64,000 bases of DNA, taken from the NCBI GenBank assembly GCA_965261845.1, contig OZ253475.1, forward strand, positions 2,790,152-2,854,151, read 5' to 3'. Below, piece after piece: positions 1-64,000 of the stretch. Numbering within the stretch: the first letter of the stretch is position 1; each line of letters starts with the position of its first letter. The notes under the pieces were generated by a model, which was given only the letters and a program-made list of their open reading frames with translations, did no database searches and was not told the origin of the DNA. This stretch comes from Candidatus Foliamicus sp. GTDB lineage: Bacteria > Pseudomonadota > Gammaproteobacteria > Steroidobacterales > Foliamicaceae. The position numbers and the translations under genes are program-made.

Positions 1-2585
1 ACGCTGAAGTCGAGTTCGTCGACATCGGTGTCGGGATCGGTCCAGACTTCGAAGAGCTGCACCACGATGACGACCCTGTCCTGTTCCTGGTCCACCTCGA
101 TCGTGGTCGTGCCCGCCTTGGTCTTCGCATCAGTCTTCCGGCTGACCGACCACCTCGCGGGTGTGTCCTCGTCGGCTTCGTCGTCGGCGATGGTGGATTG
201 ACTGAACGTGGGCGCCTCGTCCGCGGCGTCCTCAAGGTCGAAGGTGATGTCCTTATCGTCCGTCTCGCCTGCGCCGTCCGTCACCGTCACCGTGATGTCA
301 ACTTCGTCGTCATCCTCGAAATCCAGGGGCTTGACCGGTGTCCTTAGATCTTTGCCCTTGTCGTCTACCGCCAGCTCCGCCGCCGACTTGGTGTGAATCT
401 CGTAGTGCACGGAATCTTCGTCCCTGCCCACTTCCATCACCTTCAAGCGATTCTTGACGTTCGTGCCTTCCTGTTTCGCCGTAAAATCGACCTCCAGCAC
501 GCCGTATGGATGCGGCGCGATGGCTACGTCATCGTCGCGGACAGAGAAAGAGGCGACCTTCTGCGAACCGGAGCCTTCCGTGTAATCGAACTCCTCGACG
601 TCACGGATGTCGGGCGTATCGTTGTCCCTGTCATCATCATCGGACAGCGCCACAGCCAGCTTGAAACTGGTCTGCGCCGAATTGTCGCCCTCGTCCGTGG
701 CAGTGACCGTGACCGTGTAGACACCACGTTCCGGCAGCATGTCCGCCTTATTGGTCATCTTTCCGGAGTCGGAAATCTGCAGCCAATCCACGACACTGCC
801 GTCGGAATCGACCACCGAAACGGTGTAGGTCAGGTCGTCGCCATCCTCGTCGGTGAAGGCCGCATCGTCTCCGGTCGTATCCAGAGCAAAGCTCAGCCAG
901 TCGCCGTCGCGCACATCTTCTTCATCCAGGTCGTCGTCTACCGTGACCCACCAGTCGCCGATAGTCTTGAGGGCGACCGGGCCGTCTCCGGCCGCAATGT
1001 CCTTGACCGTGATCTTGATCGACTGCGATATGGAAGCGTTGGTGGGATCCTCGCCTTTACCCGGCGCAGTCACCTGCCGGTCGGTAGCGGTAATCTTCAG
1101 GGTGATTTCGTCGCCTGCCTCGAAGTTCAGGGACGCGTCGTCCTTGAGCTTGAGCTGCCCGTCGGCGGTTACCTCGAACCGGGCATCGGCCTCGCCGTCC
1201 ACCTCGAAGGTGTAATCATGCTGACCGTGCGGATGCCTGGCGTCGTCGTTGTCTTGGACCCTCACCGTTCCGAGCACCGCGCCCTTGGCGTTTTCGTCCA
1301 CCTCGACGGCGGTAACGCGAACCACAACGCCGTCCTTTTCCGTCACCTGCAAATCGAGCCGGCTCGGCGCAGCGTTCTTTGCGTCGACAATCACATCGAA
1401 GGTTGCCTCGGCTGTCATGCCTCCGGCGTCCATCGCGATGATCGACAAGCCGTCAATCGAGTCGGTCATGCCGGCCGGTGACGTGCCGGAAATGGTTCCC
1501 ATGATGGTCTGATCGGCGCCGGAGCCCGCAGTGGTCACCGAGAAGGTCAACCAGCCCGGGGCATTGTCCGAAAGCCGGTAGGTGAGCGTGTCACCGTCGG
1601 GGTCCGTGAACAGCGCCTTGAGGTCCACCGTGGTGGAGTTCTCTTCGCCGCCTGCGAAAACCGCGTCGGCAACACCGGTTTCAGCAACCGAGGGGCCTTC
1701 GTTCACGTCGTTGACCGTGACGGTGACTTCCTCGACGTTCGATACTACGCCAGAGCTGTCGGTGTAGCTCACTGTGAGCATCACCTCACCACCGACCTTC
1801 TCGTAATCGAAGGTGGTGCCTTCCGTCATCGCCAGCCACAGCCCATTCTCGGGATCGAGGATGACCTGGAAGTATTCGGCCATGTCGCCGCCAAGGGTAA
1901 CGGCGTCCGCGCCTTCCTGGTGGGTCGTCGGATCGCCGGCATCGGCGTCCATGACTTCGATCAGCGCAAGAGGCGGACCTCCCTTGCCGTCATGCACCGT
2001 GTTCTCGTCTATGGTCAGGCTCGTGTTGACGTCCTTGACCGGCACAATCTCGTTGTCCCGCACATCGACCGTCGGCGCCTCGTTCACGTCACCGATCGTG
2101 ACGGTGACAGTGTGGGTGGCGGATGCGCCATCGCCACTGGCCGTGATGGTTACGTCAACCGATCCACCATCCTCGCTCTCGAAGTCAAGGCTCATGTCAT
2201 CCTTCAACTTCAAGTTGCCGCCGGCAACGCCGCCGTCAACCTCAAACCGCTTGTCGCCCACCATGATCGAGGTCGCGTTTTCAAACGCTACCGCAACCAG
2301 CGTAGCGCCGTCCATGTTCTCGTCCACCGATGCCGTGGCGTCCGCGGTGATCACCGCCGCCGGTGGAGGTGGAGGCGGAGGCGGAGGCGGAGGCGGAGGC
2401 GGAGGCGGAGGCGGAGGCGGAGGAGGCGTCGGCCGTTGCGAGCCTCCACCCCCGCAGGCGTCCAGCGCGAGCGCCAATGCGGGAATTACAAGAATATCCG
2501 CTCGCGACGGATTCTCCCGACGCTGGCGTATCGCCCCTTCAAGGCGCGCCTGCAAGAGTTTGATTACGATTCCTGACTTAGACAT
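1..2585 (-). CDS. Large cadherin-repeat / dystroglycan-type cadherin-like surface lipoprotein. N-terminal ~861 codons are present and the 3' end lies outside the window.
   Basis: The minus-strand frame is open from the window edge to the ATG at 2585-2583, preceded by AAGGAGG. It is absent from the ORF track because no stop lies in the window. The N-terminus is MSKSGIVIKLLQARLEGAIRQRRENPSRADILVIPALALALDAC-GGGGS (hydrophobic stretch plus Cys). About 24 Pro follow, then repeated ~100-aa modules with cadherin-type signatures (DVNEAPT, VNDVNEGPS, DPDGDTLTYRLSDNAPGWLTFS). Confidence 0.8.
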   Translation of the reverse strand, partial: MSKSGIVIKLLQARLEGAIRQRRENPSRADILVIPALALALDACGGGGSQRPTPPPPPPPPPPPPPPPPPPPPPPAAVITADATASVDENMDGATLVAVAFENATSIMVGDKRFEVDGGVAGGNLKLKDDMSLDFESEDGGSVDVTITASGDGASATHTVTVTIGDVNEAPTVDVRDNEIVPVKDVNTSLTIDENTVHDGKGGPPLALIEVMDADAGDPTTHQEGADAVTLGGDMAEYFQVILDPENGLWLAMTEGTTFDYEKVGGEVMLTVSYTDSSGVVSNVEEVTVTVNDVNEGPSVAETGVADAVFAGGEENSTTVDLKALFTDPDGDTLTYRLSDNAPGWLTFSVTTAGSGADQTIMGTISGTSPAGMTDSIDGLSIIAMDAGGMTAEATFDVIVDAKNAAPSRLDLQVTEKDGVVVRVTAVEVDENAKGAVLGTVRVQDNDDARHPHGQHDYTFEVDGEADARFEVTADGQLKLKDDASLNFEAGDEITLKITATDRQVTAPGKGEDPTNASISQSIKITVKDIAAGDGPVALKTIGDWWVTVDDDLDEEDVRDGDWLSFALDTTGDDAAFTDEDGDDLTYTVSVVDSDGSVVDWLQISDSGKMTNKADMLPERGVYTVTVTATDEGDNSAQTSFKLAVALSDDDDRDNDTPDIRDVEEFDYTEGSGSQKVASFSVRDDDVAIAPHPYGVLEVDFTAKQEGTNVKNRLKVMEVGRDEDSVHYEIHTKSAAELAVDDKGKDLRTPVKPLDFEDDDEVDITVTVTDGAGETDDKDITFDLEDAADEAPTFSQSTIADDEADEDTPARWSVSRKTDAKTKAGTTTIEVDQEQDRVVIVVQLFEVWTDPDTDVDELDFS
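2362..2427. repeat. GGAGGC-type hexanucleotide microsatellite encoding the poly-proline linker of the lipoprotein
   Basis: A run of ggtgga/ggaggc units, with at least 8 perfect ggaggc copies at 2371-2418. Read on the minus strand it gives CCT/CCG Pro codons. Confidence 0.9.
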
Positions 2586-2631
2586 GAGTCTGCCTCCTTA
2601 ACGAGCAGTTCCATTGGTTGAAATAGTCGAT

Positions 2632-2640
2632 CCCCCCCCC
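2632..2640. repeat. C9 (G9 on the coding strand) homopolymer, 47-55 nt upstream of the lipoprotein start codon
   Basis: tccccccccc at 2631-2640. It lies between a perfect TATAAT (minus strand, 2697-2702) and the RBS. Confidence 0.9.
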
Positions 2641-3164
2641 GAACGCACTTGCACCTAAGTGCAGCACTAAAGCCGGCGGCGAACTCCATGGGGCGGATTA
2701 TAGAGCAAATTTTTGCTTAATGCATCATGCCGTCGCACTTGTCATAATTGCAACGCGATGTACGCAAAGGTGAATCCGACCGTCCCCTGAACGGGGCTAG
2801 AGAAAAATTCCAACCAGATTGCCGCTTCACGCGACAGACCGGCATCTCGGTCGAGTTACGATTGCTCTTCCCCCCATTCCCTAATTCGTCGACTCACAGC
2901 ACGCAAAGGGATCACTAATATGTAGCGATCAAGATTGTACACGCATCGCGCCACGCGGTAACGCACGATGTCGGCAACAGCCCAATGAGGCCGGCAACAT
3001 GTGCGGCACCGTGCAGGTCACCGCCAGATCGCGCAACTCGATATCGCGCTGGGGCAAACGCAACGCGGCAGGGTAATCCGATGTCCTGGTCGACTTGGCC
3101 TGCCCCAAAAGTCGATTGAGACACGTCGATAGCCATTGCATCAGCGAGAAAGTTCAACCTCAAG

Positions 3165-3246
3165 CGGCTTATCCCCGCTGGCGCGGGGGAACACACGAGC
3201 TTGTTACCAAGCAAGGGCCTATCCCCGCTTGCGCGGGGGCAATCAC
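3165..3246 (-). CRISPR. Two-repeat type I-E mini-array (degenerate repeat, ~20-nt spacer, canonical repeat)
   Basis: Minus-strand read: TAA(cas6e), 16 nt, GTGATTGCCCCCGCGCAAGCGGGGATAGGCCC, TTGCTTGGTAACAAGCTCGT, GTGTTCCCCCGCGCCAGCGGGGATAAGCCG. The distal repeat is almost the canonical I-E repeat (E. coli GAGTTCCCCGCGCCAGCGGGGATAAACCG). The proximal repeat keeps the CCCCGC/GCGGGG stem. No third repeat was seen in the next ~500 nt. Confidence 0.7.
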
Positions 3247-3262
3247 GCGATACCCGCAACAG

Positions 3263-4042
3263 TTAGACCTGCACAGGCGCGCGCTTCGGCGGACGCAGGA
3301 GAAGCATGCCATACCCGTACGCGCGGTGTCGACCGACCCCGCACCGCAGGAGACTAGCAAAGGCGGTTGGGTCATTCACTGTCAGCACGCCGTGAAACAC
3401 CGCCTCCGGGCCTTCTATCATTTGATTTCCTCGCGCCACGCACACTCGCTGAAAGCGAGCCAGCCGGCTGGTGACCCGGTCCAATTCGGCCGCTTTGCGT
3501 AATTGCTCATCGAGCCAGTCAAGATATATGTCCTGGCGCCCGATCTTGGCGTCCGGATTCCGCAGTACGGCCAGCCAGAACGCATCGAGTTCCGTAGATC
3601 CGGCTCCGGGTTTTTCTCCCACTACGCTCCCGTTGCGCGTTTCAATCGGCCGGCTGACCCTGCGCACCGGCCGTGCCTGCACATCAAACCCCAGCCGCTG
3701 CCCTTCGCGCCATTGGTTTGGCATGGGTTTGGTGGTGATCCGGGCCGCGTCCAGCACGGACAAGTGTTCGGGCCACGCAAAGTTCGCTGCCGCTTCACGC
3801 AACTCCGTACCGTCCTTCCTGGAGTATGCGTACAGGTTCCCTGCCGAACTTCTTGGCGGCACCATCAGACGAAACGGGCTCAGGACCTGACGACCGAAGA
3901 CCTCCGTAAGCAGGTGGTGGAGCGCGCGGCCGCGGTCCAAGCGCGCGTGCGCGTTGCCTCGCCGTACCCAGCCGCGCTCGCCCACCCAGCGAGCCAACTG
4001 GTCTAGTCGAACAGGAACGCGAACGAGAAAGAAGCCCTTCAC
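3263..4042 (-). CDS. cas6e: Cas6e (CasE/Cse3) crRNA endoribonuclease
   Basis: The C-terminus GVLTVNDPTAFASLLRCGVGRHRAYGYGMLLLRP matches the Cas6e signature (E. coli GVLTINDAPALIDLVQQGIGPAKSMGCGLLSL). The preferred start is the GTG at 4042, which overlaps the cas5e stop (GTGA). The track ATG at 4096 is an alternative. Confidence 0.85.
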   Translation of the reverse strand: MKGFFLVRVPVRLDQLARWVGERGWVRRGNAHARLDRGRALHHLLTEVFGRQVLSPFRLMVPPRSSAGNLYAYSRKDGTELREAAANFAWPEHLSVLDAARITTKPMPNQWREGQRLGFDVQARPVRRVSRPIETRNGSVVGEKPGAGSTELDAFWLAVLRNPDAKIGRQDIYLDWLDEQLRKAAELDRVTSRLARFQRVCVARGNQMIEGPEAVFHGVLTVNDPTAFASLLRCGVGRHRAYGYGMLLLRPPKRAPVQV

Positions 4043-4761
4043 GGCACCCAACCCTCCACGACGCGTCGGCTGCCACTGTGCAATCCAGTGCGCCATTTGC
4101 GCAGATCCGCCCGTTCAACAAGCCGGTCCACATGCGCCCCACGCTCCGGCCCCTCGCCCACCGGCCACAGCGCCCGCCTGCGAGCTGACGATGATTGGTC
4201 CGCCGCGACGGCACAAAGCGCCGCATAGGCGTTGGGTGCCTCCACCCAACGTTCCGATTCCGGCGCTACCAGAGGCCGCGACGGCAGGCATGTCTTGCGC
4301 CCGACAAACAGGGGGCGGGCCGGGCAATCGAAGGCGTGGGCCAACGCCTCTATCGTTGGTGGCACATTGATCTGCTCCAGCCGCAATACAACGCCAACCG
4401 CCTCATCGGCAAGGTATTCGCGCCTGCGCCGGTGCGGACTGGCATAGGTTCGCCAGCCGCCTGTACGTTGCTCGGGCGCGGCCCGCGTAGTCCAGGCTGT
4501 GTCCCGACTGTTCAGTTCCGCGTTTTGCATGTCGGTCAGCAAGAAACCCTCGCGCTGCTTGTAGGCAGCGAACACGAGCCGGTCTTGCAAGACCTGATGC
4601 TGCGCTCCATCGCACCAATGCCACCCCAGCGCGTTGCCGATGAGTCCGGTGATCATGGAGGCAGCCGGAAAATCCCGAATCGGGCGCACCTGGTCCACGG
4701 CGATTCCTCCGAACGCCATCAGCGGGGCCTCGAGACGCAAGACCAGCCAATGGTGGTTCAT
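4039..4761 (-). CDS. cas5e: Cas5e (CasD)
   Basis: The N-terminus MNHHWLVLRLEAPLMAFGGIAVDQVRPIRDFPAASMITGLIGNALG is the typical Cas5e motif. Its ATG overlaps the cas7e stop (ATGA at 4758-4761). Confidence 0.85.
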   Translation of the reverse strand: MNHHWLVLRLEAPLMAFGGIAVDQVRPIRDFPAASMITGLIGNALGWHWCDGAQHQVLQDRLVFAAYKQREGFLLTDMQNAELNSRDTAWTTRAAPEQRTGGWRTYASPHRRRREYLADEAVGVVLRLEQINVPPTIEALAHAFDCPARPLFVGRKTCLPSRPLVAPESERWVEAPNAYAALCAVAADQSSSARRRALWPVGEGPERGAHVDRLVERADLRKWRTGLHSGSRRVVEGWVP

Positions 4762-5948
4762 TGCGGCAACTGCTGCGGCAAACCCCGGGCCCAAGACGCG
4801 AGATCCGCCAAAGACCCGGGTTGGACATCGGCGAAACCTACATCAGCGATCGAAAGTATGCGGCGCTGCTCACCGGTAGCGTAAACCGCGTCCAGTTTAT
4901 GCAAGTGGGCCGCCAGAACCTCGGCGGCCGCGTCCAGTTCTGGCGCGCACGGCGTGCGGAACGCCTCGGCCAGGCTGCGCGGCTGCCGGTCGCCGGCCTC
5001 CAGCAACATCAGCGACGCGCGCGAATAGGGTGCCGTCGAGCCCAATTTGGCGCCCGGTGAGACTTCGGCAATGAGATGAACCAGATTGTAGAGCACCTTC
5101 CCGGTCAGTGGGGCGCTGGACAGTTCTTCCCCCAGGTTGGCCGCCAGTGACGGGATGTCCACCACGACATACCCGTAGAACAGGCTCGAAGTCAATTCAG
5201 TTTCCTGGATGGTGGCGGCGCTCGATCCGGCTTCAAGCAGATCATCCACCGCCGTCAAGTAGTCGGTTTCCACCTCTTCCGCGTGAACCGAAAACGAATG
5301 CGCGACATGCAGCGGCCCGGTCATGTTGGCGGCGGAGTCCGACGTCACCAGGCGACCGAACAGCGCCGCCGTCAGCCCTGCGGGGAGCTGCGTGCTTTCG
5401 CGCATGGCTCTTATGTTGGCCCGAAACGATTTTTGAGGACTGCCTGTCCCGTCGCCGTCCACCCATCGCTTCGCCAACTTGAATGCGTTTTCCGCGTTTC
5501 CGTCTGCCTGGGCCATCAACCGCGCGAATTCCGTGCCCAGCCATTCAATCTCCGGCACTCCAAACAACAGCGGTTGGCGCTTGTTTTCGAACCTGGACTT
5601 CTCGCCGTGCTCTGTTGGCGCATCCTCGCGATTGAATCCATAAATGGCGAACTGAAACCACGGCGCGAGCGCTTCGACGACAGCATGGTCCCAACGCACG
5701 CCGCTTGAGCGAGCCTGCTTGATGATCTTGTCCACGAGATAGCGCGAACGAACGGACGCCACGCCAATCTTCTCCAGCGCGCGCGGATCTTCCGCCATGC
5801 GCCAATGCCGTTTCAGGCATTGCGAGGCAACGCGCGTGCGCGAGACTCCGCCGTAGGGCAGGCGCTTCGCCAGCCCATCCTCGTCGCGGTTCAGCAAGAC
5901 CCCTGTATAGGGACTTAGGGTGTGGACTTGAAGAAAGCGAGGTCTCAT
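4758..5948 (-). CDS. cas7e: Cas7e (CasC/Cse4) Cascade backbone subunit
   Basis: MRPRFLQVHTLSPYTGVLLNRDEDGLAKRLPYGGVSRTRVASQCLKRHWR matches the Cas7e N-terminal signature (FLQIH.L....NLNRDD.G.PK...fGG..R.RiSSQ.LKR). An AAGGGGA RBS is present. The ATG overlaps the upstream stop (ATGA at 5945-5948). Confidence 0.9.
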   Translation of the reverse strand: MRPRFLQVHTLSPYTGVLLNRDEDGLAKRLPYGGVSRTRVASQCLKRHWRMAEDPRALEKIGVASVRSRYLVDKIIKQARSSGVRWDHAVVEALAPWFQFAIYGFNREDAPTEHGEKSRFENKRQPLLFGVPEIEWLGTEFARLMAQADGNAENAFKLAKRWVDGDGTGSPQKSFRANIRAMRESTQLPAGLTAALFGRLVTSDSAANMTGPLHVAHSFSVHAEEVETDYLTAVDDLLEAGSSAATIQETELTSSLFYGYVVVDIPSLAANLGEELSSAPLTGKVLYNLVHLIAEVSPGAKLGSTAPYSRASLMLLEAGDRQPRSLAEAFRTPCAPELDAAAEVLAAHLHKLDAVYATGEQRRILSIADVGFADVQPGSLADLASWARGLPQQLPQ

Positions 5949-8059
5949 AAAACAATTCCCCTTCTGTGTTCGGCCGCGGACTGGGAAAGCGCCCGGTCCA
6001 AGCAACGATAGTATGGCTGGGCAATTCTCCGCCCGTCCTGCGGCGTAAGCAGAATTGCGACAATATCGGTGACATCGACTCCGGAGCCGCGCGGCATGCA
6101 CGCACTCAGCCTGCGTGCCGCCCGGTGAAGATGGCCGGCGCGCACTTGTCCTCGGGCCACAAGAAGTTGCAGCAACCTCGTCTCGCTAAGAAAAGGCCGT
6201 GCGCTGTGTTGTTCTCGTTCCAGCCAATCGCTATCGCCGCCGTCACAAAATACGGTCCCCAGCCGACGCTGCGGATCATGAAGGGGCGGACGCTCGGCGG
6301 GGTTGCCCTTCGGCGTAAGGATCGCCAAGGTCCGCACGATCGCATTCCATTCTTCTTCGCGGTCTCTTCGCCCGATCGTATCCGGGTGTCGAGCTGCGAG
6401 AGACTCAAACGCCGGCCCGCCCGTGGCGACCGGCATCCGGCGCAGCTGCGCCAATTCGTCGGCACTCATACGCTGCAGCCAGGCCGCCGCGGCGCACGCT
6501 GCATCATCTGTTCGTCTACCATTCAGCTCCTCCGATACAGACAATACAGACAATTCAGGAAATTGCTTGCGCAACCCTTTGCGGAACTGCCTGTGCGCAC
6601 GTGCTTCCGCACGATGCCGTAACGCCGAGGGACAAGGCATGGAAGAGAGACCAGTTTCAAACTCGATCCGTGCAGCGTGCCGAAGATCTTCCAAGAAGGC
6701 CTTTCGGACGCCATCGAACGACCTATTGCCGCCTTCCTGATGCGCCGCCACCCGTTTCCAAAGCGCCTCGAAGAACAACCGATCCGCGCGCCGATCAAAG
6801 CGGCTGCATGCGGTTTGCGCGTACTCGTAGTGTTTGCTTTCACTCCGCCGCCAGTCGCCCCCGGCCGCTACCGCCGCCAAAGCGTTTCTCAACAAGTTGT
6901 CAAACGCTTTGATTTCCTCCATCTGTTGCTTCGCACACTCAGCAGCGGTAGCCGACTCGTAGAACGCGCGCCCGGGCACCGGTACATGGCGTGCGTGAAA
7001 GCCCTCCGTCTTGCGCTTCCCACGCCCAAAAGCCTCCGCTACCAAGACCATGTCTTCGGACTCATGCGGGCCATATTCCGCCAGGATCGGTCGTTTCCAA
7101 TTGCCGGAAAACAGCAGCTCGTTCAGCCGAACATAAGTAAAGCCTCGTCTTCCCAGCGTAAGACTCTTGCCCTCCTTGTTCTCAACCGGGATCCAGGGAT
7201 CGCCGACGTTGCCCTTGAAAGGCCCTCCATCGGTGCGCGGTCTGCCTGAAGTGCTTCGGCGAGCTGTGATTCGCACACGTGCGTCCTCCAGCCGGACCCG
7301 TCGGCTCGTCTCAATGAACCACGGGTCCAGGTTCGGAACCTGCAATTGCTCCCCTTCCGGCCAGGGGAGACACCAGAGCAGCGCTGGGCCGCCGACAGCG
7401 CCCACACCAGAAGTCCGCGAGCCATGCAGCAGCCGGCGAACGTCTCGCGCCCACCACGCCGAAGGGCACACCGTCGTATCAAGCGCCGAGCCGGGCGCCA
7501 ATCCCAGGAGCGGGCGGCTGGATAGGCCGCTGCTCATCCGCACGATCCCATAATTGCCCTGGCCCGAATAGCCGGCCATCGTCTGCAACGAGACCAAGGC
7601 ATACAGCCAGTCCTCTGCCTCGCTCGCATAGGCGACTGCGTGCTTCTCATCGAAGTTCTTGGATGTACTTAGCATGTCCAAGTTGTCGGGAGTCGGCACC
7701 GGCTTCCATTTGAGGCCGCCAGGGTCCGGAGGCTGCAGGAAGGCTGGGCGCTCTGGATTCTCTACGATCAAACACCACGGCTCATCGTGGTCGAAATCGG
7801 TCGTCAATCCGCGCAAAAAGGCCGCCCAAGTCTCGCCATCCTCCGGCAGGCGATCCTGGTCTGCGTTCCACAAAGCCAGCGCCGCCAATTGCACCAGGAA
7901 CACGTGCCAAGCCGCACGCTGATGCGGCCGCAGGGAAACAAATCCCGCTACTTCCTGTCGCGCCATCGCCGCGAACAACCCCGGCAGCGTTAGGGCTTTT
8001 TCTTGCCTGGACCATCCGGACGCGGTAATCAGGGACTCCACCAATAGATTGTGTTTCAT
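5945..8059 (-). CDS. cas8e: Cas8e (Cse1/CasA) fused in-frame to Cas11e (Cse2/CasB), ~704 aa
   Basis: The N-terminus MKHNLLVESLI..LTLPGLFAAM.. and a length of ~515 aa fit Cse1. The C-terminal ~180 aa fit Cse2: LAQLRRMPVATGGPAFESLAARHP..EEEWNAIVRTLAIL..LSETRLLQLLVARGQVRAGHLHRAARRLS..VDVTDIVAILL..IAQPYY. It is a single uninterrupted ORF. The preferred start is the ATG at 8059 (AAGGA 8 nt upstream) rather than the track TTG at 8080. Confidence 0.8.
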   Translation of the reverse strand: MKHNLLVESLITASGWSRQEKALTLPGLFAAMARQEVAGFVSLRPHQRAAWHVFLVQLAALALWNADQDRLPEDGETWAAFLRGLTTDFDHDEPWCLIVENPERPAFLQPPDPGGLKWKPVPTPDNLDMLSTSKNFDEKHAVAYASEAEDWLYALVSLQTMAGYSGQGNYGIVRMSSGLSSRPLLGLAPGSALDTTVCPSAWWARDVRRLLHGSRTSGVGAVGGPALLWCLPWPEGEQLQVPNLDPWFIETSRRVRLEDARVRITARRSTSGRPRTDGGPFKGNVGDPWIPVENKEGKSLTLGRRGFTYVRLNELLFSGNWKRPILAEYGPHESEDMVLVAEAFGRGKRKTEGFHARHVPVPGRAFYESATAAECAKQQMEEIKAFDNLLRNALAAVAAGGDWRRSESKHYEYAQTACSRFDRRADRLFFEALWKRVAAHQEGGNRSFDGVRKAFLEDLRHAARIEFETGLSSMPCPSALRHRAEARAHRQFRKGLRKQFPELSVLSVSEELNGRRTDDAACAAAAWLQRMSADELAQLRRMPVATGGPAFESLAARHPDTIGRRDREEEWNAIVRTLAILTPKGNPAERPPLHDPQRRLGTVFCDGGDSDWLEREQHSARPFLSETRLLQLLVARGQVRAGHLHRAARRLSACMPRGSGVDVTDIVAILLTPQDGRRIAQPYYRCLDRALSQSAAEHRRGIVL

Positions 8060-8115
8060 CGCATCAATCCTTCGCGGCAATACTGGCAGTGTTTCCCTTC
8101 AATTGATACAACCGC

Positions 8116-8913
8116 CTACTGCACCAGCACGCGGGCCGTAACCGTTTCCGTTTGCGGCAGCAGGCACAAGTCGTCCTTGCAGGTCTGGTAAGTAACCTCA
8201 GCGCTCACCTCGTACAACCCGGGCAAGGTGCCGTCCATCGCTTCGACCGATTGCCCCCAGGTCACTGCCTTACCCATGTGAACGTCGTATGAGCCCTTGA
8301 AGCGAAACGGCGGGCGCTTGACCGCGCCTACAGTCTCCAATCCGTCCGGCACGCTGAAGCTCACGCTTGTCTCTTTCATGCCCTGCCCTACATTCCTGCC
8401 GGTTGCGGCATAGATGTACCAGCCGTCCTGCATGTCGAGGTGAACCTTGACGTCCGAGCTTCTGCCCATCTCCAGCACTACCATCGGGTCCACCCGGACC
8501 GAAACCGGTGACAACGGCTGATCCGGCGAATCAGACTCTGCGAGATCCGGTTCGCTGCCGCCCGGCATGTCTTCGACCGTTGCGGTATTGGCGGCAATCA
8601 TCGGTTCTGCCACATTGTTCTTGCTTCCCAACATCACATAAACGCGGCCCTGATGGCGCATCGTGAGCCAATAGCCCTTGCCCATTTCATACAGTCTGCC
8701 GATTGTTTCGTCCCAGTAAGGCTGCTGCTCCACCGCAAACTTTTCCAATTCTTCGTCACTGGGCATTTCGAAAGTCTCGCCTTCCTGCTCGCGTCGGGCA
8801 ACTATTTCCGCATACATGGTGCGATATGTTTCCGCCGTCGGGCGTGGACGCGGGGGATATAAGCCCGGGTCCTTGCCAGCGCTCTCCACCTTATTTACGG
8901 GAACTATATGCAT
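8116..8913 (-). CDS. Protein with a C-terminal DsbD N-terminal (alpha) domain-like fold, co-oriented with the cas operon. It may be 5'-truncated by IS5.
   Basis: The C-terminal ~125 aa fit the DsbD-alpha pattern (..GWHIY.....vsYQgC.d..C.pP): HLDMQDGWYIYA...VTYQTCKDDLCLLPQTETV. There is no signal peptide. The reading frame stays open upstream of the ATG into the IS5 end, which is 15 nt away. Confidence 0.5.
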   Translation of the reverse strand: MHIVPVNKVESAGKDPGLYPPRPRPTAETYRTMYAEIVARREQEGETFEMPSDEELEKFAVEQQPYWDETIGRLYEMGKGYWLTMRHQGRVYVMLGSKNNVAEPMIAANTATVEDMPGGSEPDLAESDSPDQPLSPVSVRVDPMVVLEMGRSSDVKVHLDMQDGWYIYAATGRNVGQGMKETSVSFSVPDGLETVGAVKRPPFRFKGSYDVHMGKAVTWGQSVEAMDGTLPGLYEVSAEVTYQTCKDDLCLLPQTETVTARVLVQ

Positions 8914-8927
8914 GGCTAGACAGATAG

Positions 8928-10098
8928 GGAAGGTCTGAATAACGGCCTACATGGGCCGTGATGCGGTTAGCGCCCTCGCCGTTTGCGGTGAGATCCCGGT
9001 ATTGGCGCCGATTCGACGCAAAAACGGGGGTTTGCGGGGCGTTCTCGACGCCCGCTGCGGTTTCCACAGACACCAACCCCATGTCAGGCGGCCGCATAGC
9101 GGCCAGCGATGAGAAGATTGGTGAAGCCAAGCAGCATCGCGATGCGCTGCGTGTTCTTCGCCAAGCCCCTGTAGCGCACCTTGGAATAGCCGAAGTGGCG
9201 CTTCACATACAGGAACGGGTGCTCCACCTTCGCCCGAATCGACGCTTTGCGCTTCTCAGCCGCTTCCTCGGCACTCGCCTTGTCGAGCCGCCGGCGCCGG
9301 CCCGGCCTCATGGCCACCTGCCAGTCCACTTCCCGACCCTGGTGCTCCGGACGCTTGTGCACGCCCTGGTAGCCGGCGTCGCCTCGCACCTCGGATTCGC
9401 CGCCGTGCAATACCAAGTGCGCGTGCGTCACGTCCGCGCCGTTCGCCGCCGTCGTCGCCAACCCGTGTGTCAGACCCGACTGCGAGTCCACACCGATGTG
9501 CGCCTTCATCCCGAAGTACCAACGGTTGCCCTTCTTCGTGGGGTGCATTTCCGGGTCCCGCTCACCCTTCTTGTTCTTCGTCGACGAGGGCGCGTCAATG
9601 AGGCTCGCGTCCACGATCGTGCCCGTCTTGAGCCGGTGACCTTGCAACGCCAGGTGCGCGTTGATCTCCCCGAACAACTCCTCCCCCAGACCGTGACGCT
9701 CCAGCAGATGCCGAAAGTTCAGGATCGTCGTCTCGTCCGGCAGCGCACCCGTCAGCCGCAACCCCGCAAAGCGACGCACCGACTCCACCTCATACAACAG
9801 GTCCTCCATCCCCGGATCGCTTACGTTGTAGAACAACTGCACGCAGTGAACTCGAAGCATCGTTCCCAGCGGATACGGCCGCCGACCCCGTCCCGCCTTC
9901 GGATAAAACGGCTCAATGCGCCGCTCAAGCCGCTCCCAGGGAATCAGCCGGTCCATCTTCGCCAGAAACTTCTCGCGGCGCGTGCGCCGCTTCTTCAAAT
10001 CGTGCTCCAACTCCGAAAACGTCGCCTGTCCCATCTCAACAACCTCACCGCAAAAACGATACCGCTATTATCCCAGAAAGGACTTGATCAGACCTTCC
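8928..10098 (-). mobile_element. IS5-family insertion sequence (~1.17 kb)
   Basis: Terminal inverted repeats GGAAGGTCTGA at 8928 and (reverse complement) ending at 10098. It carries a single DDE transposase. The flanking tetranucleotides ATAG and TTAG are not identical. Confidence 0.85.
9084..10034 (-). CDS. IS5-family DDE transposase
   Basis: 316 aa. FLAKMDRLIPWERLERRIEPFYPKAGRGRRPYPLGTMLRVHCVQLFYNVSDPGMEDLLYE... and YRGLAKNTQRIAMLLGFTNL are typical of the IS5 group. Confidence 0.9.
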   Translation of the reverse strand: MGQATFSELEHDLKKRRTRREKFLAKMDRLIPWERLERRIEPFYPKAGRGRRPYPLGTMLRVHCVQLFYNVSDPGMEDLLYEVESVRRFAGLRLTGALPDETTILNFRHLLERHGLGEELFGEINAHLALQGHRLKTGTIVDASLIDAPSSTKNKKGERDPEMHPTKKGNRWYFGMKAHIGVDSQSGLTHGLATTAANGADVTHAHLVLHGGESEVRGDAGYQGVHKRPEHQGREVDWQVAMRPGRRRRLDKASAEEAAEKRKASIRAKVEHPFLYVKRHFGYSKVRYRGLAKNTQRIAMLLGFTNLLIAGRYAAA

Positions 10099-10484
10099 TT
10101 AGTGCTTTCTGCGACGTTTCAAGTGCGCAGGAAGACTTGGAACGGATCGTGGTCAACGCACAGCGTTACATGGCGCAGCTGGTCCCGCAAGCGCACGGCA
10201 ACGCGGCCTACGAGGTGCAGCAGGCCGAGGGCGCGGCTGTTCGGTGAGTGGAAACCTCTCAGGCGGAGGCGGAGGCCCTCGTTATCGTGGCCAGGGCGGT
10301 GCAAACCGCGCCTGGAGTAATCCAGAACATGCTCTGGCGGGAAAAGCTGGAAAGCGCTCTTTCCGGCAACGCCAAGATCATAATCCCTAATAAGGACAGC
10401 CTGGGAAAGGTGGCGTTGTGGAAGCGGTGCCCCGAAGAGAGCCCGGCAAACCATGGGCAGGACGGCAAGAAGAAAGGTAGGTAA
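10099..10484 (+). pseudogene. hflK: hflK 3' fragment, truncated by IS5, with an in-frame TGA at 10245-10247
   Basis: FCDVSSAQEDLERIVVNAQRYMAQLVPQAHGNAAYEVQQAEG..*..AEAEALVIVARAVQTAPGVIQNMLWREKLESALSGNAKIIIPNKD parallels the E. coli HflK C-terminal half. It is followed 2 nt later by the hflC start. Confidence 0.6.
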
Positions 10485-10486
10485 GT

Positions 10487-10636
10487 ATGAAAGGAAGACT
10501 GATCGCCACTATCCCGGCAATCGCGCTGGGTGTTGTCGCCTACGACAGTTTCTACGTCATCACCGAGACGGAACAGGGCGTGCTGACTCACTTTGGGAAG
10601 GTCTCCCCCCCGGTTCTGCAGCCGGTTTGGAAGATT
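10487..10636 (+). pseudogene. hflC: hflC 5' fragment (50 codons), interrupted by IS21
   Basis: MKGRLIATIPAIALGVVAYDSFYVITETEQGVLTHFGKV.. is the N-terminal TM plus SPFH start typical of HflC. Confidence 0.55.
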
Positions 10637-10756
10637 TGCATGTTAATCGGCGTGCAATAGTGACCCACTATCGGGGGAATCGGCGTCCAAAATTGACCCC
10701 CCTGAAGTTGATCGATTCAACTCACCTCGTTGTTTGGACGGACGGGGTGACGGGAG

Positions 10757-12268
10757 ATGTTGATAGTGGAGACGATTGCGCGGATCCGTCGGGATCATCT
10801 GGATCGGGGGGTGCCGATCAGGCGGATTGCCCGTGAGTTGAAGTTGTCGAGGAACACGGTTCGCAAAGCGATCCGTGGGGATGTAGCGGCGTTTGGATAC
10901 GAGCGCACGGTGCAGCCGCTTCCGAAGCTGGGTCCATGGGTCGGGGAGCTGGAGCGGTTAATGGAGGCCAACGAGGGCAAGCGCCGGCGGGAGCGTTTGT
11001 CGCTGCTGCGGATTTTTGAGCAGTTACAGGGACTGGGCTATGAGGGCGGATACGATGCGGTGCGTCGCTATGCGATGTCGTGGCGGTGGCGGCGTTCGGG
11101 GTCGGGTTCGCAAGTGTATGTGCCGTTGATTTTCGATCCGGGCGAGGCCTACCAGTTTGACTGGAGCCACGAGTATGCGGTGGTGGCGGGCACGACGACG
11201 CGAGTCAAGGCGGCGCACCTGCGGTTGTGCCACAGTCGGTTGTTCCTGGTTCAGATTTTTCCTCGGGAAAGCCAGGAGATGGTGTTTGAGGCGCACGAGC
11301 GCAGCTTCCGGTTCTTCGGTGGGGTATGCCGGCGCGGCATCTACGACAACATGAAGACGGCGGTGCAGACGGTGTTCGTTGGCAAGGCGCGCGCCTACAA
11401 CCGGCGATTCGTGGAGATGTGTTCGCATCATCTGATTGAGCCTGTGGCCTGCACGCCCGGGGCGGGTTGGGAGAAGGGCCAGGTGGAGAGCCAGGTGGGC
11501 CACGTGCGCGGGCGTATGTTCGTGCCGCGCCCGCGCGGGCGCAGTTACGCGGAGATCAACGCGTGGCTGAAGGATCAGTGCATCCGTGAGGCGAAGCGGC
11601 GGCGTCATCCCACGATCAAGGACAAGACGGTGTGGGAAGTTTACGAGCAAGAGCAGCCGTATCTGATGGCTTACCGGGGTCCGTTCGACGGGTTCCACGC
11701 GGTGGAGGCGGCGGTATCGAAGACGTGTCTGGTGTGTTTCGATCGCAATCAGTACAGCGTGGAGTCGCGCGCGGTGGGCCGCACGGTGGATGTGTGCGCA
11801 TATGCTGATCGGATCGTGATCCGCCAGAACGGCGAGACGGTGGGGGAGCATCCGCGCTGCTTTGAGCGTAACAAGGTGGTGTACAACCCGTGGCATTACG
11901 TGCCGATCCTCAAGCGCAAGCCCGGCGCGCTGAGGAATGGGGCGCCGTTCAAGGACTGGGCGCTGCCGGACGCGCTGGGGCGTGTACGGGCTGGATTGGG
12001 CCGTCATGACGACGGCGATCGGCAAGTGGTGAAGATCCTCGGTGCGGTGCTGGAGGATGGCCTGGAGGCGGTGGAGGCGGCCTGCGCCGAAGCCCTGGCC
12101 GAAGGCGCCTGCAGCCACGATGTGGTGCTCAATATCCTGGCGCGCCGGCGCCAGCCCGCGCCCCCGGCGCCGATCCCGACACCGGTGGATCTGTGGTTGC
12201 GCCTGGAGCCGACGGCCGACTGCGCTCGTTACGAGGGCTTGATGGAGGTGCGTCGTGGAGCGGCATGA
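10757..12268 (+). CDS. istA: IS21-family transposase IstA
   Basis: 503 aa. N-terminal HTH (IRRIARELKLSRNTVRKAIR), then AYQFDWSHE...CHSRLFLVQIFPRESQEMVFEAH..FFGGVCRRGIYDNMKTAV and the rest of the IstA core. Confidence 0.9.
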   Translation: MLIVETIARIRRDHLDRGVPIRRIARELKLSRNTVRKAIRGDVAAFGYERTVQPLPKLGPWVGELERLMEANEGKRRRERLSLLRIFEQLQGLGYEGGYDAVRRYAMSWRWRRSGSGSQVYVPLIFDPGEAYQFDWSHEYAVVAGTTTRVKAAHLRLCHSRLFLVQIFPRESQEMVFEAHERSFRFFGGVCRRGIYDNMKTAVQTVFVGKARAYNRRFVEMCSHHLIEPVACTPGAGWEKGQVESQVGHVRGRMFVPRPRGRSYAEINAWLKDQCIREAKRRRHPTIKDKTVWEVYEQEQPYLMAYRGPFDGFHAVEAAVSKTCLVCFDRNQYSVESRAVGRTVDVCAYADRIVIRQNGETVGEHPRCFERNKVVYNPWHYVPILKRKPGALRNGAPFKDWALPDALGRVRAGLGRHDDGDRQVVKILGAVLEDGLEAVEAACAEALAEGACSHDVVLNILARRRQPAPPAPIPTPVDLWLRLEPTADCARYEGLMEVRRGAA

Positions 12269-12842
12269 GGTACTGGACATGATGCGCGCGCTGCGTCTGT
12301 CGGGCATGCGCACGGTGTTCGACGAGATCGTGGCCGTGGCGATCAAGCGCGGTCACCCGGTCCAGCGCGTCATCGGCGAGTTGCTCAAGGCGGAGATCGC
12401 CGACAAGAAGGCGCGTTCGATCAAGTACCAGATGACCATCGCCAAGCTGCCGACGGTCAAGGAGCTGGCCGACTTTGACTTCGCCTCAAGCCCGGTCAAC
12501 GAACTGCTGGTGCGGGACCTGGCCACCGGCGCGTTCCTGGGCGACAAACGCAACCTCGTGCTGGTCGGCGGAACGGGAACCGGCAAGACGCATCTGAGCG
12601 TGGCCATCGCCCGGGCCTGCATCCGCAACGGCGCCCGGGCACGCTGCTACAACGTCGTGGACCTGGTCAATCACCTCGATGCCGAGGCGCGCGACGGCCG
12701 CCAGGGCCGGACCGCCAACCAACTGGGCCGACGTGATTTGATCATCCTCGACTTATGTTGCGTACGCGGTTATGTGGAGTTGGCGGTGCCCGGCAAGTGT
12801 TTTGTCGGGGGCAAAGCATGAACCAACTCCACATAATATTCG

Positions 12843-13877
12843 CTACAGGCGACGCAGCCATCCAGTGATATCGGAACCATCGATGGCGACCTGTCCGCCT
12901 TTCGGCGGCGCCAGTGCATCCGGGAACACCTGCGAGAGCGCGGTGCGCTTCAGGTCGATGTCGGCGCGTGCATAGCGCATAGTGGTGTTGACGCTGGCGT
13001 GCCCGAGCCACTGGCTGATGGTGGCGAAGTCCACGCCGGCTTTGAGGAGTTGGATGGCCGTGGTGTGTCGAAGGGAGTGCGGATGCAGTTGCTTGTCGCG
13101 AAGCGTGGGTGCGGCGCTTGCGCTGGCAGCCAGGTGTTTATTCAGCCGGTAGCGTACGCCGAAGCGCGTCAGCGGTCCGCCGCGTTGATTACGGAACACG
13201 ATGGCGGTCGAGGGATGGTCGTCATTTTCAGATCGTTCGTTATCGATCAGCGTGCGTAGCAACTGCGCGGTGGCGGGCCAGATCGGGCACAGGCGCACCT
13301 TGTTGCCCTTGCCGTGCAGGCGTACTTGGCAAGGCGGCTCAAGGCGCATGTCGCGCACCCGCAGGTTGAGGACCTCCTGGACGCGAGCGCCGGTGTTGAA
13401 CAGCAGCGCGAACAGTGTGTAATCGCGTTGGCCGCCGGAGGTATCGCGGTCGATGCTGTGCAGAAGCGCCGTCATCTCGGCGGTCTCGAAGTACTCGATC
13501 GGTGCTTCTCGCGCGCCGCGTTTGAAGGGGATAGAGAGAACGCTCTGGAGCGTCGCCAGGTACACGGGGTGTTGCGCGATGAGGAAGCGCGCGAACGTGT
13601 GCAGTGCAGCCAGGCGGGCATTGCGGGTGGCGACACCGTTGCGACGAACGCACTCAAGATACTGAAGGAACCGTATCACGCGTTCGCGATCGAGATCGGC
13701 GATCCTGAGCCGCTCGATGGGGCGCTGTGTGTCGCCGGATGCAAAACGCAGGAACAGCACGAGGGCGTCTCGGTAACTCTTGACGGTGTGCGTACTCAGA
13801 CCGCGCAGATGCGGCAGATACTCCTCGAAGAAGCCACGTACCGCCCGGCCGAGTTCGGTGGGTTTACCGGTGCTCAT
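12843..13877 (-). CDS. Tyrosine recombinase, third gene of the RIT trio
   Basis: The preferred start is MSTGKPTELGRAVRGFFEEYL (ATG 13877), overlapping the upstream gene by 14 nt. Catalytic motifs: TGARVQEV, HSLRHTTA, LGHASVNTTMRYA. Confidence 0.85.
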   Translation of the reverse strand: MSTGKPTELGRAVRGFFEEYLPHLRGLSTHTVKSYRDALVLFLRFASGDTQRPIERLRIADLDRERVIRFLQYLECVRRNGVATRNARLAALHTFARFLIAQHPVYLATLQSVLSIPFKRGAREAPIEYFETAEMTALLHSIDRDTSGGQRDYTLFALLFNTGARVQEVLNLRVRDMRLEPPCQVRLHGKGNKVRLCPIWPATAQLLRTLIDNERSENDDHPSTAIVFRNQRGGPLTRFGVRYRLNKHLAASASAAPTLRDKQLHPHSLRHTTAIQLLKAGVDFATISQWLGHASVNTTMRYARADIDLKRTALSQVFPDALAPPKGGQVAIDGSDITGWLRRL

Positions 13878-14850
13878 CGGACACCTCCCCGATGACATGG
13901 CCGCAGTGGCGCGCGAACCGTTCGCTCGCCAGCGCCGCGAGCGTCGGGACAAAACGCAGGTAGTAGGCGGTTGAGACGATCGACACGTGTCCCAGGTAAA
14001 GCGCGATATGGGGCAGACCGCTTTGCACATCGGCGCCGCGCTCGTAGAGTCGCATCAGCGCCTGTACGGCAAAGCTGTGGCGAAGATCATGGACCCGGGG
14101 GCGCCGACCCTGGACATTGCGGACACCGGCGATCTCGAACAGTCGCCCGATGCCCGCACTGAGACCGCTTCCGGTATAGGGGCGCCAGCCCCGCGAGCGG
14201 TTACAAAGTAACGGTGCGCTCGGGCGGTTATCGTCACAGGCAGCGGTCCGCGCGCGAAGGTATCGGCGCAGTTCGCGGTGTGCGCTCGCCGATAACGGCA
14301 CAAGACGCGACTTGTGGAACTTCGACTCGCGCACCCGGATGACGCCGGACTGGGCGTCCAGGTCATCGAGCGTCAGACGCAAGACTTCTCCCCGGCGCAG
14401 CCCGGCGGTGTAGAGCAGGACGAGCGCCAGGCGCAGCACTGCCCCTCGCAACGGCGAGTTCGCCGAGGGTGCCAGCGCGGTCGTGGATGTCAGCATCCCG
14501 GCGATCTGCTCGGGTTCGATGAGGACCGGGACTCGATAGGGTTGTGGGCGGGCGAAGTACAACGGGTCCGGTACAAAGCAAGCGGGTTCGGTCCTGCGCC
14601 GATACAGGCAGAGCCGGCGCACGATGAGCTGGCGGGCGCGGCGCGTGTTGGCGGAGAGCGGCTTGAGGTGTTCGCACCAACGATCGAAGGCCGTCGGATC
14701 GAGATCGCTCGCACCGGCCTGCAAAAGGAAGCTGCGAACGCCCCGTAGCACGTCCTCCTCGTTCCGGTAGCCGCGCCCCAGTGTTCGCTGGTGCGCGAGG
14801 AAGGCGCATATCGGCGCATCGAGGACGGTGCCCGACAACCGCTTATCCAT
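13864..14850 (-). CDS. Tyrosine recombinase, second gene of the RIT trio
   Basis: 328 aa. Motifs: TAGLRRGEVLRL, HDLRHSFA, LGHVSIVSTAYYL. Confidence 0.85.
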   Translation of the reverse strand: MDKRLSGTVLDAPICAFLAHQRTLGRGYRNEEDVLRGVRSFLLQAGASDLDPTAFDRWCEHLKPLSANTRRARQLIVRRLCLYRRRTEPACFVPDPLYFARPQPYRVPVLIEPEQIAGMLTSTTALAPSANSPLRGAVLRLALVLLYTAGLRRGEVLRLTLDDLDAQSGVIRVRESKFHKSRLVPLSASAHRELRRYLRARTAACDDNRPSAPLLCNRSRGWRPYTGSGLSAGIGRLFEIAGVRNVQGRRPRVHDLRHSFAVQALMRLYERGADVQSGLPHIALYLGHVSIVSTAYYLRFVPTLAALASERFARHCGHVIGEVSDEHR

Positions 14851-15007
14851 GACCGTGCTCCTCGATACCGGTGAGGCGGGGCACCGGAAGCGCCACGGCG
14901 CGCAAGGCCTTGATATCCAAACGCAGATAGACGCACGTGCTCTCCAGGCTACGATGGCCGAGAAGATCCCCGATCGTAAGCGTTCGGTTACCGGGTGATT
15001 TGCTGGC

Positions 15008-15889
15008 TTATCGGTTGAGGATTCGTTTCCAGTCTTTTCGGAGAGGGCGCAGCCAGATGGTCTTTATCGGCTTATCGTATTTCTTGTGCCGGTCGTAGCG
15101 TCCGCGGCCCTGGGTGATGCCGACCGGTGTCCATCCGGAGGCCTTGTAGGTGGCGCCGGTGAAGCGTGGGGTCTCGACGAACGTCTCGATCAGCACCGGG
15201 GTTGTGTTGTAGCGCTCGCCCCAGTCCGGGGGCAGTTGCCGGCCGACGGCGGAGAGGATGTGCGAGGCGAGGTTGGGGATCGTGATCCAGGGCAGGATGA
15301 GGAAGCGCGCGTTGTCGATCACCCGCGGCAGGTTCTTCTCGCGCAGCGCCGGTGTCCAGCCGATGAAGCGGTCGCGCGGGGCCAGCTTGCGCGCTGCGGT
15401 GGAGAACCCGAGCAGCGCCAGCAAGCCGCCGTGGCGGTCATGGACGGTGTAGCGCATCTGGGCGCCGACCAGGGTCTTGTAGCCGAGGTAGTGGTAGCGG
15501 GCGATGAACGCATTCCACTGTTTGCTTTGCGGCGTGCCGCCAAGCACGGTGCGCAGCCGGATGGGGCGCACCTGATCGAGTCGTTGCGGTGGCGGATCCG
15601 GCGGCGCGTCGGTGTCGGGTCCGAACGCGATCGGCCCGGCGCGGTTCTGCCCCCACTTGGGCGGCGGCAGTTCGATGCGCCCGTCCTTGTGCATGGCCAG
15701 CATGGTCACCCGCGCCATCATGTCCTTGAGCCCGCCATCGGGCTTGTACCAGCCGATGCTTTTGCAGAACGCCTTGGACAACGCATGGCGGGTCAGTGCT
15801 GGCGGGCCGGCGATCAGCGCGCGCAACACCGCCATCTCCCCGGCGGTGAAGTCGCGACCGTAGTAACGGCACTCGATGGCTCCGGTCAT
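15008..15889 (-). CDS. DUF4338-like protein encoded inside the IS66-family element
   Basis: The preferred ATG at 15889 overlaps the transposase stop (ATGA). ..WNAFIARYHYLGYKTLVGAQMRYTV..LLGFSTAARKLAPRDRFIGW..RVIDNARFLILPW..NLASHILS..VLIETFVE..FTGATYKASGW fits the DUF4338 family, the signature domain of Druantia DruA. The assignment is from memory. Confidence 0.6.
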   Translation of the reverse strand: MTGAIECRYYGRDFTAGEMAVLRALIAGPPALTRHALSKAFCKSIGWYKPDGGLKDMMARVTMLAMHKDGRIELPPPKWGQNRAGPIAFGPDTDAPPDPPPQRLDQVRPIRLRTVLGGTPQSKQWNAFIARYHYLGYKTLVGAQMRYTVHDRHGGLLALLGFSTAARKLAPRDRFIGWTPALREKNLPRVIDNARFLILPWITIPNLASHILSAVGRQLPPDWGERYNTTPVLIETFVETPRFTGATYKASGWTPVGITQGRGRYDRHKKYDKPIKTIWLRPLRKDWKRILNR

Positions 15890-17847
15890 CCCGGCGCCAT
15901 CCACTCGCGCCGGCGCGCCGGGCTCATCGACCAGGGCAGCCACTCGTCCAACTGCGGCGGCGCCCGTGCACCCTGGGCCGCGCAGGCGCTGAGCCACTCC
16001 CGCAGCCAGCGGTGCACATCGATGCCGTTCAACGCGAGCGTCTCCATCACGGTGTACATCAGCGCGGTGAACCGCGCCCCGGCTTCGCTATCGGAACCGA
16101 ACGACAGGCGCCGTCCGATGACCGCGCCACGAAGCGTGCGTTCGGCAAAGTTGTTGTCCATGGGCACGTCAGGGCGTTCAAGGAACACGCAAAGGCCCGC
16201 GCGATGATTCAGCAGCGAGCGCAACGGCTTGCCCTCGATCGCCGCCTCTTCCAACGCCGCCAGTTCGCCTTCGGCGGTAGCGAACAGGCGCTCCAGCTCC
16301 GCTTCGAGCGCTTGCTGCGCGTCGGCGAACGCCCCGTCGGGTCGTTGCCGGCCGGGCTCGTAATGCGCCAACCGCTGCCGGTTCAGCCGGTAAATCGCAG
16401 CCACCCGTTGCAGCCACGCTTGGCACCAGTCCGTCAGGTGCACCTGCCCGGCGGCGGCGGCGATAAAATCGCGGCGTTGATGGACCCAACACCACGACAG
16501 GAGAATCCGGCCTTCCAGGAGGCGGGCCAGCTTCTTGTAGGTGGCGAGCCGGTCGACCACCAGCACCTGCTCGCCCGCGGCCCCACCGAACACCGTCAAG
16601 GCCGCCTCGGCGCTCCGCGACGGGTCGATGTGGAAGTACACCGCATCCCCCGTGACCGAGACCCACAGCCAGGCTCGACCGCTCCGCCCCGCCTGCCGCA
16701 GTGCCTGGATACGCCAGCCGGTCTCGTCACCGTGGCGCACCGCCGCCCGGTTCTGGCGATCGAGAATCGCCCGCGCCAGCGGCTCGAACAGCGGCGCGAA
16801 CCGGGCGATGCCGCCGGCCAGCGTGCCGGCAGAGACCGCAAGGCCCTGGTGCGTCAGCCAACCCGCAACCCCGTTGAGGGGGCGATGGCAGACATAGCGC
16901 TCGAACAGCACGCACGCCCACACGCTGGTCCCGTAGGAGGTGCGGGGGTACAGCCGATGCGGCGCCGGCGCGATGACCGCCTGCGGCGAGTCCTCACAGT
17001 CGCATGCCCGGCGCCAGCGGGGGCGGACGATACGGCGCCGATGCGCCCGCACCTCGATCTCGACGATCTCCGTGCACCGATCCCCGTTGGCGACGTACGG
17101 CGTGCCACAGCCCGAACAGCGGCGCGCCCGGGCCGCAAGATCCTGCACTTCATCCCGTTGCTCAAGCCCCGGCCGCGCCGTTCGGCCATGACCCCGGGCA
17201 CCGGCTTGCTGGCCGCGCCGACGATCGGAATGCGGCTTCTGCTGCCGCTCGCTCTTGCGCCCGTACAGCGTCTTCGACAGCACCGCGCGACTCGCGCGCA
17301 GGGCCGCCAACTCGGCCTCCAAGGCCTCAATGCGGGCGCTCATCCCGTCCTGCGCGGACACCGCCGCGCGCACTTCCTGGCGAAGTTCGGCGTTCCGCCG
17401 CCGCAGCAACGCGTTGCTCCGGCGCAGTGTTGCATTCTTCCGACACCACTCCGTATTCTTGCGCTGCAATTGCCCGACTCGCCGGCGTAACAACACCGGG
17501 GTGGAGCGCCACGACATACCCGCCGCCGACAGCAGCCGCTTAAGCTGCTCTACCTCCGCCTGCAACGACAGCGCGTCCCGCGCCGTGCGGCGCACCGCCT
17601 TGGTCTCCTCGCGGGCCTCGATCAGCTTGACGCGACCGGACTCAAACTGAGCCTTCCAGGACGCGGCCTTGCCACGGGCGCGAACTTCCGCCCAACGATA
17701 CTCCTGCGCTCGGGCCTCGGCCTCCGCCACGCACGCCTGCGCTTCCTCATACAGCAACCGCCAGTCGCGCGAGGAACAAGACCCCTCCGACCCTTCGACA
17801 ACCGTCAGTACGGCGCCAACATTCCGTGCGCAACTCGCCATGCGCAC
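15886..17847 (-). CDS. IS66-family transposase (TnpC-type)
   Basis: 653 aa. N-terminal coiled coil, then LYGRKSERQ, a Cys cluster (CSGCG), and ..HGDETGWRI..AWLWV..CWVHQRRDF..VPMDNNFAERTLRG. Confidence 0.9.
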   Translation of the reverse strand: MRMASCARNVGAVLTVVEGSEGSCSSRDWRLLYEEAQACVAEAEARAQEYRWAEVRARGKAASWKAQFESGRVKLIEAREETKAVRRTARDALSLQAEVEQLKRLLSAAGMSWRSTPVLLRRRVGQLQRKNTEWCRKNATLRRSNALLRRRNAELRQEVRAAVSAQDGMSARIEALEAELAALRASRAVLSKTLYGRKSERQQKPHSDRRRGQQAGARGHGRTARPGLEQRDEVQDLAARARRCSGCGTPYVANGDRCTEIVEIEVRAHRRRIVRPRWRRACDCEDSPQAVIAPAPHRLYPRTSYGTSVWACVLFERYVCHRPLNGVAGWLTHQGLAVSAGTLAGGIARFAPLFEPLARAILDRQNRAAVRHGDETGWRIQALRQAGRSGRAWLWVSVTGDAVYFHIDPSRSAEAALTVFGGAAGEQVLVVDRLATYKKLARLLEGRILLSWCWVHQRRDFIAAAAGQVHLTDWCQAWLQRVAAIYRLNRQRLAHYEPGRQRPDGAFADAQQALEAELERLFATAEGELAALEEAAIEGKPLRSLLNHRAGLCVFLERPDVPMDNNFAERTLRGAVIGRRLSFGSDSEAGARFTALMYTVMETLALNGIDVHRWLREWLSACAAQGARAPPQLDEWLPWSMSPARRREWMAPG

Positions 17848-19629
17848 AACAATAGCGAAATCCCGGTCCCGTTACCAGCCCCCTTTCACGGAACGCTTAC
17901 CCCCGATCGCCTTGACGCCGACCCCACGTTCCAGCAGCCGCATGGCAAAGGCATGTCGCAAGCTGTAGGAGGAGTAACGCCCGGACGGAAGACCGCACTG
18001 GCGGGACCGCTTCGCGAAGAGGTCGCAGACCGCGGTGTGCTTGAGGGCGCCGCTGGGCCGGCGCACGCGCAGGAACAACTCGCGCTGAGCGCACACCTCT
18101 CGCCCCCGATGCAAGTAACGGCGCAAGAGGCGAAGGGTTGGCGCGGCCAACGGCAACACCAGTTGCGAGTTGGTTTTGCGTTGCTGGACGCGTAGCGTCT
18201 TGGCCTCAAAATCCACCGAGTCGAGTTCCAGCGCCACGATCTCCGAGGGACGCAGGCCATAATGGGCCATCAGGTGCAGTATCGCGTAGTCGCGCCAGCC
18301 CGCCTTGCCCGCTCGATCAATCGAGCGCAGCAGTCGGAGTACCAGTGACCACGGCATGGCCCGCGGCGGTCGTTCGCCCCGATAGGTGCGAGGCGTGTCG
18401 ATCGTGTCCAGACGTGTCGGAATCAGCCGACAATCGAACGCAAAGGCCAGGAACGCGCGCAGGTGCGCGACCGTGTGCTGCAAAGTCTGTCGCGTGATCC
18501 GCGCACTCTTCATCGACAGATAGCGCTCGACATGGACCGCGTTCAGCACGGCTAGCGAATCCGTCGAACCGAGCGCGTGGTCCAGAAAGCCCGACACCGT
18601 CGACACGTGTTGCGCGGTCGTTGAGAGTGCGAAACCGCGTACTTCACGCAAAAACCGACCGTACTCCTCGATACCCCGCTGCCGTCCGCTCAGCGGCATG
18701 ACTTCCAGGCGACCACAAGCCGCGAGGAATCGTCGGTAGGCGCATCGTGTCGCCCGGTAGCCGATCGCTTGACGGTCCGGTACGCCCTGAAACGCGAACA
18801 GTTCCTTGAGCCGGCGGACCGAGTAGGCTGTGTTGGATCCGGCTTCTCCGTCACGCTCGAACACGTGCCGCAACCGACGAAGGTGCCCGCAGGTGTTCTG
18901 GCGCGAGTAGCCACTGGCCATCAGCCAGGCGCCAAACGCCTCAAGCTCCTCGCCGCAGCACGATTGCTCGTAACGAGGGTGATACCTGGGAAAAAGTGTA
19001 CGCAGCATGACTGCCTCCTAATTGTTGTCTTCGGAGGCACTACGCTGCCAGCTAACGATTTGTTATGTTGAGTTCCGGTCAGAAACGGCGTGCTTGCATC
19101 AGTGGCCCGAGGAACGAACTCCACATAAGTGACAACTCAACATAACTCGACGAGCTCGGCTACCTGCCCTTTGCCCAGGCCGGCGGCCAGTTGCTGTTCC
19201 ATCTCATCAGCAAGCTCTATGAACGCACGTCCATCGCGGTGACCACGAACCTGGCCTTCGGGGAATGGCCCAGTGCGTTCGGCGACGCGAAAATGACCAC
19301 GGCCCTGCTCGACCGTCTCACCCATCATTGCGACATCATCGAGACGGGCAACGAGAGTTGGCGGTTCAAGAACCGTTCCTGATCGGCAAAGCACCCTACA
19401 CGGCCCATCCGGACGGGCCCGGCCACAATCACGATGGTCCGGCCAGACTTATCCATGCCTTGTACACCGCCCCGCCATTGTGTTTAAGGCACGCGGGTCC
19501 GTGCACAAGGCATGGATAAGTCTGCTTCTCAAGACTCCAACGCTGCCCCCCCCCAGAAGCCTGTTCGGGTGGGTCAATTTTGGACGCCGATAGTGGGTCA
19601 ATATTCAATGCCGATTGACAATTTGCAAG

Positions 19630-19995
19630 GTGGACCGCCGGATCCATACGCTGACCAATCGCCCGAGTGAACTGCTGAGCGAGGACCAGAAAAGCACCAT
19701 GGTGGACGGTTAGTTTCTGTGGCGAACGGTGGACTCGATTCTCTTCGTCGAGGCGATCAGTACCGGTGAAAGCGCAGTGGAGAAACTGCAGGATCTTTAC
19801 CTCTCCAGCAACAGGATCATCATTAGCAATATTGCGCGGGACGCATTTATCCGGCTGGGCCTGGAGCACGAAGACATGGACGAGGCGGCCGAGGAGTGGG
19901 AGGAAGTTCGCATGGCCAATCCTTCAATTTGGCTTTTTCGCTCCTACGCCCTTCTCGATATATCATGCAATCCAGTTGATGGGCGTACCGACTAA
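19630..19995 (+). pseudogene. hflC: hflC remnant downstream of IS21, with an in-frame TAG at 19711-19713 and a divergent, truncated 3' end
   Basis: VDRRIHTLTNRPSELLSEDQKSTMVDG*FLWRTVDS.. parallels E. coli HflC (..LDARIQTMDNQADRFVTKEKKDLIVDSYIKWRISDF). About 7 residues are missing at the IS21 junction. Confidence 0.5.
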
Positions 19996-21360
19996 TAACG
20001 GTTCCTTCTACGGGAAAGGCTATCGGTCTTATCGGTGGGGATTTGGAGAATGCAAGAACCTTGGGCCTGGAATGAAGGGGGCGCGATGACCACACAACGC
20101 AAGTGGCTGGAAACGCTCGGGCAGTTTGCTGCGAAGGTGATGCAGGACGTCATATACCTAGTAGGCGTGGGCACCATTATTTCGGTGCTGGTTTGGCAAG
20201 AATTCGTTGCGAATGTTGGGGGTTCTACGCCGTGGCAACGTTAGCAGTCGCTTACCGCGCACTGTGGACTGCAGCCAAGATCATTTGGCAATCGCGCAGG
20301 GCCACCGCCCCGCCGAAGGCCGAACCCGAAGCCCGCTAGGCGCTTTCGTTCACCTGGCATAACAGCAGGCCCGGCCCTTCGGTAGAGGGGCCAAGCCTTT
20401 TCCTGCGCGACAAACCCCCCGAATACGTACGGCTAACCGTACGCGTCCCGCGCTCCGAGCAGGACCAACTGCGGGCGCTCGCGCGCTGGCGCAGGGCTTC
20501 CATGACGGCCCTGGCGCGCCAAGCCATAAGGATTACATCGAACCCGAGGACCACGCCGGCAAGGACCCGCCGGAGACCGACCGCGGGCGAGCGCATTTGC
20601 GATTGATGCGAACCACGCTCACGGCCCGGAATTAAAAGCGCGGTCCCCACTGACGAAGGGAGCTGCGCCCGGCGTCGGTTGGGCGGCATAAGGAGTAGCG
20701 ACCGAGAACCGACTGGTCGGCGACTGTGTGCCGCGGACGCCGGCCAATCTCACACCCAATGAAAGTCCTATTCGAACTGGGCCGGCGCTTGCTTCGTTCT
20801 TATGCTGGGCTTTTGCCGTGTCCCGCGATCATGGTCTGCGCAATTACCGATCAGGATCGCCAGCCCCGTCTGCCGGAATCTCGCCACTGGCCTAAACGAC
20901 ACCAAGCGCAAGCTCCGGCCCTCTGCAGCGCGCTGCCCCCTATGCGTTAGGCTCCGTTCTTTCCGCCAGGTAGAGAGCGGCCCTGCAGGAGCGGCGAAGC
21001 GCTCCACGTTCTCGGGGATGTATGCGGGCCGTGAGTCCCGTTGATGGATCCGTGCAGAAATCGCCGTCTTAGGCGGCAAATGGTGCGATATTCAACACGG
21101 GGGGTCTCGGCGAATTGCCGCCCAACGCGGCGGGTTGGGGTCGATCGCACCGAATTGGCGTAGTAAATGGGGCCTGCAGGCCAAAAAACGCCAGTTCGGC
21201 AGGATTAGGACCCACCAGGACGCTGTAGCGTCCGGCGTGTGTCAGCAGCTTGGGCGCATTGCAACGCGAGGGCGTTTACATCAGTGAATTTGCCCCTGCC
21301 CACGGTTGGGTCCATGCCCGGGAAGCTCGGCGCGACGTGTCGGCGCCGGACAGGCTTGGT

Positions 21361-22426
21361 TCAGGCCTTCCTGAATCGCCAGCCGTACATGGTACGCTCG
21401 TAGAAATTGAACCACTTCCTTGCTTTAGGATCTTCGAACGGGTAGTCCGCTCCGAGTTGCCGCGCCGTAACGAGGCCGGTCAGGAAACAGGTTTCCTGAC
21501 TGTTGATCAATGTGTGGGCCCCACAGTGCCATACGCGCCTCTTGCCCTGGACGAAGCGAAACATCTGGACCAGAAGAGCCACGTGGCGAACGTCGTGCAC
21601 GACGTGTTGGAACCACCATTTCTTGACGATCTTGCCTTCGTCGATCGGACTGATCGGGTTGTAGGTCACCAGGCAGGGCTTGTCGGAGCGATTCGCCCAG
21701 GGCTGCTGGTTGTGCATGATGTAGGTGATTTCGTAGTTGTCTGGTCTCACGCCGTATTGCTTGATGTGATTGCTCCGGGTCGCGAGCGGCTTCACGGCGC
21801 TGTCCGGAAGTATCGAGGCGTCCGAATGCACGATCGTATGGTTGTGCAGTTCGCTTTCGTAACGGATCGAAGACAGAAGGCAGTTCTCAATAAAGGAAGG
21901 TTTGTCCAGGATCATCAAGGTCTGGTTCGCATTGCAGGCGAAAACCACATCGTGGAATGTCTCTTTGTTTCCGTTTTCATCCTCCACTACCACATCAGTG
22001 GAATGCCGGTACACCTTTCGGACCGGCCGGGCGAGGTAGATCCTGTCCCGAAGGGCGGCCGACATCTCTTCGTAGATTCGCCGCGTGCCCTGGTTCCAGG
22101 TCCGCATCGGCGTTGCGGATTCGATATCGAAGAACTCTAGGTAACGGGCGAACAGGGACGCGGGCATGTCGGAAACGTTCGTCGCCATCAGGAAGTTCAC
22201 GAACAACGGTTTGAGAATCTTGTAGCGGAAATCGTCGGAGAATCGGCCAAAGTTCAGCATCGCGCCCATGCTGACGTAGTTGAACGGGTTGAGGGCATTG
22301 AGGAATCGGGATCTGATCTTGCGCTTCGTAGAGTCGAAAGTCGAATCGATCAGGATGTTGGTTAAGCGCCCAGGCCACCCCGAGCCCCGAGACTCCCGCA
22401 CCGATAATAGCTACCCTTCTCGGCAT
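21361..22426 (-). pseudogene. NAD(P)/FAD-binding oxidoreductase, apparently frameshifted near 22.33-22.40 kb
   Basis: The Rossmann N-terminus MPRRVAIIGAGVSGLGVAWAL.....RLYEA (start 22426) is in a different frame from the 346-aa body (21361-22401). A sequencing error cannot be excluded. Confidence 0.55.
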
Positions 22427-22456
22427 GGTCGCCCCTCGCTTCATTTTCTTCAAGGC

Positions 22457-22711
22457 TCACACTCTAGCATTGTCCGCGTCGCCCTGAACTTTCAGTCTGA
22501 CTTGGCGCCGGGCCTTGTGCATCGCTTCCTGCGGAAACAAGTCCCGCTTATTCGCCCGAATCCGGGCTGTTTCATTCGGCGGGAGGCCCGGCAGGGCATC
22601 CGTGGAAAGAAATGCACAGCCCGAATATACGGAGTATGGGCGGCGAAGGTATCCGACAACGCCTACAAGCAGAAAAGAAAGTGCCGCCCACAACCGTTTG
22701 GTAAAGGTCAT
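22457..22711 (-). CDS. Small membrane protein (hypothetical)
   Basis: 84 aa with one predicted TM (LWAALSFLLVGVVGYL). ATGA overlap with the upstream ORF. It sits 30 nt upstream of the oxidoreductase. Confidence 0.35.
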   Translation of the reverse strand: MTFTKRLWAALSFLLVGVVGYLRRPYSVYSGCAFLSTDALPGLPPNETARIRANKRDLFPQEAMHKARRQVRLKVQGDADNARV

Positions 22712-23019
22712 TCCGTCTTTTCTTGCCTATATTTCGCCAGGGCGCGGCCTACGAACAACTGCGCGTAAATTCGCCGAAACAATACGCCGAGAGCCAGATA
22801 GCCTGCCCCGGCAGCAATTGTCGCCGCGCCAGCGACGACCAATCCTTTACTCAACCCGAGGTTAACGAGAAGTCCGAGCAGCGCAAGTGGAACCAAGGTG
22901 CGAGTCCAGAGAGTGGGCCTGTGTTTCCGTCGAAGGGTAACGTATTCCCGTGAAGGGTGTCCGTGTCCTTCAATCGCCTCTTGCAGGTCGGGCGACAATG
23001 TGAGACTCCCGCCAAACAA
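22708..23019 (-). CDS. Small membrane protein (hypothetical)
   Basis: 103 aa with two hydrophobic segments. First gene of a putative three-gene operon. The IS3 left end begins 13 nt upstream. Confidence 0.35.
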   Translation of the reverse strand: MFGGSLTLSPDLQEAIEGHGHPSREYVTLRRKHRPTLWTRTLVPLALLGLLVNLGLSKGLVVAGAATIAAGAGYLALGVLFRRIYAQLFVGRALAKYRQEKTE

Positions 23020-23071
23020 AATGTATCTGGTTGAATCGAGCCGGGTTTACCGGAGGCTCCGGATCTTGAGA

Positions 23072-23170
23072 TGGAGTGCCCCAGGTTTGGTGGACACTTC
23101 CGGGCTATGTTGGAGTGCCCCCGATTTGGTAGACACTTCCGGGCTATGATTGGAGTGCCCCCGGTTTGGT
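23072..23170 (+). repeat. ~39-bp tandem repeat of the IS3 subterminal sequence, 2.5 copies here. The third copy continues at 24574-24612 after the nested IS.
   Basis: TGGAGTGCCCC(A/C)GGTTTGGT(G/A)GACACTTCCGGGCTATG(T/AT) at 23072, 23111 and 23151. A single related copy (..GAGTCAAGCCGCCATGGCCGACACTTCC) occurs at the other IS3 end at 59.12 kb. Confidence 0.85.
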
Positions 23171-23174
23171 GTTG

Positions 23175-24573
23175 TGTAGAGAGCACATAACTTGTCCGGT
23201 TTTAGAGCACATAAAGTGTCCGGTTTGGAGTTTACCCTCAAGGGGGTTGCGCGCTCCCCGTGAAGGGAGCGTAGCGACCGGAGCGGGGAGCGCGCAAAAG
23301 CGGTCATGCGGCCCTCTCCAGTTGCTCGGTTTGCGGGTGTCCATCGGGCCCGTAACGGGCCAACAGCCGGGGGCCGTGCCAGATCGATAGCGTGCCGTTC
23401 ATATGTCGACGCACCTTTACGCGGACCTTGAAATAGTGCGGACGGTAGCGGCTCGCCGGCAGTTGCAGCGCCTGTCTCTCGAACCGCACACAGTTGTCGC
23501 GGCCCACCGTTCGCTCGTGGATCTCGCACAGAATGTTGTCGAGGCGGGCGATCTCGGCCATCGCCACGAAGGCGCTCTTGTCCTCCGCAGGCGATCGGCG
23601 GAACTCGGCATTGAACGCCGGCTGATAGACCTCGGCGAGATAACGGTTGGCCCCGGCCATGTCCGCGATCCCCGCCAAGGCCAGCTCCCGCACCAGGCGG
23701 CCCTGGTGGGTGCGAAAGGCCCGCTCGGAGCGCCCTCGCGCTTCGGGCGAATACGCCGGGATCATGTCGATGCCCAAATCCTGCATCATCGCCCGACCGA
23801 ACTGCGTAAGCTTCGTCTTGTCCACCTTGCCGCCCGCCTCGGGCGTGTGCCAGTAGTGCGAGGCCCGGTCCGTATACAACGAACAGAAAAGCCCTTTGGA
23901 CTCAATCACCTCACGCACCCCCGCAAAACTGCTCCATGTGCCTTCCTCTTCGCAAAAGAACATCGAGTAGTGCTCATTGGTGGCGTCGTCCATCGTCACG
24001 ATCAAGTCCCACACCCGGCCTTTGACCCACTCATGCGAACTGCCGTCCTGGTGCAGCATCACCCCCGGCCACGGCGCCGGGTCGCGCTTGCGCCGGTGCT
24101 TGCCCCGACCCTTGCCCTTCGACACCGCCCCGTGCGCCTGAAGCTTGTTCCTCACCCACGTGTAACTGCGACGGCCCCCCGCGCGCCGATACCAGGAATA
24201 GTAGTGGCGAATGTTCCAACCCTCGTGCCGCGTCCGGTAGCGATCCACCATCCGCATCACCTCGTCCACCGGCGCCGCACGGTGCGAGGCCCGCGACACC
24301 CGGCGGTCCCGCAATCCCTCAATACCGTCCTCGCCATAGCGAACCGTCCAGCGCCGAAACGTCCTTGTACTCACCCCCAGCAACGCCGCCGCCTGATCCT
24401 GCGTCAAACAGCCGCCTTCCCAGTCCCGAAGCGCTTCCTCAAACATCCCCAAACGCCTCCACTCGCGATGCGTGGCCGTCCCCATCTCGCACTCCCCAAG
24501 AACAAGAAACGCTCCAAGATACGACCGGACACTTTATGTGCTCTAAAACCGGACAAGTTATGTGCTCTCTACA
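23175..24573 (-). mobile_element. rve-type IS (ISNCY/IS1202-like or IS481-like) with perfect 50-bp terminal inverted repeats
   Basis: TGTAGAGAGCACATAACTTGTCCGGTTTTAGAGCACATAAAGTGTCCGGT is present at 23175 and, as a perfect reverse complement, ending at 24573. The 18-bp GAGTGCCCCCGGTTTGGT occurs at 23153-23170 and at 24574-24591. Confidence 0.85.
23304..24485 (-). CDS. DDE (integrase-core/rve) transposase with an N-terminal HTH
   Basis: 393 aa. LTQDQAAALLGVSTRTFRRW..YGEDGIEGLRDRR, then HQDGSSHEW...VTMDDATNE..LYTDRASHY and ..AYSPEARGRSER. Confidence 0.85.
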   Translation of the reverse strand: MGTATHREWRRLGMFEEALRDWEGGCLTQDQAAALLGVSTRTFRRWTVRYGEDGIEGLRDRRVSRASHRAAPVDEVMRMVDRYRTRHEGWNIRHYYSWYRRAGGRRSYTWVRNKLQAHGAVSKGKGRGKHRRKRDPAPWPGVMLHQDGSSHEWVKGRVWDLIVTMDDATNEHYSMFFCEEEGTWSSFAGVREVIESKGLFCSLYTDRASHYWHTPEAGGKVDKTKLTQFGRAMMQDLGIDMIPAYSPEARGRSERAFRTHQGRLVRELALAGIADMAGANRYLAEVYQPAFNAEFRRSPAEDKSAFVAMAEIARLDNILCEIHERTVGRDNCVRFERQALQLPASRYRPHYFKVRVKVRRHMNGTLSIWHGPRLLARYGPDGHPQTEQLERAA

Positions 24574-24632
24574 GAGTGCCCCCGGTTTGGTAGACACTTC
24601 CGGGCTATGACCTGAGCATAGGAGGAAGTGCC

Positions 24633-24737
24633 ATGAGCAACCAAAGATACAGTCCAGAATTCAAGGACGAAGCCGTCCGACAGATCGTCGATCGCGGATA
24701 TTCCGTGGCGGAAGTTTCGGAACGCCTCGGCGTTTCG
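24633..24737 (+). pseudogene. IS3-family orfA N-terminal fragment
   Basis: MSNQRYSPEFKDEAVRQIVDRGYSVAEVSERLGVS is a conserved IS3 OrfA HTH. The rest of the ORF is unrelated. Confidence 0.75.
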
Positions 24738-24819
24738 GTGCAAATGGCGGAAGGTGCGCCGTATTTTGCGCGCCGGGTCCGCCGCCAAGGCAGCGAGGCC
24801 GAATCATGGTCGCCCGTTG

Positions 24820-25521
24820 TCACACCTTTGTGACGGTCCACAGCACCTTGCCGACGATGTGGGCGTCGCCGGCCGGGACCGTGTAGTTGGCGTAGTCCGC
24901 GTTGGCCGACTTCAGGCGCAGCCCGGACTCGCCCCCGGCGCTGGTCGCGCGCTCGACGCGCTTGACCACCAGCCCGTTGCCGTCCCAGAGCACGAACATC
25001 TCGCCGGTGGCGGGGACGCGCCGGGACGTATCGACGAGCAGCCGGTCGCCTTCGGAGAGCTCCGGTTCCATTGATTCGCCCCGCACCCGGAGCACTCGGA
25101 CGGCCCCTGGGACAGCGCCGCCCTCGTAGCGGATCATCCCCTCGGGCAGGAACCACCGCGCCTTCTCGTCAACATATTCGCCGGCGAGCGCCCCCGGCCC
25201 GGCCGAGGCCTCCACCTCCACCTCCGGGATGCTGGCGAGCGGCACGAGTGAGTCCGCCGGCCCGACGGGTCGGCGGGGCTTCGGCCCGCTGCCCTTGCGC
25301 CTCGGCGGACGCTGGGCGTGGTGCAGATTCTCGACCTTGCAGCCGAGCACCTCGGCGAGCTTCTCCGCGTCCCGGTGGGCGAGCACCTTGGGGGTGCCGC
25401 GCTCCAGGAACCCGTGCATGTAGCTGACGTTGCGGCCGATGGCGAGCGATGCCTCGCGCATGTTCAGTCCGCGCTTCCACAGCAGGTCGCGGATTTTTTG
25501 TCGCACCGGGTCCTTTTCCAT
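24820..25521 (-). CDS. CI/LexA-like repressor (XRE HTH plus S24 peptidase domain)
   Basis: 233 aa. N-terminal HTH (LNMREASLAIGRNVSYMHGFLERG). C-terminal S24 motifs (VRGESMEPELSEGDRLLVD ... LVVKRV). Confidence 0.8.
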   Translation of the reverse strand: MEKDPVRQKIRDLLWKRGLNMREASLAIGRNVSYMHGFLERGTPKVLAHRDAEKLAEVLGCKVENLHHAQRPPRRKGSGPKPRRPVGPADSLVPLASIPEVEVEASAGPGALAGEYVDEKARWFLPEGMIRYEGGAVPGAVRVLRVRGESMEPELSEGDRLLVDTSRRVPATGEMFVLWDGNGLVVKRVERATSAGGESGLRLKSANADYANYTVPAGDAHIVGKVLWTVTKV

Positions 25522-25613
25522 CGCAAGTCCTCGCGCGTGTGTCGCGTCCCGATAGCTTATTCACTAAAAGACACTATTGTCAACGATATTTCGTGCCCGT
25601 AAGGTTACGTGCC
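25522..25613. promoter_or_regulatory. Divergent intergenic region between the S24 repressor and the transfer-region regulators. It probably holds promoter and operator sites.
   Basis: 92-bp AT-richer gap between divergent genes. It contains the imperfect palindrome GACACTATTGTC. Function is inferred only from position. Confidence 0.3.
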
Positions 25614-26321
25614 ATGAACGACCTTGCACACCAACTCCGCGACACGGTACGGGCCTGGCTCAAGCGCACCGGTACCCCACCCGCGCGCCTGGGCGCCGAC
25701 GCCCTGGGCGACCCGTCCTTCGTGCTGCGGCTGATGCGTGGGCGCGTCCCGCGCGTGAACACCGCCGACAAGGTGCTCGCCTTCATCGGCGAGGAACCCG
25801 TCGGCCCCGTCTTCCGGGCTGAGATCGAAGCGTTCATCGAGACTACGCGCACCAAGGCCTACGTACTCGGGCATGACGCGGCGGGCGATCCCTCGTTCGT
25901 CGCGCGGCTGAGCCGGGGCGCCTCGCCCCGGCTCGACACCGTAGCGCGGGTGCGCGCCTGGATGGCGGCTCACTGCGGCGAGGCTGAGCGCGCGGCGATC
26001 CGCGCCGCGGTCGCTGGCGCGACAGCAGGGGCCGTTCGATCCAACGCGGCCGAATGCAACACAACCCCCACCAACAACAATGAAGGAGGCACTTCCATGA
26101 GCGAGCAACCGACCCACTACTTGGGCACGCGCGAGGCCGCAGCTTTCCTGCGGCTCTCGCCCCGCACGCTGGACCGCTACCGGGTCACCGGTGAGGGACC
26201 AGCGTTTCATAAGTTCGGCACCCGCATCCGCTACGCCCACGCCGATCTTGAGGATTGGGCCGCGGCGCGGCGGATGACCTCGACCTCCGACGACCGCATG
26301 GGCGGCCGGAGGGTGGCCTGA
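25614..26321 (+). CDS. Hypothetical protein with two internal ~40-aa repeats, ending in a MerR/AlpA-type HTH. The HTH part may also be made separately.
   Basis: The repeats are GADALGDPSFVLRLMRGRVPRVNTADKVLAFI and GHDAAGDPSFVARLSRGASPRLDTVARVRAWM. A strong internal SD (GAAGGAGG) with ATG at 26097 precedes MSEQPTHYLGTREAAAFLRLSPRTLDRYRVTGEGPAFHKFGTRIRYAHADLEDW. Confidence 0.6.
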   Translation: MNDLAHQLRDTVRAWLKRTGTPPARLGADALGDPSFVLRLMRGRVPRVNTADKVLAFIGEEPVGPVFRAEIEAFIETTRTKAYVLGHDAAGDPSFVARLSRGASPRLDTVARVRAWMAAHCGEAERAAIRAAVAGATAGAVRSNAAECNTTPTNNNEGGTSMSEQPTHYLGTREAAAFLRLSPRTLDRYRVTGEGPAFHKFGTRIRYAHADLEDWAAARRMTSTSDDRMGGRRVA

Positions 26322-26659
26322 TGGTGCGTCGTGCGCGGCAAATCGTGGGCACTGCGCTTTCGTTTGAGAACGTCCGCACGCTGGCCGCCTTCGCCGTCGC
26401 GGCGCTGGCGCTGGTATTCGGAGCCGATCCGGCCTTCGCCTCGACGGACGCGACCTTCCAGGGGCCGCTGGACACGGTGACCGGCATCGTCGGGGGCACC
26501 GGCGGGCAGCTCGCCGCCACGCTGGCGGTGGGTGCGGCGCTGGTCGGCTCGGTGCTGCGTTTCAACACGCAGCAGCTCATGGGAGCGGTCGGCGTCGGCG
26601 TCGCCGCGGGCGCGGGAGTCGGCATCGTCACCAGCCTGGTCGGCACGGCCATCGTCTGA
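26321..26659 (+). CDS. Putative conjugative pilin precursor
   Basis: 112 aa. Long leader ending AFA/STD, two hydrophobic segments, Gly/Ala-rich. First gene of the tra operon immediately before traL. TGATG overlap with the upstream ORF. Confidence 0.55.
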   Translation: MVRRARQIVGTALSFENVRTLAAFAVAALALVFGADPAFASTDATFQGPLDTVTGIVGGTGGQLAATLAVGAALVGSVLRFNTQQLMGAVGVGVAAGAGVGIVTSLVGTAIV

Positions 26660-26664
26660 AGGCG

Positions 26665-26958
26665 ATGAGCGATACCGCGCGCCACGCCATTCCCCGGCGT
26701 CTCGACGATCCCGAACGCTGGCTGTTCTGGACGGTCGACGAGGCCGCGGCCCTGCTGGGTCCGGCCCTGCTCGGGCTCGCCGCCAACGCTTTCGTGACCG
26801 GCTTGGTCGCGGGCATCGGCGGCTGGCTGCTGCTGCGCCGGATCAAGCGCGGCGCCGGCGGGAAGGTTGTGCGCTACGCGCTGTACTGGTTCCTCCCGGA
26901 CTTTGCGCTGCGGCTTAAAAGCACGCCGCCGAGCCATGTCCGCCGCTACCTGGGCTGA
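26665..26958 (+). CDS. traL: F-type T4SS protein TraL
   Basis: 97 aa. IPRRLDDPERWLFWTVDEA.. and ..YALYWFLP....PPSHVRRYLG fit the TraL pattern. Confidence 0.8.
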   Translation: MSDTARHAIPRRLDDPERWLFWTVDEAAALLGPALLGLAANAFVTGLVAGIGGWLLLRRIKRGAGGKVVRYALYWFLPDFALRLKSTPPSHVRRYLG

Positions 26959-26963
26959 GGGCC

Positions 26964-27521
26964 ATGCGCCGGGAGGTTCGAGAGGCCGAGGGCCGCAAAG
27001 CCCGCGACGCGCGCCTCGCGCTGGCGGTGCTGCTGGGGCTATCGCTGATTGCCAACCTGACGCTCTCGGTCGGTCTTGCCGGCCGCGAGGCCGTGACCGT
27101 GCTGGTGCCGGCGGTGTCCGGCCCGGTGTGGGAGGTCGGGAGCAGTTGGGCGGGCCGGCGCTATCTGGAGGACGCGGCGCGCACCGTGGCGGTGACGCTG
27201 CTGACGCTGACGCCGGAGAACGCGGGATTCGTGCGCCAGGCGGTCGCGCGATTGAGCCACGCCTCGGCCCGGGGCGCGATCGGCGCCTGGGTTGCGGCGG
27301 AAGCGGAACGCATGGCCCGTCGCGACCTGTCGAGCGCCTTTTATCCGTGGCACATCGAGGCCGACCCGGAAACGCTGACGGTCGAGGTGCGAGGAGAACT
27401 CGCCACCTGGATCGGGCGCGAGGAGTCTGCGCGCGAGCGTAAGGCCTACCGGCTCGTCTTCCGAGTCGACGGCGGACGGTTGGGCCTTTTGCGATTCGAG
27501 GACCTGGAGGACGAACAATGA
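26964..27521 (+). CDS. traE: F-type T4SS protein TraE
   Basis: 185 aa with an N-terminal TM. Size and position (traL-traE-traK) fit. Confidence 0.7.
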   Translation: MRREVREAEGRKARDARLALAVLLGLSLIANLTLSVGLAGREAVTVLVPAVSGPVWEVGSSWAGRRYLEDAARTVAVTLLTLTPENAGFVRQAVARLSHASARGAIGAWVAAEAERMARRDLSSAFYPWHIEADPETLTVEVRGELATWIGREESARERKAYRLVFRVDGGRLGLLRFEDLEDEQ

Positions 27522-28411
27522 AAACGATGACTTCGAGGCGGCTGCTGGGCGCACTGGCCGTCGCTTCCTTTGTGAATATGCACGCGGTCTTCGCCGTCGC
27601 GGCACCGACGGCGAGCACACGCATTCTCGATGCCGCCGACCACGCCGAGCTCGCCGTCGAAGTGTCGGCGAACGGGGTGGTCCGGGTGGCGCTCTTGGAC
27701 GACCGGATCGCGCGGGTGATTCGGGCTTCAAGCGGGTTCGAGGTGGAGCACGACCCCGCGGCGGGCGATCTGTATCTCCGGCCCGCTTCTGAATCCGCCA
27801 CACCGCAGGTGCCCGCCGCACCGCAGGTGTCCGCCGCACCGCAGGTGTCCGCCGCACCGCAGGTACCCGCCACACCGCAGGTACCCGCCACACCGCAGGT
27901 GTCCGTGGTGCTGTTCGTCGGATCGGAGAAGGGCTTGACCTACCGGTTGACGCTGACCCCGATTGCGGGCGGTCCGGCGCAGATCCTGATCCGCAATGCT
28001 CACGCGGAAGCCGCGGGCCCGGCGCCGGTGGCGCGCAATCCCCGCATCGCCGCCATCGCCGGACTGGTCCGGGCGGTGGCCAACGGCACGCCGCCGGCGG
28101 GTTACGCGGTCGAGCCGGGCGACCAGAATCTCGCCGCCACCGCGGAAATCGTCGCGCTCGAATTCTGGCGCGGGCCGCGCTATGAGGCGGGGCTGGTCGC
28201 CCTGGGCGCCGACGCCCCCGTGGACGCAGCGGCGCTGGCCGCGCTGCTGGGTCCGGACGTGGCGGCGGTCTGGATCGCCGGGCCCGCGGTCGGCAGGCCC
28301 CTGCGGGGCGGCAGGCTTGCGGACGGCAGTCCGGCGGCGGGACGCTACGTGGTGGACCGCGTCCGCTCGGGCCGTTTGGCGGTGGTCGTGCGCGAGGCGG
28401 GCGAGCGATGA
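27518..28411 (+). CDS. traK: F-type T4SS protein TraK (secretin-like), with a hexapeptide repeat insert
   Basis: 297 aa with a signal peptide. Position fits TraK. It contains 6 copies of PQV(P/S)A(A/T). Confidence 0.7.
   Translation: MKTMTSRRLLGALAVASFVNMHAVFAVAAPTASTRILDAADHAELAVEVSANGVVRVALLDDRIARVIRASSGFEVEHDPAAGDLYLRPASESATPQVPAAPQVSAAPQVSAAPQVPATPQVPATPQVSVVLFVGSEKGLTYRLTLTPIAGGPAQILIRNAHAEAAGPAPVARNPRIAAIAGLVRAVANGTPPAGYAVEPGDQNLAATAEIVALEFWRGPRYEAGLVALGADAPVDAAALAALLGPDVAAVWIAGPAVGRPLRGGRLADGSPAAGRYVVDRVRSGRLAVVVREAGER
27797..27904 (+). repeat. 18-bp tandem repeat, 6 copies, inside traK
   Basis: GCC(A/G)CACCGCAGGT(G/A)(C/T)CC, six in-frame copies. Confidence 0.95.
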
Positions 28412-29711
28412 GGGGTGGAGCTTCCACCCCGCGGGGATCCCGCCACACGGGGGCCGACGCGCCCGACGGCGGCGCCCGCCAGGTGCGCAACCGCCAGATT
28501 CTGCTGTTCTCGTCGGTCGCGGCGGTGGCGCTGGTCGCGATCGCCGTGTGGCTGTCGGGTTCCGGCGGCAAGGCGCCCGCGCCCGACGCGCTCATCGCGG
28601 CGGAAGTAGCCGGGCCCGACACCGCGGAGGACACCTGGACGCGGCGCTCCGAGGCGCGAATCGGCACGGTGGAGGCGGACTTGCGCGAGCTGCGCAACGC
28701 CAACCGTCAGCTCGCCGACGAGAACCGCAGGCTCTTAGAAGAGATTGGCCGAAACGCCGACGAGGCCAAAGGCATTATCGACCGCCTCACGGCGGCGCTT
28801 GGCGACCGCCTGGAGGCGGGGCCACCGGAACCGGACGCGCGAGCGCCATTCGCCGACGTGTTCGCGCCGGGGGGCGCTGCGCGCGGCAGCACTGCGCACA
28901 GCAACACTGCGCACGGCGGTGAAGCTTCCGCTGCGCCCGACCGTTCTGCCGCCCCGCAGGGGCTGATCGAGCGCTTTTCGCTCGACGATGCGGTGTTCCG
29001 GGAGGCCGATGGCGAGGACGCCAGGCCGCTTTCGCTTTGGCTGCCGGCCGGCAGCCACGCCGAGGCGGTGGTGATCGCCGGGGTGGACGCCTCCGCCGGG
29101 GTCGCCTCCCAGGGCGATCCGCGCCCGGTGCTTCTAAGGATCACGGGCCCCGCCTGGACGGCGGCGGAGGACGGGACGGCGCAAACGGTCGATCTTGACG
29201 GCTGCACCGTTACCGGCGCCGCCTATGGGGATCTGTCGTCGGAAAAGATCTACGCGCGGCTGCGCACCTTGACCTGTTCAGGGGACGAGCCCGGCACTGT
29301 CGTCGAGACCGAAGTGGCCGGGTTCGTCGCCGGCGCCGGCAAGGCCGGCGTGCGGGGACCGGTCGTGAGCCGCGAGGGCGCGCTGGTGCAGAAGGCGTTT
29401 TCGCGGGGCTGGTGTCCGGCGTCGGCCAGAGCGTTTCAAACGCGTTCGCGCCTCGCGCGGTTGCGACCGGGAGCAACGCGGCGGCGCTCGCCAACACCGG
29501 GCTCGACGAGATCGGTCGCGCCGGCATTGGCGCAGGCGCCTCCTCGGCGGGCCGGCGGGTCTCCGACTACCTGATCCGCCGCGCCGAACAGTACCAGCCG
29601 GTGATCCAGCTTATGGCCGGCACGGAGGTGACCGTGGTGTTTCTCGAAGGCACGCGGCTCGACGGCCGGCCCGACACCCAATCCCAACGGAGAAAGAACA
29701 ATGACGGTTGA
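28408..29711 (+). pseudogene. traB: F-type T4SS protein TraB, with a reading-frame break near 29.39-29.40 kb
   Basis: ORF 28408-29574 carries the TM, coiled coil and ..GKAGVRGPVVSREGALVQKAF. The conserved C-terminus (AGLVSGVGQSVSNAF...VSDYLIRRAEQYQPVIQLMAGTEVTVVFLEG) is in the -1 frame (29412-29711 ORF). The switch lies at or near a T4 run (29398-29401). Confidence 0.75.
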
Positions 29712-30309
29712 GAACCTGAACACCCGCCGGCGCCTGCTCGCGCCGGCGATGGCGGCCGCTGTCGCCGTGATGCTCGCGGGCTGCACCGCGACCCATATCG
29801 GCGAAGACTGGCAGTGCCCCCCCGCCCAGGGCACGCAGTGCACCAGCGTCGCCGCTGCCGATCCGATGGTGAAGCGCCTTGCGGGGGGCGGACTTCTCGC
29901 AGGGGAACGTGCCGGAACACAAGCGCCAATTGCGGCGCTCGGAGACGGGCATCACGGCGCACCCGGCACTTCCATCGAAGCCGGCGGCGACGGTATCGGG
30001 CGCAACTGTCCCCCGCTCTGCCGGGCCTTTCGGTGGTTCGCCCGGCTTCTGGAAACCGATGCCGAAGGCGACGCGGCCGAACCTTCGGCTGCGCCGGCGC
30101 CCGCCGAGCACGACGCAGCAGCGGATGAGCACGCGGACAAGGGCAAACGTTCCGGCGCGGCAGACGAACCGCCGAGAGATGCTGCCCTGCGCCGGCCCGA
30201 GACGATCGGGCGGGTGTGGATCGCGCCGTACGTGGACGGCGATGGCGTCTACCGCGAGGGCGCTTGGGTGCGCATCGTGATCGCGCCCGCGGCGTGGGGG
30301 CGACCCTGA
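29701..30309 (+). CDS. traV: F-type T4SS lipoprotein TraV
   Basis: Lipobox MLAGC, a CPPAQGTQC motif, and C-terminal RPETIGRVWIAPYVDGDGVY typical of TraV. Confidence 0.8.
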   Translation: MTVENLNTRRRLLAPAMAAAVAVMLAGCTATHIGEDWQCPPAQGTQCTSVAAADPMVKRLAGGGLLAGERAGTQAPIAALGDGHHGAPGTSIEAGGDGIGRNCPPLCRAFRWFARLLETDAEGDAAEPSAAPAPAEHDAAADEHADKGKRSGAADEPPRDAALRRPETIGRVWIAPYVDGDGVYREGAWVRIVIAPAAWGRP

Positions 30310-32915
30310 TGCTCAAGCGCCTCGGGGACCTGTTTGAGGGGCCGGCTGGGCTTGAGCCGTGGACGCCGCCGGAGGTCCCGGCGGCGCTGAACGGGCTGTT
30401 GCCCTGGCGCGCCTTCGACGAGGCTAGCGAGCTCTACGTCAACGCTTCAAGCGTCGGGTTCGCGATCGAGATCCCGCCGTTCGCCGGGATCGACGCCGAG
30501 ACTTTGGGCGCGCTTTCGGGCACGCTCGCCGACGCGGCGCCAGAGCGCTGCACGGTGCAGGTGATCCACTGGGCGAGCCCCCGGTTCGGGGCGGCGCTCG
30601 ACGCCTGGGGCGCGCCGCGCCGGAACGCGGGTCCGGTGCAGGCGGCGATGCGCGAGCGCCGCGAGCGGCTGCTGTCGCACGCGGGCTGGCGAGCGCTCCA
30701 TTCCGGCGGTCCGCCCTTTACGCTCTCCGACTACCGGGTGTTCGTGTGCGCGGCGCTGCCGGGACCGCCGGGTCCTGTGCCCGAGACCGCGCTCAGCGGT
30801 TTTCGGCGGGCGCTCGAGGGCACGCTGGCCTCGGCCGGCGCCGCGGCGAGGCGGCTCCACCCCGACGATCTGCTTTCGCTCGCCATCGAACTCATCGCGC
30901 CGGATATGGCCGGGACGCCGGGCGGCGGGTTGGCCCGCCCCGGGCTGGGCCGCTCCGGGTTGGCCCGCCCGCGGCGGCGCTGGTCGCCCCGCGATCCGCT
31001 GCACATGCAATGCGCGGCCCCCGGGCGCGCGCTCACGGTCGCGCCGGCGGGGCTGGTGTTCCATAATCCCGACGGAAGCGACGTGGCGGTGCGGGTGCTC
31101 ACCGCGGCGGCCTTCCCGGAAGTCTGGCCGGGCTGGCGGGGCAACGCGCTGATCGGCGACTTCCACCGCGAGTTTCTGCAGCCGGGCTGTCCGGTCCTGA
31201 CCTGCCTCACGGTCGTGACCGGCGACGAGGCCGCCATCGATCGGGCGGTTTTCAAAGCCGCGCGCGCCACACAGCAGGCCGGCACCGGCATCGCCCGCTA
31301 CCTGCCGGGGTTACCGGAGAAGGCCCGCGACTGGCGGTTCGTCACCGAGCGCCTCAAGGACGGCGAGCGGCTGGTGCGCGCGGCCTACACGGCCGCGGTC
31401 TACGCCCCGCTCGACGCCATCGACGAGGCCGAGCAGGCGGTGCGCGCGATCTACCACGGCCAGGGCTGGCGAATGGCCGCCGAGCGCTACGTGCAACTGC
31501 CGTCCTGGCTCGCGGGCCTGCCGATGGTCCCGGCCGGCGGGCTTGGCGACGATCTGGAGCGCATGGGCCGCATGAAGACCCTGCTCACGTCCGCGGCGGT
31601 CAACCTCGCCCCGGTGCACGGCGAGTGGCGCGGCCAGCCGGCAACGCCCGACACGCCCCCGGCGCTGCTGCTTATCGGGCGCCGCGGCCAGCCCGCCGGC
31701 TGGTCGCCGTTCGCCAACACGGCCGGCAACTACAACGTCGCGGTTACCGGCAAGTCGGGCTCGGGCAAATCCGTGCTGATGCAGGAACTGGTCGCAGGCA
31801 TCGTCGGGGCGGGCGGCGAGGCGGTCGTCATCGACGATGGGCGGTCGTTCCAGCACGCCGCCGAGGCCTTGGGCGGGACGTTCATCGCGTTCGGCAAGGA
31901 TCCCGCCTGCCTCAACCCGTTCGCAATGATTGATTCCGCCGCCGCGCAAGCGGACGGCGACTACCGCGAGGAGTGTTTTGCAATGCTCGCCGGCGTGCTG
32001 TCCCGCATGTGCCGGAGAAGGGGGGGCATTGACGACATCGAGGCGGCGCTGATCAACGAGGCGATCGCCGAGGCCTGGGACGAGGCCGGCGATACCGCGG
32101 ATCTCGCCACGGTGCGCCGGCGGCTGGCGGCGCGCGAGGACCGCCGGGCGGCGGACATGGCCACCGCGCTCGGCCCCTGGTGCCCGGGCGGGTCGATGGG
32201 CCGGCTGTTCGAGGGATCGGCGGTTCCGGACTTGAGCGGCGCGGTCACCGTGTTCGAGCTCGCCGAGCTCAAGGGCCGTGGCGACCTGCAGGCGGTGGTG
32301 CTGATGCTGGTGGTGTTTCTGGCCACCCAGCGCATGTACCACGGCGAGCGCACGCGGGCGAAGGCCATCGTCATCGACGAGGCCTGGGACCTGCTCTCGG
32401 GCGAGGACAGCCGGGCGTTCCTGGAGGGCGCGGCGCGGCGGGCGCGCAAGTACCGCGGCGCGCTGGTCACCGGCACGCAATCGGTCAACGACTACTACGC
32501 CAATCCCGCGGCGCGGGCCGCCTGGGAGAACTCCGACTGGGTGATCTTCCTCGCCCAGAAAGACGAATCCGTCGAGCTGCTCAAGTCCGAGAAGCGCATC
32601 CACTGCGACCCCGGCATGGAGCAGGCGCTGAAAAGCCTGACCACGGCCGACGGGCGCTTCGCCGAACTCGTGCTGCACGGCCCGGACGGCTGGCGCGTGG
32701 CGCGCCTGGTGCTCGATCCGTGGTCGGTAGCGCTGTTCTCCTCGCGCGGACCGGCGTTCGCCGAGGTTGAGCGGCTCAAGGCGGAAGGTTTGTCCACGGT
32801 GGAGGCCATCGACCGGGTCGTCGGCGCGGAGCGGCCGACCGTTGCTGCGAAGCCGCAAAGCGACGGCCCGTATTCCGAACCCGACCAAGCTGATCAACAC
32901 CGAGGACGCGAATGA
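30309..32915 (+). CDS. traC: F-type T4SS ATPase TraC (VirB4 family)
   Basis: ~868 aa. The ATG overlaps the traV stop (TGATG). Walker A is VAVTGKSGSGKSVLMQEL; Walker B-like is AIVIDEAWDLL. Confidence 0.9.
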   Translation: MLKRLGDLFEGPAGLEPWTPPEVPAALNGLLPWRAFDEASELYVNASSVGFAIEIPPFAGIDAETLGALSGTLADAAPERCTVQVIHWASPRFGAALDAWGAPRRNAGPVQAAMRERRERLLSHAGWRALHSGGPPFTLSDYRVFVCAALPGPPGPVPETALSGFRRALEGTLASAGAAARRLHPDDLLSLAIELIAPDMAGTPGGGLARPGLGRSGLARPRRRWSPRDPLHMQCAAPGRALTVAPAGLVFHNPDGSDVAVRVLTAAAFPEVWPGWRGNALIGDFHREFLQPGCPVLTCLTVVTGDEAAIDRAVFKAARATQQAGTGIARYLPGLPEKARDWRFVTERLKDGERLVRAAYTAAVYAPLDAIDEAEQAVRAIYHGQGWRMAAERYVQLPSWLAGLPMVPAGGLGDDLERMGRMKTLLTSAAVNLAPVHGEWRGQPATPDTPPALLLIGRRGQPAGWSPFANTAGNYNVAVTGKSGSGKSVLMQELVAGIVGAGGEAVVIDDGRSFQHAAEALGGTFIAFGKDPACLNPFAMIDSAAAQADGDYREECFAMLAGVLSRMCRRRGGIDDIEAALINEAIAEAWDEAGDTADLATVRRRLAAREDRRAADMATALGPWCPGGSMGRLFEGSAVPDLSGAVTVFELAELKGRGDLQAVVLMLVVFLATQRMYHGERTRAKAIVIDEAWDLLSGEDSRAFLEGAARRARKYRGALVTGTQSVNDYYANPAARAAWENSDWVIFLAQKDESVELLKSEKRIHCDPGMEQALKSLTTADGRFAELVLHGPDGWRVARLVLDPWSVALFSSRGPAFAEVERLKAEGLSTVEAIDRVVGAERPTVAAKPQSDGPYSEPDQADQHRGRE

Positions 32916-33595
32916 GCGCACCCACAACCCAACGCATGCGCGAAATCGACGGGTCGTCTGCCCGCCTTGCGCAGCAACTCGCCTGGCCGGGCGACCCGGC
33001 CGGGCTGACGGCCACCGGCATCAAATTCGAGGCGCTGGCCCATGTGCTGGCGAACACCTGCCGTTGGGGCGGGCGCACCCGCCGGTTCTATTCCGTCGCG
33101 CAGCGCGCGGTGGTGGCCAGCGAGGCCATCGAGGCGCTCGACGGGCTGGCGCCGGAGGAGTGCCGGACCCTGGCCCTGCGCGCGCTTCTCACGGAGGCGA
33201 GGATCGCCTGGCTGGGGGATGTACCGGGGGGCGGTCCGGCATCGGCGAGGGCCGCCGAGCGGGCCCGGCGCGATGGCGCGGCGATCGACCGCGCGGTGCT
33301 TGAGGCGGCTGGAGTCGACGGCGACCCGACGCCCGAACAGGCCGACCTGCTGCGCTTCGTCGCCCGCATGACCGATGCCGCCGAGCGGCGCGATCTCGCG
33401 GATGCCGAAATCGATGCCGGCGCGGGGGCCGCGTTCCCGCCGCTGAAGCGCCGCATCCGCCCGGTCGAGCCGGGACGGGCGGCAATGCTCTGGCTCAGCC
33501 GCTTCCGCGAACTCGCCGGACCGGCCGCTGGCGCCGCTGCGGGCAAGGCTGGCGCGGGCGCCGGCGTCACAAACCCGAAACCAAACACCGAATAG
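32912..33595 (+). CDS. Hypothetical protein in the tra operon
   Basis: 227 aa, overlapping the traC stop. The only weak resemblance is to HD-type hydrolases (..RFYSVAQRAVV..), and the His is not conserved. Confidence 0.45.
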   Translation: MSAPTTQRMREIDGSSARLAQQLAWPGDPAGLTATGIKFEALAHVLANTCRWGGRTRRFYSVAQRAVVASEAIEALDGLAPEECRTLALRALLTEARIAWLGDVPGGGPASARAAERARRDGAAIDRAVLEAAGVDGDPTPEQADLLRFVARMTDAAERRDLADAEIDAGAGAAFPPLKRRIRPVEPGRAAMLWLSRFRELAGPAAGAAAGKAGAGAGVTNPKPNTE

Positions 33596-33605
33596 GAGAA
33601 AGACG

Positions 33606-33935
33606 ATGTCGCGCACCTATCGCGGAACCGCACGGAGAAACCGGAGCATGAGACGGACGCAGGGAACGAAGACCGGCCGCTGGCGGCGTGACCGCCGCCG
33701 CGCCCCAAAGCTGAGAGTGGTCCGCGAGGCCGAGGACGTGTTTCGCGCGGCCATTCTCGCGGGACTGCTTTCGGCCGAGCGTTCGGACCTTCGTTGGGCC
33801 GGGCACTACTTCTACATGTTCCACGACGAGGACGGGACCGCCTGGTTCAAACACCGCGACACCCGCGCCTACCTCGCGTTCTCGCCACGCCGCGAGGCCG
33901 AAGCCGGCTGCAATTCCGAGAGGCACGGGACGTGA
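33606..33935 (+). CDS. Hypothetical basic protein
   Basis: 109 aa with an Arg-rich N-terminus. Position in the operon is the only support. Confidence 0.35.
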   Translation: MSRTYRGTARRNRSMRRTQGTKTGRWRRDRRRAPKLRVVREAEDVFRAAILAGLLSAERSDLRWAGHYFYMFHDEDGTAWFKHRDTRAYLAFSPRREAEAGCNSERHGT

Positions 33936-34327
33936 ACGAACTGCGACTGCTCGGCTGCGCCGTATTGCTCAACCTGGGCGTCGCGGCGGTGGTCGGCGTC
34001 GGGATCGCGCGGCACATGGTCGAGGCGGTTCCGAGGATCGCCAGTGTGCGGCTTGCCGCACTCGTCGCCGAGCACGCGGAGACCGCTTCCCGCGGCGACC
34101 GTGGCGCGGAGGAGACGGCGGCGGCGACACGGGCCTGGGCCCGGGCGCTGGAAGACGCGCTCGCACAAGTCGCCGAGCGTCACGGCGCGGTGCTGCTGCC
34201 GGTGCGCGGCGTGGCCGCGGGCGCCCCCGACCTGACGGCCGAGGTCCGGGCCGAGATGGCGCGGGCCGTGCCGGGCAGCAGAGCGCTGGCGGCCCGCGAG
34301 GCGGCGGGCACAGAGGCGCGACCGTGA
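33932..34327 (+). CDS. trbI: TrbI-like (F-type) small membrane protein
   Basis: GTG start at 33932 overlapping the upstream stop. ~131 aa with an N-terminal TM (LLGCAVLLNLGVAAVVGVGI). Its position before traW matches other F-type clusters. Confidence 0.45.
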   Translation: MNELRLLGCAVLLNLGVAAVVGVGIARHMVEAVPRIASVRLAALVAEHAETASRGDRGAEETAAATRAWARALEDALAQVAERHGAVLLPVRGVAAGAPDLTAEVRAEMARAVPGSRALAAREAAGTEARP

Positions 34328-34923
34328 GGACAGGCACCGCCGAGCGCGCTGGGGGCCGCGACGGCCGCTGTTCCGCCCGCGCCACGTTCGCCGCGATGGC
34401 GGCGCTGATCGGGCTGTGGTGGTTCGCCCTCTCGCACGTGTATGTCAACGCGAGCTGGTCTGACGAAGCCTGGGCCTACCTTAAGCTCCCGCTGGCCGGT
34501 GATCCCCGCTTGGGCGAGATGGTGCTGTTCGAGCCGCCCGGCGCCGTGGGTTCCCCGATTCCGTACCTGAAGACCGTGCGCGGCCTGCCGGGCGCCGTGG
34601 TCGCCTTAGACGCCAACGGCACGGTTAGCATCGACGGCGTTCGGGTAAGCCGGGCCAAGCCGCGCGGGCTCGACGGCAAGCCGCTTGCGCCGATCGCGCC
34701 CGGGCCGATACCGGCGGGCCAATACTACCTGCACGCGGAGCACACCGACAGTCACGACAGCCGCTACGCGGAGATCGGCTTCGTGCCCCGCTCGCGCATT
34801 CTCGGGCGCGCCGTGGCGCTGCCGGACATCCCCTGGCTAGGGCTCGACGGGCCGCTGGTCGGGCCCGAAGACATCCGCGGGGACGCGGCCGAGGCAGGCG
34901 ACCTCACGGAGGCGAGGCGATGA
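34324..34923 (+). CDS. S26-family signal peptidase (RP4 TraF-like pilin maturation peptidase)
   Basis: 199 aa. Contains ..HTDSHDSRYAEIGFVPRSRILGRA.., which is the S26/TraF C-terminal box, and an N-terminal TM. Confidence 0.65.
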   Translation: MRTGTAERAGGRDGRCSARATFAAMAALIGLWWFALSHVYVNASWSDEAWAYLKLPLAGDPRLGEMVLFEPPGAVGSPIPYLKTVRGLPGAVVALDANGTVSIDGVRVSRAKPRGLDGKPLAPIAPGPIPAGQYYLHAEHTDSHDSRYAEIGFVPRSRILGRAVALPDIPWLGLDGPLVGPEDIRGDAAEAGDLTEARR

Positions 34924-35729
34924 CGCGGCGTGCGTTCCGCATTGCGGCGTGGGCCGGCATGGCCGCGCTGGCGCTGGGCGCCCTGTCTGCCTCGGCGCGA
35001 GACTTGGGCGTTCGCGGCGCGACCTGGCCGGTGGCAGAACCCGACCTGCTGGCCGGGATCGAGGCGCGACTGATCGACATGGTGCGCTCCGGCGAGATGG
35101 CGCGCGTTCAGGACAAGGCCCGGGAACGCGCCCGGCGATCGCTGGAGGAACCGGAGCCGGTGCCCGGTATCGTCCCGGCGACCAGAAAACACACCCGCCG
35201 GTTCGATCCGGCCATCGTCGTGGCCGAGGACATCGTGGGCCCAAACGGCGAAGCCATCGCTACGGCGGGCACCCGGATCGACCCGTTCGACCACGTAATA
35301 CTGACGGCCGACGTGCTGTTCGTCGACGGGCGGCGCGAGGCCGAAATCGCCTGGGCGCTGGCCCGCGAGCGGCCCGCAAAGATCGTGCTGCTCGCCGGAC
35401 GGCCGCTCGATCTCATGCGCCGGCATGGGCGGGCATTCTACTTCGACATTGGCGGACGGCTCTCCGAGCGGTTCGCGATCCGCGCCACCCCCACGGTGCT
35501 CGCGCACCCCCCTGGCGGGGGGGCATCCCCTGGCGGGGGGCAATCCTCTGGCGGGGGGCGTGTCGGCGAAGGAGCCTACCTGCTCTTGACCGAGTTCCCG
35601 GTCGAAGACCCGTCACCGACGGTCCGGTCCCGGGGACACACGTCTCCGAGGGACCCTGCGCCAGCAGGCTGCGCCCCGGAAACGGAATCCACCCCCGAAA
35701 CCACCGACAGGAGAGAACCACTATGCTGA
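34920..35729 (+). CDS. traW: F-type T4SS protein TraW
   Basis: Signal peptide, then RDLGVRGATWPVAEPDLLAGIEARL.. and ..HGRAFYFDIGGRLSERFAIRATPTV fit TraW. The C-terminal tail is low-complexity with 18-bp repeats (35510-35563). Confidence 0.75.
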   Translation: MTRRAFRIAAWAGMAALALGALSASARDLGVRGATWPVAEPDLLAGIEARLIDMVRSGEMARVQDKARERARRSLEEPEPVPGIVPATRKHTRRFDPAIVVAEDIVGPNGEAIATAGTRIDPFDHVILTADVLFVDGRREAEIAWALARERPAKIVLLAGRPLDLMRRHGRAFYFDIGGRLSERFAIRATPTVLAHPPGGGASPGGGQSSGGGRVGEGAYLLLTEFPVEDPSPTVRSRGHTSPRDPAPAGCAPETESTPETTDRREPLC

Positions 35730-36184
35730 ACATGAACCGAGTCACGCTGCTTGGCCACGCCGGGCGCGACCCCGAGATCCGAACGCTGAACAACAGCAAC
35801 AAGGCCGCGTCATTCGCGCTCGCCACGACGGAGCGCTGGAAGGACCGCGCCGGCCGGACCGCCGAAACCGGCGCGGTCCGGGAGCGCACCGAATGGCACC
35901 GCGTCGTGGCCTACGGCCCGGCGGCGGACGCCGCGGAGAAGCTGTTACGCAAAGGCAGCGCCGTCCTGGTCGAAGGCCGGCTCGCCACGCGCGAGTACCG
36001 CGACCGCGACGGCAACCCGCGAACCGTCACCGAGATCGTCGTCGCCGGGCCGCAGGGCGTCATCAACGTGCTCTCCACTCCTCGCGGGGAGCAGGCCCCT
36101 GGCGGGGAGCAAGCCCCTGCCGGGGATCAATCCCCTATGGGGGACGAAACGCCCGCCAGGGCGGCGGCGGCGGATTGGATATGA
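35723..36184 (+). CDS. ssb: Single-stranded DNA-binding protein embedded in the tra operon
   Basis: MNRVTLLGHAGRDPEIRTL..TEWHRVVAYG..AEKLLRKGSAVLVEGRLATREYRDRDGN.RTVTEIVV is a classical OB-fold SSB. The tail has 4 x 18-bp repeats (36080-36151) and ends ADWI instead of DDDIPF. Confidence 0.85.
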   Translation: MLNMNRVTLLGHAGRDPEIRTLNNSNKAASFALATTERWKDRAGRTAETGAVRERTEWHRVVAYGPAADAAEKLLRKGSAVLVEGRLATREYRDRDGNPRTVTEIVVAGPQGVINVLSTPRGEQAPGGEQAPAGDQSPMGDETPARAAAADWI

Positions 36185-37185
36185 GGTGCCTGCCGTTCAG
36201 GGTCGCCACGGCCCTGGTCCTGGGAATTGTCCTGTGGTCGGCGCCCGCTGCGGCGCAGACCTGCTCGGGGCGCTTCGTCAACCCGATTACGGATGTGTGC
36301 TGGGAGTGCCTGTTCCCGATCTCGATCGGGCCGGTCTCCATCGGCGGCGCCTCGGGCGCTCCGGACACGGACAATCCGTCCTCGCCGATCTGCTTTTGCG
36401 GCTCGCCCATTCCCCGCATCGGGTTGTCGCTCGGCGTGTGGGAACCGGCAAGGCTGGTGGACGTCACCCGCACCCCCTGGTGCTTCCCCAATCTGGGCGG
36501 GCTTGACATCGATCCGGGCCTGCCCGCGCCGCGCGGGCGCACGGGTTCCTCGGGAGGCGACGGCGCGGGGGGCTCCGTGTGGCACGCCCACTACTACGTC
36601 TATCCGCTGTTGTCGTGGATCGGCGCGCTGCTCGACCTCGGCTGCCTGGAGGGCGGGAGCCTCGACATCGCCTGGGTCTCGGAGCTTGATCCGGCGTGGC
36701 TCGACGACGAGCTGTCGTTCCTCTTGAACCCCGAGGCGGCGCTGTTCGCCAATCTGCCGGCGCAAGCCGCCTGCGCGGCGGACTGCGCGGCGGCCTCGGC
36801 GGGTCTGCCGCTCGATCCGATGTTCTGGTGCGCCGGCTGCCAGGGCGGGATGTACCCGCTGACCGGCAACGTGGCCGCGCACGTCGGCGGAGTGCAGGCG
36901 TCGCTGCTCGCGGCCCAGCGGCTGGTCTACCGGCTGCACCGGGCGGGGCTGGCCTGGGGCACATCGGGGTCGGCGGCCCTGTGCGGGCGCTACCCGATGC
37001 CGATCATGCAAAAGAGCCAGTACCGCTGGCAGATGACGCAGCCCGTGCCGGCCACGACGCCGGCGACCGGCTGCAACCCCACGGGCCGCACCTCGGTGCT
37101 GTGGGAATCGCTACGCGAGCTGCCCGTATCGGGCGAGAGCTTCGGCTACCTGCTGTGGAGGAAACGGAATTGCTGCATCTTATAA
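36181..37185 (+). CDS. traU: F-type T4SS protein TraU
   Basis: Signal peptide, CSGRFVNPITDVCWECLFPISIG, and multiple conserved Cys ending ..RKRNCCIL. Confidence 0.9.
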   Translation: MRCLPFRVATALVLGIVLWSAPAAAQTCSGRFVNPITDVCWECLFPISIGPVSIGGASGAPDTDNPSSPICFCGSPIPRIGLSLGVWEPARLVDVTRTPWCFPNLGGLDIDPGLPAPRGRTGSSGGDGAGGSVWHAHYYVYPLLSWIGALLDLGCLEGGSLDIAWVSELDPAWLDDELSFLLNPEAALFANLPAQAACAADCAAASAGLPLDPMFWCAGCQGGMYPLTGNVAAHVGGVQASLLAAQRLVYRLHRAGLAWGTSGSAALCGRYPMPIMQKSQYRWQMTQPVPATTPATGCNPTGRTSVLWESLRELPVSGESFGYLLWRKRNCCIL

Positions 37186-38090
37186 GTAAGAGCCTCAATC
37201 AGCGCGCCGGAGCTTTCGCCCGATACGGGTTCGCGCGATACGGGTTCGCCCGATACGGGTGCTGCGCACGGCGGTCGGGTGGCCAGGGAATCGTCGCAGC
37301 GGTGGCGCTGGTCCTGTGCGTGGGGCCGGTGCTTGCCGGGGATCCGCCGGCTTCGGCGGAGGACTTGGCGCAGTCCACCGTCGAGGAGGCCGGCGCCCCT
37401 CGCAACGAAACCGCCGACGTTCGCGCATTGGCCGACGACGCGCTTGCCGAGGCCGATGAATCCCTCGGACACGCCGACCTGGAGGACTGGACCCGCTCGG
37501 TGATCGCCGACGCGCTTGAGCGTGTGGGTGCGGTCGCGGAGACGTCCGCGGGTGCCGGAGCGGAAAGAACCGCCGCAGCCGGCGACCCGCTTCCGGCCGA
37601 GCGCCACGCGGCGCAGGCCGCCGAGGGTCTGTGGGCCCGTCAGGGCAGGAACGGCTTGCCTGCCCGCCGGGGCACGGCCGAGGTGCTGGTGTTCCTGAGC
37701 CTCGCGGTGCCCGAGGAGAGCTGGGCGCAATGGGCTGCGGAGGCGGCCCGGGCCGGCGCGCCCCTGGTGCTGCGCGGCGTCTTGCCGGCGGGACTGCGAG
37801 CGACGGTGACCGAGGTCGGCCGGCGCCTCGGCGGACACGAGGCGGGGGTGGCCATCGATCCCCGGCTGTTCCGCCTGTTCGGTGTCGAGCGGGTCCCCGC
37901 GGTGGTCGCCGTGCCGGGCGGCGTCCCGGCCTGTGCAAGCCGCGGTTGCGCGGACGACACCCCACCGCCATTCGACTCGGTCGGCGGAAACATCGGCCTT
38001 GGGGCGGCGCTCGAAGCCATCGGCGCCGAGGGGGATGCAGCCCGTGAAACCGCCCGCCGGCATCTCAAACGCCTTGGGAGACGGCCATGA
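37170..38090 (+). CDS. trbC: F-type pilus assembly protein TrbC (start uncertain)
   Basis: LVFLSLAVPEESWAQWAAEAARAGAPLVLRG...IDPRLFRLFGVERVPAVV...GNIGLGAALEAI fits TrbC. The N-terminal region contains a 15-bp x3 repeat (RYGFA, 37218-37262). Confidence 0.7.
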   Translation: MLHLISKSLNQRAGAFARYGFARYGFARYGCCARRSGGQGIVAAVALVLCVGPVLAGDPPASAEDLAQSTVEEAGAPRNETADVRALADDALAEADESLGHADLEDWTRSVIADALERVGAVAETSAGAGAERTAAAGDPLPAERHAAQAAEGLWARQGRNGLPARRGTAEVLVFLSLAVPEESWAQWAAEAARAGAPLVLRGVLPAGLRATVTEVGRRLGGHEAGVAIDPRLFRLFGVERVPAVVAVPGGVPACASRGCADDTPPPFDSVGGNIGLGAALEAIGAEGDAARETARRHLKRLGRRP

Positions 38091-39229
38091 GAACCGGAGC
38101 AACACACGCCCGGTTCGGCCGGGTCGCGGCGGCCATCAGGGGCCCGGCGGGCCTCATGCGGCTGCTGGCCTGGGCCGTGATGGTGGGCGGGTACGGCCTG
38201 ATGCTCTGGGCGCTGTCCGGGTCGGCTTACGCCGACGACCCGAAGGACGCAGCGCGGCAGATCGGTCAGGCCGGTTCGGCCGCGGCCGGCGCCATCGCGC
38301 GCGACTCGGGGAACGCGCAATCGGTGCCCGGGTTCGCCGGAACGAACGTGCCCGAACGCAATCTAAACGAGGCCGGCATGGAGAACGCGGCGCGGCTGCG
38401 GCTGGCCGACCCGGACGATCCCGGCGGTTCGACCGGGCGCGCGGTGATCTACGGGGCCGCGGTGCGGCCGTCCGTGCCGGTTCCGGCGAACGATCCCGCG
38501 GTGGAGCGCGCGCGGGCCGTGCAGGCTGCGCCGACGGACGCCGCCCATCGCGCCGGCGGGCTCGCATCCGGCGGCTCGGCGGATTGCGACGCCGGCGTGA
38601 CCGACGCCGGGCGGGGCGGCGCCTGCGGCCGCATCTCGTCGTGCGTCGGCGCCGGCTGCGAGACGGTCGAGGCGCAGGGCAACACCGGTTTCGCCCGCTC
38701 CGTGGCGATGCTCAACATGGTGCTGGAGATGGGCGGCGATGAGTTCGACCGCAACGACCTGCGGGTGTTCGCCGGGGACCGCCGCGCCTGCGCCATCAAG
38801 TACGGCGGGCTCGCCAACTGCTGCAAGGACTCCGGGTTGCTGGTGGGCATTGCGAACTGCTCGGCTGAGGAGAAGGAACTCGCCGGGGAGCGCCATGCAG
38901 GCAACACCCACTATCTCGGGCGGCGCTGCGCGAAGCGCGTGTTGGGCGTGTGCGTGAAGCGCGAGCGGGAGTGGTGCGTGTTCGGCTCCAAGCTCGGCCG
39001 CATCCTGCACGAGCAGGCGCGCCCGCAGCTCGGCATCGGCTGGGGCCATTGCGAAGGATTCACCGTCGCTGAAATCGAACGCATCGACTTCGACCGGCTG
39101 GATCTGACCGAATTTACCGAGAACCTGGAGGACGGCGCCCACGAGCCCGCCCTCGCCCTGCCGGACAGGCACGGCACCCAAGCGGACATGGCCGACCGCG
39201 TGCGCGACTTTTACGGGAGGAACCCGTGA
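38087..39229 (+). CDS. traN: F-type mating-pair stabilisation protein TraN (short form)
   Basis: 380 aa with a signal/TM segment. Cys-rich C-terminal half (CGRISSCVGAGC, ANCCKDSG, CSAEEKEL, CVKREREWCVF) is typical of TraN. Confidence 0.8.
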   Translation: MRTGATHARFGRVAAAIRGPAGLMRLLAWAVMVGGYGLMLWALSGSAYADDPKDAARQIGQAGSAAAGAIARDSGNAQSVPGFAGTNVPERNLNEAGMENAARLRLADPDDPGGSTGRAVIYGAAVRPSVPVPANDPAVERARAVQAAPTDAAHRAGGLASGGSADCDAGVTDAGRGGACGRISSCVGAGCETVEAQGNTGFARSVAMLNMVLEMGGDEFDRNDLRVFAGDRRACAIKYGGLANCCKDSGLLVGIANCSAEEKELAGERHAGNTHYLGRRCAKRVLGVCVKREREWCVFGSKLGRILHEQARPQLGIGWGHCEGFTVAEIERIDFDRLDLTEFTENLEDGAHEPALALPDRHGTQADMADRVRDFYGRNP

Positions 39230-40050
39230 GGGCGCCGCGCCCGAACTCCGCGCACCTCCTGGCGGCAGTCTCGCTGGCGGCGCTCGCGGCCGTGGCGCCC
39301 GCGCAGGCCGAGGCGCAGGAATGGCGCGATTGGTGCGACAAGCCCGGCGCCGAGATGCGGCTCGGCTGGCACTTCTACTGCGACCGGGACGAAGACGACA
39401 TCGACGAGGCTCCCGACCGGATCGCCCTCGCGTTCCCGGCGCCGAGCGCGACGCAGCGGATCGAGGCGCTGCGTCGCGAACTGGACGAGTTCCGGGCGGC
39501 GGCGATCCTCGACCCCTCGCCGGTGAAGGTGGGCGCTTACCTGCGCCTGCAACAGGCGACGCTTGAGCGCGCCGCGGTGTTCTCCGACGCGTTCCGCCGC
39601 ACGGTCTGGGCGACCCCGGAATTGGATTACACGCTCACCCGCCCGGTGGGCGCGCTCGCCAAGCAGCTCTGGTCCGACGCGCGGCGCGAGGAGCGCGAAG
39701 CGGCGCTGCGCGGTTTGAGCGAGCGCTACGGGCTGATCTATCTCGGCCATGCGGCCTGCTCCGAGTGCCAGGTGTTCGGGCCGCTGCTGCGCGCGTTCGC
39801 GCTGCGCCACGGCCTCGACGTGCTGGCCGTGTCGATGACCGGCGAGGCACTGGAGGGCTGGCCGGAGGCCGTTCCCGACAATGGGCGCGCAGCCTGGCTC
39901 GGCCTCGACGGCGCGCCGACGCCGGCGGTCGTGCTGTACGACACCGAAACCCGTGAGGTGCTGCCGGTCGGGTTCGGGGTGCTCGCCGAGGACCAGCTCG
40001 CCGAGCGCATCTTCGTGCTCACCGCACGGGATACCGGCCATGACTACTAG
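39226..40050 (+). CDS. traF: F-type pilus assembly protein TraF/TrbB-like (thioredoxin fold)
   Basis: 274 aa with a signal peptide. Contains ..YGLIYLGHAACSECQVFGPLLRAF.. (a CxxC motif) and a TraF-like N-terminal half. Confidence 0.7.
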   Translation: MRAPRPNSAHLLAAVSLAALAAVAPAQAEAQEWRDWCDKPGAEMRLGWHFYCDRDEDDIDEAPDRIALAFPAPSATQRIEALRRELDEFRAAAILDPSPVKVGAYLRLQQATLERAAVFSDAFRRTVWATPELDYTLTRPVGALAKQLWSDARREEREAALRGLSERYGLIYLGHAACSECQVFGPLLRAFALRHGLDVLAVSMTGEALEGWPEAVPDNGRAAWLGLDGAPTPAVVLYDTETREVLPVGFGVLAEDQLAERIFVLTARDTGHDY

Positions 40051-41509
40051 GCCCTGGCGGGCGGCAGCCCTGCGGACGGCAGCCCTGCGGTCAGCAGCCT
40101 TGTTCGCCGCCGGGCGTGCCGCGCTACTCACCGCGGTTGTTGCTGTCGCGCTAGCGACCGCGCAAGCGGACGTGCTTTCGGAGATGGAGTCGTTCTGGCA
40201 GGGTGCGGCGGTCAACACCACGGGACCCACCGCATTCCAGGGCCAGGCTTCCGGCCACTGGACGCTCGGCAACCTCTATATGCGCGCACCGGTGCGCACC
40301 GAGCAGATCGCGACGCTGAGCCTGCCGAGCTTCCGGGCCGGCTGCGGCGGCATCGACGCCTTCGCCGGCGCGTTCTCGTTCATCGACTCCGACCAGTTGA
40401 TCGCGTTCGGCCGCGCGGTTGCGCAGAACGCCTCGGGGTTCGCGTTCGAGCTGGCGCTGGAAACCATCTCGCCGGTGATCGCCGAGACGATGTCCAAGCT
40501 CCGGGCTTTGTCGCAGTGGGTCAACAACCAGAACCTGAACTCCTGCGAGAGCGCCCAGGCGCTGGTCGGGGCGGTGTGGGCGAAGAACGACCGTGCGAGC
40601 GAGGCCATCTGCGCCGCGATCGGCACATCCCAGGGGATTTTCTCGGACTACGCGGCCGCGAAACACGGTTGCGGGGCGGGCGGCAAGCGCAACTCGACGC
40701 TCGCCTCGGCCACAGGACCGATGGCGGACCAGGTGCCGGTGAACGTCAACTACGCCTGGCGGGCCGTGCAGGCCTCGGCGTTTCTCTCCGCCGACACCGA
40801 TCTCGCCGAGTTCGCGATGTCGGTCTCGGGCACCGTGATCGTCACCGCGCCGACTGCCGACGGCGACGCCTCCGGTCCTCGGGTGCGCATCCTGCAGCCG
40901 CTCATCTTGGATCGCCGGGTCACCGAAGTGCTGATGGAAGGCGGCGGCAACCTGCCCGTCTACCGATGCGACACGGCGGCGGACTGCCTGAACCCCACGC
41001 TGGGCGAGGCCCCCGTCCCGGCGGACCGGGGGTTCAGGGCGCGGGTCGCGGACCTGCTGCGGCGTCTCGCGGAGGCGGTGCGAAACGACACCGCGCCACC
41101 GGCCGACGCCCTGGGGCTGGTCAATCTGACGACGATCCCGGTCTACCGGGTCATCAACGCGGCGGCCGCCTACCGCGGCGCGGTGATCGACAGCGAGATC
41201 GACGCGCTCGCCGAGGCCGTCGCGCTGGACCTGCTCCAGGTCTGGATCGCCGATCTGCACCGCGCGGTCGAGGAGCGCGCGGGTACGCTCGATATCGCCG
41301 ACGGCGAACAACTGATGCGCTGGCGCGAGGGGCTGCGGGCCAACCGCGCGGCGCTGGCCCAGCACCGCAATGAGGGCCTGGCCCGATTCAACACCGCACT
41401 GGCGGTCGTCGAAAAACTCCGGCTCATCGAGACCGAGCTCGCAGGCGCCCTGTCGGCGGATCTGCGCGCGGCGCTGGCGTTCGCCCGCGGCGGCGCAGGC
41501 GCCCGCTAG
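40040..41509 (+). CDS. traH: F-type T4SS protein TraH
   Basis: ~489 aa. MESFWQGAAVNTTGPTAFQGQASGHWTLGNLYMRAP...PSFRAGCGGIDAFAGAFSFI is the TraH signature. Confidence 0.85.
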   Translation: MTTRPWRAAALRTAALRSAALFAAGRAALLTAVVAVALATAQADVLSEMESFWQGAAVNTTGPTAFQGQASGHWTLGNLYMRAPVRTEQIATLSLPSFRAGCGGIDAFAGAFSFIDSDQLIAFGRAVAQNASGFAFELALETISPVIAETMSKLRALSQWVNNQNLNSCESAQALVGAVWAKNDRASEAICAAIGTSQGIFSDYAAAKHGCGAGGKRNSTLASATGPMADQVPVNVNYAWRAVQASAFLSADTDLAEFAMSVSGTVIVTAPTADGDASGPRVRILQPLILDRRVTEVLMEGGGNLPVYRCDTAADCLNPTLGEAPVPADRGFRARVADLLRRLAEAVRNDTAPPADALGLVNLTTIPVYRVINAAAAYRGAVIDSEIDALAEAVALDLLQVWIADLHRAVEERAGTLDIADGEQLMRWREGLRANRAALAQHRNEGLARFNTALAVVEKLRLIETELAGALSADLRAALAFARGGAGAR

Positions 41510-41520
41510 GTGCCTGGCGG

Positions 41521-41565
41521 CACGGCAGTGCTGCGCACGGTAGTGTTGCGCACGATAGTGCTGCG
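41521..41565. repeat. 15-bp x3 tandem repeat in the traH-traG intergenic gap
   Basis: CACGGCAGTGCTGCG / CACGGTAGTGTTGCG / CACGATAGTGCTGCG. Confidence 0.9.
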
Positions 41566-41634
41566 CAGGGCGGCCGGGGCACACGCCGGTACCGGCGCCG
41601 AGGATCCGGCGCGGGCCGTGGCGCGCTAGCGCCC

Positions 41635-44532
41635 ATGTTCGAGATCTTCACACTGGGCGGCGGCACGTATCTCGTCGACCTGCTCAACGCCGTCGCCACC
41701 ATCACCGGCGGCGGCGCGTATATCACGCTCGCGCAGCTCGCCGGCGCCGCCGGACTGGCCTGGGTCCTGTTCCGCACCGCCTTCGGCGGTTCCTGGAAGG
41801 ACAACGGCAAGTGGATTTTGATGTTCGTCGCCGTATGGGGCGCGATGATCGTGCCGAAGGCCACGGTGCGGGTGGTGGACCGGCTCGATCCGGCGCTCGC
41901 CCCGGCCGTGGTCGCCAACGTGCCCATCGGGCTTGCGCTGTTCGCCTCGGCGACCTCCCAGATCGGCGACGGGCTGACCCGCTTGACCGAGCAGGCGTTC
42001 GCGCTGCCGAACGATCTGGCCTACCAGCGCCACGGGATGATCTTCGGGTCGCGGCTGGCGGATGCGGCGACACGGCTCGAGGTGACCGACGCGGTGTTCG
42101 CGCGGAATCTCCGCGCCTACGCCCGCCAGTGCGTGTTCTACGCGCTGCTGCTCGGCCACGTCTCCGCCGACGAGCTGCGCGAGTCCACCGATCTGTGGAC
42201 GCTGGTGACGTCAAGCCGCTCGCCCTCCGCGGGCGCCTCGCCCGCGCGCATGGTCGAGTTCGCCGAAAGAAACGCCGGCGGCGGCGTCGACCGCTCGATC
42301 CTGACCTGCGCGGACGCGGCGGGGAGACTGAACGCGCAGTGGGCCGCGGAGATCGGGCGTGCCGGTGCGGTGTTCGGACGAAGGCTCTTCCCCGGCGCGG
42401 CCACCGACGCGCTGGCGCGCACGGAGCTGATGGCGGCGCTGCCGGCCGCGCACGATTTCTTGATCGGCGCGTCGCGCTCGGCAGCGGAGATCATGCGCCA
42501 GCAGATGGTGCTCAACGCCGTGCACGATGCCGGAGAGCAGTTCGCGGCCGAGGCCGGCAACGCCGCGGCGCTGCGCGCCTACACGGAAGCTCGGGCCGAG
42601 GCGCAGACCGTCGCCGCCTACCGGGCCATCGGCCGCCAGGCCGAGACCTGGGTGCCGATGCTCAAGATCGTGTTCGAGTGCCTCTACATCGGCGCGTTCC
42701 CCATGGCCGTGCTGCTGATGCTGACTCCCGCGGGCGCAGCGATCTTGCGCTCCTACGTGACGGGGCTGGTGTGGCTGCAATCCTGGGGCCCGCTGTATGC
42801 CGTCCTGCACCGGATCGCCATGGGAGAAGCCGCCGAGCGCATGGCCGCGTCCGCGCTCATGCCAGGCGGCGACATCGGCATCTCGCTGGTCGCGCAGGCC
42901 GGCATCCGGGCGGTCGCGGCCGATGTCGCGGTGATGTCGGGGTACCTGTCAATGTCCGTGCCGTTCCTGGCCGCCGCGATCGCGTTCGGGGTCTCGCGGA
43001 TGACGTCGCTTGCGACCTCGGTGCTTCATGTGGGCCAGGAAGCGGCGATCGGCGCGGCCCGCGAGGGCTCCACGGGCAATCTCGCGCTCGGCTCCACGCA
43101 ATTCGACACGCACCGGTATTCGACGCTGGAAGGCCGCCAGATCCGCACCTCGGCGCAGGTCGACGACCACCGTCACACGGGTTACGCCCCGGGCGGCGCG
43201 GCATTCACGGTGACCGGCGACGGGACCGTGGTGGCGGACGCGGGCAGCGCCACCAGCCGGATCCCGGCGGCCGGGGTGCGGCTGTCGGAATCGCTTGCGG
43301 TCTCGCATGAGGCGCGCGCCGCGGAGGCGCGAAGCCAGTCCCGGCAGTTCTCGGCCCAGGCCGGGACGGCGAGAAGCGCGGCGGTCACCGACGCCACCCG
43401 GCTCGGCGAGCGCTACGCGCGCGACGTCTCGACGGGCGAGGCGCACGCCCGGGGCGTGACCGAGAGCGACAGCGCGCAGGTCCAGGAACTTCAGAGCCAC
43501 TACGAAAGGATGGCGGAGACGGCGGGGGTGACGAAGGACCAGATGGCGGTGCTCGCGGCCGAGGCGCGGATCGGCGGGGGCTGGAACAAGATCGTGAAGG
43601 TCAGCGCCGAGGGCTCGGCGCGCTGGCGCGGCCAGACGATGGAGTCCAAAGCGTTCAATCGCCTTAAGGAATACGCGGCCAGCCACCAGGTGCTGGAGTT
43701 GTCCTCACGGGTGTCGGAAGCCTCGCGCCGTTACGCTACTCAAAGCGGCGAAAGCCGGCACGCGGGGCTGGAGGAGAGCCTGGCCGCGAATCTGACGGAC
43801 CTGCAGCGGTTCGAGGAGCGCGCCTCGCTCGCGCACCAGGAATCGGAGAGCTGGGCCGAACAGGCATCAACGGTGCGCTCCGAGGCGCAGGCGATCGACC
43901 GGGAACTCGGTCAGCCGTTCTTCGTCTGGCTGAGCGAACGCGAGGATGCCGGCGGCCGGGCGCTTGGGACGGCGGGCGCGATCCGGCTGGCGTCGCCGCA
44001 AACGCCCGAGGAGGCCGAGACGCTGCGCCAGTACGCGAGTGCGTTTGTGGCCGAGCGGTTCCCCGAGCCTGTGGGACCGAAGCCGGAGTCGGTGTCCGGC
44101 CGCGGCGACTACGACGCCGCGCGCGACACGCTCGACGAGGCCTATTCCCGGGAGACCGCCGCGGCCCACGCCGGGTGGTCGCAGGGCGTGCGCGGCCGGG
44201 CGCGGGGAGCGGGAACGCCTGCGCCCGGTGCGGTGGATGCCGAGGCCGGGCGCGCCCGGGCGGAAACGCAAGGCCGAATGGCCGCCGGGGAGGCGAAACG
44301 CGCCGCCCGCAAGGGCACGAACGAAGAGGACATCCAGCACGGACAGGCCCGGGTCGAGGGCGAGATCGACAAGCCGCTCGCGCGCCACGCCACCGAGAGC
44401 CTGCCGGGCATCGGGGACTGGCTCGCCGGGAAGCTGTTCGGCACCGCCGAGAACGCGGCGCCGGACGGCGACGAAGATCGCGCCCAGGCGGACGCCTCGC
44501 GGCGAGCAGACGCCTCGCGGCGGGCGGATTAG
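41635..44532 (+). CDS. traG: F-type mating-pair stabilisation / entry-exclusion target protein TraG
   Basis: 965 aa. MFEIFTLGGGTYLVDLLNAVATITGGG.Y..L is the TraG_N start. Multiple TM segments and a long C-terminal periplasmic region. Confidence 0.85.
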   Translation: MFEIFTLGGGTYLVDLLNAVATITGGGAYITLAQLAGAAGLAWVLFRTAFGGSWKDNGKWILMFVAVWGAMIVPKATVRVVDRLDPALAPAVVANVPIGLALFASATSQIGDGLTRLTEQAFALPNDLAYQRHGMIFGSRLADAATRLEVTDAVFARNLRAYARQCVFYALLLGHVSADELRESTDLWTLVTSSRSPSAGASPARMVEFAERNAGGGVDRSILTCADAAGRLNAQWAAEIGRAGAVFGRRLFPGAATDALARTELMAALPAAHDFLIGASRSAAEIMRQQMVLNAVHDAGEQFAAEAGNAAALRAYTEARAEAQTVAAYRAIGRQAETWVPMLKIVFECLYIGAFPMAVLLMLTPAGAAILRSYVTGLVWLQSWGPLYAVLHRIAMGEAAERMAASALMPGGDIGISLVAQAGIRAVAADVAVMSGYLSMSVPFLAAAIAFGVSRMTSLATSVLHVGQEAAIGAAREGSTGNLALGSTQFDTHRYSTLEGRQIRTSAQVDDHRHTGYAPGGAAFTVTGDGTVVADAGSATSRIPAAGVRLSESLAVSHEARAAEARSQSRQFSAQAGTARSAAVTDATRLGERYARDVSTGEAHARGVTESDSAQVQELQSHYERMAETAGVTKDQMAVLAAEARIGGGWNKIVKVSAEGSARWRGQTMESKAFNRLKEYAASHQVLELSSRVSEASRRYATQSGESRHAGLEESLAANLTDLQRFEERASLAHQESESWAEQASTVRSEAQAIDRELGQPFFVWLSEREDAGGRALGTAGAIRLASPQTPEEAETLRQYASAFVAERFPEPVGPKPESVSGRGDYDAARDTLDEAYSRETAAAHAGWSQGVRGRARGAGTPAPGAVDAEAGRARAETQGRMAAGEAKRAARKGTNEEDIQHGQARVEGEIDKPLARHATESLPGIGDWLAGKLFGTAENAAPDGDEDRAQADASRRADASRRAD

Positions 44533-44540
44533 TGGCGATG

Positions 44541-44978
44541 TTAGTGGCCGTCGGCCAGGTCTCGTCGGTTGCCGTCCGCCAGATTCCTTGGACTGCCGTC
44601 CGCCAGGACATCGCGCATCCAGGCGTAGCCTCCGGTGCGGAGGTCCAGGTCCAATTCCTCTTCGTGGTCCTCCTCGTGGCGGTAGTCGCGGAAGGCCGAC
44701 CAATCGCCGTGGCGAAGGCCCGCGACGATGGCGAGGGCAAGGCTCGCGAGCACGGTCCAGGCGATAGCCGCGAGCCACAGCGGCGCGAGGAGTTCCTCGC
44801 CCATTCCGCTAACAGTGGCGGTGATCGCGAGGCCGATGGGCCCGAGCACGACAAGACGTTCGCGCCAGCGGCGACTCCGCGACACACGGCTGCGCCGGGG
44901 CAGCCGGTTGCGCCGGGGCGGCCGGTTGCACCGGGGCAGATTGGCACGGGGGGGCGGTGGAATCGAATTGCGGGTCAT
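44541..44978 (-). CDS. Small inner-membrane protein convergent with traG (candidate entry-exclusion factor)
   Basis: 145 aa. Basic N-terminus, two hydrophobic segments (LVVLGPIGLAITATV, LLAPLWLAAIAWTVLASLALAIVAGL), and an acidic C-terminus. The functional call rests on position only. Confidence 0.4.
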   Translation of the reverse strand: MTRNSIPPPPRANLPRCNRPPRRNRLPRRSRVSRSRRWRERLVVLGPIGLAITATVSGMGEELLAPLWLAAIAWTVLASLALAIVAGLRHGDWSAFRDYRHEEDHEEELDLDLRTGGYAWMRDVLADGSPRNLADGNRRDLADGH

Positions 44979-45091
44979 GGACGGGGTCTCCGGACAACGG
45001 GGGATGGGCGGGCCGGACTCTCGGGACCGCCACCGCTTGCCCGATCCCCCGCCCGGCTCCGCCTCTTCGCGGCGCGGGTTGCAGGAGATCC

Positions 45092-47317
45092 ATGCTCGTG
45101 AGGGCCTTTGGCGGCAGCACGCTGCGGGGCGGGCAGACCGTCTTCCACGGCCTGCACATGTGGAGCCAGCTCCTGCGCGCGGCCCTGCTGCTTACCGCGT
45201 TCGGAGTCGTCGCCACGCCCGCCTGGCGGGCCTGGGACCGCACCACCGGCTACGAGTGGTACGCCGCGGCAATCGTGACGGTCGCCGAGGCCAAGCTCGG
45301 GATCGGCTACGAGCGCACCATGCGCCAGGAAGTGCGCCAGCCCGACGGGCGGACCGTCGTCCTCACACTGTCCGAGATTGCTGCCTCGCCGCAGGCGCTG
45401 GCCATGCGCGAGAAGCTGAAAACAGAGCTGTTCGCGGGCGCCGCGCTCGGCGCAAGACTCTCTGCCGGCGCGATCGCTGTGCTGCTCGCGCTGTTCTGGC
45501 TGCGCGGCCGGCAGCTCGGGCGCAACCGCCGCATCCGCGGCGTCGAACTCGCCACGGTGGGCGAGCTGAAACGGCGCATCCGACCGTTGCCGCGGCGGGC
45601 CATCGATCTCGTCTCCCGCAGTCATCCTCCCTACCGCATCGCGGGAGCGCCGTATCCCGAGCGCGCCGAGACCCAGCACACCATCGTCTCCGGCACCACC
45701 GGATCGGGCAAGACCGTGCTGATCTCGGATCTCGTCGGGCAGATCCGCGAGCGCGGCGAGCGTTGCGTCGTCTACGACAAGATGGGCAGCTACACCCGCG
45801 CGTTCTTCGACCCGAAACGCGACCGGCTGCTCAACCCGCTCGATGCCCGAAGCCCCCGCTGGTCGCCGTTCTACGAGGCGCGAAGCCCGCGCGACTTCGA
45901 CACCATGGCCGCGGCGCTGATCCCGCAGCAGAAGGACACCGTCGATCCGTTCTGGGTCACGGCCGCCCGGCAGCTGTTCGCCAACGGCGCCGGGGTGCTG
46001 CGCGAAAGGGGTGTCACCGAGAACCGGGTGCTGGTCGAGCACCTGCTCAAGACCGACCTCACCCAACTCGCCCAGGCCATGGAGGGCACGGTGGCGCAGT
46101 CCATCGTCGATCCCGACAACCCCAAGACCGCGCTGAGCGTCCGCGCCATGCTCACCGCCAACATCGGCGCGCTGGAATACCTGCCCGACACCGGCGAGCC
46201 GTTCTCGATCCGCGACTGGATCGCCGACGACGGGCTTGCCCGGGACGGACCTGCCCGCAAGGGCGGCGGGTTCCTGTTCCTGACCTCGCGCGGCGACCAG
46301 CACGCCAGCCTGCGGGGGCTGATCTCGACCTGGCTTGAGATTGCCGTCAACGCCATGCTGTCGCTTAAGCAGGACGACGCCCGCCGCATCTGGGTTGTGC
46401 TCGACGAGTTGCCGACGTTGCACCAGGTGCCGAGCCTCCAGCCCGGGCTGGCCGAATCGCGCCAGTTCGGCGGCTGCTTCGTGCTCGGCATCCAGGTGAT
46501 CTCGGCGTTGCGCGACCTCTATGGGCGCAACGGCGCGGAGACCATCTCCGGGTTGTGCGGCACCCGTGTGGTGCTGGCCGCCCCCGACCGCGACACCGCG
46601 CAATGGTCGGCCGACAGCCTCGGGCGTAGCGAGGTCGAGGAGATCGCCGAGGGGTTCAGCTACGGCGCCAGCACCATCCGCGACGGCGTGTCGCTGACAC
46701 CCCGGCGCGAGCTGCGCCCGCTCGCGCTCGCCTCCGAGATCATGCAGCTTGAAAGCCTGCACGGCTGGCTGCGGTTCCCCGGCCCGCTGCCGGTCGCCCG
46801 CATCCGGCTCAACTACGTTGCTCGGCCCAAGGCGGCCGAGCGGTTCGTGTCGAGGCCGCCGGCTGCGCCGGAGCAAACGGCGGCCGCGAACGAAGTGGTG
46901 AAGGTGAAGGAAGAGTCGATGGCCAAGCCGCGGTCGAAGCGGTCAAGGGATGCAAATGACGACGCACCCGTTCTGCGGAGCGATGCGCTGGCTCTTCCGC
47001 CGCTGGATACGGACAGTGGATCGAAGCCACCTCCAAAAACGCGGCACGGCAACGACCGGAAGATGGCGAAGGCGCCAACGCGAAACACCGGATCGAACCC
47101 GGACACGAACTCCCGCGGCGCCGGCGGAACGGCCGAGTCCAGGCGCGAAGTCGATGCCGCGATTGCCCAACGGTCCAGCGGGACGGCCAAGGCCGGGAAC
47201 GCAAGGCGCCCCGCGCCGGTCGTTGAGCCAAAGGACCCACCCGCCGTCGCGGACGGTGATGGGACGGTTGAGGCCGATCGCGGCGCGGACGGGCAACCGG
47301 ACTGCGACTGGATGTAA
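45092..47317 (+). CDS. traD: Type IV coupling protein TraD
   Basis: ATG at 45092 after GCAGGAG. Two N-terminal TMs. Walker A is TIVSGTTGSGKTV; Walker B is RIWVVLDELPTL. Long disordered C-terminal tail. Confidence 0.9.
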   Translation: MLVRAFGGSTLRGGQTVFHGLHMWSQLLRAALLLTAFGVVATPAWRAWDRTTGYEWYAAAIVTVAEAKLGIGYERTMRQEVRQPDGRTVVLTLSEIAASPQALAMREKLKTELFAGAALGARLSAGAIAVLLALFWLRGRQLGRNRRIRGVELATVGELKRRIRPLPRRAIDLVSRSHPPYRIAGAPYPERAETQHTIVSGTTGSGKTVLISDLVGQIRERGERCVVYDKMGSYTRAFFDPKRDRLLNPLDARSPRWSPFYEARSPRDFDTMAAALIPQQKDTVDPFWVTAARQLFANGAGVLRERGVTENRVLVEHLLKTDLTQLAQAMEGTVAQSIVDPDNPKTALSVRAMLTANIGALEYLPDTGEPFSIRDWIADDGLARDGPARKGGGFLFLTSRGDQHASLRGLISTWLEIAVNAMLSLKQDDARRIWVVLDELPTLHQVPSLQPGLAESRQFGGCFVLGIQVISALRDLYGRNGAETISGLCGTRVVLAAPDRDTAQWSADSLGRSEVEEIAEGFSYGASTIRDGVSLTPRRELRPLALASEIMQLESLHGWLRFPGPLPVARIRLNYVARPKAAERFVSRPPAAPEQTAAANEVVKVKEESMAKPRSKRSRDANDDAPVLRSDALALPPLDTDSGSKPPPKTRHGNDRKMAKAPTRNTGSNPDTNSRGAGGTAESRREVDAAIAQRSSGTAKAGNARRPAPVVEPKDPPAVADGDGTVEADRGADGQPDCDWM

Positions 47318-50300
47318 TGGTCGTCTCGGTCGGCGCCGTCGCTTCTCCCTCTCAGGGCGTCTCCTACTACGAGCGCGACGGCTACTACGCGAAGGACGAT
47401 CCCGAGCACCGGAAACTAAGCGCCTGGGCCGGCAAGGGCGCGGAGGAGCTCGGCCTCGAAGGCCCGGTCGATCCGGACGTGTTCAAGGCGGTGCTCGAAG
47501 GCCGTGTGCCCGACGGATCGGGCAAGCGCCTCGGCCGGGTCGACAGGGACGGCAACCGCACCCACCGGCCCGGGCGCGACCTCACGTTCTCAGCGCCGAA
47601 GTCGGTCTCGCTCGTCGGCCTGGTCGGCGGCGACAGGCGTGTCGTCGAGGCGCACGACCGGGCCGTCAAGCGTGCGCTGTCCTGGGTCGAGGGCAACGCC
47701 GCGGAGACCCGCCTGCGGGATCCGGAAACCGGGCGGATGGTCCGGGCCGGCCACCAGAAGATGGTCGCCGCGACGTTCCGGCACAACGTCTCCCGCAACC
47801 TCGACCCCCAGCTACACACTCACGCGGTGCTCGCCAACATGGTAAAGGGCGAAGACGGCAAGTGGCGGACGATGGCCAACGAGGGGCTGTACCGCCGGCA
47901 GAAGCTGATCGGCATGATCTACCGCAGCGAGCTGGCGCGGGGTCTTTCAAAGCTCGACTACGGCATCGAGAAAAGCCACGCCGACGGGCGGTTCGAGATC
48001 GCGGGCGTGTCCCGCGACGTCGTCGAGGCGTTCTCGACCCGGCGCGCCGAGATCGAGGCGGCGGTGGCCGAGCGCGGCGCGGACGGCACCGCCGCCAATC
48101 CCAGGCTCGCTGAGCGTGCAGCGCTCATGACGCGGGCGCGAAAGCGCGACGTGGACAAGGGGGCGCTGCGCGAGAACTGGCAACGGCAGGCGGTGGAACT
48201 GGGGTTCGACGCCCGCGCGCTGGTCGTCGAGGCCGGCGGAAAGACCGCTTTGCCCGAACGGGAAGCGGTGGCGGAACCCACTACCGAGGCGGCGTCGCGG
48301 GGTGCATCGTCAGAGGTCGCCATTCGAAAAACGGAGGTGGCGCGTGAGGTGCTGGCGAGCACCGGCGTCGCTGCGGGCCAGGGTGCCGAAGGAACCGCCG
48401 GAACGGCGAAGACCCCGGGGGCCGAGGCCGCGGAATGGGCAGTTGCGCATCTTGCCGAGCGCGAGGCCGTGTTCAGCCGTTCCGATCTGCTGGCCGCGAC
48501 GCTGGCCTGGCGGCCCGGCGCGGTCTCGGTCGAGGCGGCCGAAAAGGCGGTGGGCGATCTCCAGCAAGCCGGAACGCTCCACGCGGCGCCGGCGCTCGAA
48601 TCGGGCGACGGCATGACCACCGACAAAGCGCTTGCCGACGAGCGCGAGACCATCGGCCTCATGCGGGATGGACACAACCGCGGCCGCCCGGTGATGCGAA
48701 GCTGGCTGGTGGGTGCGCGTCTGCACCGCGGACCGCTTACGGAAGGACAGCGGGAAGCCGTGAAACTGATCCTCGGGACGAAGGACCGCGTCGTGGGCGT
48801 TCAGGGCTACGCCGGCACCGGCAAGACCGCTATGCTGCGGCGGGTCCGGGCGCTCGCTGAGAAAAGCGGCCACCGCATGGTGGGGCTCGCGCCCTCGGCC
48901 TCGGCGGCGCAGACGCTCGCGGCCGAAGCGGGCATCGAGACCGAGACCCTGCAGTTGTTCCTTGCCCGCAACGGCGGGATCGCGGCGGGCCGCCTCACAA
49001 AGAAGGGCGAGCGCGAAATGCGCGCCGCGTTCGCCAAAACCGTCCTGGTGGTCGACGAGGGATCGCTCGCCTCCACCGTCCAGGCCCGCGACCTGCTCAG
49101 GATCGCGGGCGTCGTTCGCATTCCCAGGGTCGTTCTGGTCGGCGATTCCAAGCAGCTCGACGCCGTGGACGCCGGAAAGCCGTTCGCGCAGTTGCAGGAG
49201 GCCGGCATGAAAACCGCGACCATGGACCGGATCATGCGCCAGCGGAATCCCGACCTGAAGGCCGCCGTCGAGGCCAGCCTCGCCGGCGAGATCGCCAAGG
49301 CGTTTGAGAAACTCGGCTCCAATGTCGCGGAGGTGAAGCCCGACAACATTGCCGGAGCGGTCGCCGCGCGCTGGCTGAAGTTCTCCCCGGAAGAACGCGA
49401 GCGTACCGGGGTCATGGCGCCGAGCCATGCCTTGCGGCAGGCAATCAACGGACACATCCGGGAGCGGCTTGTCCGGGAGGGCCGCCTCCATGGCCCCGCG
49501 CTCCAGGGCGAGCGGCTGGTGTCGCGCGGCTACACCAACGCGGAGAAGGCGCTCAGCGGCAACTACGCGCCCGGCGACATCGTCGCCTTCCACCGCCCGT
49601 ACAAGCGGATCGGCGTGGGGAAGGGCGATGAGCGCCGCGTTGTCGGAGTTGATCAAAAGCACCGCCAGGTGCTGCTCGACGGCGGCGAAGACGGGACCGT
49701 GCGCTGGAAGCCGGGCGAGATCGCCGGGCGCCGGGGCGGCAGCGAGATCTACAAGGCCGAGGGCATCGAACTGCGCGCAGGCGACCGCGTCCGCTGGACC
49801 CGCAACGACAAGGGGCTCGGGCTGGTCAATAGCCGCACCGCCGAAGTGGTCGCGGTGAAGAACGGCCGGGTGACGTTCCGGCTGGAGGATGGGGGGAAGC
49901 TGGAACTCGGCCAGGGCGATCCGCAACTGCGCCACATCGACCATGCTTGGGCGTCGACCGTGCACGCGTTCCAGGGCCGCACCGTGGACAACGTGATAGC
50001 CGCCATGGAGGCGACGCACCCCCACCTGACCACGCAGAAGTCCTTTTACGTCGAGATCAGCCGGGCGCGGGACCGGGCTGAGCTGGTCACCGATGACGCG
50101 AAGGCGCTGCGCGAGCAATTGGAGGCCGTAACCGGCGAGCGGATATCGGCGCTGGAAGGTATCGGCGAAACAAAGCGCGAGGCACACGAATGGGAACAGG
50201 AAGCCATGCCTGGCGGTGAGCGCGAGCGAGAGCGTGGAGCGGAACTGGGCGGAGACAAGGATTCCGGATCAGCAACGCAACTGCACGAGGCGCGCGTGGC

Positions 50301-50340
50301 CGATCGGGATCGTGGCAAAAGCATGGATGTTGGGCTGTGA
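47317..50340 (+). CDS. traI: MobF-family relaxase/helicase TraI (TrwC-like)
   Basis: 1007 aa. N-terminal VSYYERDGYY (catalytic Tyr pair region). Three-His motif FRHNVSRNLDPQLHTHAVLAN. C-terminal RecD-like helicase (VGVQGYAGTGKTAML, VLVVDEGS, VLVGDSKQL). Confidence 0.9.
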   Translation: MVVSVGAVASPSQGVSYYERDGYYAKDDPEHRKLSAWAGKGAEELGLEGPVDPDVFKAVLEGRVPDGSGKRLGRVDRDGNRTHRPGRDLTFSAPKSVSLVGLVGGDRRVVEAHDRAVKRALSWVEGNAAETRLRDPETGRMVRAGHQKMVAATFRHNVSRNLDPQLHTHAVLANMVKGEDGKWRTMANEGLYRRQKLIGMIYRSELARGLSKLDYGIEKSHADGRFEIAGVSRDVVEAFSTRRAEIEAAVAERGADGTAANPRLAERAALMTRARKRDVDKGALRENWQRQAVELGFDARALVVEAGGKTALPEREAVAEPTTEAASRGASSEVAIRKTEVAREVLASTGVAAGQGAEGTAGTAKTPGAEAAEWAVAHLAEREAVFSRSDLLAATLAWRPGAVSVEAAEKAVGDLQQAGTLHAAPALESGDGMTTDKALADERETIGLMRDGHNRGRPVMRSWLVGARLHRGPLTEGQREAVKLILGTKDRVVGVQGYAGTGKTAMLRRVRALAEKSGHRMVGLAPSASAAQTLAAEAGIETETLQLFLARNGGIAAGRLTKKGEREMRAAFAKTVLVVDEGSLASTVQARDLLRIAGVVRIPRVVLVGDSKQLDAVDAGKPFAQLQEAGMKTATMDRIMRQRNPDLKAAVEASLAGEIAKAFEKLGSNVAEVKPDNIAGAVAARWLKFSPEERERTGVMAPSHALRQAINGHIRERLVREGRLHGPALQGERLVSRGYTNAEKALSGNYAPGDIVAFHRPYKRIGVGKGDERRVVGVDQKHRQVLLDGGEDGTVRWKPGEIAGRRGGSEIYKAEGIELRAGDRVRWTRNDKGLGLVNSRTAEVVAVKNGRVTFRLEDGGKLELGQGDPQLRHIDHAWASTVHAFQGRTVDNVIAAMEATHPHLTTQKSFYVEISRARDRAELVTDDAKALREQLEAVTGERISALEGIGETKREAHEWEQEAMPGGERERERGAELGGDKDSGSATQLHEARVADRDRGKSMDVGL

Positions 50341-50568
50341 TGTCCTGGTTCAAGACGCAGAGAGGATCGATACCGCAGGATCCAGAACCACTGTTTGTAG
50401 AGGGAAAAGGTTCTTTCGCCATCGAGTGAACGTCATACGCGAGTCGGAACACCACAGGAACTCGTATCCGATAACAATGTCGATGTCTTCCATATAGGAT
50501 GGCTAATCGCCATACACGCGTAGAATACTCAAAATATTCTCTTCACGAAATTTCGATATTATGATATT

Positions 50569-51417
50569 TTGATGGTTATGAACCAATCAAAAATACCCAG
50601 ACTAAAACCCCTCCTAGATGCGCTCCCGCCGGGATTTATCGTGGATACGGCGTGGCTGAAGGCGCGGGGCATCGACGCGAAGTCCATCCACGACTATGCC
50701 ACGCGCGGGTGGATCGAACGTGTCGTTCGCGGAGTTTACCGCCGTCCGCTGCCGAACGGCGCCCGGGCGGACGAACTGTCCTGGCAGGTGGTTCTGCTCT
50801 CCCTGCAGCGCTTCAAGGGCTGCAGCGTGCATCTGGGCGGGGAAAGCGCTCTGGATTTCGCCGGTCACGTCCACTATCTGAGCCTTGGAGGAACGCGGCG
50901 TGTTCATTTCTACGGCGACGCACCCTCGTGGCTCAAGCGTCTGCCGACAACGGAACAGATCGTCCTGCACCGATCCAGGCTGTTCGGCGGCGACCCGGTA
51001 GGGGTTGACGAGGCCGATGGCCTGGACGAGGACAACGGATGGGCCGTGGATGTTTGGCGATGGCCCATAAGGGCATCGTGTTCCGAACGCGCGATACTCG
51101 AAGCGATCGATGAACTGCCGAACAACGCGAGCTTCGAGCACCTGGACCGGATATTCGAAGGTCTGACAGGGCTGCGACCCAAGCGGCTCTTGACGCTGCT
51201 GGCGGCCTGTCGCAGCGTCAAGGTGCGGCGGCTGTTCTTCGTGTTCGCGGACATGCACGAACACGGCTGGCGAAAATACCTGGAAACCGAGCGGATCGAC
51301 TTCGGCAGCGGACCGCGGGCGCTTGTCCAGGGCGGAAGGTTTCATCCGACCTACGGCGTCTCCGTTCCCGAGTTCCTCCTTCCGGCAGCACCGGTAGCCG
51401 CGGGCAGCGATGATTGA
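50569..51417 (+). CDS. abiEi: AbiEi-family antitoxin / transcriptional regulator
   Basis: 282 aa. The N-terminal wHTH pattern ..GFIVDTAWLKARGIDAKSIHDYATRGWIERVVRGVYRRP is typical of AbiEi. It overlaps the following toxin gene by 8 nt. Confidence 0.75.
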   Translation: MMVMNQSKIPRLKPLLDALPPGFIVDTAWLKARGIDAKSIHDYATRGWIERVVRGVYRRPLPNGARADELSWQVVLLSLQRFKGCSVHLGGESALDFAGHVHYLSLGGTRRVHFYGDAPSWLKRLPTTEQIVLHRSRLFGGDPVGVDEADGLDEDNGWAVDVWRWPIRASCSERAILEAIDELPNNASFEHLDRIFEGLTGLRPKRLLTLLAACRSVKVRRLFFVFADMHEHGWRKYLETERIDFGSGPRALVQGGRFHPTYGVSVPEFLLPAAPVAAGSDD

Positions 51418-52324
51418 TCGTTACCTCGCGCAGGTTCGCCTGCTGGTGGACGTGCTGCCGGACGTTGCGGCGGAATCCGCATTCGCACTCAAGGGAGGCA
51501 CGGCCATCAACCTGTTCTACCGGGAAATGCCGAGGCTGTCGATCGATATCGACCTCACTTGGCTTCCGATCAGTGACCGTTCTTCGTCGCTCAGGGAAAT
51601 GGATAGCGCACTGGACCGCATCGCCACTTCGATCGTCAGACGCAACCGCGGGATTAGCGCGAGGCGCGCGAGTGGCGGTGGGCACAGCGACACGCGGATA
51701 TTGGTGACGCGGGGCCGGGTGCAGATCAAGATCGAGACCTCGCCGGTGGCACGGGGCGCGGTGTTCCCGCCACGGAGAATGGTGGCGTCCGAGTTCGTGA
51801 CGGAACAGTTTGGATTCGTTGAGATGAAGGTGCTGGCCTTCGAGGACCTTTTTGCCGGCAAGCTCGTTGCTGCGCTCGACCGCCAACATCCGCGCGACCT
51901 GTTCGACGTCAAGCTGCTTTACGAGCACGAGGGGCTCACCGACGATCTGTTCCGTGTATTCATGGTGTATGTGGCGAGTTCCCGTCGGCCGATGCACGAA
52001 CTGCTGGCGCCGGCCTTGCCGTCAAGAGCTGACTGGTACGATGCGGAGTTTGCAGGCATGGCTCGGGATCCTGTATCCCAGGAAGCGCTGTTGGAGACAG
52101 GGCGCCGTCTGCATGCGGATGTAGGGCCAAGATTGACAGGCAGGATCGCCACCCTTCTGCTCTCTCTCCACGATGCCGAGCCGGATTTCGGATTGATCGG
52201 GCTGCCCGAGGCTGCGGAATTGCCGGCTGTTCATTGGAAACTGCTCAACCTGGAGAGGCTGAGGCGGGCGGATCCTCAAAAGCATGCAGAACAGCGAGGT
52301 GCACTGGAACAGCTATTGCGATAA
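51410..52324 (+). CDS. abiEii: AbiEii/AbiGii nucleotidyltransferase toxin (DUF1814)
   Basis: 304 aa. FALKGGTAINLFYREMPRLSIDIDL.. and ..LAFEDLFAGKLVAALDRQHPRDLFD are signature motifs. Confidence 0.8.
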   Translation: MIDRYLAQVRLLVDVLPDVAAESAFALKGGTAINLFYREMPRLSIDIDLTWLPISDRSSSLREMDSALDRIATSIVRRNRGISARRASGGGHSDTRILVTRGRVQIKIETSPVARGAVFPPRRMVASEFVTEQFGFVEMKVLAFEDLFAGKLVAALDRQHPRDLFDVKLLYEHEGLTDDLFRVFMVYVASSRRPMHELLAPALPSRADWYDAEFAGMARDPVSQEALLETGRRLHADVGPRLTGRIATLLLSLHDAEPDFGLIGLPEAAELPAVHWKLLNLERLRRADPQKHAEQRGALEQLLR

Positions 52325-52604
52325 AGGGAGGTTGTGATCGAAGGTTGGCGGAATGCCAAACACCGCCGTTTGAGTCCGACCGCCTATCGGCACAACCCTA
52401 AGGGGGGCATTTGGGAGTTCCAGCAGTGGTGCGACGCGGAGAATAACGTTTCTTAAATCCTGTAAGAGAACCTTATCGGGTTTGGGACCGCAATCCGAAT
52501 CGGGGTTCTTGGATGTTGGCGGATATCCTCCACTGGCGGACGCGACCCAGAGGGCAACGCCAATGTGGACCAGGAAATGGCAGGAAGCTAGAATCCGTCC
52601 CGCC

Positions 52605-52970
52605 ATGACGAAACTGAAGGACATCCTTAAGAAGGTCGACCTGAAGGAAAGCGCGTCGCCTGGAGCCAAGACGGAGCGCGATGCGTCGCAAATTATTGCT
52701 GATAACGCGCAATCGCGCTCGCGAGCGGACGAGATCGCCAACCAACACGTACGTTGGCCTGAAAACCTCGATTTTGAGATTCCCGAGGAAGGGAAACTCC
52801 CGTTTATCGGGGGGACGCTGCGTGACATTCGCGATACGCTCAAGAGTCAGAAGAGGGCGGGCAAATTGATGCTGTGGATAGCCGTCGCGACCCTGCTACT
52901 GGTCGCCATACAGTTCGCCTTGAACACCTGGCTTGACTGGGATCAGCTTTCGGCTATCTGGGCGGATTGA
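52605..52970 (+). CDS. Hypothetical C-terminally membrane-anchored protein
   Basis: ~121 aa from MTKLKDILKK. One C-terminal TM (LMLWIAVATLLLVAIQFAL). Lower-GC region. Confidence 0.35.
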   Translation: MTKLKDILKKVDLKESASPGAKTERDASQIIADNAQSRSRADEIANQHVRWPENLDFEIPEEGKLPFIGGTLRDIRDTLKSQKRAGKLMLWIAVATLLLVAIQFALNTWLDWDQLSAIWAD

Positions 52971-52986
52971 TTTAGCGCAAAGAACC

Positions 52987-53331
52987 TCATCCAATGTCCG
53001 CAGGGTAATCGGGGATCTCCGTCTCTATCAGCCTGAGCTGCAATTCGATTGCTGCCCGAAAGGCATCAACAACCCGACACCATTCAGGTTCCTCAATACC
53101 GGCTTCCTGCAGCATGGCTTGGATTCTCCCCGTGCTGGTGACTTCTTCCTCCAGCGCGCCGCGCACGGTCTTGAAGAAGGCAAGCACTTCCGCATCGTTC
53201 AGGCGCTGGGTCGCAAGAAGGCCATTGACCAGGGCATGCAGCACGACGGCGCGGCCTGCCCGATACGCAGCCTGTGCAGCCCATACGTGTCGGATCGTCA
53301 CGGTCGCACCAATCGCCATCCATTTGCTCAC
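52987..53331 (-). CDS. Hypothetical protein
   Basis: 114 aa, last ORF of the minus-strand cargo block. No recognisable motif. Confidence 0.35.
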   Translation of the reverse strand: MSKWMAIGATVTIRHVWAAQAAYRAGRAVVLHALVNGLLATQRLNDAEVLAFFKTVRGALEEEVTSTGRIQAMLQEAGIEEPEWCRVVDAFRAAIELQLRLIETEIPDYPADIG

Positions 53332-53498
53332 ATCGTAGGTAACTCCGAGCTGACGTGCAGCTCGTAAATGAGACCTAATTGGACAGAATTGCCAAAAGAG
53401 ACTGGAATTGCCTCAAGAACGGAAATTTAGGGGCCTTTGAGCTAGAAAAATCCCTGTCGCCGGAAGTGACAAAATCCTGCGCCTCCGGCTTTCTCGAT

Positions 53499-55034
53499 TC
53501 AGCGACCAAAGACGATGTCCTCCCACACGGGAACTTGCTTCGAGCGGAGTCGCTTTAAGATGGCCAAGCGACAGATTGCTTGGCCTTCCTTCAGGACCAC
53601 GGTATCGGCTTTCTTCACGCGGCCCGCATGAATCACGCCCGACGCGGAGGAGTAGACCTTTTTGAGAACATCAAACCGTTGCCGTCTTTCGGAGCGATTG
53701 CGGCCCGTATACCAGGCGCCATTAGTTGCAAGGCGGAAGGTCAGTTCCGTTCTATTGCCTCTAGGTAGAAACAGCGCCTCCAGGGCTGTCCTGAGAAAAA
53801 CCAGGCGGTCCGCGTTATCTGGACGGCGCGCCTTTGATTTCAGCCAGTAGTGCAGGGCGGTCTCGACATCGTCGGGCAGCTTGCATAATTCGGGCAGAAG
53901 CCGGGTGGCTTTCTTGAGGTCATCTTCCGTCAACGTCGGCTCCGTTGCTGTGCGGGGGGGCGGTTCGCCACTGCCCGAATAGGCGGAGCTGTTTCGCTGG
54001 CCGAAATGGGCGTGGTCGCCATAGTCGGTCCAGATCACGGGTGTTTCCACCGCGACATCGCAGACGAGGGACAGCGCGCGCTTGAGCTGATCGATGCCTC
54101 CGGCTGGCAAAGGCCAACTTACTTCCATTTTGGCCAAGGGTCTCCAGGACACGATGGCTGGACGGCCAGTTTGCTCGGCATCATTGGTGGGCATTGAGAG
54201 GACAGGAGCGATCTTGCAAGGAACACGGAGCACCGTGCGGTCCAGAAAATCCGTTAGCGGGACGCCATAACCGGTGGGCAGCCAGTACTCGAGGTGCTTG
54301 CTCTTGCGTGGCAGTCGTTCCACAGATAGGCCGCTTGCAAGGGCAAAGGATTTTGCTGCATTGAGCCGTCCAAGAAGGATCCGAGTCTCGAACGCGAGCG
54401 GTGAGCCGCGCGCCCAGCGAAGCACCTTGCTTGCCGTGCGTTGGGGAGTACCGAGGCAAGCGTCAACGAGAAGGTAACGCCATAGGCTTGCCGATGTCGA
54501 GACTCCGATGGATTTGCGCGGCGAATTTCGCTGCTCTATCGGACAACCGTAGCCGCCGACAACCGGGTCGAGGGCGTGGCCGACATGTCCGTCGAACAGG
54601 ATTCCGAGGTCATCCAGCAGTGCCTCGAATATTGATAGGCGCGCTGGGTTTTCGATACCGTTGGGGAGTGGTGCCACGTGGATGTCAGAATCAAACATTT
54701 TCCGCTTCCAGCCACCTGATTGATGCAGCGCCAAAAGGCCGAGTGCGTCGAGTTCTTTCTCCAAGGTTTTCTTGAGCGTTATAGCGGTGCTGCCACCGTA
54801 GGGGGTTGGCCGGAACTCGACATCGCCACGCGCGAATTGCGTCAAGGAAAAGCGTGCGGAGCGCAGCTCGGCGTAAAGAAGCGACGCGAGCACCAACCCC
54901 CTTTTTCTGTCGTCGGCTGTTCCCAGCGGAGTGTGTCGCTTACGCTCCATAGCGGCTAATGCCCGGCCTTCCCGACTGTGGATGATATCGGGAAGAGGGC
55001 TCGCTTTCCAATCTTGTCTAGACCGTCTAGACAC
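53499..55034 (-). CDS. Uncharacterised 511-aa protein with an Apea-like-HEPN-like C-terminal domain
   Basis: The C-terminal ~120 aa LRTALEALFLPRGNRTELTFRLATNGAWYTGRNRSERRQRFDVLKKVYSSASGVIHAG follow the pattern (..alEsL...e..elt.rla.r.A.l......eR..i...lk..Y..RS.ivHG). Ala replaces the motif Arg. The N-terminal 380 aa are unrecognised. Confidence 0.6.
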   Translation of the reverse strand: MSRRSRQDWKASPLPDIIHSREGRALAAMERKRHTPLGTADDRKRGLVLASLLYAELRSARFSLTQFARGDVEFRPTPYGGSTAITLKKTLEKELDALGLLALHQSGGWKRKMFDSDIHVAPLPNGIENPARLSIFEALLDDLGILFDGHVGHALDPVVGGYGCPIEQRNSPRKSIGVSTSASLWRYLLVDACLGTPQRTASKVLRWARGSPLAFETRILLGRLNAAKSFALASGLSVERLPRKSKHLEYWLPTGYGVPLTDFLDRTVLRVPCKIAPVLSMPTNDAEQTGRPAIVSWRPLAKMEVSWPLPAGGIDQLKRALSLVCDVAVETPVIWTDYGDHAHFGQRNSSAYSGSGEPPPRTATEPTLTEDDLKKATRLLPELCKLPDDVETALHYWLKSKARRPDNADRLVFLRTALEALFLPRGNRTELTFRLATNGAWYTGRNRSERRQRFDVLKKVYSSASGVIHAGRVKKADTVVLKEGQAICRLAILKRLRSKQVPVWEDIVFGR

Positions 55035-55205
55035 CCTTATACTTCGGGGCCGGATCAGAATGACTACTGTTACCTACTGTTATTACGGATATTTTCATCT
55101 TGAACAAATTCTTTATCCAACGATTTTGCCAACGCTTATGCCGGTTGCACCAACCTTCCGGTCCCTTCAGGCACCTGGAATGCCAAAGGGTTCCCGGAGT
55201 CTTTA

Positions 55206-55541
55206 TCAGAACGGCCAGTTGGCCTCGGGCTGCGCCGTCTGGTACTTCGCTCCGACAAAAGGTGGATTGCCGAAGACGAAGGAGCAATCATCGGGTGGAA
55301 GCAATCCCGACCAGTCCGTCTCCAGCGCGTCGCCGTGAAGGATGTGTGGCGACTTCGCGAGGGAAATTCGGACATAGGACTGGCCGAATTCCAGACTCAG
55401 CCGAATGTTCATGATGTGATCCATCATCCACAACGCGGTTTCCGCGATGCGAGACGGGAACTCGCCAAGCTCGATTCCATAGAACTGGTCCACATCCACG
55501 ATCGATAGGTCCGACGCCAATGCGTCCATCTGTCTTCCCAT
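55206..55541 (-). pseudogene. Fragment of an N6-adenine DNA methyltransferase (MmeI / type IIL-like), truncated at both ends
   Basis: QFYGIELGEFPSRIAETALWMMDH...LHGDALETDW.....FVFGNPPFVGAKYQT contains motif IV (NPPF). Motif I (upstream) and the TRD (downstream) are missing. Confidence 0.6.
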
Positions 55542-55592
55542 CTATGGGCATTTAGTCGGCTGGGCCAGCCTCGAATTCCAAGGGACTGTCAT

Positions 55593-57002
55593 TCAAAGGT
55601 CTCTCAGGGTGTCCTCGATACTTGCCAGTTCCTCATCAATCTGTTCGCAGATATGACAGAAGTGGTTCGCAAGTGTTTCGTGTTCCTGCAAGATTGACCC
55701 CACAAATTCTTGCGCGTCCCGCCCCGATGCATGGCCTTTTTGCTTCGTGCGAACCAACTGGGCCGTTCGTAAGCCATCTAGTCGAACTGGCTCATCATGC
55801 TCGTTCACATTGTTAAGGATCTTCTCAAGTAACACAATGCTTCCTTCCTGCTTATCAAACGGTACGGTTCGTTCAGCCAATACCTTGCGCAACGGCCTTA
55901 TGACGAATCCCTCATGTACCAGTTTTGTTAGATCCAGAAAGGCTTCAGCCCATTCATCGCGACTTGAAGTGTGAGGCACGCAAGCGCGGACCATTGTTTG
56001 CTCGTCGCGCGGGCGCCACCACGAAGGTGGGTCTTTGTTCCACTTTCGGACTCTCGACCGAATCTGACTCAAAGGGTCAATGAAAGAAGTCCACCGTCCC
56101 TGAAAGTCATGTTCTAGCGCTCTTCTTGAAATGGGCGCCTTGGGTTTCTCATTGAAGGATTGCCAATAGAGCTGTTCAGAATACGGCAGTTTCCGTAAGT
56201 CGCAAATATAGGCATGAACCTGTCCTGCAGCGTTTGTATCGAAGCGGCGCAAGTGCCACGCTCCGCGGCAGGAGATATTACGATCACGGATCTTATACTT
56301 GTCGCGGTCGGCTTTGTATTTCAGTAATACGTCTGGCCTAAAGAAAGCTGGCGAAAGTTCAAAAGGAAGCTCGTTCTCATTCGCAGCAAAATAGTTGGTA
56401 GTTGCACCCGGCGCGACTGAGATTGTGACCACCCGATTGTTACGCCAGTCATGTGTGATGAATTCTGCATACTGTCTCTGGTCTCTTCCAAGCCAAGAAT
56501 CCTGCTTAGAAGAGAGAATTGCTGCCTTGCTACGGCTAGGACGGACGATTAGAACACCTCTGGTGTATGCGGCTGGGCCAAAAACATTTTGCCGATAGAA
56601 GAGATCATCAGACTCGACGATCAATTGGCCTGGCCCATCTCCCCATAACGGCGGAAGAGGACGATCGAACAGCGTGAAATCGAAAAGCAGCACGAGTAGC
56701 TGACTTGAAGCGGCCAGATACACTTCAAGTGATTCTCGTTTGAAAGATACTAGACATACCTTGTCTTCACTACGCATTGTTATGGAGACTACGTGTTCAA
56801 CGTCGCCATGATCGTCAAACCTGCAATAGCTTCCATGCTCGGGTTTCCAGTGAAGATTCTCAAGATGTGAATACTCCTGCAGCAGCTCGAAGTAGTCGCT
56901 GTCGCCACCATTCGAGTCCTCAAAGGTGCGTCCATATACAAGCTGTTTTCCCCTTTCCAATATCTGGGAACCCGCGAAGTCGCCACATCGTTCGATCCAC
57001 AT
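55593..57002 (-). CDS. Uncharacterised 469-aa protein (lower GC), with a C-terminal helical region carrying an R-x5-H motif
   Basis: Long intact ORF with a codon usage distinct from the neighbours. No family was recognised by eye. LRTAQLVRTKQKGHASG near the C-terminus is compatible with HEPN but not diagnostic. Confidence 0.55.
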   Translation of the reverse strand: MWIERCGDFAGSQILERGKQLVYGRTFEDSNGGDSDYFELLQEYSHLENLHWKPEHGSYCRFDDHGDVEHVVSITMRSEDKVCLVSFKRESLEVYLAASSQLLVLLFDFTLFDRPLPPLWGDGPGQLIVESDDLFYRQNVFGPAAYTRGVLIVRPSRSKAAILSSKQDSWLGRDQRQYAEFITHDWRNNRVVTISVAPGATTNYFAANENELPFELSPAFFRPDVLLKYKADRDKYKIRDRNISCRGAWHLRRFDTNAAGQVHAYICDLRKLPYSEQLYWQSFNEKPKAPISRRALEHDFQGRWTSFIDPLSQIRSRVRKWNKDPPSWWRPRDEQTMVRACVPHTSSRDEWAEAFLDLTKLVHEGFVIRPLRKVLAERTVPFDKQEGSIVLLEKILNNVNEHDEPVRLDGLRTAQLVRTKQKGHASGRDAQEFVGSILQEHETLANHFCHICEQIDEELASIEDTLRDL

Positions 57003-57057
57003 TCCTTCGCGGCCCCCGCCGGATACATAGCTAGCAGCATGGCCAAATGGAGTGCAA

Positions 57058-58636
57058 TTCCATGCTAGGAGCTTGCGCCGTAGGATAGTTCTTTGGGGTC
57101 GTTAGCGGATTCGCCCCCGTCTGGGAGTGGATTCACTTTTCCCCAAGCATTTTTCGGGGTCGTGCGCCAGGAATCCGGCGGATCGGGCCGCTCCGCGCGG
57201 CTCATTGGCCTGGTGAGCAGGCCCAGTGGGGCTGATTTCCCTCGCTTCACGCCGCCTGAAGCCCCGGCATCCGCTTGATGTTGAGCGCCAGACACACCAG
57301 GGCCCACTCGCCCCGAACCTTGCGCAGACCGCGCACACTGAACTGCCGAAAACCCATCGACTGCTTGATCCAGCCGTTGGGCGCCTCCGAAAGCCACTTG
57401 CGCCGGGCATACTGCGCGCGGCCTTCCTCACCCGCCAGCTTCTCCGCCATGCGCGCTTTGGCCGGATGCGCCACGGCGTCGGCGTCGGCCGCTTTCTTGC
57501 CCTCCCGGCCCAGGGCCACGCAGCCGTCCACGCCCCGATCCTCCAAGGCCGACAAATCCCGCTCGTTGCAATACCCCGCGTCCGCCAACACCCGCTCCGG
57601 AACCGCCCCATACGCTGCCTTCACCTCGTCCAGGCGCGGCAGCAACTGGCCCTGGTCGCTGGCGTTCGCCGTCACCTCCGCCGCCACAATCAACTGATGC
57701 GCATCATCCACCGCCAACTGCGCGTTGTAACACTGCTGAAAACCCTCCGATGACGTCTTCATGATCCGGCTCTGGGGATCCGTGAAGTTGCTCTGCGCCT
57801 TATCATCCGGCTCCCCGTATTCGCGCTTGTACGGCCGGCCGCCCTTCGGGTTCCGCTTCAGGCCCGGTACGCGCCCGCGCGCATCGTCCTTCTCCCGCTG
57901 AACCGCCTCCAAACGCGCCTTCGCCTCGCGGATCGCCTTGAGACGGTCTTTGCGCCGCTTCAACTCCGAAGGCATCTCATCGCCCCGAACGTCCACCCCA
58001 AAACGCTCGTCCTCTGCCGCGTCCACCGCGCCCGCACGGCCCACCAGCGCCTCAATCTCCGCCTCAAGGCGCTTCTCCTCGGCAACCATCCGCCCATAGC
58101 TCATCGCCTTGCGCTTGGAGGCGTTCGCTCGAACCTTCGTCCCGTCAATCGACAACGTCCCAAAACGCGCCGCGCCCACCAAACCCGCCAGGCGAACCAC
58201 CTCCACAAACAAACGCTTGAAATCGTCCAGATGACGGCGCCGAAACTCGCAAATCGTCCGGTGAGAAGGAAAGTTGCCGGCCGCCAACACACGAAACGCC
58301 ACGTCCTCCTCCAGCTTGCGAGCCAAAGCCCGCGAGGAAAACACGCCCGTGGCATACCCGTATATCAACACCTTCAGCATCATCAAAGGCGCATACGGCG
58401 ACTTGCGACGCCCATCGCCCTCATACGGCGCGTAAAACACCCCCAAGTCCAGACCGTCCACCAGGTCGCTCACGTGATGCGCCAAATGACCCGCCGGCAG
58501 CCAGTCCTGCAAAGCCGGCGGCATCAACAGCATCTGTTCCGGATCATACGGGCGAAACGTCGTCGGCATATCTTCAAACCCTTGGCCTTACACTTCCCCC
58601 ATTATCGCCGTTCCTACGGCGCAAGCTTGCATGGAA
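57058..58636 (-). mobile_element. IS1182-family insertion sequence (~1.58 kb)
   Basis: Inverted repeats TTCCATGC(TAGG)AGCTTGCGCCGTAGGA at 57058-57085 and the reverse complement at 58612-58636. Single transposase gene. Confidence 0.75.
57247..58569 (-). CDS. IS1182-family transposase
   Basis: 440 aa. FRPYDPEQMLLMPPALQDWLPAGHLAHHVSDLVDGLDL..YAPLMMLKVLIYGYATGVFSSRALARKLEEDVAFRVLA.. is typical of the IS1182 N-terminus. C-terminal DDE with ADAGY. Confidence 0.85.
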   Translation of the reverse strand: MPTTFRPYDPEQMLLMPPALQDWLPAGHLAHHVSDLVDGLDLGVFYAPYEGDGRRKSPYAPLMMLKVLIYGYATGVFSSRALARKLEEDVAFRVLAAGNFPSHRTICEFRRRHLDDFKRLFVEVVRLAGLVGAARFGTLSIDGTKVRANASKRKAMSYGRMVAEEKRLEAEIEALVGRAGAVDAAEDERFGVDVRGDEMPSELKRRKDRLKAIREAKARLEAVQREKDDARGRVPGLKRNPKGGRPYKREYGEPDDKAQSNFTDPQSRIMKTSSEGFQQCYNAQLAVDDAHQLIVAAEVTANASDQGQLLPRLDEVKAAYGAVPERVLADAGYCNERDLSALEDRGVDGCVALGREGKKAADADAVAHPAKARMAEKLAGEEGRAQYARRKWLSEAPNGWIKQSMGFRQFSVRGLRKVRGEWALVCLALNIKRMPGLQAA

Positions 58637-58949
58637 CAAATTGTAAATCATTGATACTAAAGGAATAAAATTTTTGGGTTTTACACAGGTCAAGGTGGGC
58701 AACTCCAGCGCTTGTTCCCTGCGGCCAGCGCCGCGGGAACCGTGGTGAACACTCCTAGGCAAATACAGGATGATGGATGCTATGTGTCAGCAAGGGTATC
58801 CGTCACGCTATCAGTATCAATTGCGCCTAACAAGGATGCCCCGAAAGCCATAAGGAAATTCTCGATAAAGTGTGCAAGCATTTCGCAAAACAATTGCTGC
58901 CAACCCCTCAAGAATACAAACGGATCTACTCACGATTAGCAGAGAAAAG

Positions 58950-59114
58950 ATGACCAAGAAACTAGTCGCCTACTTGCTGGCGGCGGTACCATTCGTAACA
59001 GTAGCAGTTGCAGACGATGAATCCACAGAAGATACCCAAGAAGTCGTAGAAGAAGTCCTAGAAGAGGCCTTCAAAGGGGCGATGATGAATCAACCCGGGT
59101 TTACCGGAGGCTGA
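58950..59114 (+). pseudogene. Small secreted acidic protein ORF, with its 3' end replaced by the IS3 terminus
   Basis: MTKKLVAYLLAAVPFVTVAVADDESTEDTQEVVEEVLEE.. is a signal peptide. The last 9 codons and the stop lie inside the IS3 inverted repeat that begins at 59086. Confidence 0.35.
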
Positions 59115-59700
59115 TTAGTTTGAGTCAAGCCGCCATGGCCGACACTTCCAGTTTCCGATAATACTCGCCCTCTTTCTCCACCGGTGGCATGTCGGCGATC
59201 GGTTCGAGCAAGCGTCGATGATTGAACCAGTCGACCCACTTTAGCGTCGACAGCTCCACCGATTCAAGATGGTGCCAGGGGCCGCGCAGGCGGATAATTC
59301 CGGTCACGGTGGCGCCTGGCAGAACTCGGTGTGACTGTCGATCGACTCGGCAAGATGCCGGGCATGGTTTTGTATTTCGAGAAGATGGATTGGTTGCTGC
59401 CAATCGAATCGGTCACGAACCACGGGCCGGTGGAAGCAAAACGCCACAACGCCTGGCCAACCTGTTCTCTGAGGCGCGCCCCGGTTTCGTTTACATCACA
59501 GACTTTCCAGATCGCGGAGTGATGGGCCGATATCTCGTGGACATCTCCTGGGAGAAGGAAGTGTGGTGCGCGGATGCGCCCACTCATGTCATTCACTTTG
59601 AGGGTGAACGCTTTCTGGGACCTTATGAGCGGGCTGATAGCTGAGGAGTTGCCGGGCGTCGGGGCGTCACTACGCCATGCTGTCAACCGGCAATCAACTT
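59086..59700 (-). mobile_element. Second IS3-family fragment. It holds the right IR plus a degenerate, frameshifted 3' half of orfB, and is inverted relative to the 23-kb fragment.
   Basis: Reading inward from 59086, TGAATCAACCCGGGTTTACCGGAGGCT matches the IRL at 23032 in 24 of 27 positions. The orfB C-terminus GPWHHLESVELSTLKWVDWFNHRRLLEPIADMPPVEKEGEYY ends at 59125. Upstream orfB-like motifs (IWKVCDV.., VTDSIGSNQS) are in another frame. Confidence 0.7.
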
Positions 59701-60083
59701 TGCGCCGAAGCCGCATGCCGGATTGAAACCTGCGAATCCCGGGCGTTCTTTGTGATCTGGTCGCATTCGTCCTGCCGTCCCTCGCGGATCATTTCGTCGC
59801 GTTTGAGCGTGGAGATCAGATAGACGCCGCGATAGATGCGCTCGACCTGGGCGACGATCTCCGGCGGGAGCTGCGGAGGATTCTGAGTGAGCGTGCCAGC
59901 GGTGAGGCTGACCGCGGCGTGGCGCACGAACTCCGCGGCCGTCATTCCGCGTGCCATGGCTTCCTTTTCGATGCAAGCCCACTCGGAATCGGAGAACCGG
60001 ATGGAGCGCGGCACTCGCGGCTGGGGCTGTTTTCCGGCGGGATTCTGGTCGGACTTTGCAGTTTCGGACTCGTTTTCGTTCAT
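59694..60083 (-). CDS. Ribbon-helix-helix (CopG/MobC-like) DNA-binding protein
   Basis: RSIRFSDSEWACIEKEAMARGMTAAEFVRHAAVS is a classical RHH strand-helix-helix. The start is either MNENESE (60083) or the track ATG at 60107. Confidence 0.65.
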   Translation of the reverse strand: MNENESETAKSDQNPAGKQPQPRVPRSIRFSDSEWACIEKEAMARGMTAAEFVRHAAVSLTAGTLTQNPPQLPPEIVAQVERIYRGVYLISTLKRDEMIREGRQDECDQITKNARDSQVSIRHAASAQS

Positions 60084-60179
60084 GAGCTTATCTCCAAAGC
60101 GCTGCATTCGATGGCCCCAGAACCGCCGTGATCGTCACAGCCGAGGGCTTGCCACTGTCTTTCCGAGGTCCATTTCCTT

Positions 60180-60296
60180 GTATGCCATCAGCATACATAT
60201 AGGATCGGCCCTTGAAGGAAACGTATGCTGTAAGCATACGCCATTCCGCAAGTCCTTGGAGCACAGGGAAATCCCCGCGTATGCTCCAGAGCATAC
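60180..60296. promoter_or_regulatory. Three copies of the palindrome GTATGC-N5/6-GCATAC upstream of the RHH gene
   Basis: GTATGCCATCAGCATAC (60180-60196), GTATGCTGTAAGCATAC (60223-60239) and GTATGCTCCAGAGCATAC (60279-60296). They lie in a 634-bp non-coding gap. Confidence 0.6.
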
Positions 60297-60741
60297 GCTC
60301 GGCCCATCAACGCCGAGGCGTTCCAAATCGCTGAGATCGCACAGCACTGCGGGACAGGCGCGCGCATGGCACACACCGCAGAGGAACTGCGTGGGGTGTG
60401 AAAACCGAGCCGCCTCCGGCGTCGAGAAGAGCACCGGGAGGCGGCATTCATGATGAGTAAATCGTCGCCGGAGAAGTCGGCGGGAGGGAGCCGTGGCGGC
60501 GAATGAGCGGCGGGAAGTGCGGACACTACCGCGGGCGGTCGTGCCTGGCACGCTGCCGGAGACGGCGGCGGATCGGTCCGCAGTGGTCCGAACACCGGCG
60601 CGCGGCGAAGCCGTCACTGGCGGCATGTCAGGCACGACGCTGGATTGGGCGCAACGTCGCGGCGGCGGGGCTGCCGGCTTCGACCAAAAAGAAGCGGGCC
60701 GCGCCGCCGGAGAGCGACGCGACCCGCGGGGTCGTTGCGGA

Positions 60742-61662
60742 CTACGCTGCGCGGCAGCGCTGCACCGGGATTCCGAGCTTGTCGGCCTTGTCGATGAGGT
60801 TGTCGGTGATGCCGCTGCCCGGGAACGCGATGACTCCCTTGGGCAGCAGGTTGAGCAGGTCGTCGTTTCGCCGGAACGGAGCGGCGCGCCCGTGTGCGTT
60901 CCAGTCCGGCTTGCAGACCACCTGGTGGACGCCGTGGCGTTCGGCCCACTGCGCGGCGATGCGTTCCACGCCGGGGCCGCCGCCGTGCACGAGGACCATG
61001 TCGCTGTACTTCGCGCGGGCCTTATCGAGCCGGGCGAAGATGGCGTCGATGTCGGTGACGTTCTTGCCGCCGGCCACCGCGATCAGCGTTCCATCGGGCA
61101 GGTGCGCCTGGGTTTCGCGATCCTTGCGCGCGCGCAGGAAGTCACGGGCGTCGATGGCCGCGGAGGTGAGCTTGCCGGTGTGCGAGACGTGGCTGCCGCG
61201 GCGCGGGCGCCAGGTGTGGCCGGTGGCGTCGCGGTAGGCGTCGGCGGCGGTGTCGCGCAGCTTCTCGAACGCGTCGCGCCGGTCGCCGAGGTTCTGCGCG
61301 CGGTGCGTCGTCAGCTCCAGCTCCCTCGCGTTGATCTCGGTGCCGTCCTGGGCGCGCTGCAGGTCGCGGATTCTGGGCGCGAGCCGGTCGACGCTGCGGT
61401 CGAGTCGTCTCACCTGCGCGTTAAGCATGTTGACGAAGCCCCAGAGCATGGACTCGCGCTCGTCGGCGAGCTGGGTGCCGTCGGGGCCGATGTTGTCCGC
61501 GAGGACGCGGAACGCCTCGCCGACGGCTTCGAGCGCGTCGCTTTTGTCCCAGACGTCCCTGGGGTCGAACTCGTCGCGCTCGGGTTTTGCGCCGTAGAGC
61601 GCGGCGTTCTCGCAGATGACGGCGGTGGGGGACTGGGCTTGATGAGTGTCGATATCGAACAT
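60742..61662 (-). CDS. DUF2493 (SLOG/DprA-like) family protein
   Basis: The preferred start is MFDIDTHQ (ATG 61662, with GGAGA RBS). The C-terminal VAGGKNVTDIDAIFARLDKARAKYSDMVLVHGGGPGVERIAAQWAERHGV.QVVCKPDW..HGRAAPFRRND fits DUF2493, common on alphaproteobacterial ICEs and plasmids. Confidence 0.7.
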   Translation of the reverse strand: MFDIDTHQAQSPTAVICENAALYGAKPERDEFDPRDVWDKSDALEAVGEAFRVLADNIGPDGTQLADERESMLWGFVNMLNAQVRRLDRSVDRLAPRIRDLQRAQDGTEINARELELTTHRAQNLGDRRDAFEKLRDTAADAYRDATGHTWRPRRGSHVSHTGKLTSAAIDARDFLRARKDRETQAHLPDGTLIAVAGGKNVTDIDAIFARLDKARAKYSDMVLVHGGGPGVERIAAQWAERHGVHQVVCKPDWNAHGRAAPFRRNDDLLNLLPKGVIAFPGSGITDNLIDKADKLGIPVQRCRAA

Positions 61663-62064
61663 GAGAGTGTCTCCTTGGATTACGTATTGAGTGTTGAGCC
61701 GTATTGGCCCGAAATGCCGGAAGAGCGTTTCCCGACTTAGGTTTATTGGTTCACGCGCGCGCAGCGGAGCCACCGCGAAGCGGCCGCAACGAAGTGGAGG
61801 ACCCCGTAGGGGTTGGCGCAGTGAGCACGTGTGGGACAATGGGCCTATGTCGGGAGGAGCTTTGTTGTTTCCACGACCACGCCCTCTTCGAGCAAGCGGA
61901 GCGCGCAGCGAGCCTGCGAGCGGAGGCGCGAGGGATTGCAGCGGAAATCGGAGCTTGCGGAGATTGCAGCGCAAAGCCCGGTCGCACAGCGACGCGCCCA
62001 ATCAACCTCCTGAAGGCTGCCTCGCCGTCCGCGTTCTGGCAATGAAATCCGAAATCCACGGCGA

Positions 62065-62292
62065 TCACCCATAGAACCGATGGGTGCCCACGAGGCGTTG
62101 CGCGACCTCGCGGATGCGTTCTCGGTCGTGGACGCGTTTCGGTCCTCGCCAGTCCTCGAACAGGTGGATCACGAAGTAGTGCGACCCGGGCTTGAGGATG
62201 TCGTCCTGGCGATAGACGTTGCCGACGCAGTCGCCGTCGAAGTAGATGCGCGATTGATGCGGACCGTTCCGCTTGAAGGTGATGTCGGTCAT
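62065..62292 (-). CDS. Small hypothetical protein
   Basis: ~75 aa from MTDITFKRNGPHQSRIYFDG. The longer track ORF upstream is Arg/Pro-rich and unlikely to be coding. Confidence 0.4.
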   Translation of the reverse strand: MTDITFKRNGPHQSRIYFDGDCVGNVYRQDDILKPGSHYFVIHLFEDWRGPKRVHDRERIREVAQRLVGTHRFYG

Positions 62293-62369
62293 TGATGCCT
62301 CCCGGTTGCTTGATCGCCGCGCGGCGAGACTCCCTCTGCCCTCTCCACGCCGTTCGCCCCCCGCCCGCT

Positions 62370-62681
62370 TCACTCCGCCTCCCGGGGCCGGAGCTCGGCG
62401 GCCGCCCAGGCGGCGGCGCGGGCGAGCACCTCTCCGTGGCAGGGCAGCGGCGCGCAGTGGCAGGCCAGGTCGCGTCCTTTGAGGGCGGCCAGCGCCGTCA
62501 GGTCGATCTTGCCGGCGCGGATGCGCCGCCAGAGATCGGCGCGGTAGCGCGCGATGACCTGGGCGCGGGTTCCGTCGCGGCCGACGATGAATGGGTTGCC
62601 CCATTCGGTGCGGCGGTCGATGCGCACCGCGCCGTTGGCGACGGCGTCGGGTTCGCGTTTCAGATTGACGATGCGGCTCAT
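62370..62681 (-). CDS. DUF4326 family protein
   Basis: 103 aa from MSRIVNLKRE (GGGAGAAGG RBS). VRIDRRTEWGNPF..G.DG.R..VI..YR..L....... and L.GRDLACHC.P.PCHGEVL are signature motifs. Confidence 0.75.
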   Translation of the reverse strand: MSRIVNLKREPDAVANGAVRIDRRTEWGNPFIVGRDGTRAQVIARYRADLWRRIRAGKIDLTALAALKGRDLACHCAPLPCHGEVLARAAAWAAAELRPREAE

Positions 62682-62713
62682 GCCTTCTCCCTCTATTCCA
62701 GCGGTGCTCGCAT

Positions 62714-63739
62714 TTACCCGCGCCGTCCTCCCTCGCCCGCGAAGCGGACCGACGGAGCGAGCCGCGCGGCGAGCGCGTCCGGGCCGAGTTCCAGGAGGTC
62801 GTCGTTGAAGTCGCCGCCTTCGGGAACGATGACGGTGACGGCGACCCCGGCGCGCGCGCAGCGCCGGGCGAGGCGTTCGGCGGCCCATTCGCCTTCGGCG
62901 TCGTTGTCGCGGGCGACGACCAGCCGTTCGACGCCGGGCGGAGGCGCGAACGCGCCGAGGCTCCCGGCGGAGAGCGCCGCGGCGGCCTTGAGCCTGGGTG
63001 CCGCAGTCACCAGAGACAGCACGGTCTCGATGCCTTCGCCGACCAGGAGCGTGGCGTCGGCCGAGCCGAACCGCACCGCGTGTCCGTGGATGCGACCGAG
63101 CGCCTTTCTCGGCAAGGCAACGCCCGCCTTGGCGGGCGAGCGGGGATCGAGCCAGGTGCGCTGCACGCCGGCGATGACGCCGTCGTCGCCGGTCACGGCC
63201 CCGACCAGCGCCGGCAGGCGGATGACGGAGGCGTCCTCGCGGTAGCGAAGCGCGGGGTGAAAGCGCAGCGCCGCGAAGCGGCAGCGCGCGAGCCCCCGGG
63301 CGAGGAGATAGCGTTCCGCGTGGGTGCCGTCGATGGCGTGGCAGCGGCGCCACAGGCGCCGAGCCGCCTCGGTCGAATCGTAGGTTTCGCCCCCGGCCAA
63401 TGGCGGCTCGCCCGATGGCGGCTCGCCCGGCAGTGCGAGGAAGGCACGGGCCTCGTCGAGCGCCGCGCGCAGCGTCGGCGCGCCCGAGCAATGGCGGATG
63501 ATGTCGAGCAGATCGCCGTGCTCGCCGGTGGCCGCGTCGGTCCACTTGCCGGGGATGCCGGGAGGCGCGAGGCGGACATAGAGCGAGCGCCCGCGGGCGC
63601 CGTCGAGGTCGCCCACGATCCAGTAACGCCCCTGGCGGCGACCGTGGGGCAGGTAGCGCCGGCACACGGCCTCGGGGCGTTGCCCGAGGGCGGCCGCGAC
63701 AGCGGCGGCGTTCATGGCGCCGCTCCGGCGGGAGGGCAT
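62714..63739 (-). CDS. Toprim-domain protein (DUF7146/primase-like), typical of ICEs
   Basis: ..YWIVGDLDGARGRSLYVRL..GKWTDAATGEHGDLLDII.. then LLVGEGIETVLS...LVVARDNDAEGEWAA (Toprim E and DxD). The start is either 63739 or 63715. Confidence 0.75.
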   Translation of the reverse strand: MPSRRSGAMNAAAVAAALGQRPEAVCRRYLPHGRRQGRYWIVGDLDGARGRSLYVRLAPPGIPGKWTDAATGEHGDLLDIIRHCSGAPTLRAALDEARAFLALPGEPPSGEPPLAGGETYDSTEAARRLWRRCHAIDGTHAERYLLARGLARCRFAALRFHPALRYREDASVIRLPALVGAVTGDDGVIAGVQRTWLDPRSPAKAGVALPRKALGRIHGHAVRFGSADATLLVGEGIETVLSLVTAAPRLKAAAALSAGSLGAFAPPPGVERLVVARDNDAEGEWAAERLARRCARAGVAVTVIVPEGGDFNDDLLELGPDALAARLAPSVRFAGEGGRRG

Positions 63740-63941
63740 GGTTTGGGCATGAGCGGACTCCTTCGGCCTTATGGGGAACGCCCGATACCGGCCGGCCTCC
63801 GCCTCTCGGCGGCGCCGGAGGACGAGCGTCCCGCGCGAAACGCGGGCTGGCCGCCCGAACGGGGCCGCTCGAAGCCAGCAGCAAAAAGGGGGACCGGCGC
63901 CGAAGCGCCGGCCCCCCGGAGAGGACGGATGATGACGGGTT

Positions 63942-64000
63942 CTAGAACGGGATCTCATCGTCCACGTCGGCGGCGGAGTCGCCGGCGGGCATGTCCGTGC
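63942..64000 (-). CDS. ssb: Second ssb gene, C-terminal end only (the gene continues beyond the window)
   Basis: The minus-strand read ends ..DMPAGDSAADVDDEIPF*, the acidic SSB tip motif (DDDIPF). Confidence 0.6.
   Translation of the reverse strand, partial: TDMPAGDSAADVDDEIPF

Follow-up and report, generated by a model that had tools for sequence, protein, structure and literature searches.

A low-GC accessory block adjoins the relaxase gene

The window analysed here, the whole stretch of 64,000 nt, carries a block of accessory genes that immediately adjoins the genes for the relaxase and coupling protein of a conjugative element. Its features are as follows, with the basis of each call in parentheses.

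50569..51417, plus strand: AbiEi antitoxin / transcriptional regulator, 282 aa (Pfam and PADLOC)
51410..52324, plus strand: AbiEii nucleotidyltransferase toxin, 304 aa (Pfam and PADLOC)
52563..52970, plus strand: small ORF, 135 aa, with a hydrophobic C-terminal segment (ORF list)
52987..53319, minus strand: small ORF, 110 aa (directly downstream of the 483-aa gene)
53499..54950, minus strand: 483-aa stand-alone protein (homologue starts)
55206..55541, minus strand: internal fragment of an MmeI-family type IIG methyltransferase domain, 111 aa (Pfam and PADLOC)
55593..57071, minus strand: 5′-truncated remnant of a 568-aa gene (comparison with sister contig L004 and family length)
57070..58627, minus strand: IS1182-type insertion sequence, 1558 bp (inverted repeats and transposase domains)

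All ORFs named in the first-pass annotation were found in the sequence, and the fall in base composition that it reported right after the relaxase was confirmed by GC profiles. GC drops from ~0.70 to 0.50-0.63 on the 3′ side of the TrwC relaxase; it is 0.68-0.73 across 46-50 kb versus 0.49-0.63 across 50-57 kb in 500-nt windows, and 0.70-0.73 across 26-50 kb versus 0.555-0.605 across 50-60 kb in 2-kb windows. The block had been drawn to end at 57002, but the low-GC stretch runs on to ~60.5 kb. On the strength of this profile, the block is real accessory cargo of the conjugative element, horizontally acquired beside the relaxase. The length given earlier for one of its genes also needed revision: the 511-aa ORF (53499-55034) is over-extended, its homologues being 475-483 aa long and starting at its Met29, so that the true gene encodes 483 aa.

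An AbiE pair and a restriction-modification remnant

The abiEi and abiEii genes overlap by 8 nt, and both gave strong matches to family models. AbiEi matched Pfam AbiEi_3 (2.6e-35) and AbiEi_3_N (7.3e-21) as well as PADLOC AbiEi (7e-81, profile positions 4-229 of 233), while AbiEii matched Pfam PF08843 (3e-39) and PADLOC AbiEii (1.7e-111, profile positions 3-289 of 290) and carries the GGTA...DIDL nucleotidyltransferase motifs. In this family the nucleotidyltransferase AbiEii acts as the toxin; AbiEi neutralises it and also represses the operon. With full-length matches to the models, the gene overlap that is usual for this operon and recognisable nucleotidyltransferase motifs, the two genes are intact and form a type IV toxin-antitoxin / abortive-infection pair; nothing notable sets it apart from known AbiE systems, and it is an ordinary new member on a conjugative element.

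The MmeI-like ORF, described previously as cut at both ends and bearing an NPPF motif, is indeed an internal piece of 111 aa. It carries the NPPF motif and spans profile positions 58-155 of 259 in Pfam MmeI_Mtase (1.3e-23) and positions 405-500 of 912 in PADLOC REase_MTase_IIG (5.4e-35). It resembles MmeI-family type IIG enzymes in this methyltransferase domain, but only ~12% of the enzyme is left in the window, and because the nuclease, helicase-spacer and target-recognition domains are gone, it is a remnant and not a system, a dead pseudogene fragment. It has no functional link to the 469-aa ORF or the 483-aa protein. The same fragment (107 aa) is present in L004, and no relationship links it to the type IIG genes of either L004 or a further close relative, L003.

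L004 is the same element without the insertion sequence. It is 99.83% identical to the window across 44804-57071, the match stopping at the inverted repeat of the insertion sequence. In L004 an intact 568-aa gene follows both a gene for a 1360-aa type IIG restriction-modification (R-M) protein (DrmMI-like) and a PSK_trans_fac and PIN (VapBC-like) pair. This full R-M gene and VapBC-like pair in the sister copy suggest that the ancestral block resembled a defence/addiction island more closely still.

The block probably holds independent conflict modules in various states of decay

We consider it fairly probable that the region is the accessory end of a conjugative element, drawn from lower-GC sources and made up of independent, stand-alone conflict modules in various states of decay, not one system. 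The block is most likely partly eroded defence/addiction cargo. The previous proposal of anti-phage cargo holds insofar as the block is horizontally acquired and relaxase-adjacent, with a bona fide AbiE pair, an R-M remnant and an insertion sequence. The two large proteins had no match in PADLOC, Pfam, NCBIfam, PHROG or PDB, so the anti-phage role is read from gene context.

Modules of the AbiE, VapBC and R-M kinds are as able to maintain an element as to defend against phages. It is possible, though distinctly less probable, that the block is addiction or stabilisation cargo of the conjugative element and not anti-phage; AbiE as a type IV toxin-antitoxin, the ancestral VapBC pair and type IIG R-M gene, and possibly the HEPN protein acting as a toxin would then be post-segregational killing modules that keep the element in the host. 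All the recognisable modules belong to types with a known stabilising effect on mobile elements, the genes for the relaxase and coupling protein lie next door, and relatives of the 483-aa gene occur in conjugative regions (with Tra genes in L101; on a MOBH/MPF_F plasmid) and beside ParA/RHH partition-like genes (L005). However, the 483-aa gene lacks a conserved antitoxin-like partner: the small ORF downstream is kept beside it in L003 and L004 alone, both very close relatives, with 74% amino acid identity within a 2-kb DNA block of 86% identity. Some copies of the gene are moreover chromosomal and outside obvious mobile elements; family members found among housekeeping genes (L106, L006) also count against the main reading. 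Addiction and anti-phage roles are not mutually exclusive.

The 483-aa protein carries a putative HEPN-derived domain

Within this partly eroded cargo, the 483-aa protein is the one new element, a candidate single-gene HEPN abortive-infection protein. The superfamily to which it belongs is large and unannotated (5669 representatives), and 112 distant relatives likewise gave no matches in PADLOC, Pfam, NCBIfam or PDB sequences. Its relatives are surrounded by ICE cargo, IS elements, HigBA/Phd/Gp49 toxin-antitoxin pairs, an AbiU2-HEPN gene and, on a conjugative plasmid, putAbiC and Wadjet-like genes. An AF2 model (pLDDT 84.9, pTM 0.85) places an all-helical C-terminal domain after a ~340-aa alpha/beta N-terminal region. 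Foldseek found no significant fold match for the model, the best HEPN-type hit being Csm6 (probability 0.35).

Homology to a clade with the canonical Rx4H motif confirmed the HEPN-like C-terminus that the first-pass annotation saw in this protein. In hhalign, the C-terminal profile matched that of this sister clade, clade B, with a probability of 100% (E 6.5e-46). Clade B proteins are named ‘HEPN domain-containing’ by PGAP and UniRef and carry Y-x2-R-S-x3-H in 114 of 120 sequences, and the clade-B HMM scored 21 bits against Ec2ApeA, spanning both motifs (hhalign 66%). These matches indicate that an ApeA-like HEPN RNase domain gave rise to the C-terminal domain of the 483-aa protein.

The corresponding motifs in the 483-aa protein are L-R387-T-A-L-E391 and Y433-x2-A436-S437-x3-H441. 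The motif Arg is missing in all 189 aligned members of the window clade, where a small residue (Ala, Gly or Ser) always takes its place, and R387 is invariant on helix 1, one helical turn before the conserved E391. The two clades thus show a reciprocal Arg swap, Arg/small residue versus Gly/Arg: 212 sequences pair Arg at 387 with a small residue at 436 and 102 pair Gly with Arg, with no (Arg, Arg) or (Gly, small) intermediates found. We infer that R387 has taken over the catalytic role of the motif Arg. Since the two clades are monophyletic groups, the swap may have been a single ancestral event. Across 112 diverse members Y433, S437 and H441 do not vary, and E391, R387 and R422 are also strictly invariant, in sequences that are only ~25% identical overall.

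ApeA is reportedly a single-gene HEPN anti-phage protein (Gao et al. 2020). Deoxydinucleotides activate it, and its cleavage targets are the anticodon loops of tRNA (bioRxiv 10.64898/2026.01.26.701840). Like the 483-aa protein, it is the product of a single gene in mobile, defence-type neighbourhoods and has a large non-catalytic N-terminal region and a C-terminal HEPN domain, and the helix-1 ‘x-I-A-L-E-x-L’ and ‘I-Y-x-x-[R]-[SN]-x-x-x-H-x-G’ motifs of the two line up. In contrast, ApeA is 583-601 aa long, its N-terminal sequence is unrelated (helical and catenin-like, versus modelled mixed alpha/beta here), it has ~100 more residues between the two HEPN motifs, and the window protein has no PADLOC or Pfam HEPN_Apea match. 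The catalytic Arg of ApeA (R521 in Ec1ApeA, R502 in Ec2ApeA) is Ala in the window protein, which instead has Arg where ApeA has Trp and clade B has Gly. We further infer that the 483-aa protein is a latent RNase: its ~340-aa N-terminal region would respond to an infection cue and license cleavage of RNA, probably tRNA, making the protein a single-gene abortive-infection effector.

Some HEPN families without the motif Arg keep other conserved basic residues, which gives a precedent (PMC3710099). Parep1/8 of the HEPN-T clade, for example, have similarly kept the His and lost the Rx4-6H Arg, and other strongly conserved basic residues have been proposed as substitutes in Parep1/8 (PMC3710099); these families differ in lineage and architecture, whereas here the substitute Arg is pinpointed by the reciprocal swap with the sister clade. 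As the defining Rx4-6H motif is absent from the window protein, its domain could instead be catalytically dead, serving binding or regulation. We think it unlikely that the 483-aa protein is such a non-enzymatic sensor, scaffold or nucleic-acid binder, like the HEPN domains fused to nucleotidyltransferases: loss of the motif Arg throughout the clade would fit, as would the HEPN lineages in which the motif is gone and the domain probably does no more than bind substrate (PMC3710099), but the strictly invariant S437, H441 (the essential His), Y433, E391, R387 and R422 amount to a maintained active-site pattern, and no partner enzyme is conserved nearby.

The 568-aa gene is truncated at an IS1182-type element

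The insertion sequence has perfect 16-nt terminal inverted repeats (57070-57085 and 58612-58627) and a transposase gene (57247-58569, minus strand) with DUF772, DDE_Tnp_1 and DDE_Tnp_1_6 domains. It is present in one copy within the window and is 89% identical to an insertion sequence in L005. The first-pass annotation correctly placed an IS1182 copy upstream of the minus-strand genes, though at 56 nt; its end actually lies 67 nt from the ATG at 57002. The 469-aa ORF starting there (55593-57002) had been taken as a complete protein. It begins at an internal Met, aligning to Met100 of P0099, in a family of ~569 aa of which nearly all of the 120 best matches are ~550-600 aa long. Residues 77-568 of the L004 protein match the window at 100% (57071-55596, tblastn), so homology to the intact gene reaches codon 77 at 57071; because it stops at the end of the insertion sequence, the whole N-terminal domain has been lost. 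The part missing from the 469-aa ORF corresponds to the N-terminal domain and a disordered linker (residues 87-106, AF2 model), and the native upstream region, conserved over ~165-270 nt among close relatives, is gone as well. The 469-aa ORF is therefore an IS-truncated remnant of the 568-aa gene. The right flank of the insertion sequence is not contiguous with L004 sequence, which indicates that insertion came with a deletion or rearrangement; together, the IS1182-type element and the deletion removed the N-terminal domain, the type IIG R-M gene and the VapBC-like pair. Given these losses, the window copy is most probably non-functional.

We find it quite improbable that the truncated ORF still functions, with its beta-rich middle and helical C-terminal domains retained, transcribed from the end of the insertion sequence and either neo-functional or constitutively active. 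The break all but coincides with the predicted linker, the start codon aligns with a Met of P0099, the frame is open for 469 codons, and the identity of the retained part to the intact copy indicates a recent truncation. However, 100% identity leaves too short a time for any effect of selection to be seen, family members are as a rule full-length, and the native upstream region has been lost.

The two large genes are solitary

It is hardly credible that the 469-aa and 511-aa proteins, alone or together with the 114-aa ORF, make up a single undescribed defence system of several genes, as initially proposed. The genes are adjacent on the same strand in the window and in L004, but the co-occurrence sought in other genomes was absent: at 80 loci of the 569 family there was no 483-type gene within 10 kb, and 25 loci of the 483 superfamily had no 569-type gene, which already contradicts the idea. 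In addition, the dead MmeI fragment lies between the two genes, the N-terminal domain is missing from the 469-aa copy, and their GC (~0.50 vs 0.59) suggests separate acquisitions. The only exception to the lack of co-occurrence was L004, the same element as the window. The two families aligned with an hhalign probability of 9.5%, and both consist of solitary genes in variable, mobile-element-rich neighbourhoods. The two genes are not a paired system.

No homology was detected between the 569 family and ApeA, the clade A/B HEPN domain or any library family; the helical C-terminal domain of the 569 family carries an invariant R518-x5-H524. In ~11 of 82 loci, members occupy the final position of hsdR-hsdM-hsdS or type IIG operons, in several cases after intergenic gaps of 4-61 nt. 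In this they resemble PrrC/RloC and HEPN-type genes, which are accessory genes at the 3′ end of type I/IIG R-M operons (PMC3710099), but most copies of the 569 family are away from R-M genes and the window copy is truncated.

As for the small ORFs, the 110-aa ORF becomes 114 aa if started at the GTG at 53331 (52987-53331), and its sole match is DUF6074, sub-threshold at E 5e-4. The 135-aa ORF gave no family matches in profile searches and is absent from the other 483-family loci examined. As a mechanical ORF from the TTG at 52482 it would be 162 aa long (52482-52970); in L004 it is called at 135 aa and is 100% identical.

Composition of the low-GC block

Base composition drops past the TrwC-type relaxase gene (PF08751, 1.5e-85) that lies upstream of the block, as the first-pass annotation had described when it delimited a likely defence island at 50569-57002. 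GC is 0.68-0.73 at 46-50 kb versus 0.49-0.63 at 50-57 kb in 500-nt windows; 2-kb windows give 0.555-0.605 at 50-60 kb as against 0.70-0.73 for the conjugation module (26-50 kb). All of the ORFs named at that stage are present, and the block itself is real, but its end at 57002 was set too early, as the low-GC tract extends to ~60.5 kb. Over the window as a whole GC is a mosaic: the first 24 kb lies at ~0.60-0.65, reaching as much as 0.69 over 14-18 kb, against 0.70-0.73 for the conjugation module (26000-50000). No tRNA genes were found in the whole window.

Features of the low-GC block and of the low-GC tract beyond it (58628-60500)
50569-51417: AbiEi (Pfam AbiEi_3_N 7.3e-21 and AbiEi_3 2.6e-35; PADLOC AbiEi 7e-81)
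51410-52324: AbiEii (PF08843 3e-39; PADLOC 1.7e-111)
53499-54950, minus: 483-aa protein
55206-55541: internal piece of an MmeI-type methyltransferase, 111-aa ORF (Pfam positions 58-155 of 259; PADLOC type IIG positions 405-500 of 912)
55593-57002, minus: 469-aa ORF
57070-58627: IS1182-type element, 1558 bp, bounded by perfect 16-nt inverted repeats
57247-58569: IS transposase (DUF772, DDE_Tnp_1 and DDE_Tnp_1_6 by Pfam)
58872-59114: 80-aa ORF, beyond the block
59125-59403, minus: IS3-type transposase C-terminal remnant, beyond the block
59694-60107, minus: NikA-like mobilisation protein, 137 aa (PF21983, 2.4e-6), beyond the block

The AbiEi/AbiEii pair is intact, and both proteins gave full-length matches to their Pfam and PADLOC family models. 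AbiEi has the N-terminal winged-helix domain and C-terminal antitoxin domain of AbiE type IV toxin-antitoxin/abortive infection systems, and the gene for AbiEii, a DUF1814-type nucleotidyltransferase, follows immediately downstream in one operon, with an overlap of 8 nt (51410-51417). The MmeI gene is dead. Its 111-aa ORF covers internal profile positions only, confirming the truncated methyltransferase fragment recognized in the first reading and ruling out a full type IIG restriction-modification (R-M) enzyme of ~900 aa; a complete MmeI-type IIG protein is a fusion of nuclease, helicase-spacer, methyltransferase and target-recognition parts, and the rest would not fit into the 172 nt and 51 nt left free on either side.

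A large protein family outside current annotation

The gene initially read as a 511-aa ORF exists, but its true product is 483 aa long and starts at Met29. Searches of Pfam, PADLOC, NCBIfam and PDB sequences with this protein gave no match, and its sole match in PHROGs was weak and to a family without assigned function (phrog_28161, E 0.006). Likewise, 112 distant relatives matched nothing in Pfam or PADLOC when scanned singly, or in PDB sequences when used as a profile. A profile search of 1.84 billion representatives recovered 5669 relatives at E <= 1e-3, of which 1278 reach E <= 1e-10; the majority are 420-480 aa long, and conservation is strongest at profile positions ~145-475; we refer to these as the 483 superfamily.

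The AlphaFold model of the 483-aa protein (pLDDT 84.9, pTM 0.85) is mixed alpha/beta to about residue 340 and all-helical at 342-481. Foldseek searches of this model against PDB returned nothing significant: the best HEPN-type match was Csm6 at a probability of 0.35. No PDB match below E 0.01 was obtained with the models of either of the two large proteins, the other being that of the ~569-aa family (the 569 family) to which the 469-aa ORF belongs. In these Foldseek searches a match to Avs3 (probability 0.72, TM-score 0.20) was taken as uninformative. The remote-homology and structure searches yielded HEPN homology for the 483-aa protein, but no library match or significant fold match for either protein.

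The genomic surroundings of the family are varied. Genes of integrative and conjugative elements, or for conjugation, occur in the window, in L004 (a metagenome sister contig with the same element) and at L101; HigBA, Phd or Gp49-HTH toxin-antitoxin pairs at L100 and L103; an AbiU2-HEPN gene at L003; ParA/RHH genes at L005; IS elements are also found, and the neighbours at L006 and L106 are plain housekeeping genes. Neighbours differ between loci with no conserved partner, which fits a single-gene HEPN effector such as ApeA.

A HEPN-derived domain with a reciprocal arginine swap

A tblastn search of plasmids identified a 422-aa protein, encoded on a Cupriavidus pauculus conjugative plasmid, that aligns to residues 264-482 of the 483-aa protein. 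PGAP names it 'HEPN domain-containing protein', a name that was not reproduced with Pfam or NCBIfam for this relative. In the alignment, KVYSSASGVIHAG of the window protein is placed against SIYQFRSNAVHTG of the Cupriavidus protein, which is a canonical R-x4-H, and 114 of 120 relatives of the latter (clade B) share Y-x2-R-S-x3-H. When the C-terminal domain of clade B was compared with that of the window protein's own clade (clade A), hhalign gave a probability of 100 % and an E of 6.5e-46, and on this profile evidence the two domains are unambiguously homologous. The HEPN-like C-terminus noted in the first reading is therefore upheld through homology to a clade that carries the canonical motif. 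The Cupriavidus gene itself adjoins putAbiC and a Wadjet-like DUF3375/DUF4194/SbcC trio (L108, NZ_CP044066, 1-6711).

The window protein has A436-S-G-V-I-H441 at the motif and lacks the Rx4-6H signature. Across the clade A alignment (77 + 112 sequences), a small residue (A, G, S, C or T) and never Arg occupies position 436 in 189/189; Y433, S437, H441 and E391 are invariant. Helix 1 differs in a complementary position: clade A reads L-R-x-A-L-E, with R387 in 187/189, versus L-G-I-A-L-E in clade B. Pairing residues 387 and 436 gave 212 sequences with (Arg, small) and 102 with (Gly, Arg), with no intermediates; one sequence listed with clade A is (Gly, Arg). R387 is located one helical turn before the invariant Glu391. 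The HEPN literature describes an upstream acidic residue at this place as augmenting the active site, and lists families in which the motif Arg is gone and further conserved basic residues, which may take its place, are retained (PMC3710099).

Comparison with ApeA

We took Ec1ApeA and Ec2ApeA from E. coli genomes for comparison. Against Ec2ApeA the clade-B HMM scored 21 bits, split over two segments that correspond to the helix-1 motif (LWIAIESL) and to the catalytic one (IYRTRNLIVHTG), and hhalign gave 66 % for clade B versus the ApeA catalytic region; the HEPN domain of the 483-aa protein is therefore ApeA-like at the motif level. Beyond this motif-level likeness, the 483-aa protein is not an ApeA. 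Neither it nor the 112 relatives matched PADLOC ApeA or Pfam HEPN_Apea, and the whole-protein HMMs A1 and A3 scored ~0-2 bits on the two E. coli proteins. ApeA proteins are 583-601 aa long, whereas the 483-aa protein is ~100 aa shorter, has no match to the ApeA-type N-terminal and Mid domains, its N-terminal region being unrelated, and is missing the catalytic Arg. Ec2ApeA, which is experimentally active, is annotated in RefSeq only as 'hypothetical protein' (L110 2501-4252, E. coli JNQH497), and its gene is embedded among the tail and lysis genes of a P2-like prophage.

The substrate of ApeA is the tRNA anticodon loop, and the enzyme becomes active when a ligand binds outside the active site (bioRxiv 10.64898/2026.01.26.701840). 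By analogy, we infer that the 483-aa protein would be a latent RNase whose activity is gated by the N-terminal region and whose catalytic Arg has relocated.

The two large proteins do not form one system

The 469-aa and 511-aa proteins had been put forward together as a candidate undescribed system, an idea that is refuted by the distribution of their families. We translated the loci of each family in six frames and searched them with the HMM of the other, covering 80 genome loci with 10-kb flanks for the 569 family and 25 loci for the 483 superfamily. The single match was L004, a copy of the window's own element, and no other co-occurrence was found in the 80 (±10 kb) and 25 loci. The two families are also unrelated to each other in profile-profile comparison (hhalign probability 9.5 %), and a two-gene system was rejected on both grounds.

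Other candidate partners of the 483-aa gene fared no better. The only DNA-level module common to the window and another 483-family locus, L003, is 2 kb at 86 % identity and consists of the 483-aa gene and a small downstream ORF. This 114-aa ORF was rejected as a conserved partner or antitoxin, since it was seen in L003 and L004 only and not with more distant family members. An MmeI-like partner was rejected as well: the 889-aa methyltransferase adjoining the gene in L003 is not homologous to the window fragment, and loci besides L003 have no MmeI-like gene near the 483-aa gene.

The 469-aa ORF is a truncated remnant

A search with the 469-aa ORF gave 1719 homologous clusters at E <= 1e-3, and among the best 120 nearly all are ~550-600 aa long, most of them 567-572 aa. 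Met1 of the window ORF aligns to Met100 of one homologue, P0099. The sister contig L004 is 99.83 % identical to window 44804-57071, with the alignment ending at the IS inverted repeat; at the matching site it has no IS and a complete 568-aa gene. In tblastn, residues 77-568 of this intact protein align at 57071-55596 with 100 % identity. A full-length 569-family member modelled with AlphaFold (pLDDT 84.4) has a separate N-terminal domain at residues 1-86 and a disordered linker at 87-106, and it is exactly this N-terminal domain that the window copy has lost. The 469-aa ORF is thus a remnant cut at the IS, and its proposed role as a large component of an unknown system is not borne out; annotators should label it a pseudogene truncated by the IS.

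The IS upstream of the minus-strand genes is present as first reported, but its distance to the ATG at 57002 is 67 nt instead of 56 nt. Its DDE transposase domains (by Pfam) and short terminal inverted repeats fit the IS1182 family. A simple insertion was rejected because the sequence right of the IS does not continue the interrupted gene, indicating that a deletion or rearrangement accompanied the IS. The flanks (window 57055-57069 and 58628-58642) read …CAATTCCATGCTAGG, IS, TGCATGGAACAAATT…, and hold the reverse-complementary octamers TTCCATGC and GCATGGAA.

L004 reveals what the window lost in this rearrangement. At L004 2842-9358 (ENA ERZ26694896 ctg116186) are modules absent from the window: a VapBC-like pair (PSK_trans_fac and PIN), a gene for a 1360-aa protein 61 nt upstream of the 568-aa gene, and the intact 568-aa gene itself. 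The 1360-aa protein matches Eco57I in Pfam and type IIG R-M/DrmMI-like models in PADLOC, with near full-length coverage of PDLC03613. The window has neither the type IIG gene nor the VapBC-like pair, a loss tied to the deletion or rearrangement with the IS. Overall, the island is in a partly eroded state.

The 569 family

Members of the 569 family were found in Proteobacteria, Acidobacteriota, Chloroflexota, Nitrospirota, Planctomycetota and Deinococcota, and conservation is unusually high, with a mean column identity of 67 % and 50-57 % identity between phyla. Full-length members matched nothing in Pfam, PADLOC, NCBIfam, PHROGs or PDB sequences, and the model had no Foldseek match below E 0.01 in PDB or BFVD. 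Between close relatives, DNA similarity is limited to the gene and ~165-270 nt upstream.

In ~11 of 82 loci the gene either closes an hsdR-hsdM-hsdS operon or comes right after a type IIG gene on the same strand, with gaps of 4-61 nt to the R-M genes in several loci; at one locus it converges with a type ISP enzyme gene. A dominant neighbour was rejected: the 117 upstream neighbours, clustered all-vs-all and scanned with Pfam and PADLOC, carry 158 Pfam families, none of which dominates. Scattered defence-related or mobile neighbours include Hma/DISARM/BREX-type helicases, integrases, TOTE and, in Truepera, HigBA. On the P. aeruginosa megaplasmid pWTJH6 (L109, NZ_CP104587, 7001-15400), a 33 %-identical member lies beside CBASS-type genes (SAVED-domain protein, nucleotidyltransferase, ThiF/E1-like, JAB/MPN and 3'-5' exonuclease).

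In ~8 of 85 loci an ORF family of ~265 aa lies either directly downstream of the 569 gene or close by on the other strand. It may represent a facultative partner; neither the window nor L004 has it.

Loci with the ~265-aa ORF
L009: 11704-12504
L114: 8710-9507
L029, L032, L033 and L074: ~11713-12513
L034 and L044

The helical C-terminal domain of the family has an invariant R518-x5-H524. A HEPN assignment is a motif-level lead only: against the profiles of clade A, clade B and ApeA, hhalign probabilities were 0.1-0.3 %, and the domain was rejected as HEPN. At one locus, L037, a 320-aa ORF directly downstream of the 569-family gene (11884-12900) shows weak similarity to the HEPN profile of clade B (E 7e-5), the only case of a clade-B-type HEPN-like gene adjoining this family.

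A probable patchwork of modules

The best-supported reading is that the block is a patchwork of independent conflict modules at the cargo end of a conjugative element. It comprises an intact abiE module, a 483-aa gene for a stand-alone protein with a HEPN-derived domain, the dead MmeI gene, and a 568-aa gene that was cut recently by the IS event, which also removed its R-M neighbour and the VapBC-like pair. Judged from sequence, the role of these modules may lie in phage defence, in maintenance of the element or in both.

There is nothing unusual about the island as such. The main interest is the 483 superfamily, which is large and unannotated and has a HEPN domain with a reciprocal Arg swap, and the 569 family is secondary. 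A tentative joint proposal, which we consider rather unlikely to hold, is that the 483 superfamily (5669 representative clusters) would consist of unannotated single-gene abortive-infection RNases whose catalytic Arg moved from the Rx4H helix to helix 1, and that the ~569-aa family would be a widespread, highly conserved R-M-associated conflict protein without a detectable fold relative. If the 483 family is active, it would add to the catalogue of HEPN defence effectors a sizeable clade that is currently invisible for want of any Pfam, PADLOC or NCBIfam model, and would provide a natural case of a catalytic residue relocating inside the HEPN active site. The 569 family is an unannotated candidate that should be studied from an intact copy, not the window copy.

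L004 also carries an IS5-like element (DUF772/DDE_Tnp_1, 316 aa), inserted beside the coupling-protein gene, to which window 8928-10101 is 98.3 % identical; the two copies of the genome or element therefore carry the same IS5-like element at different places.
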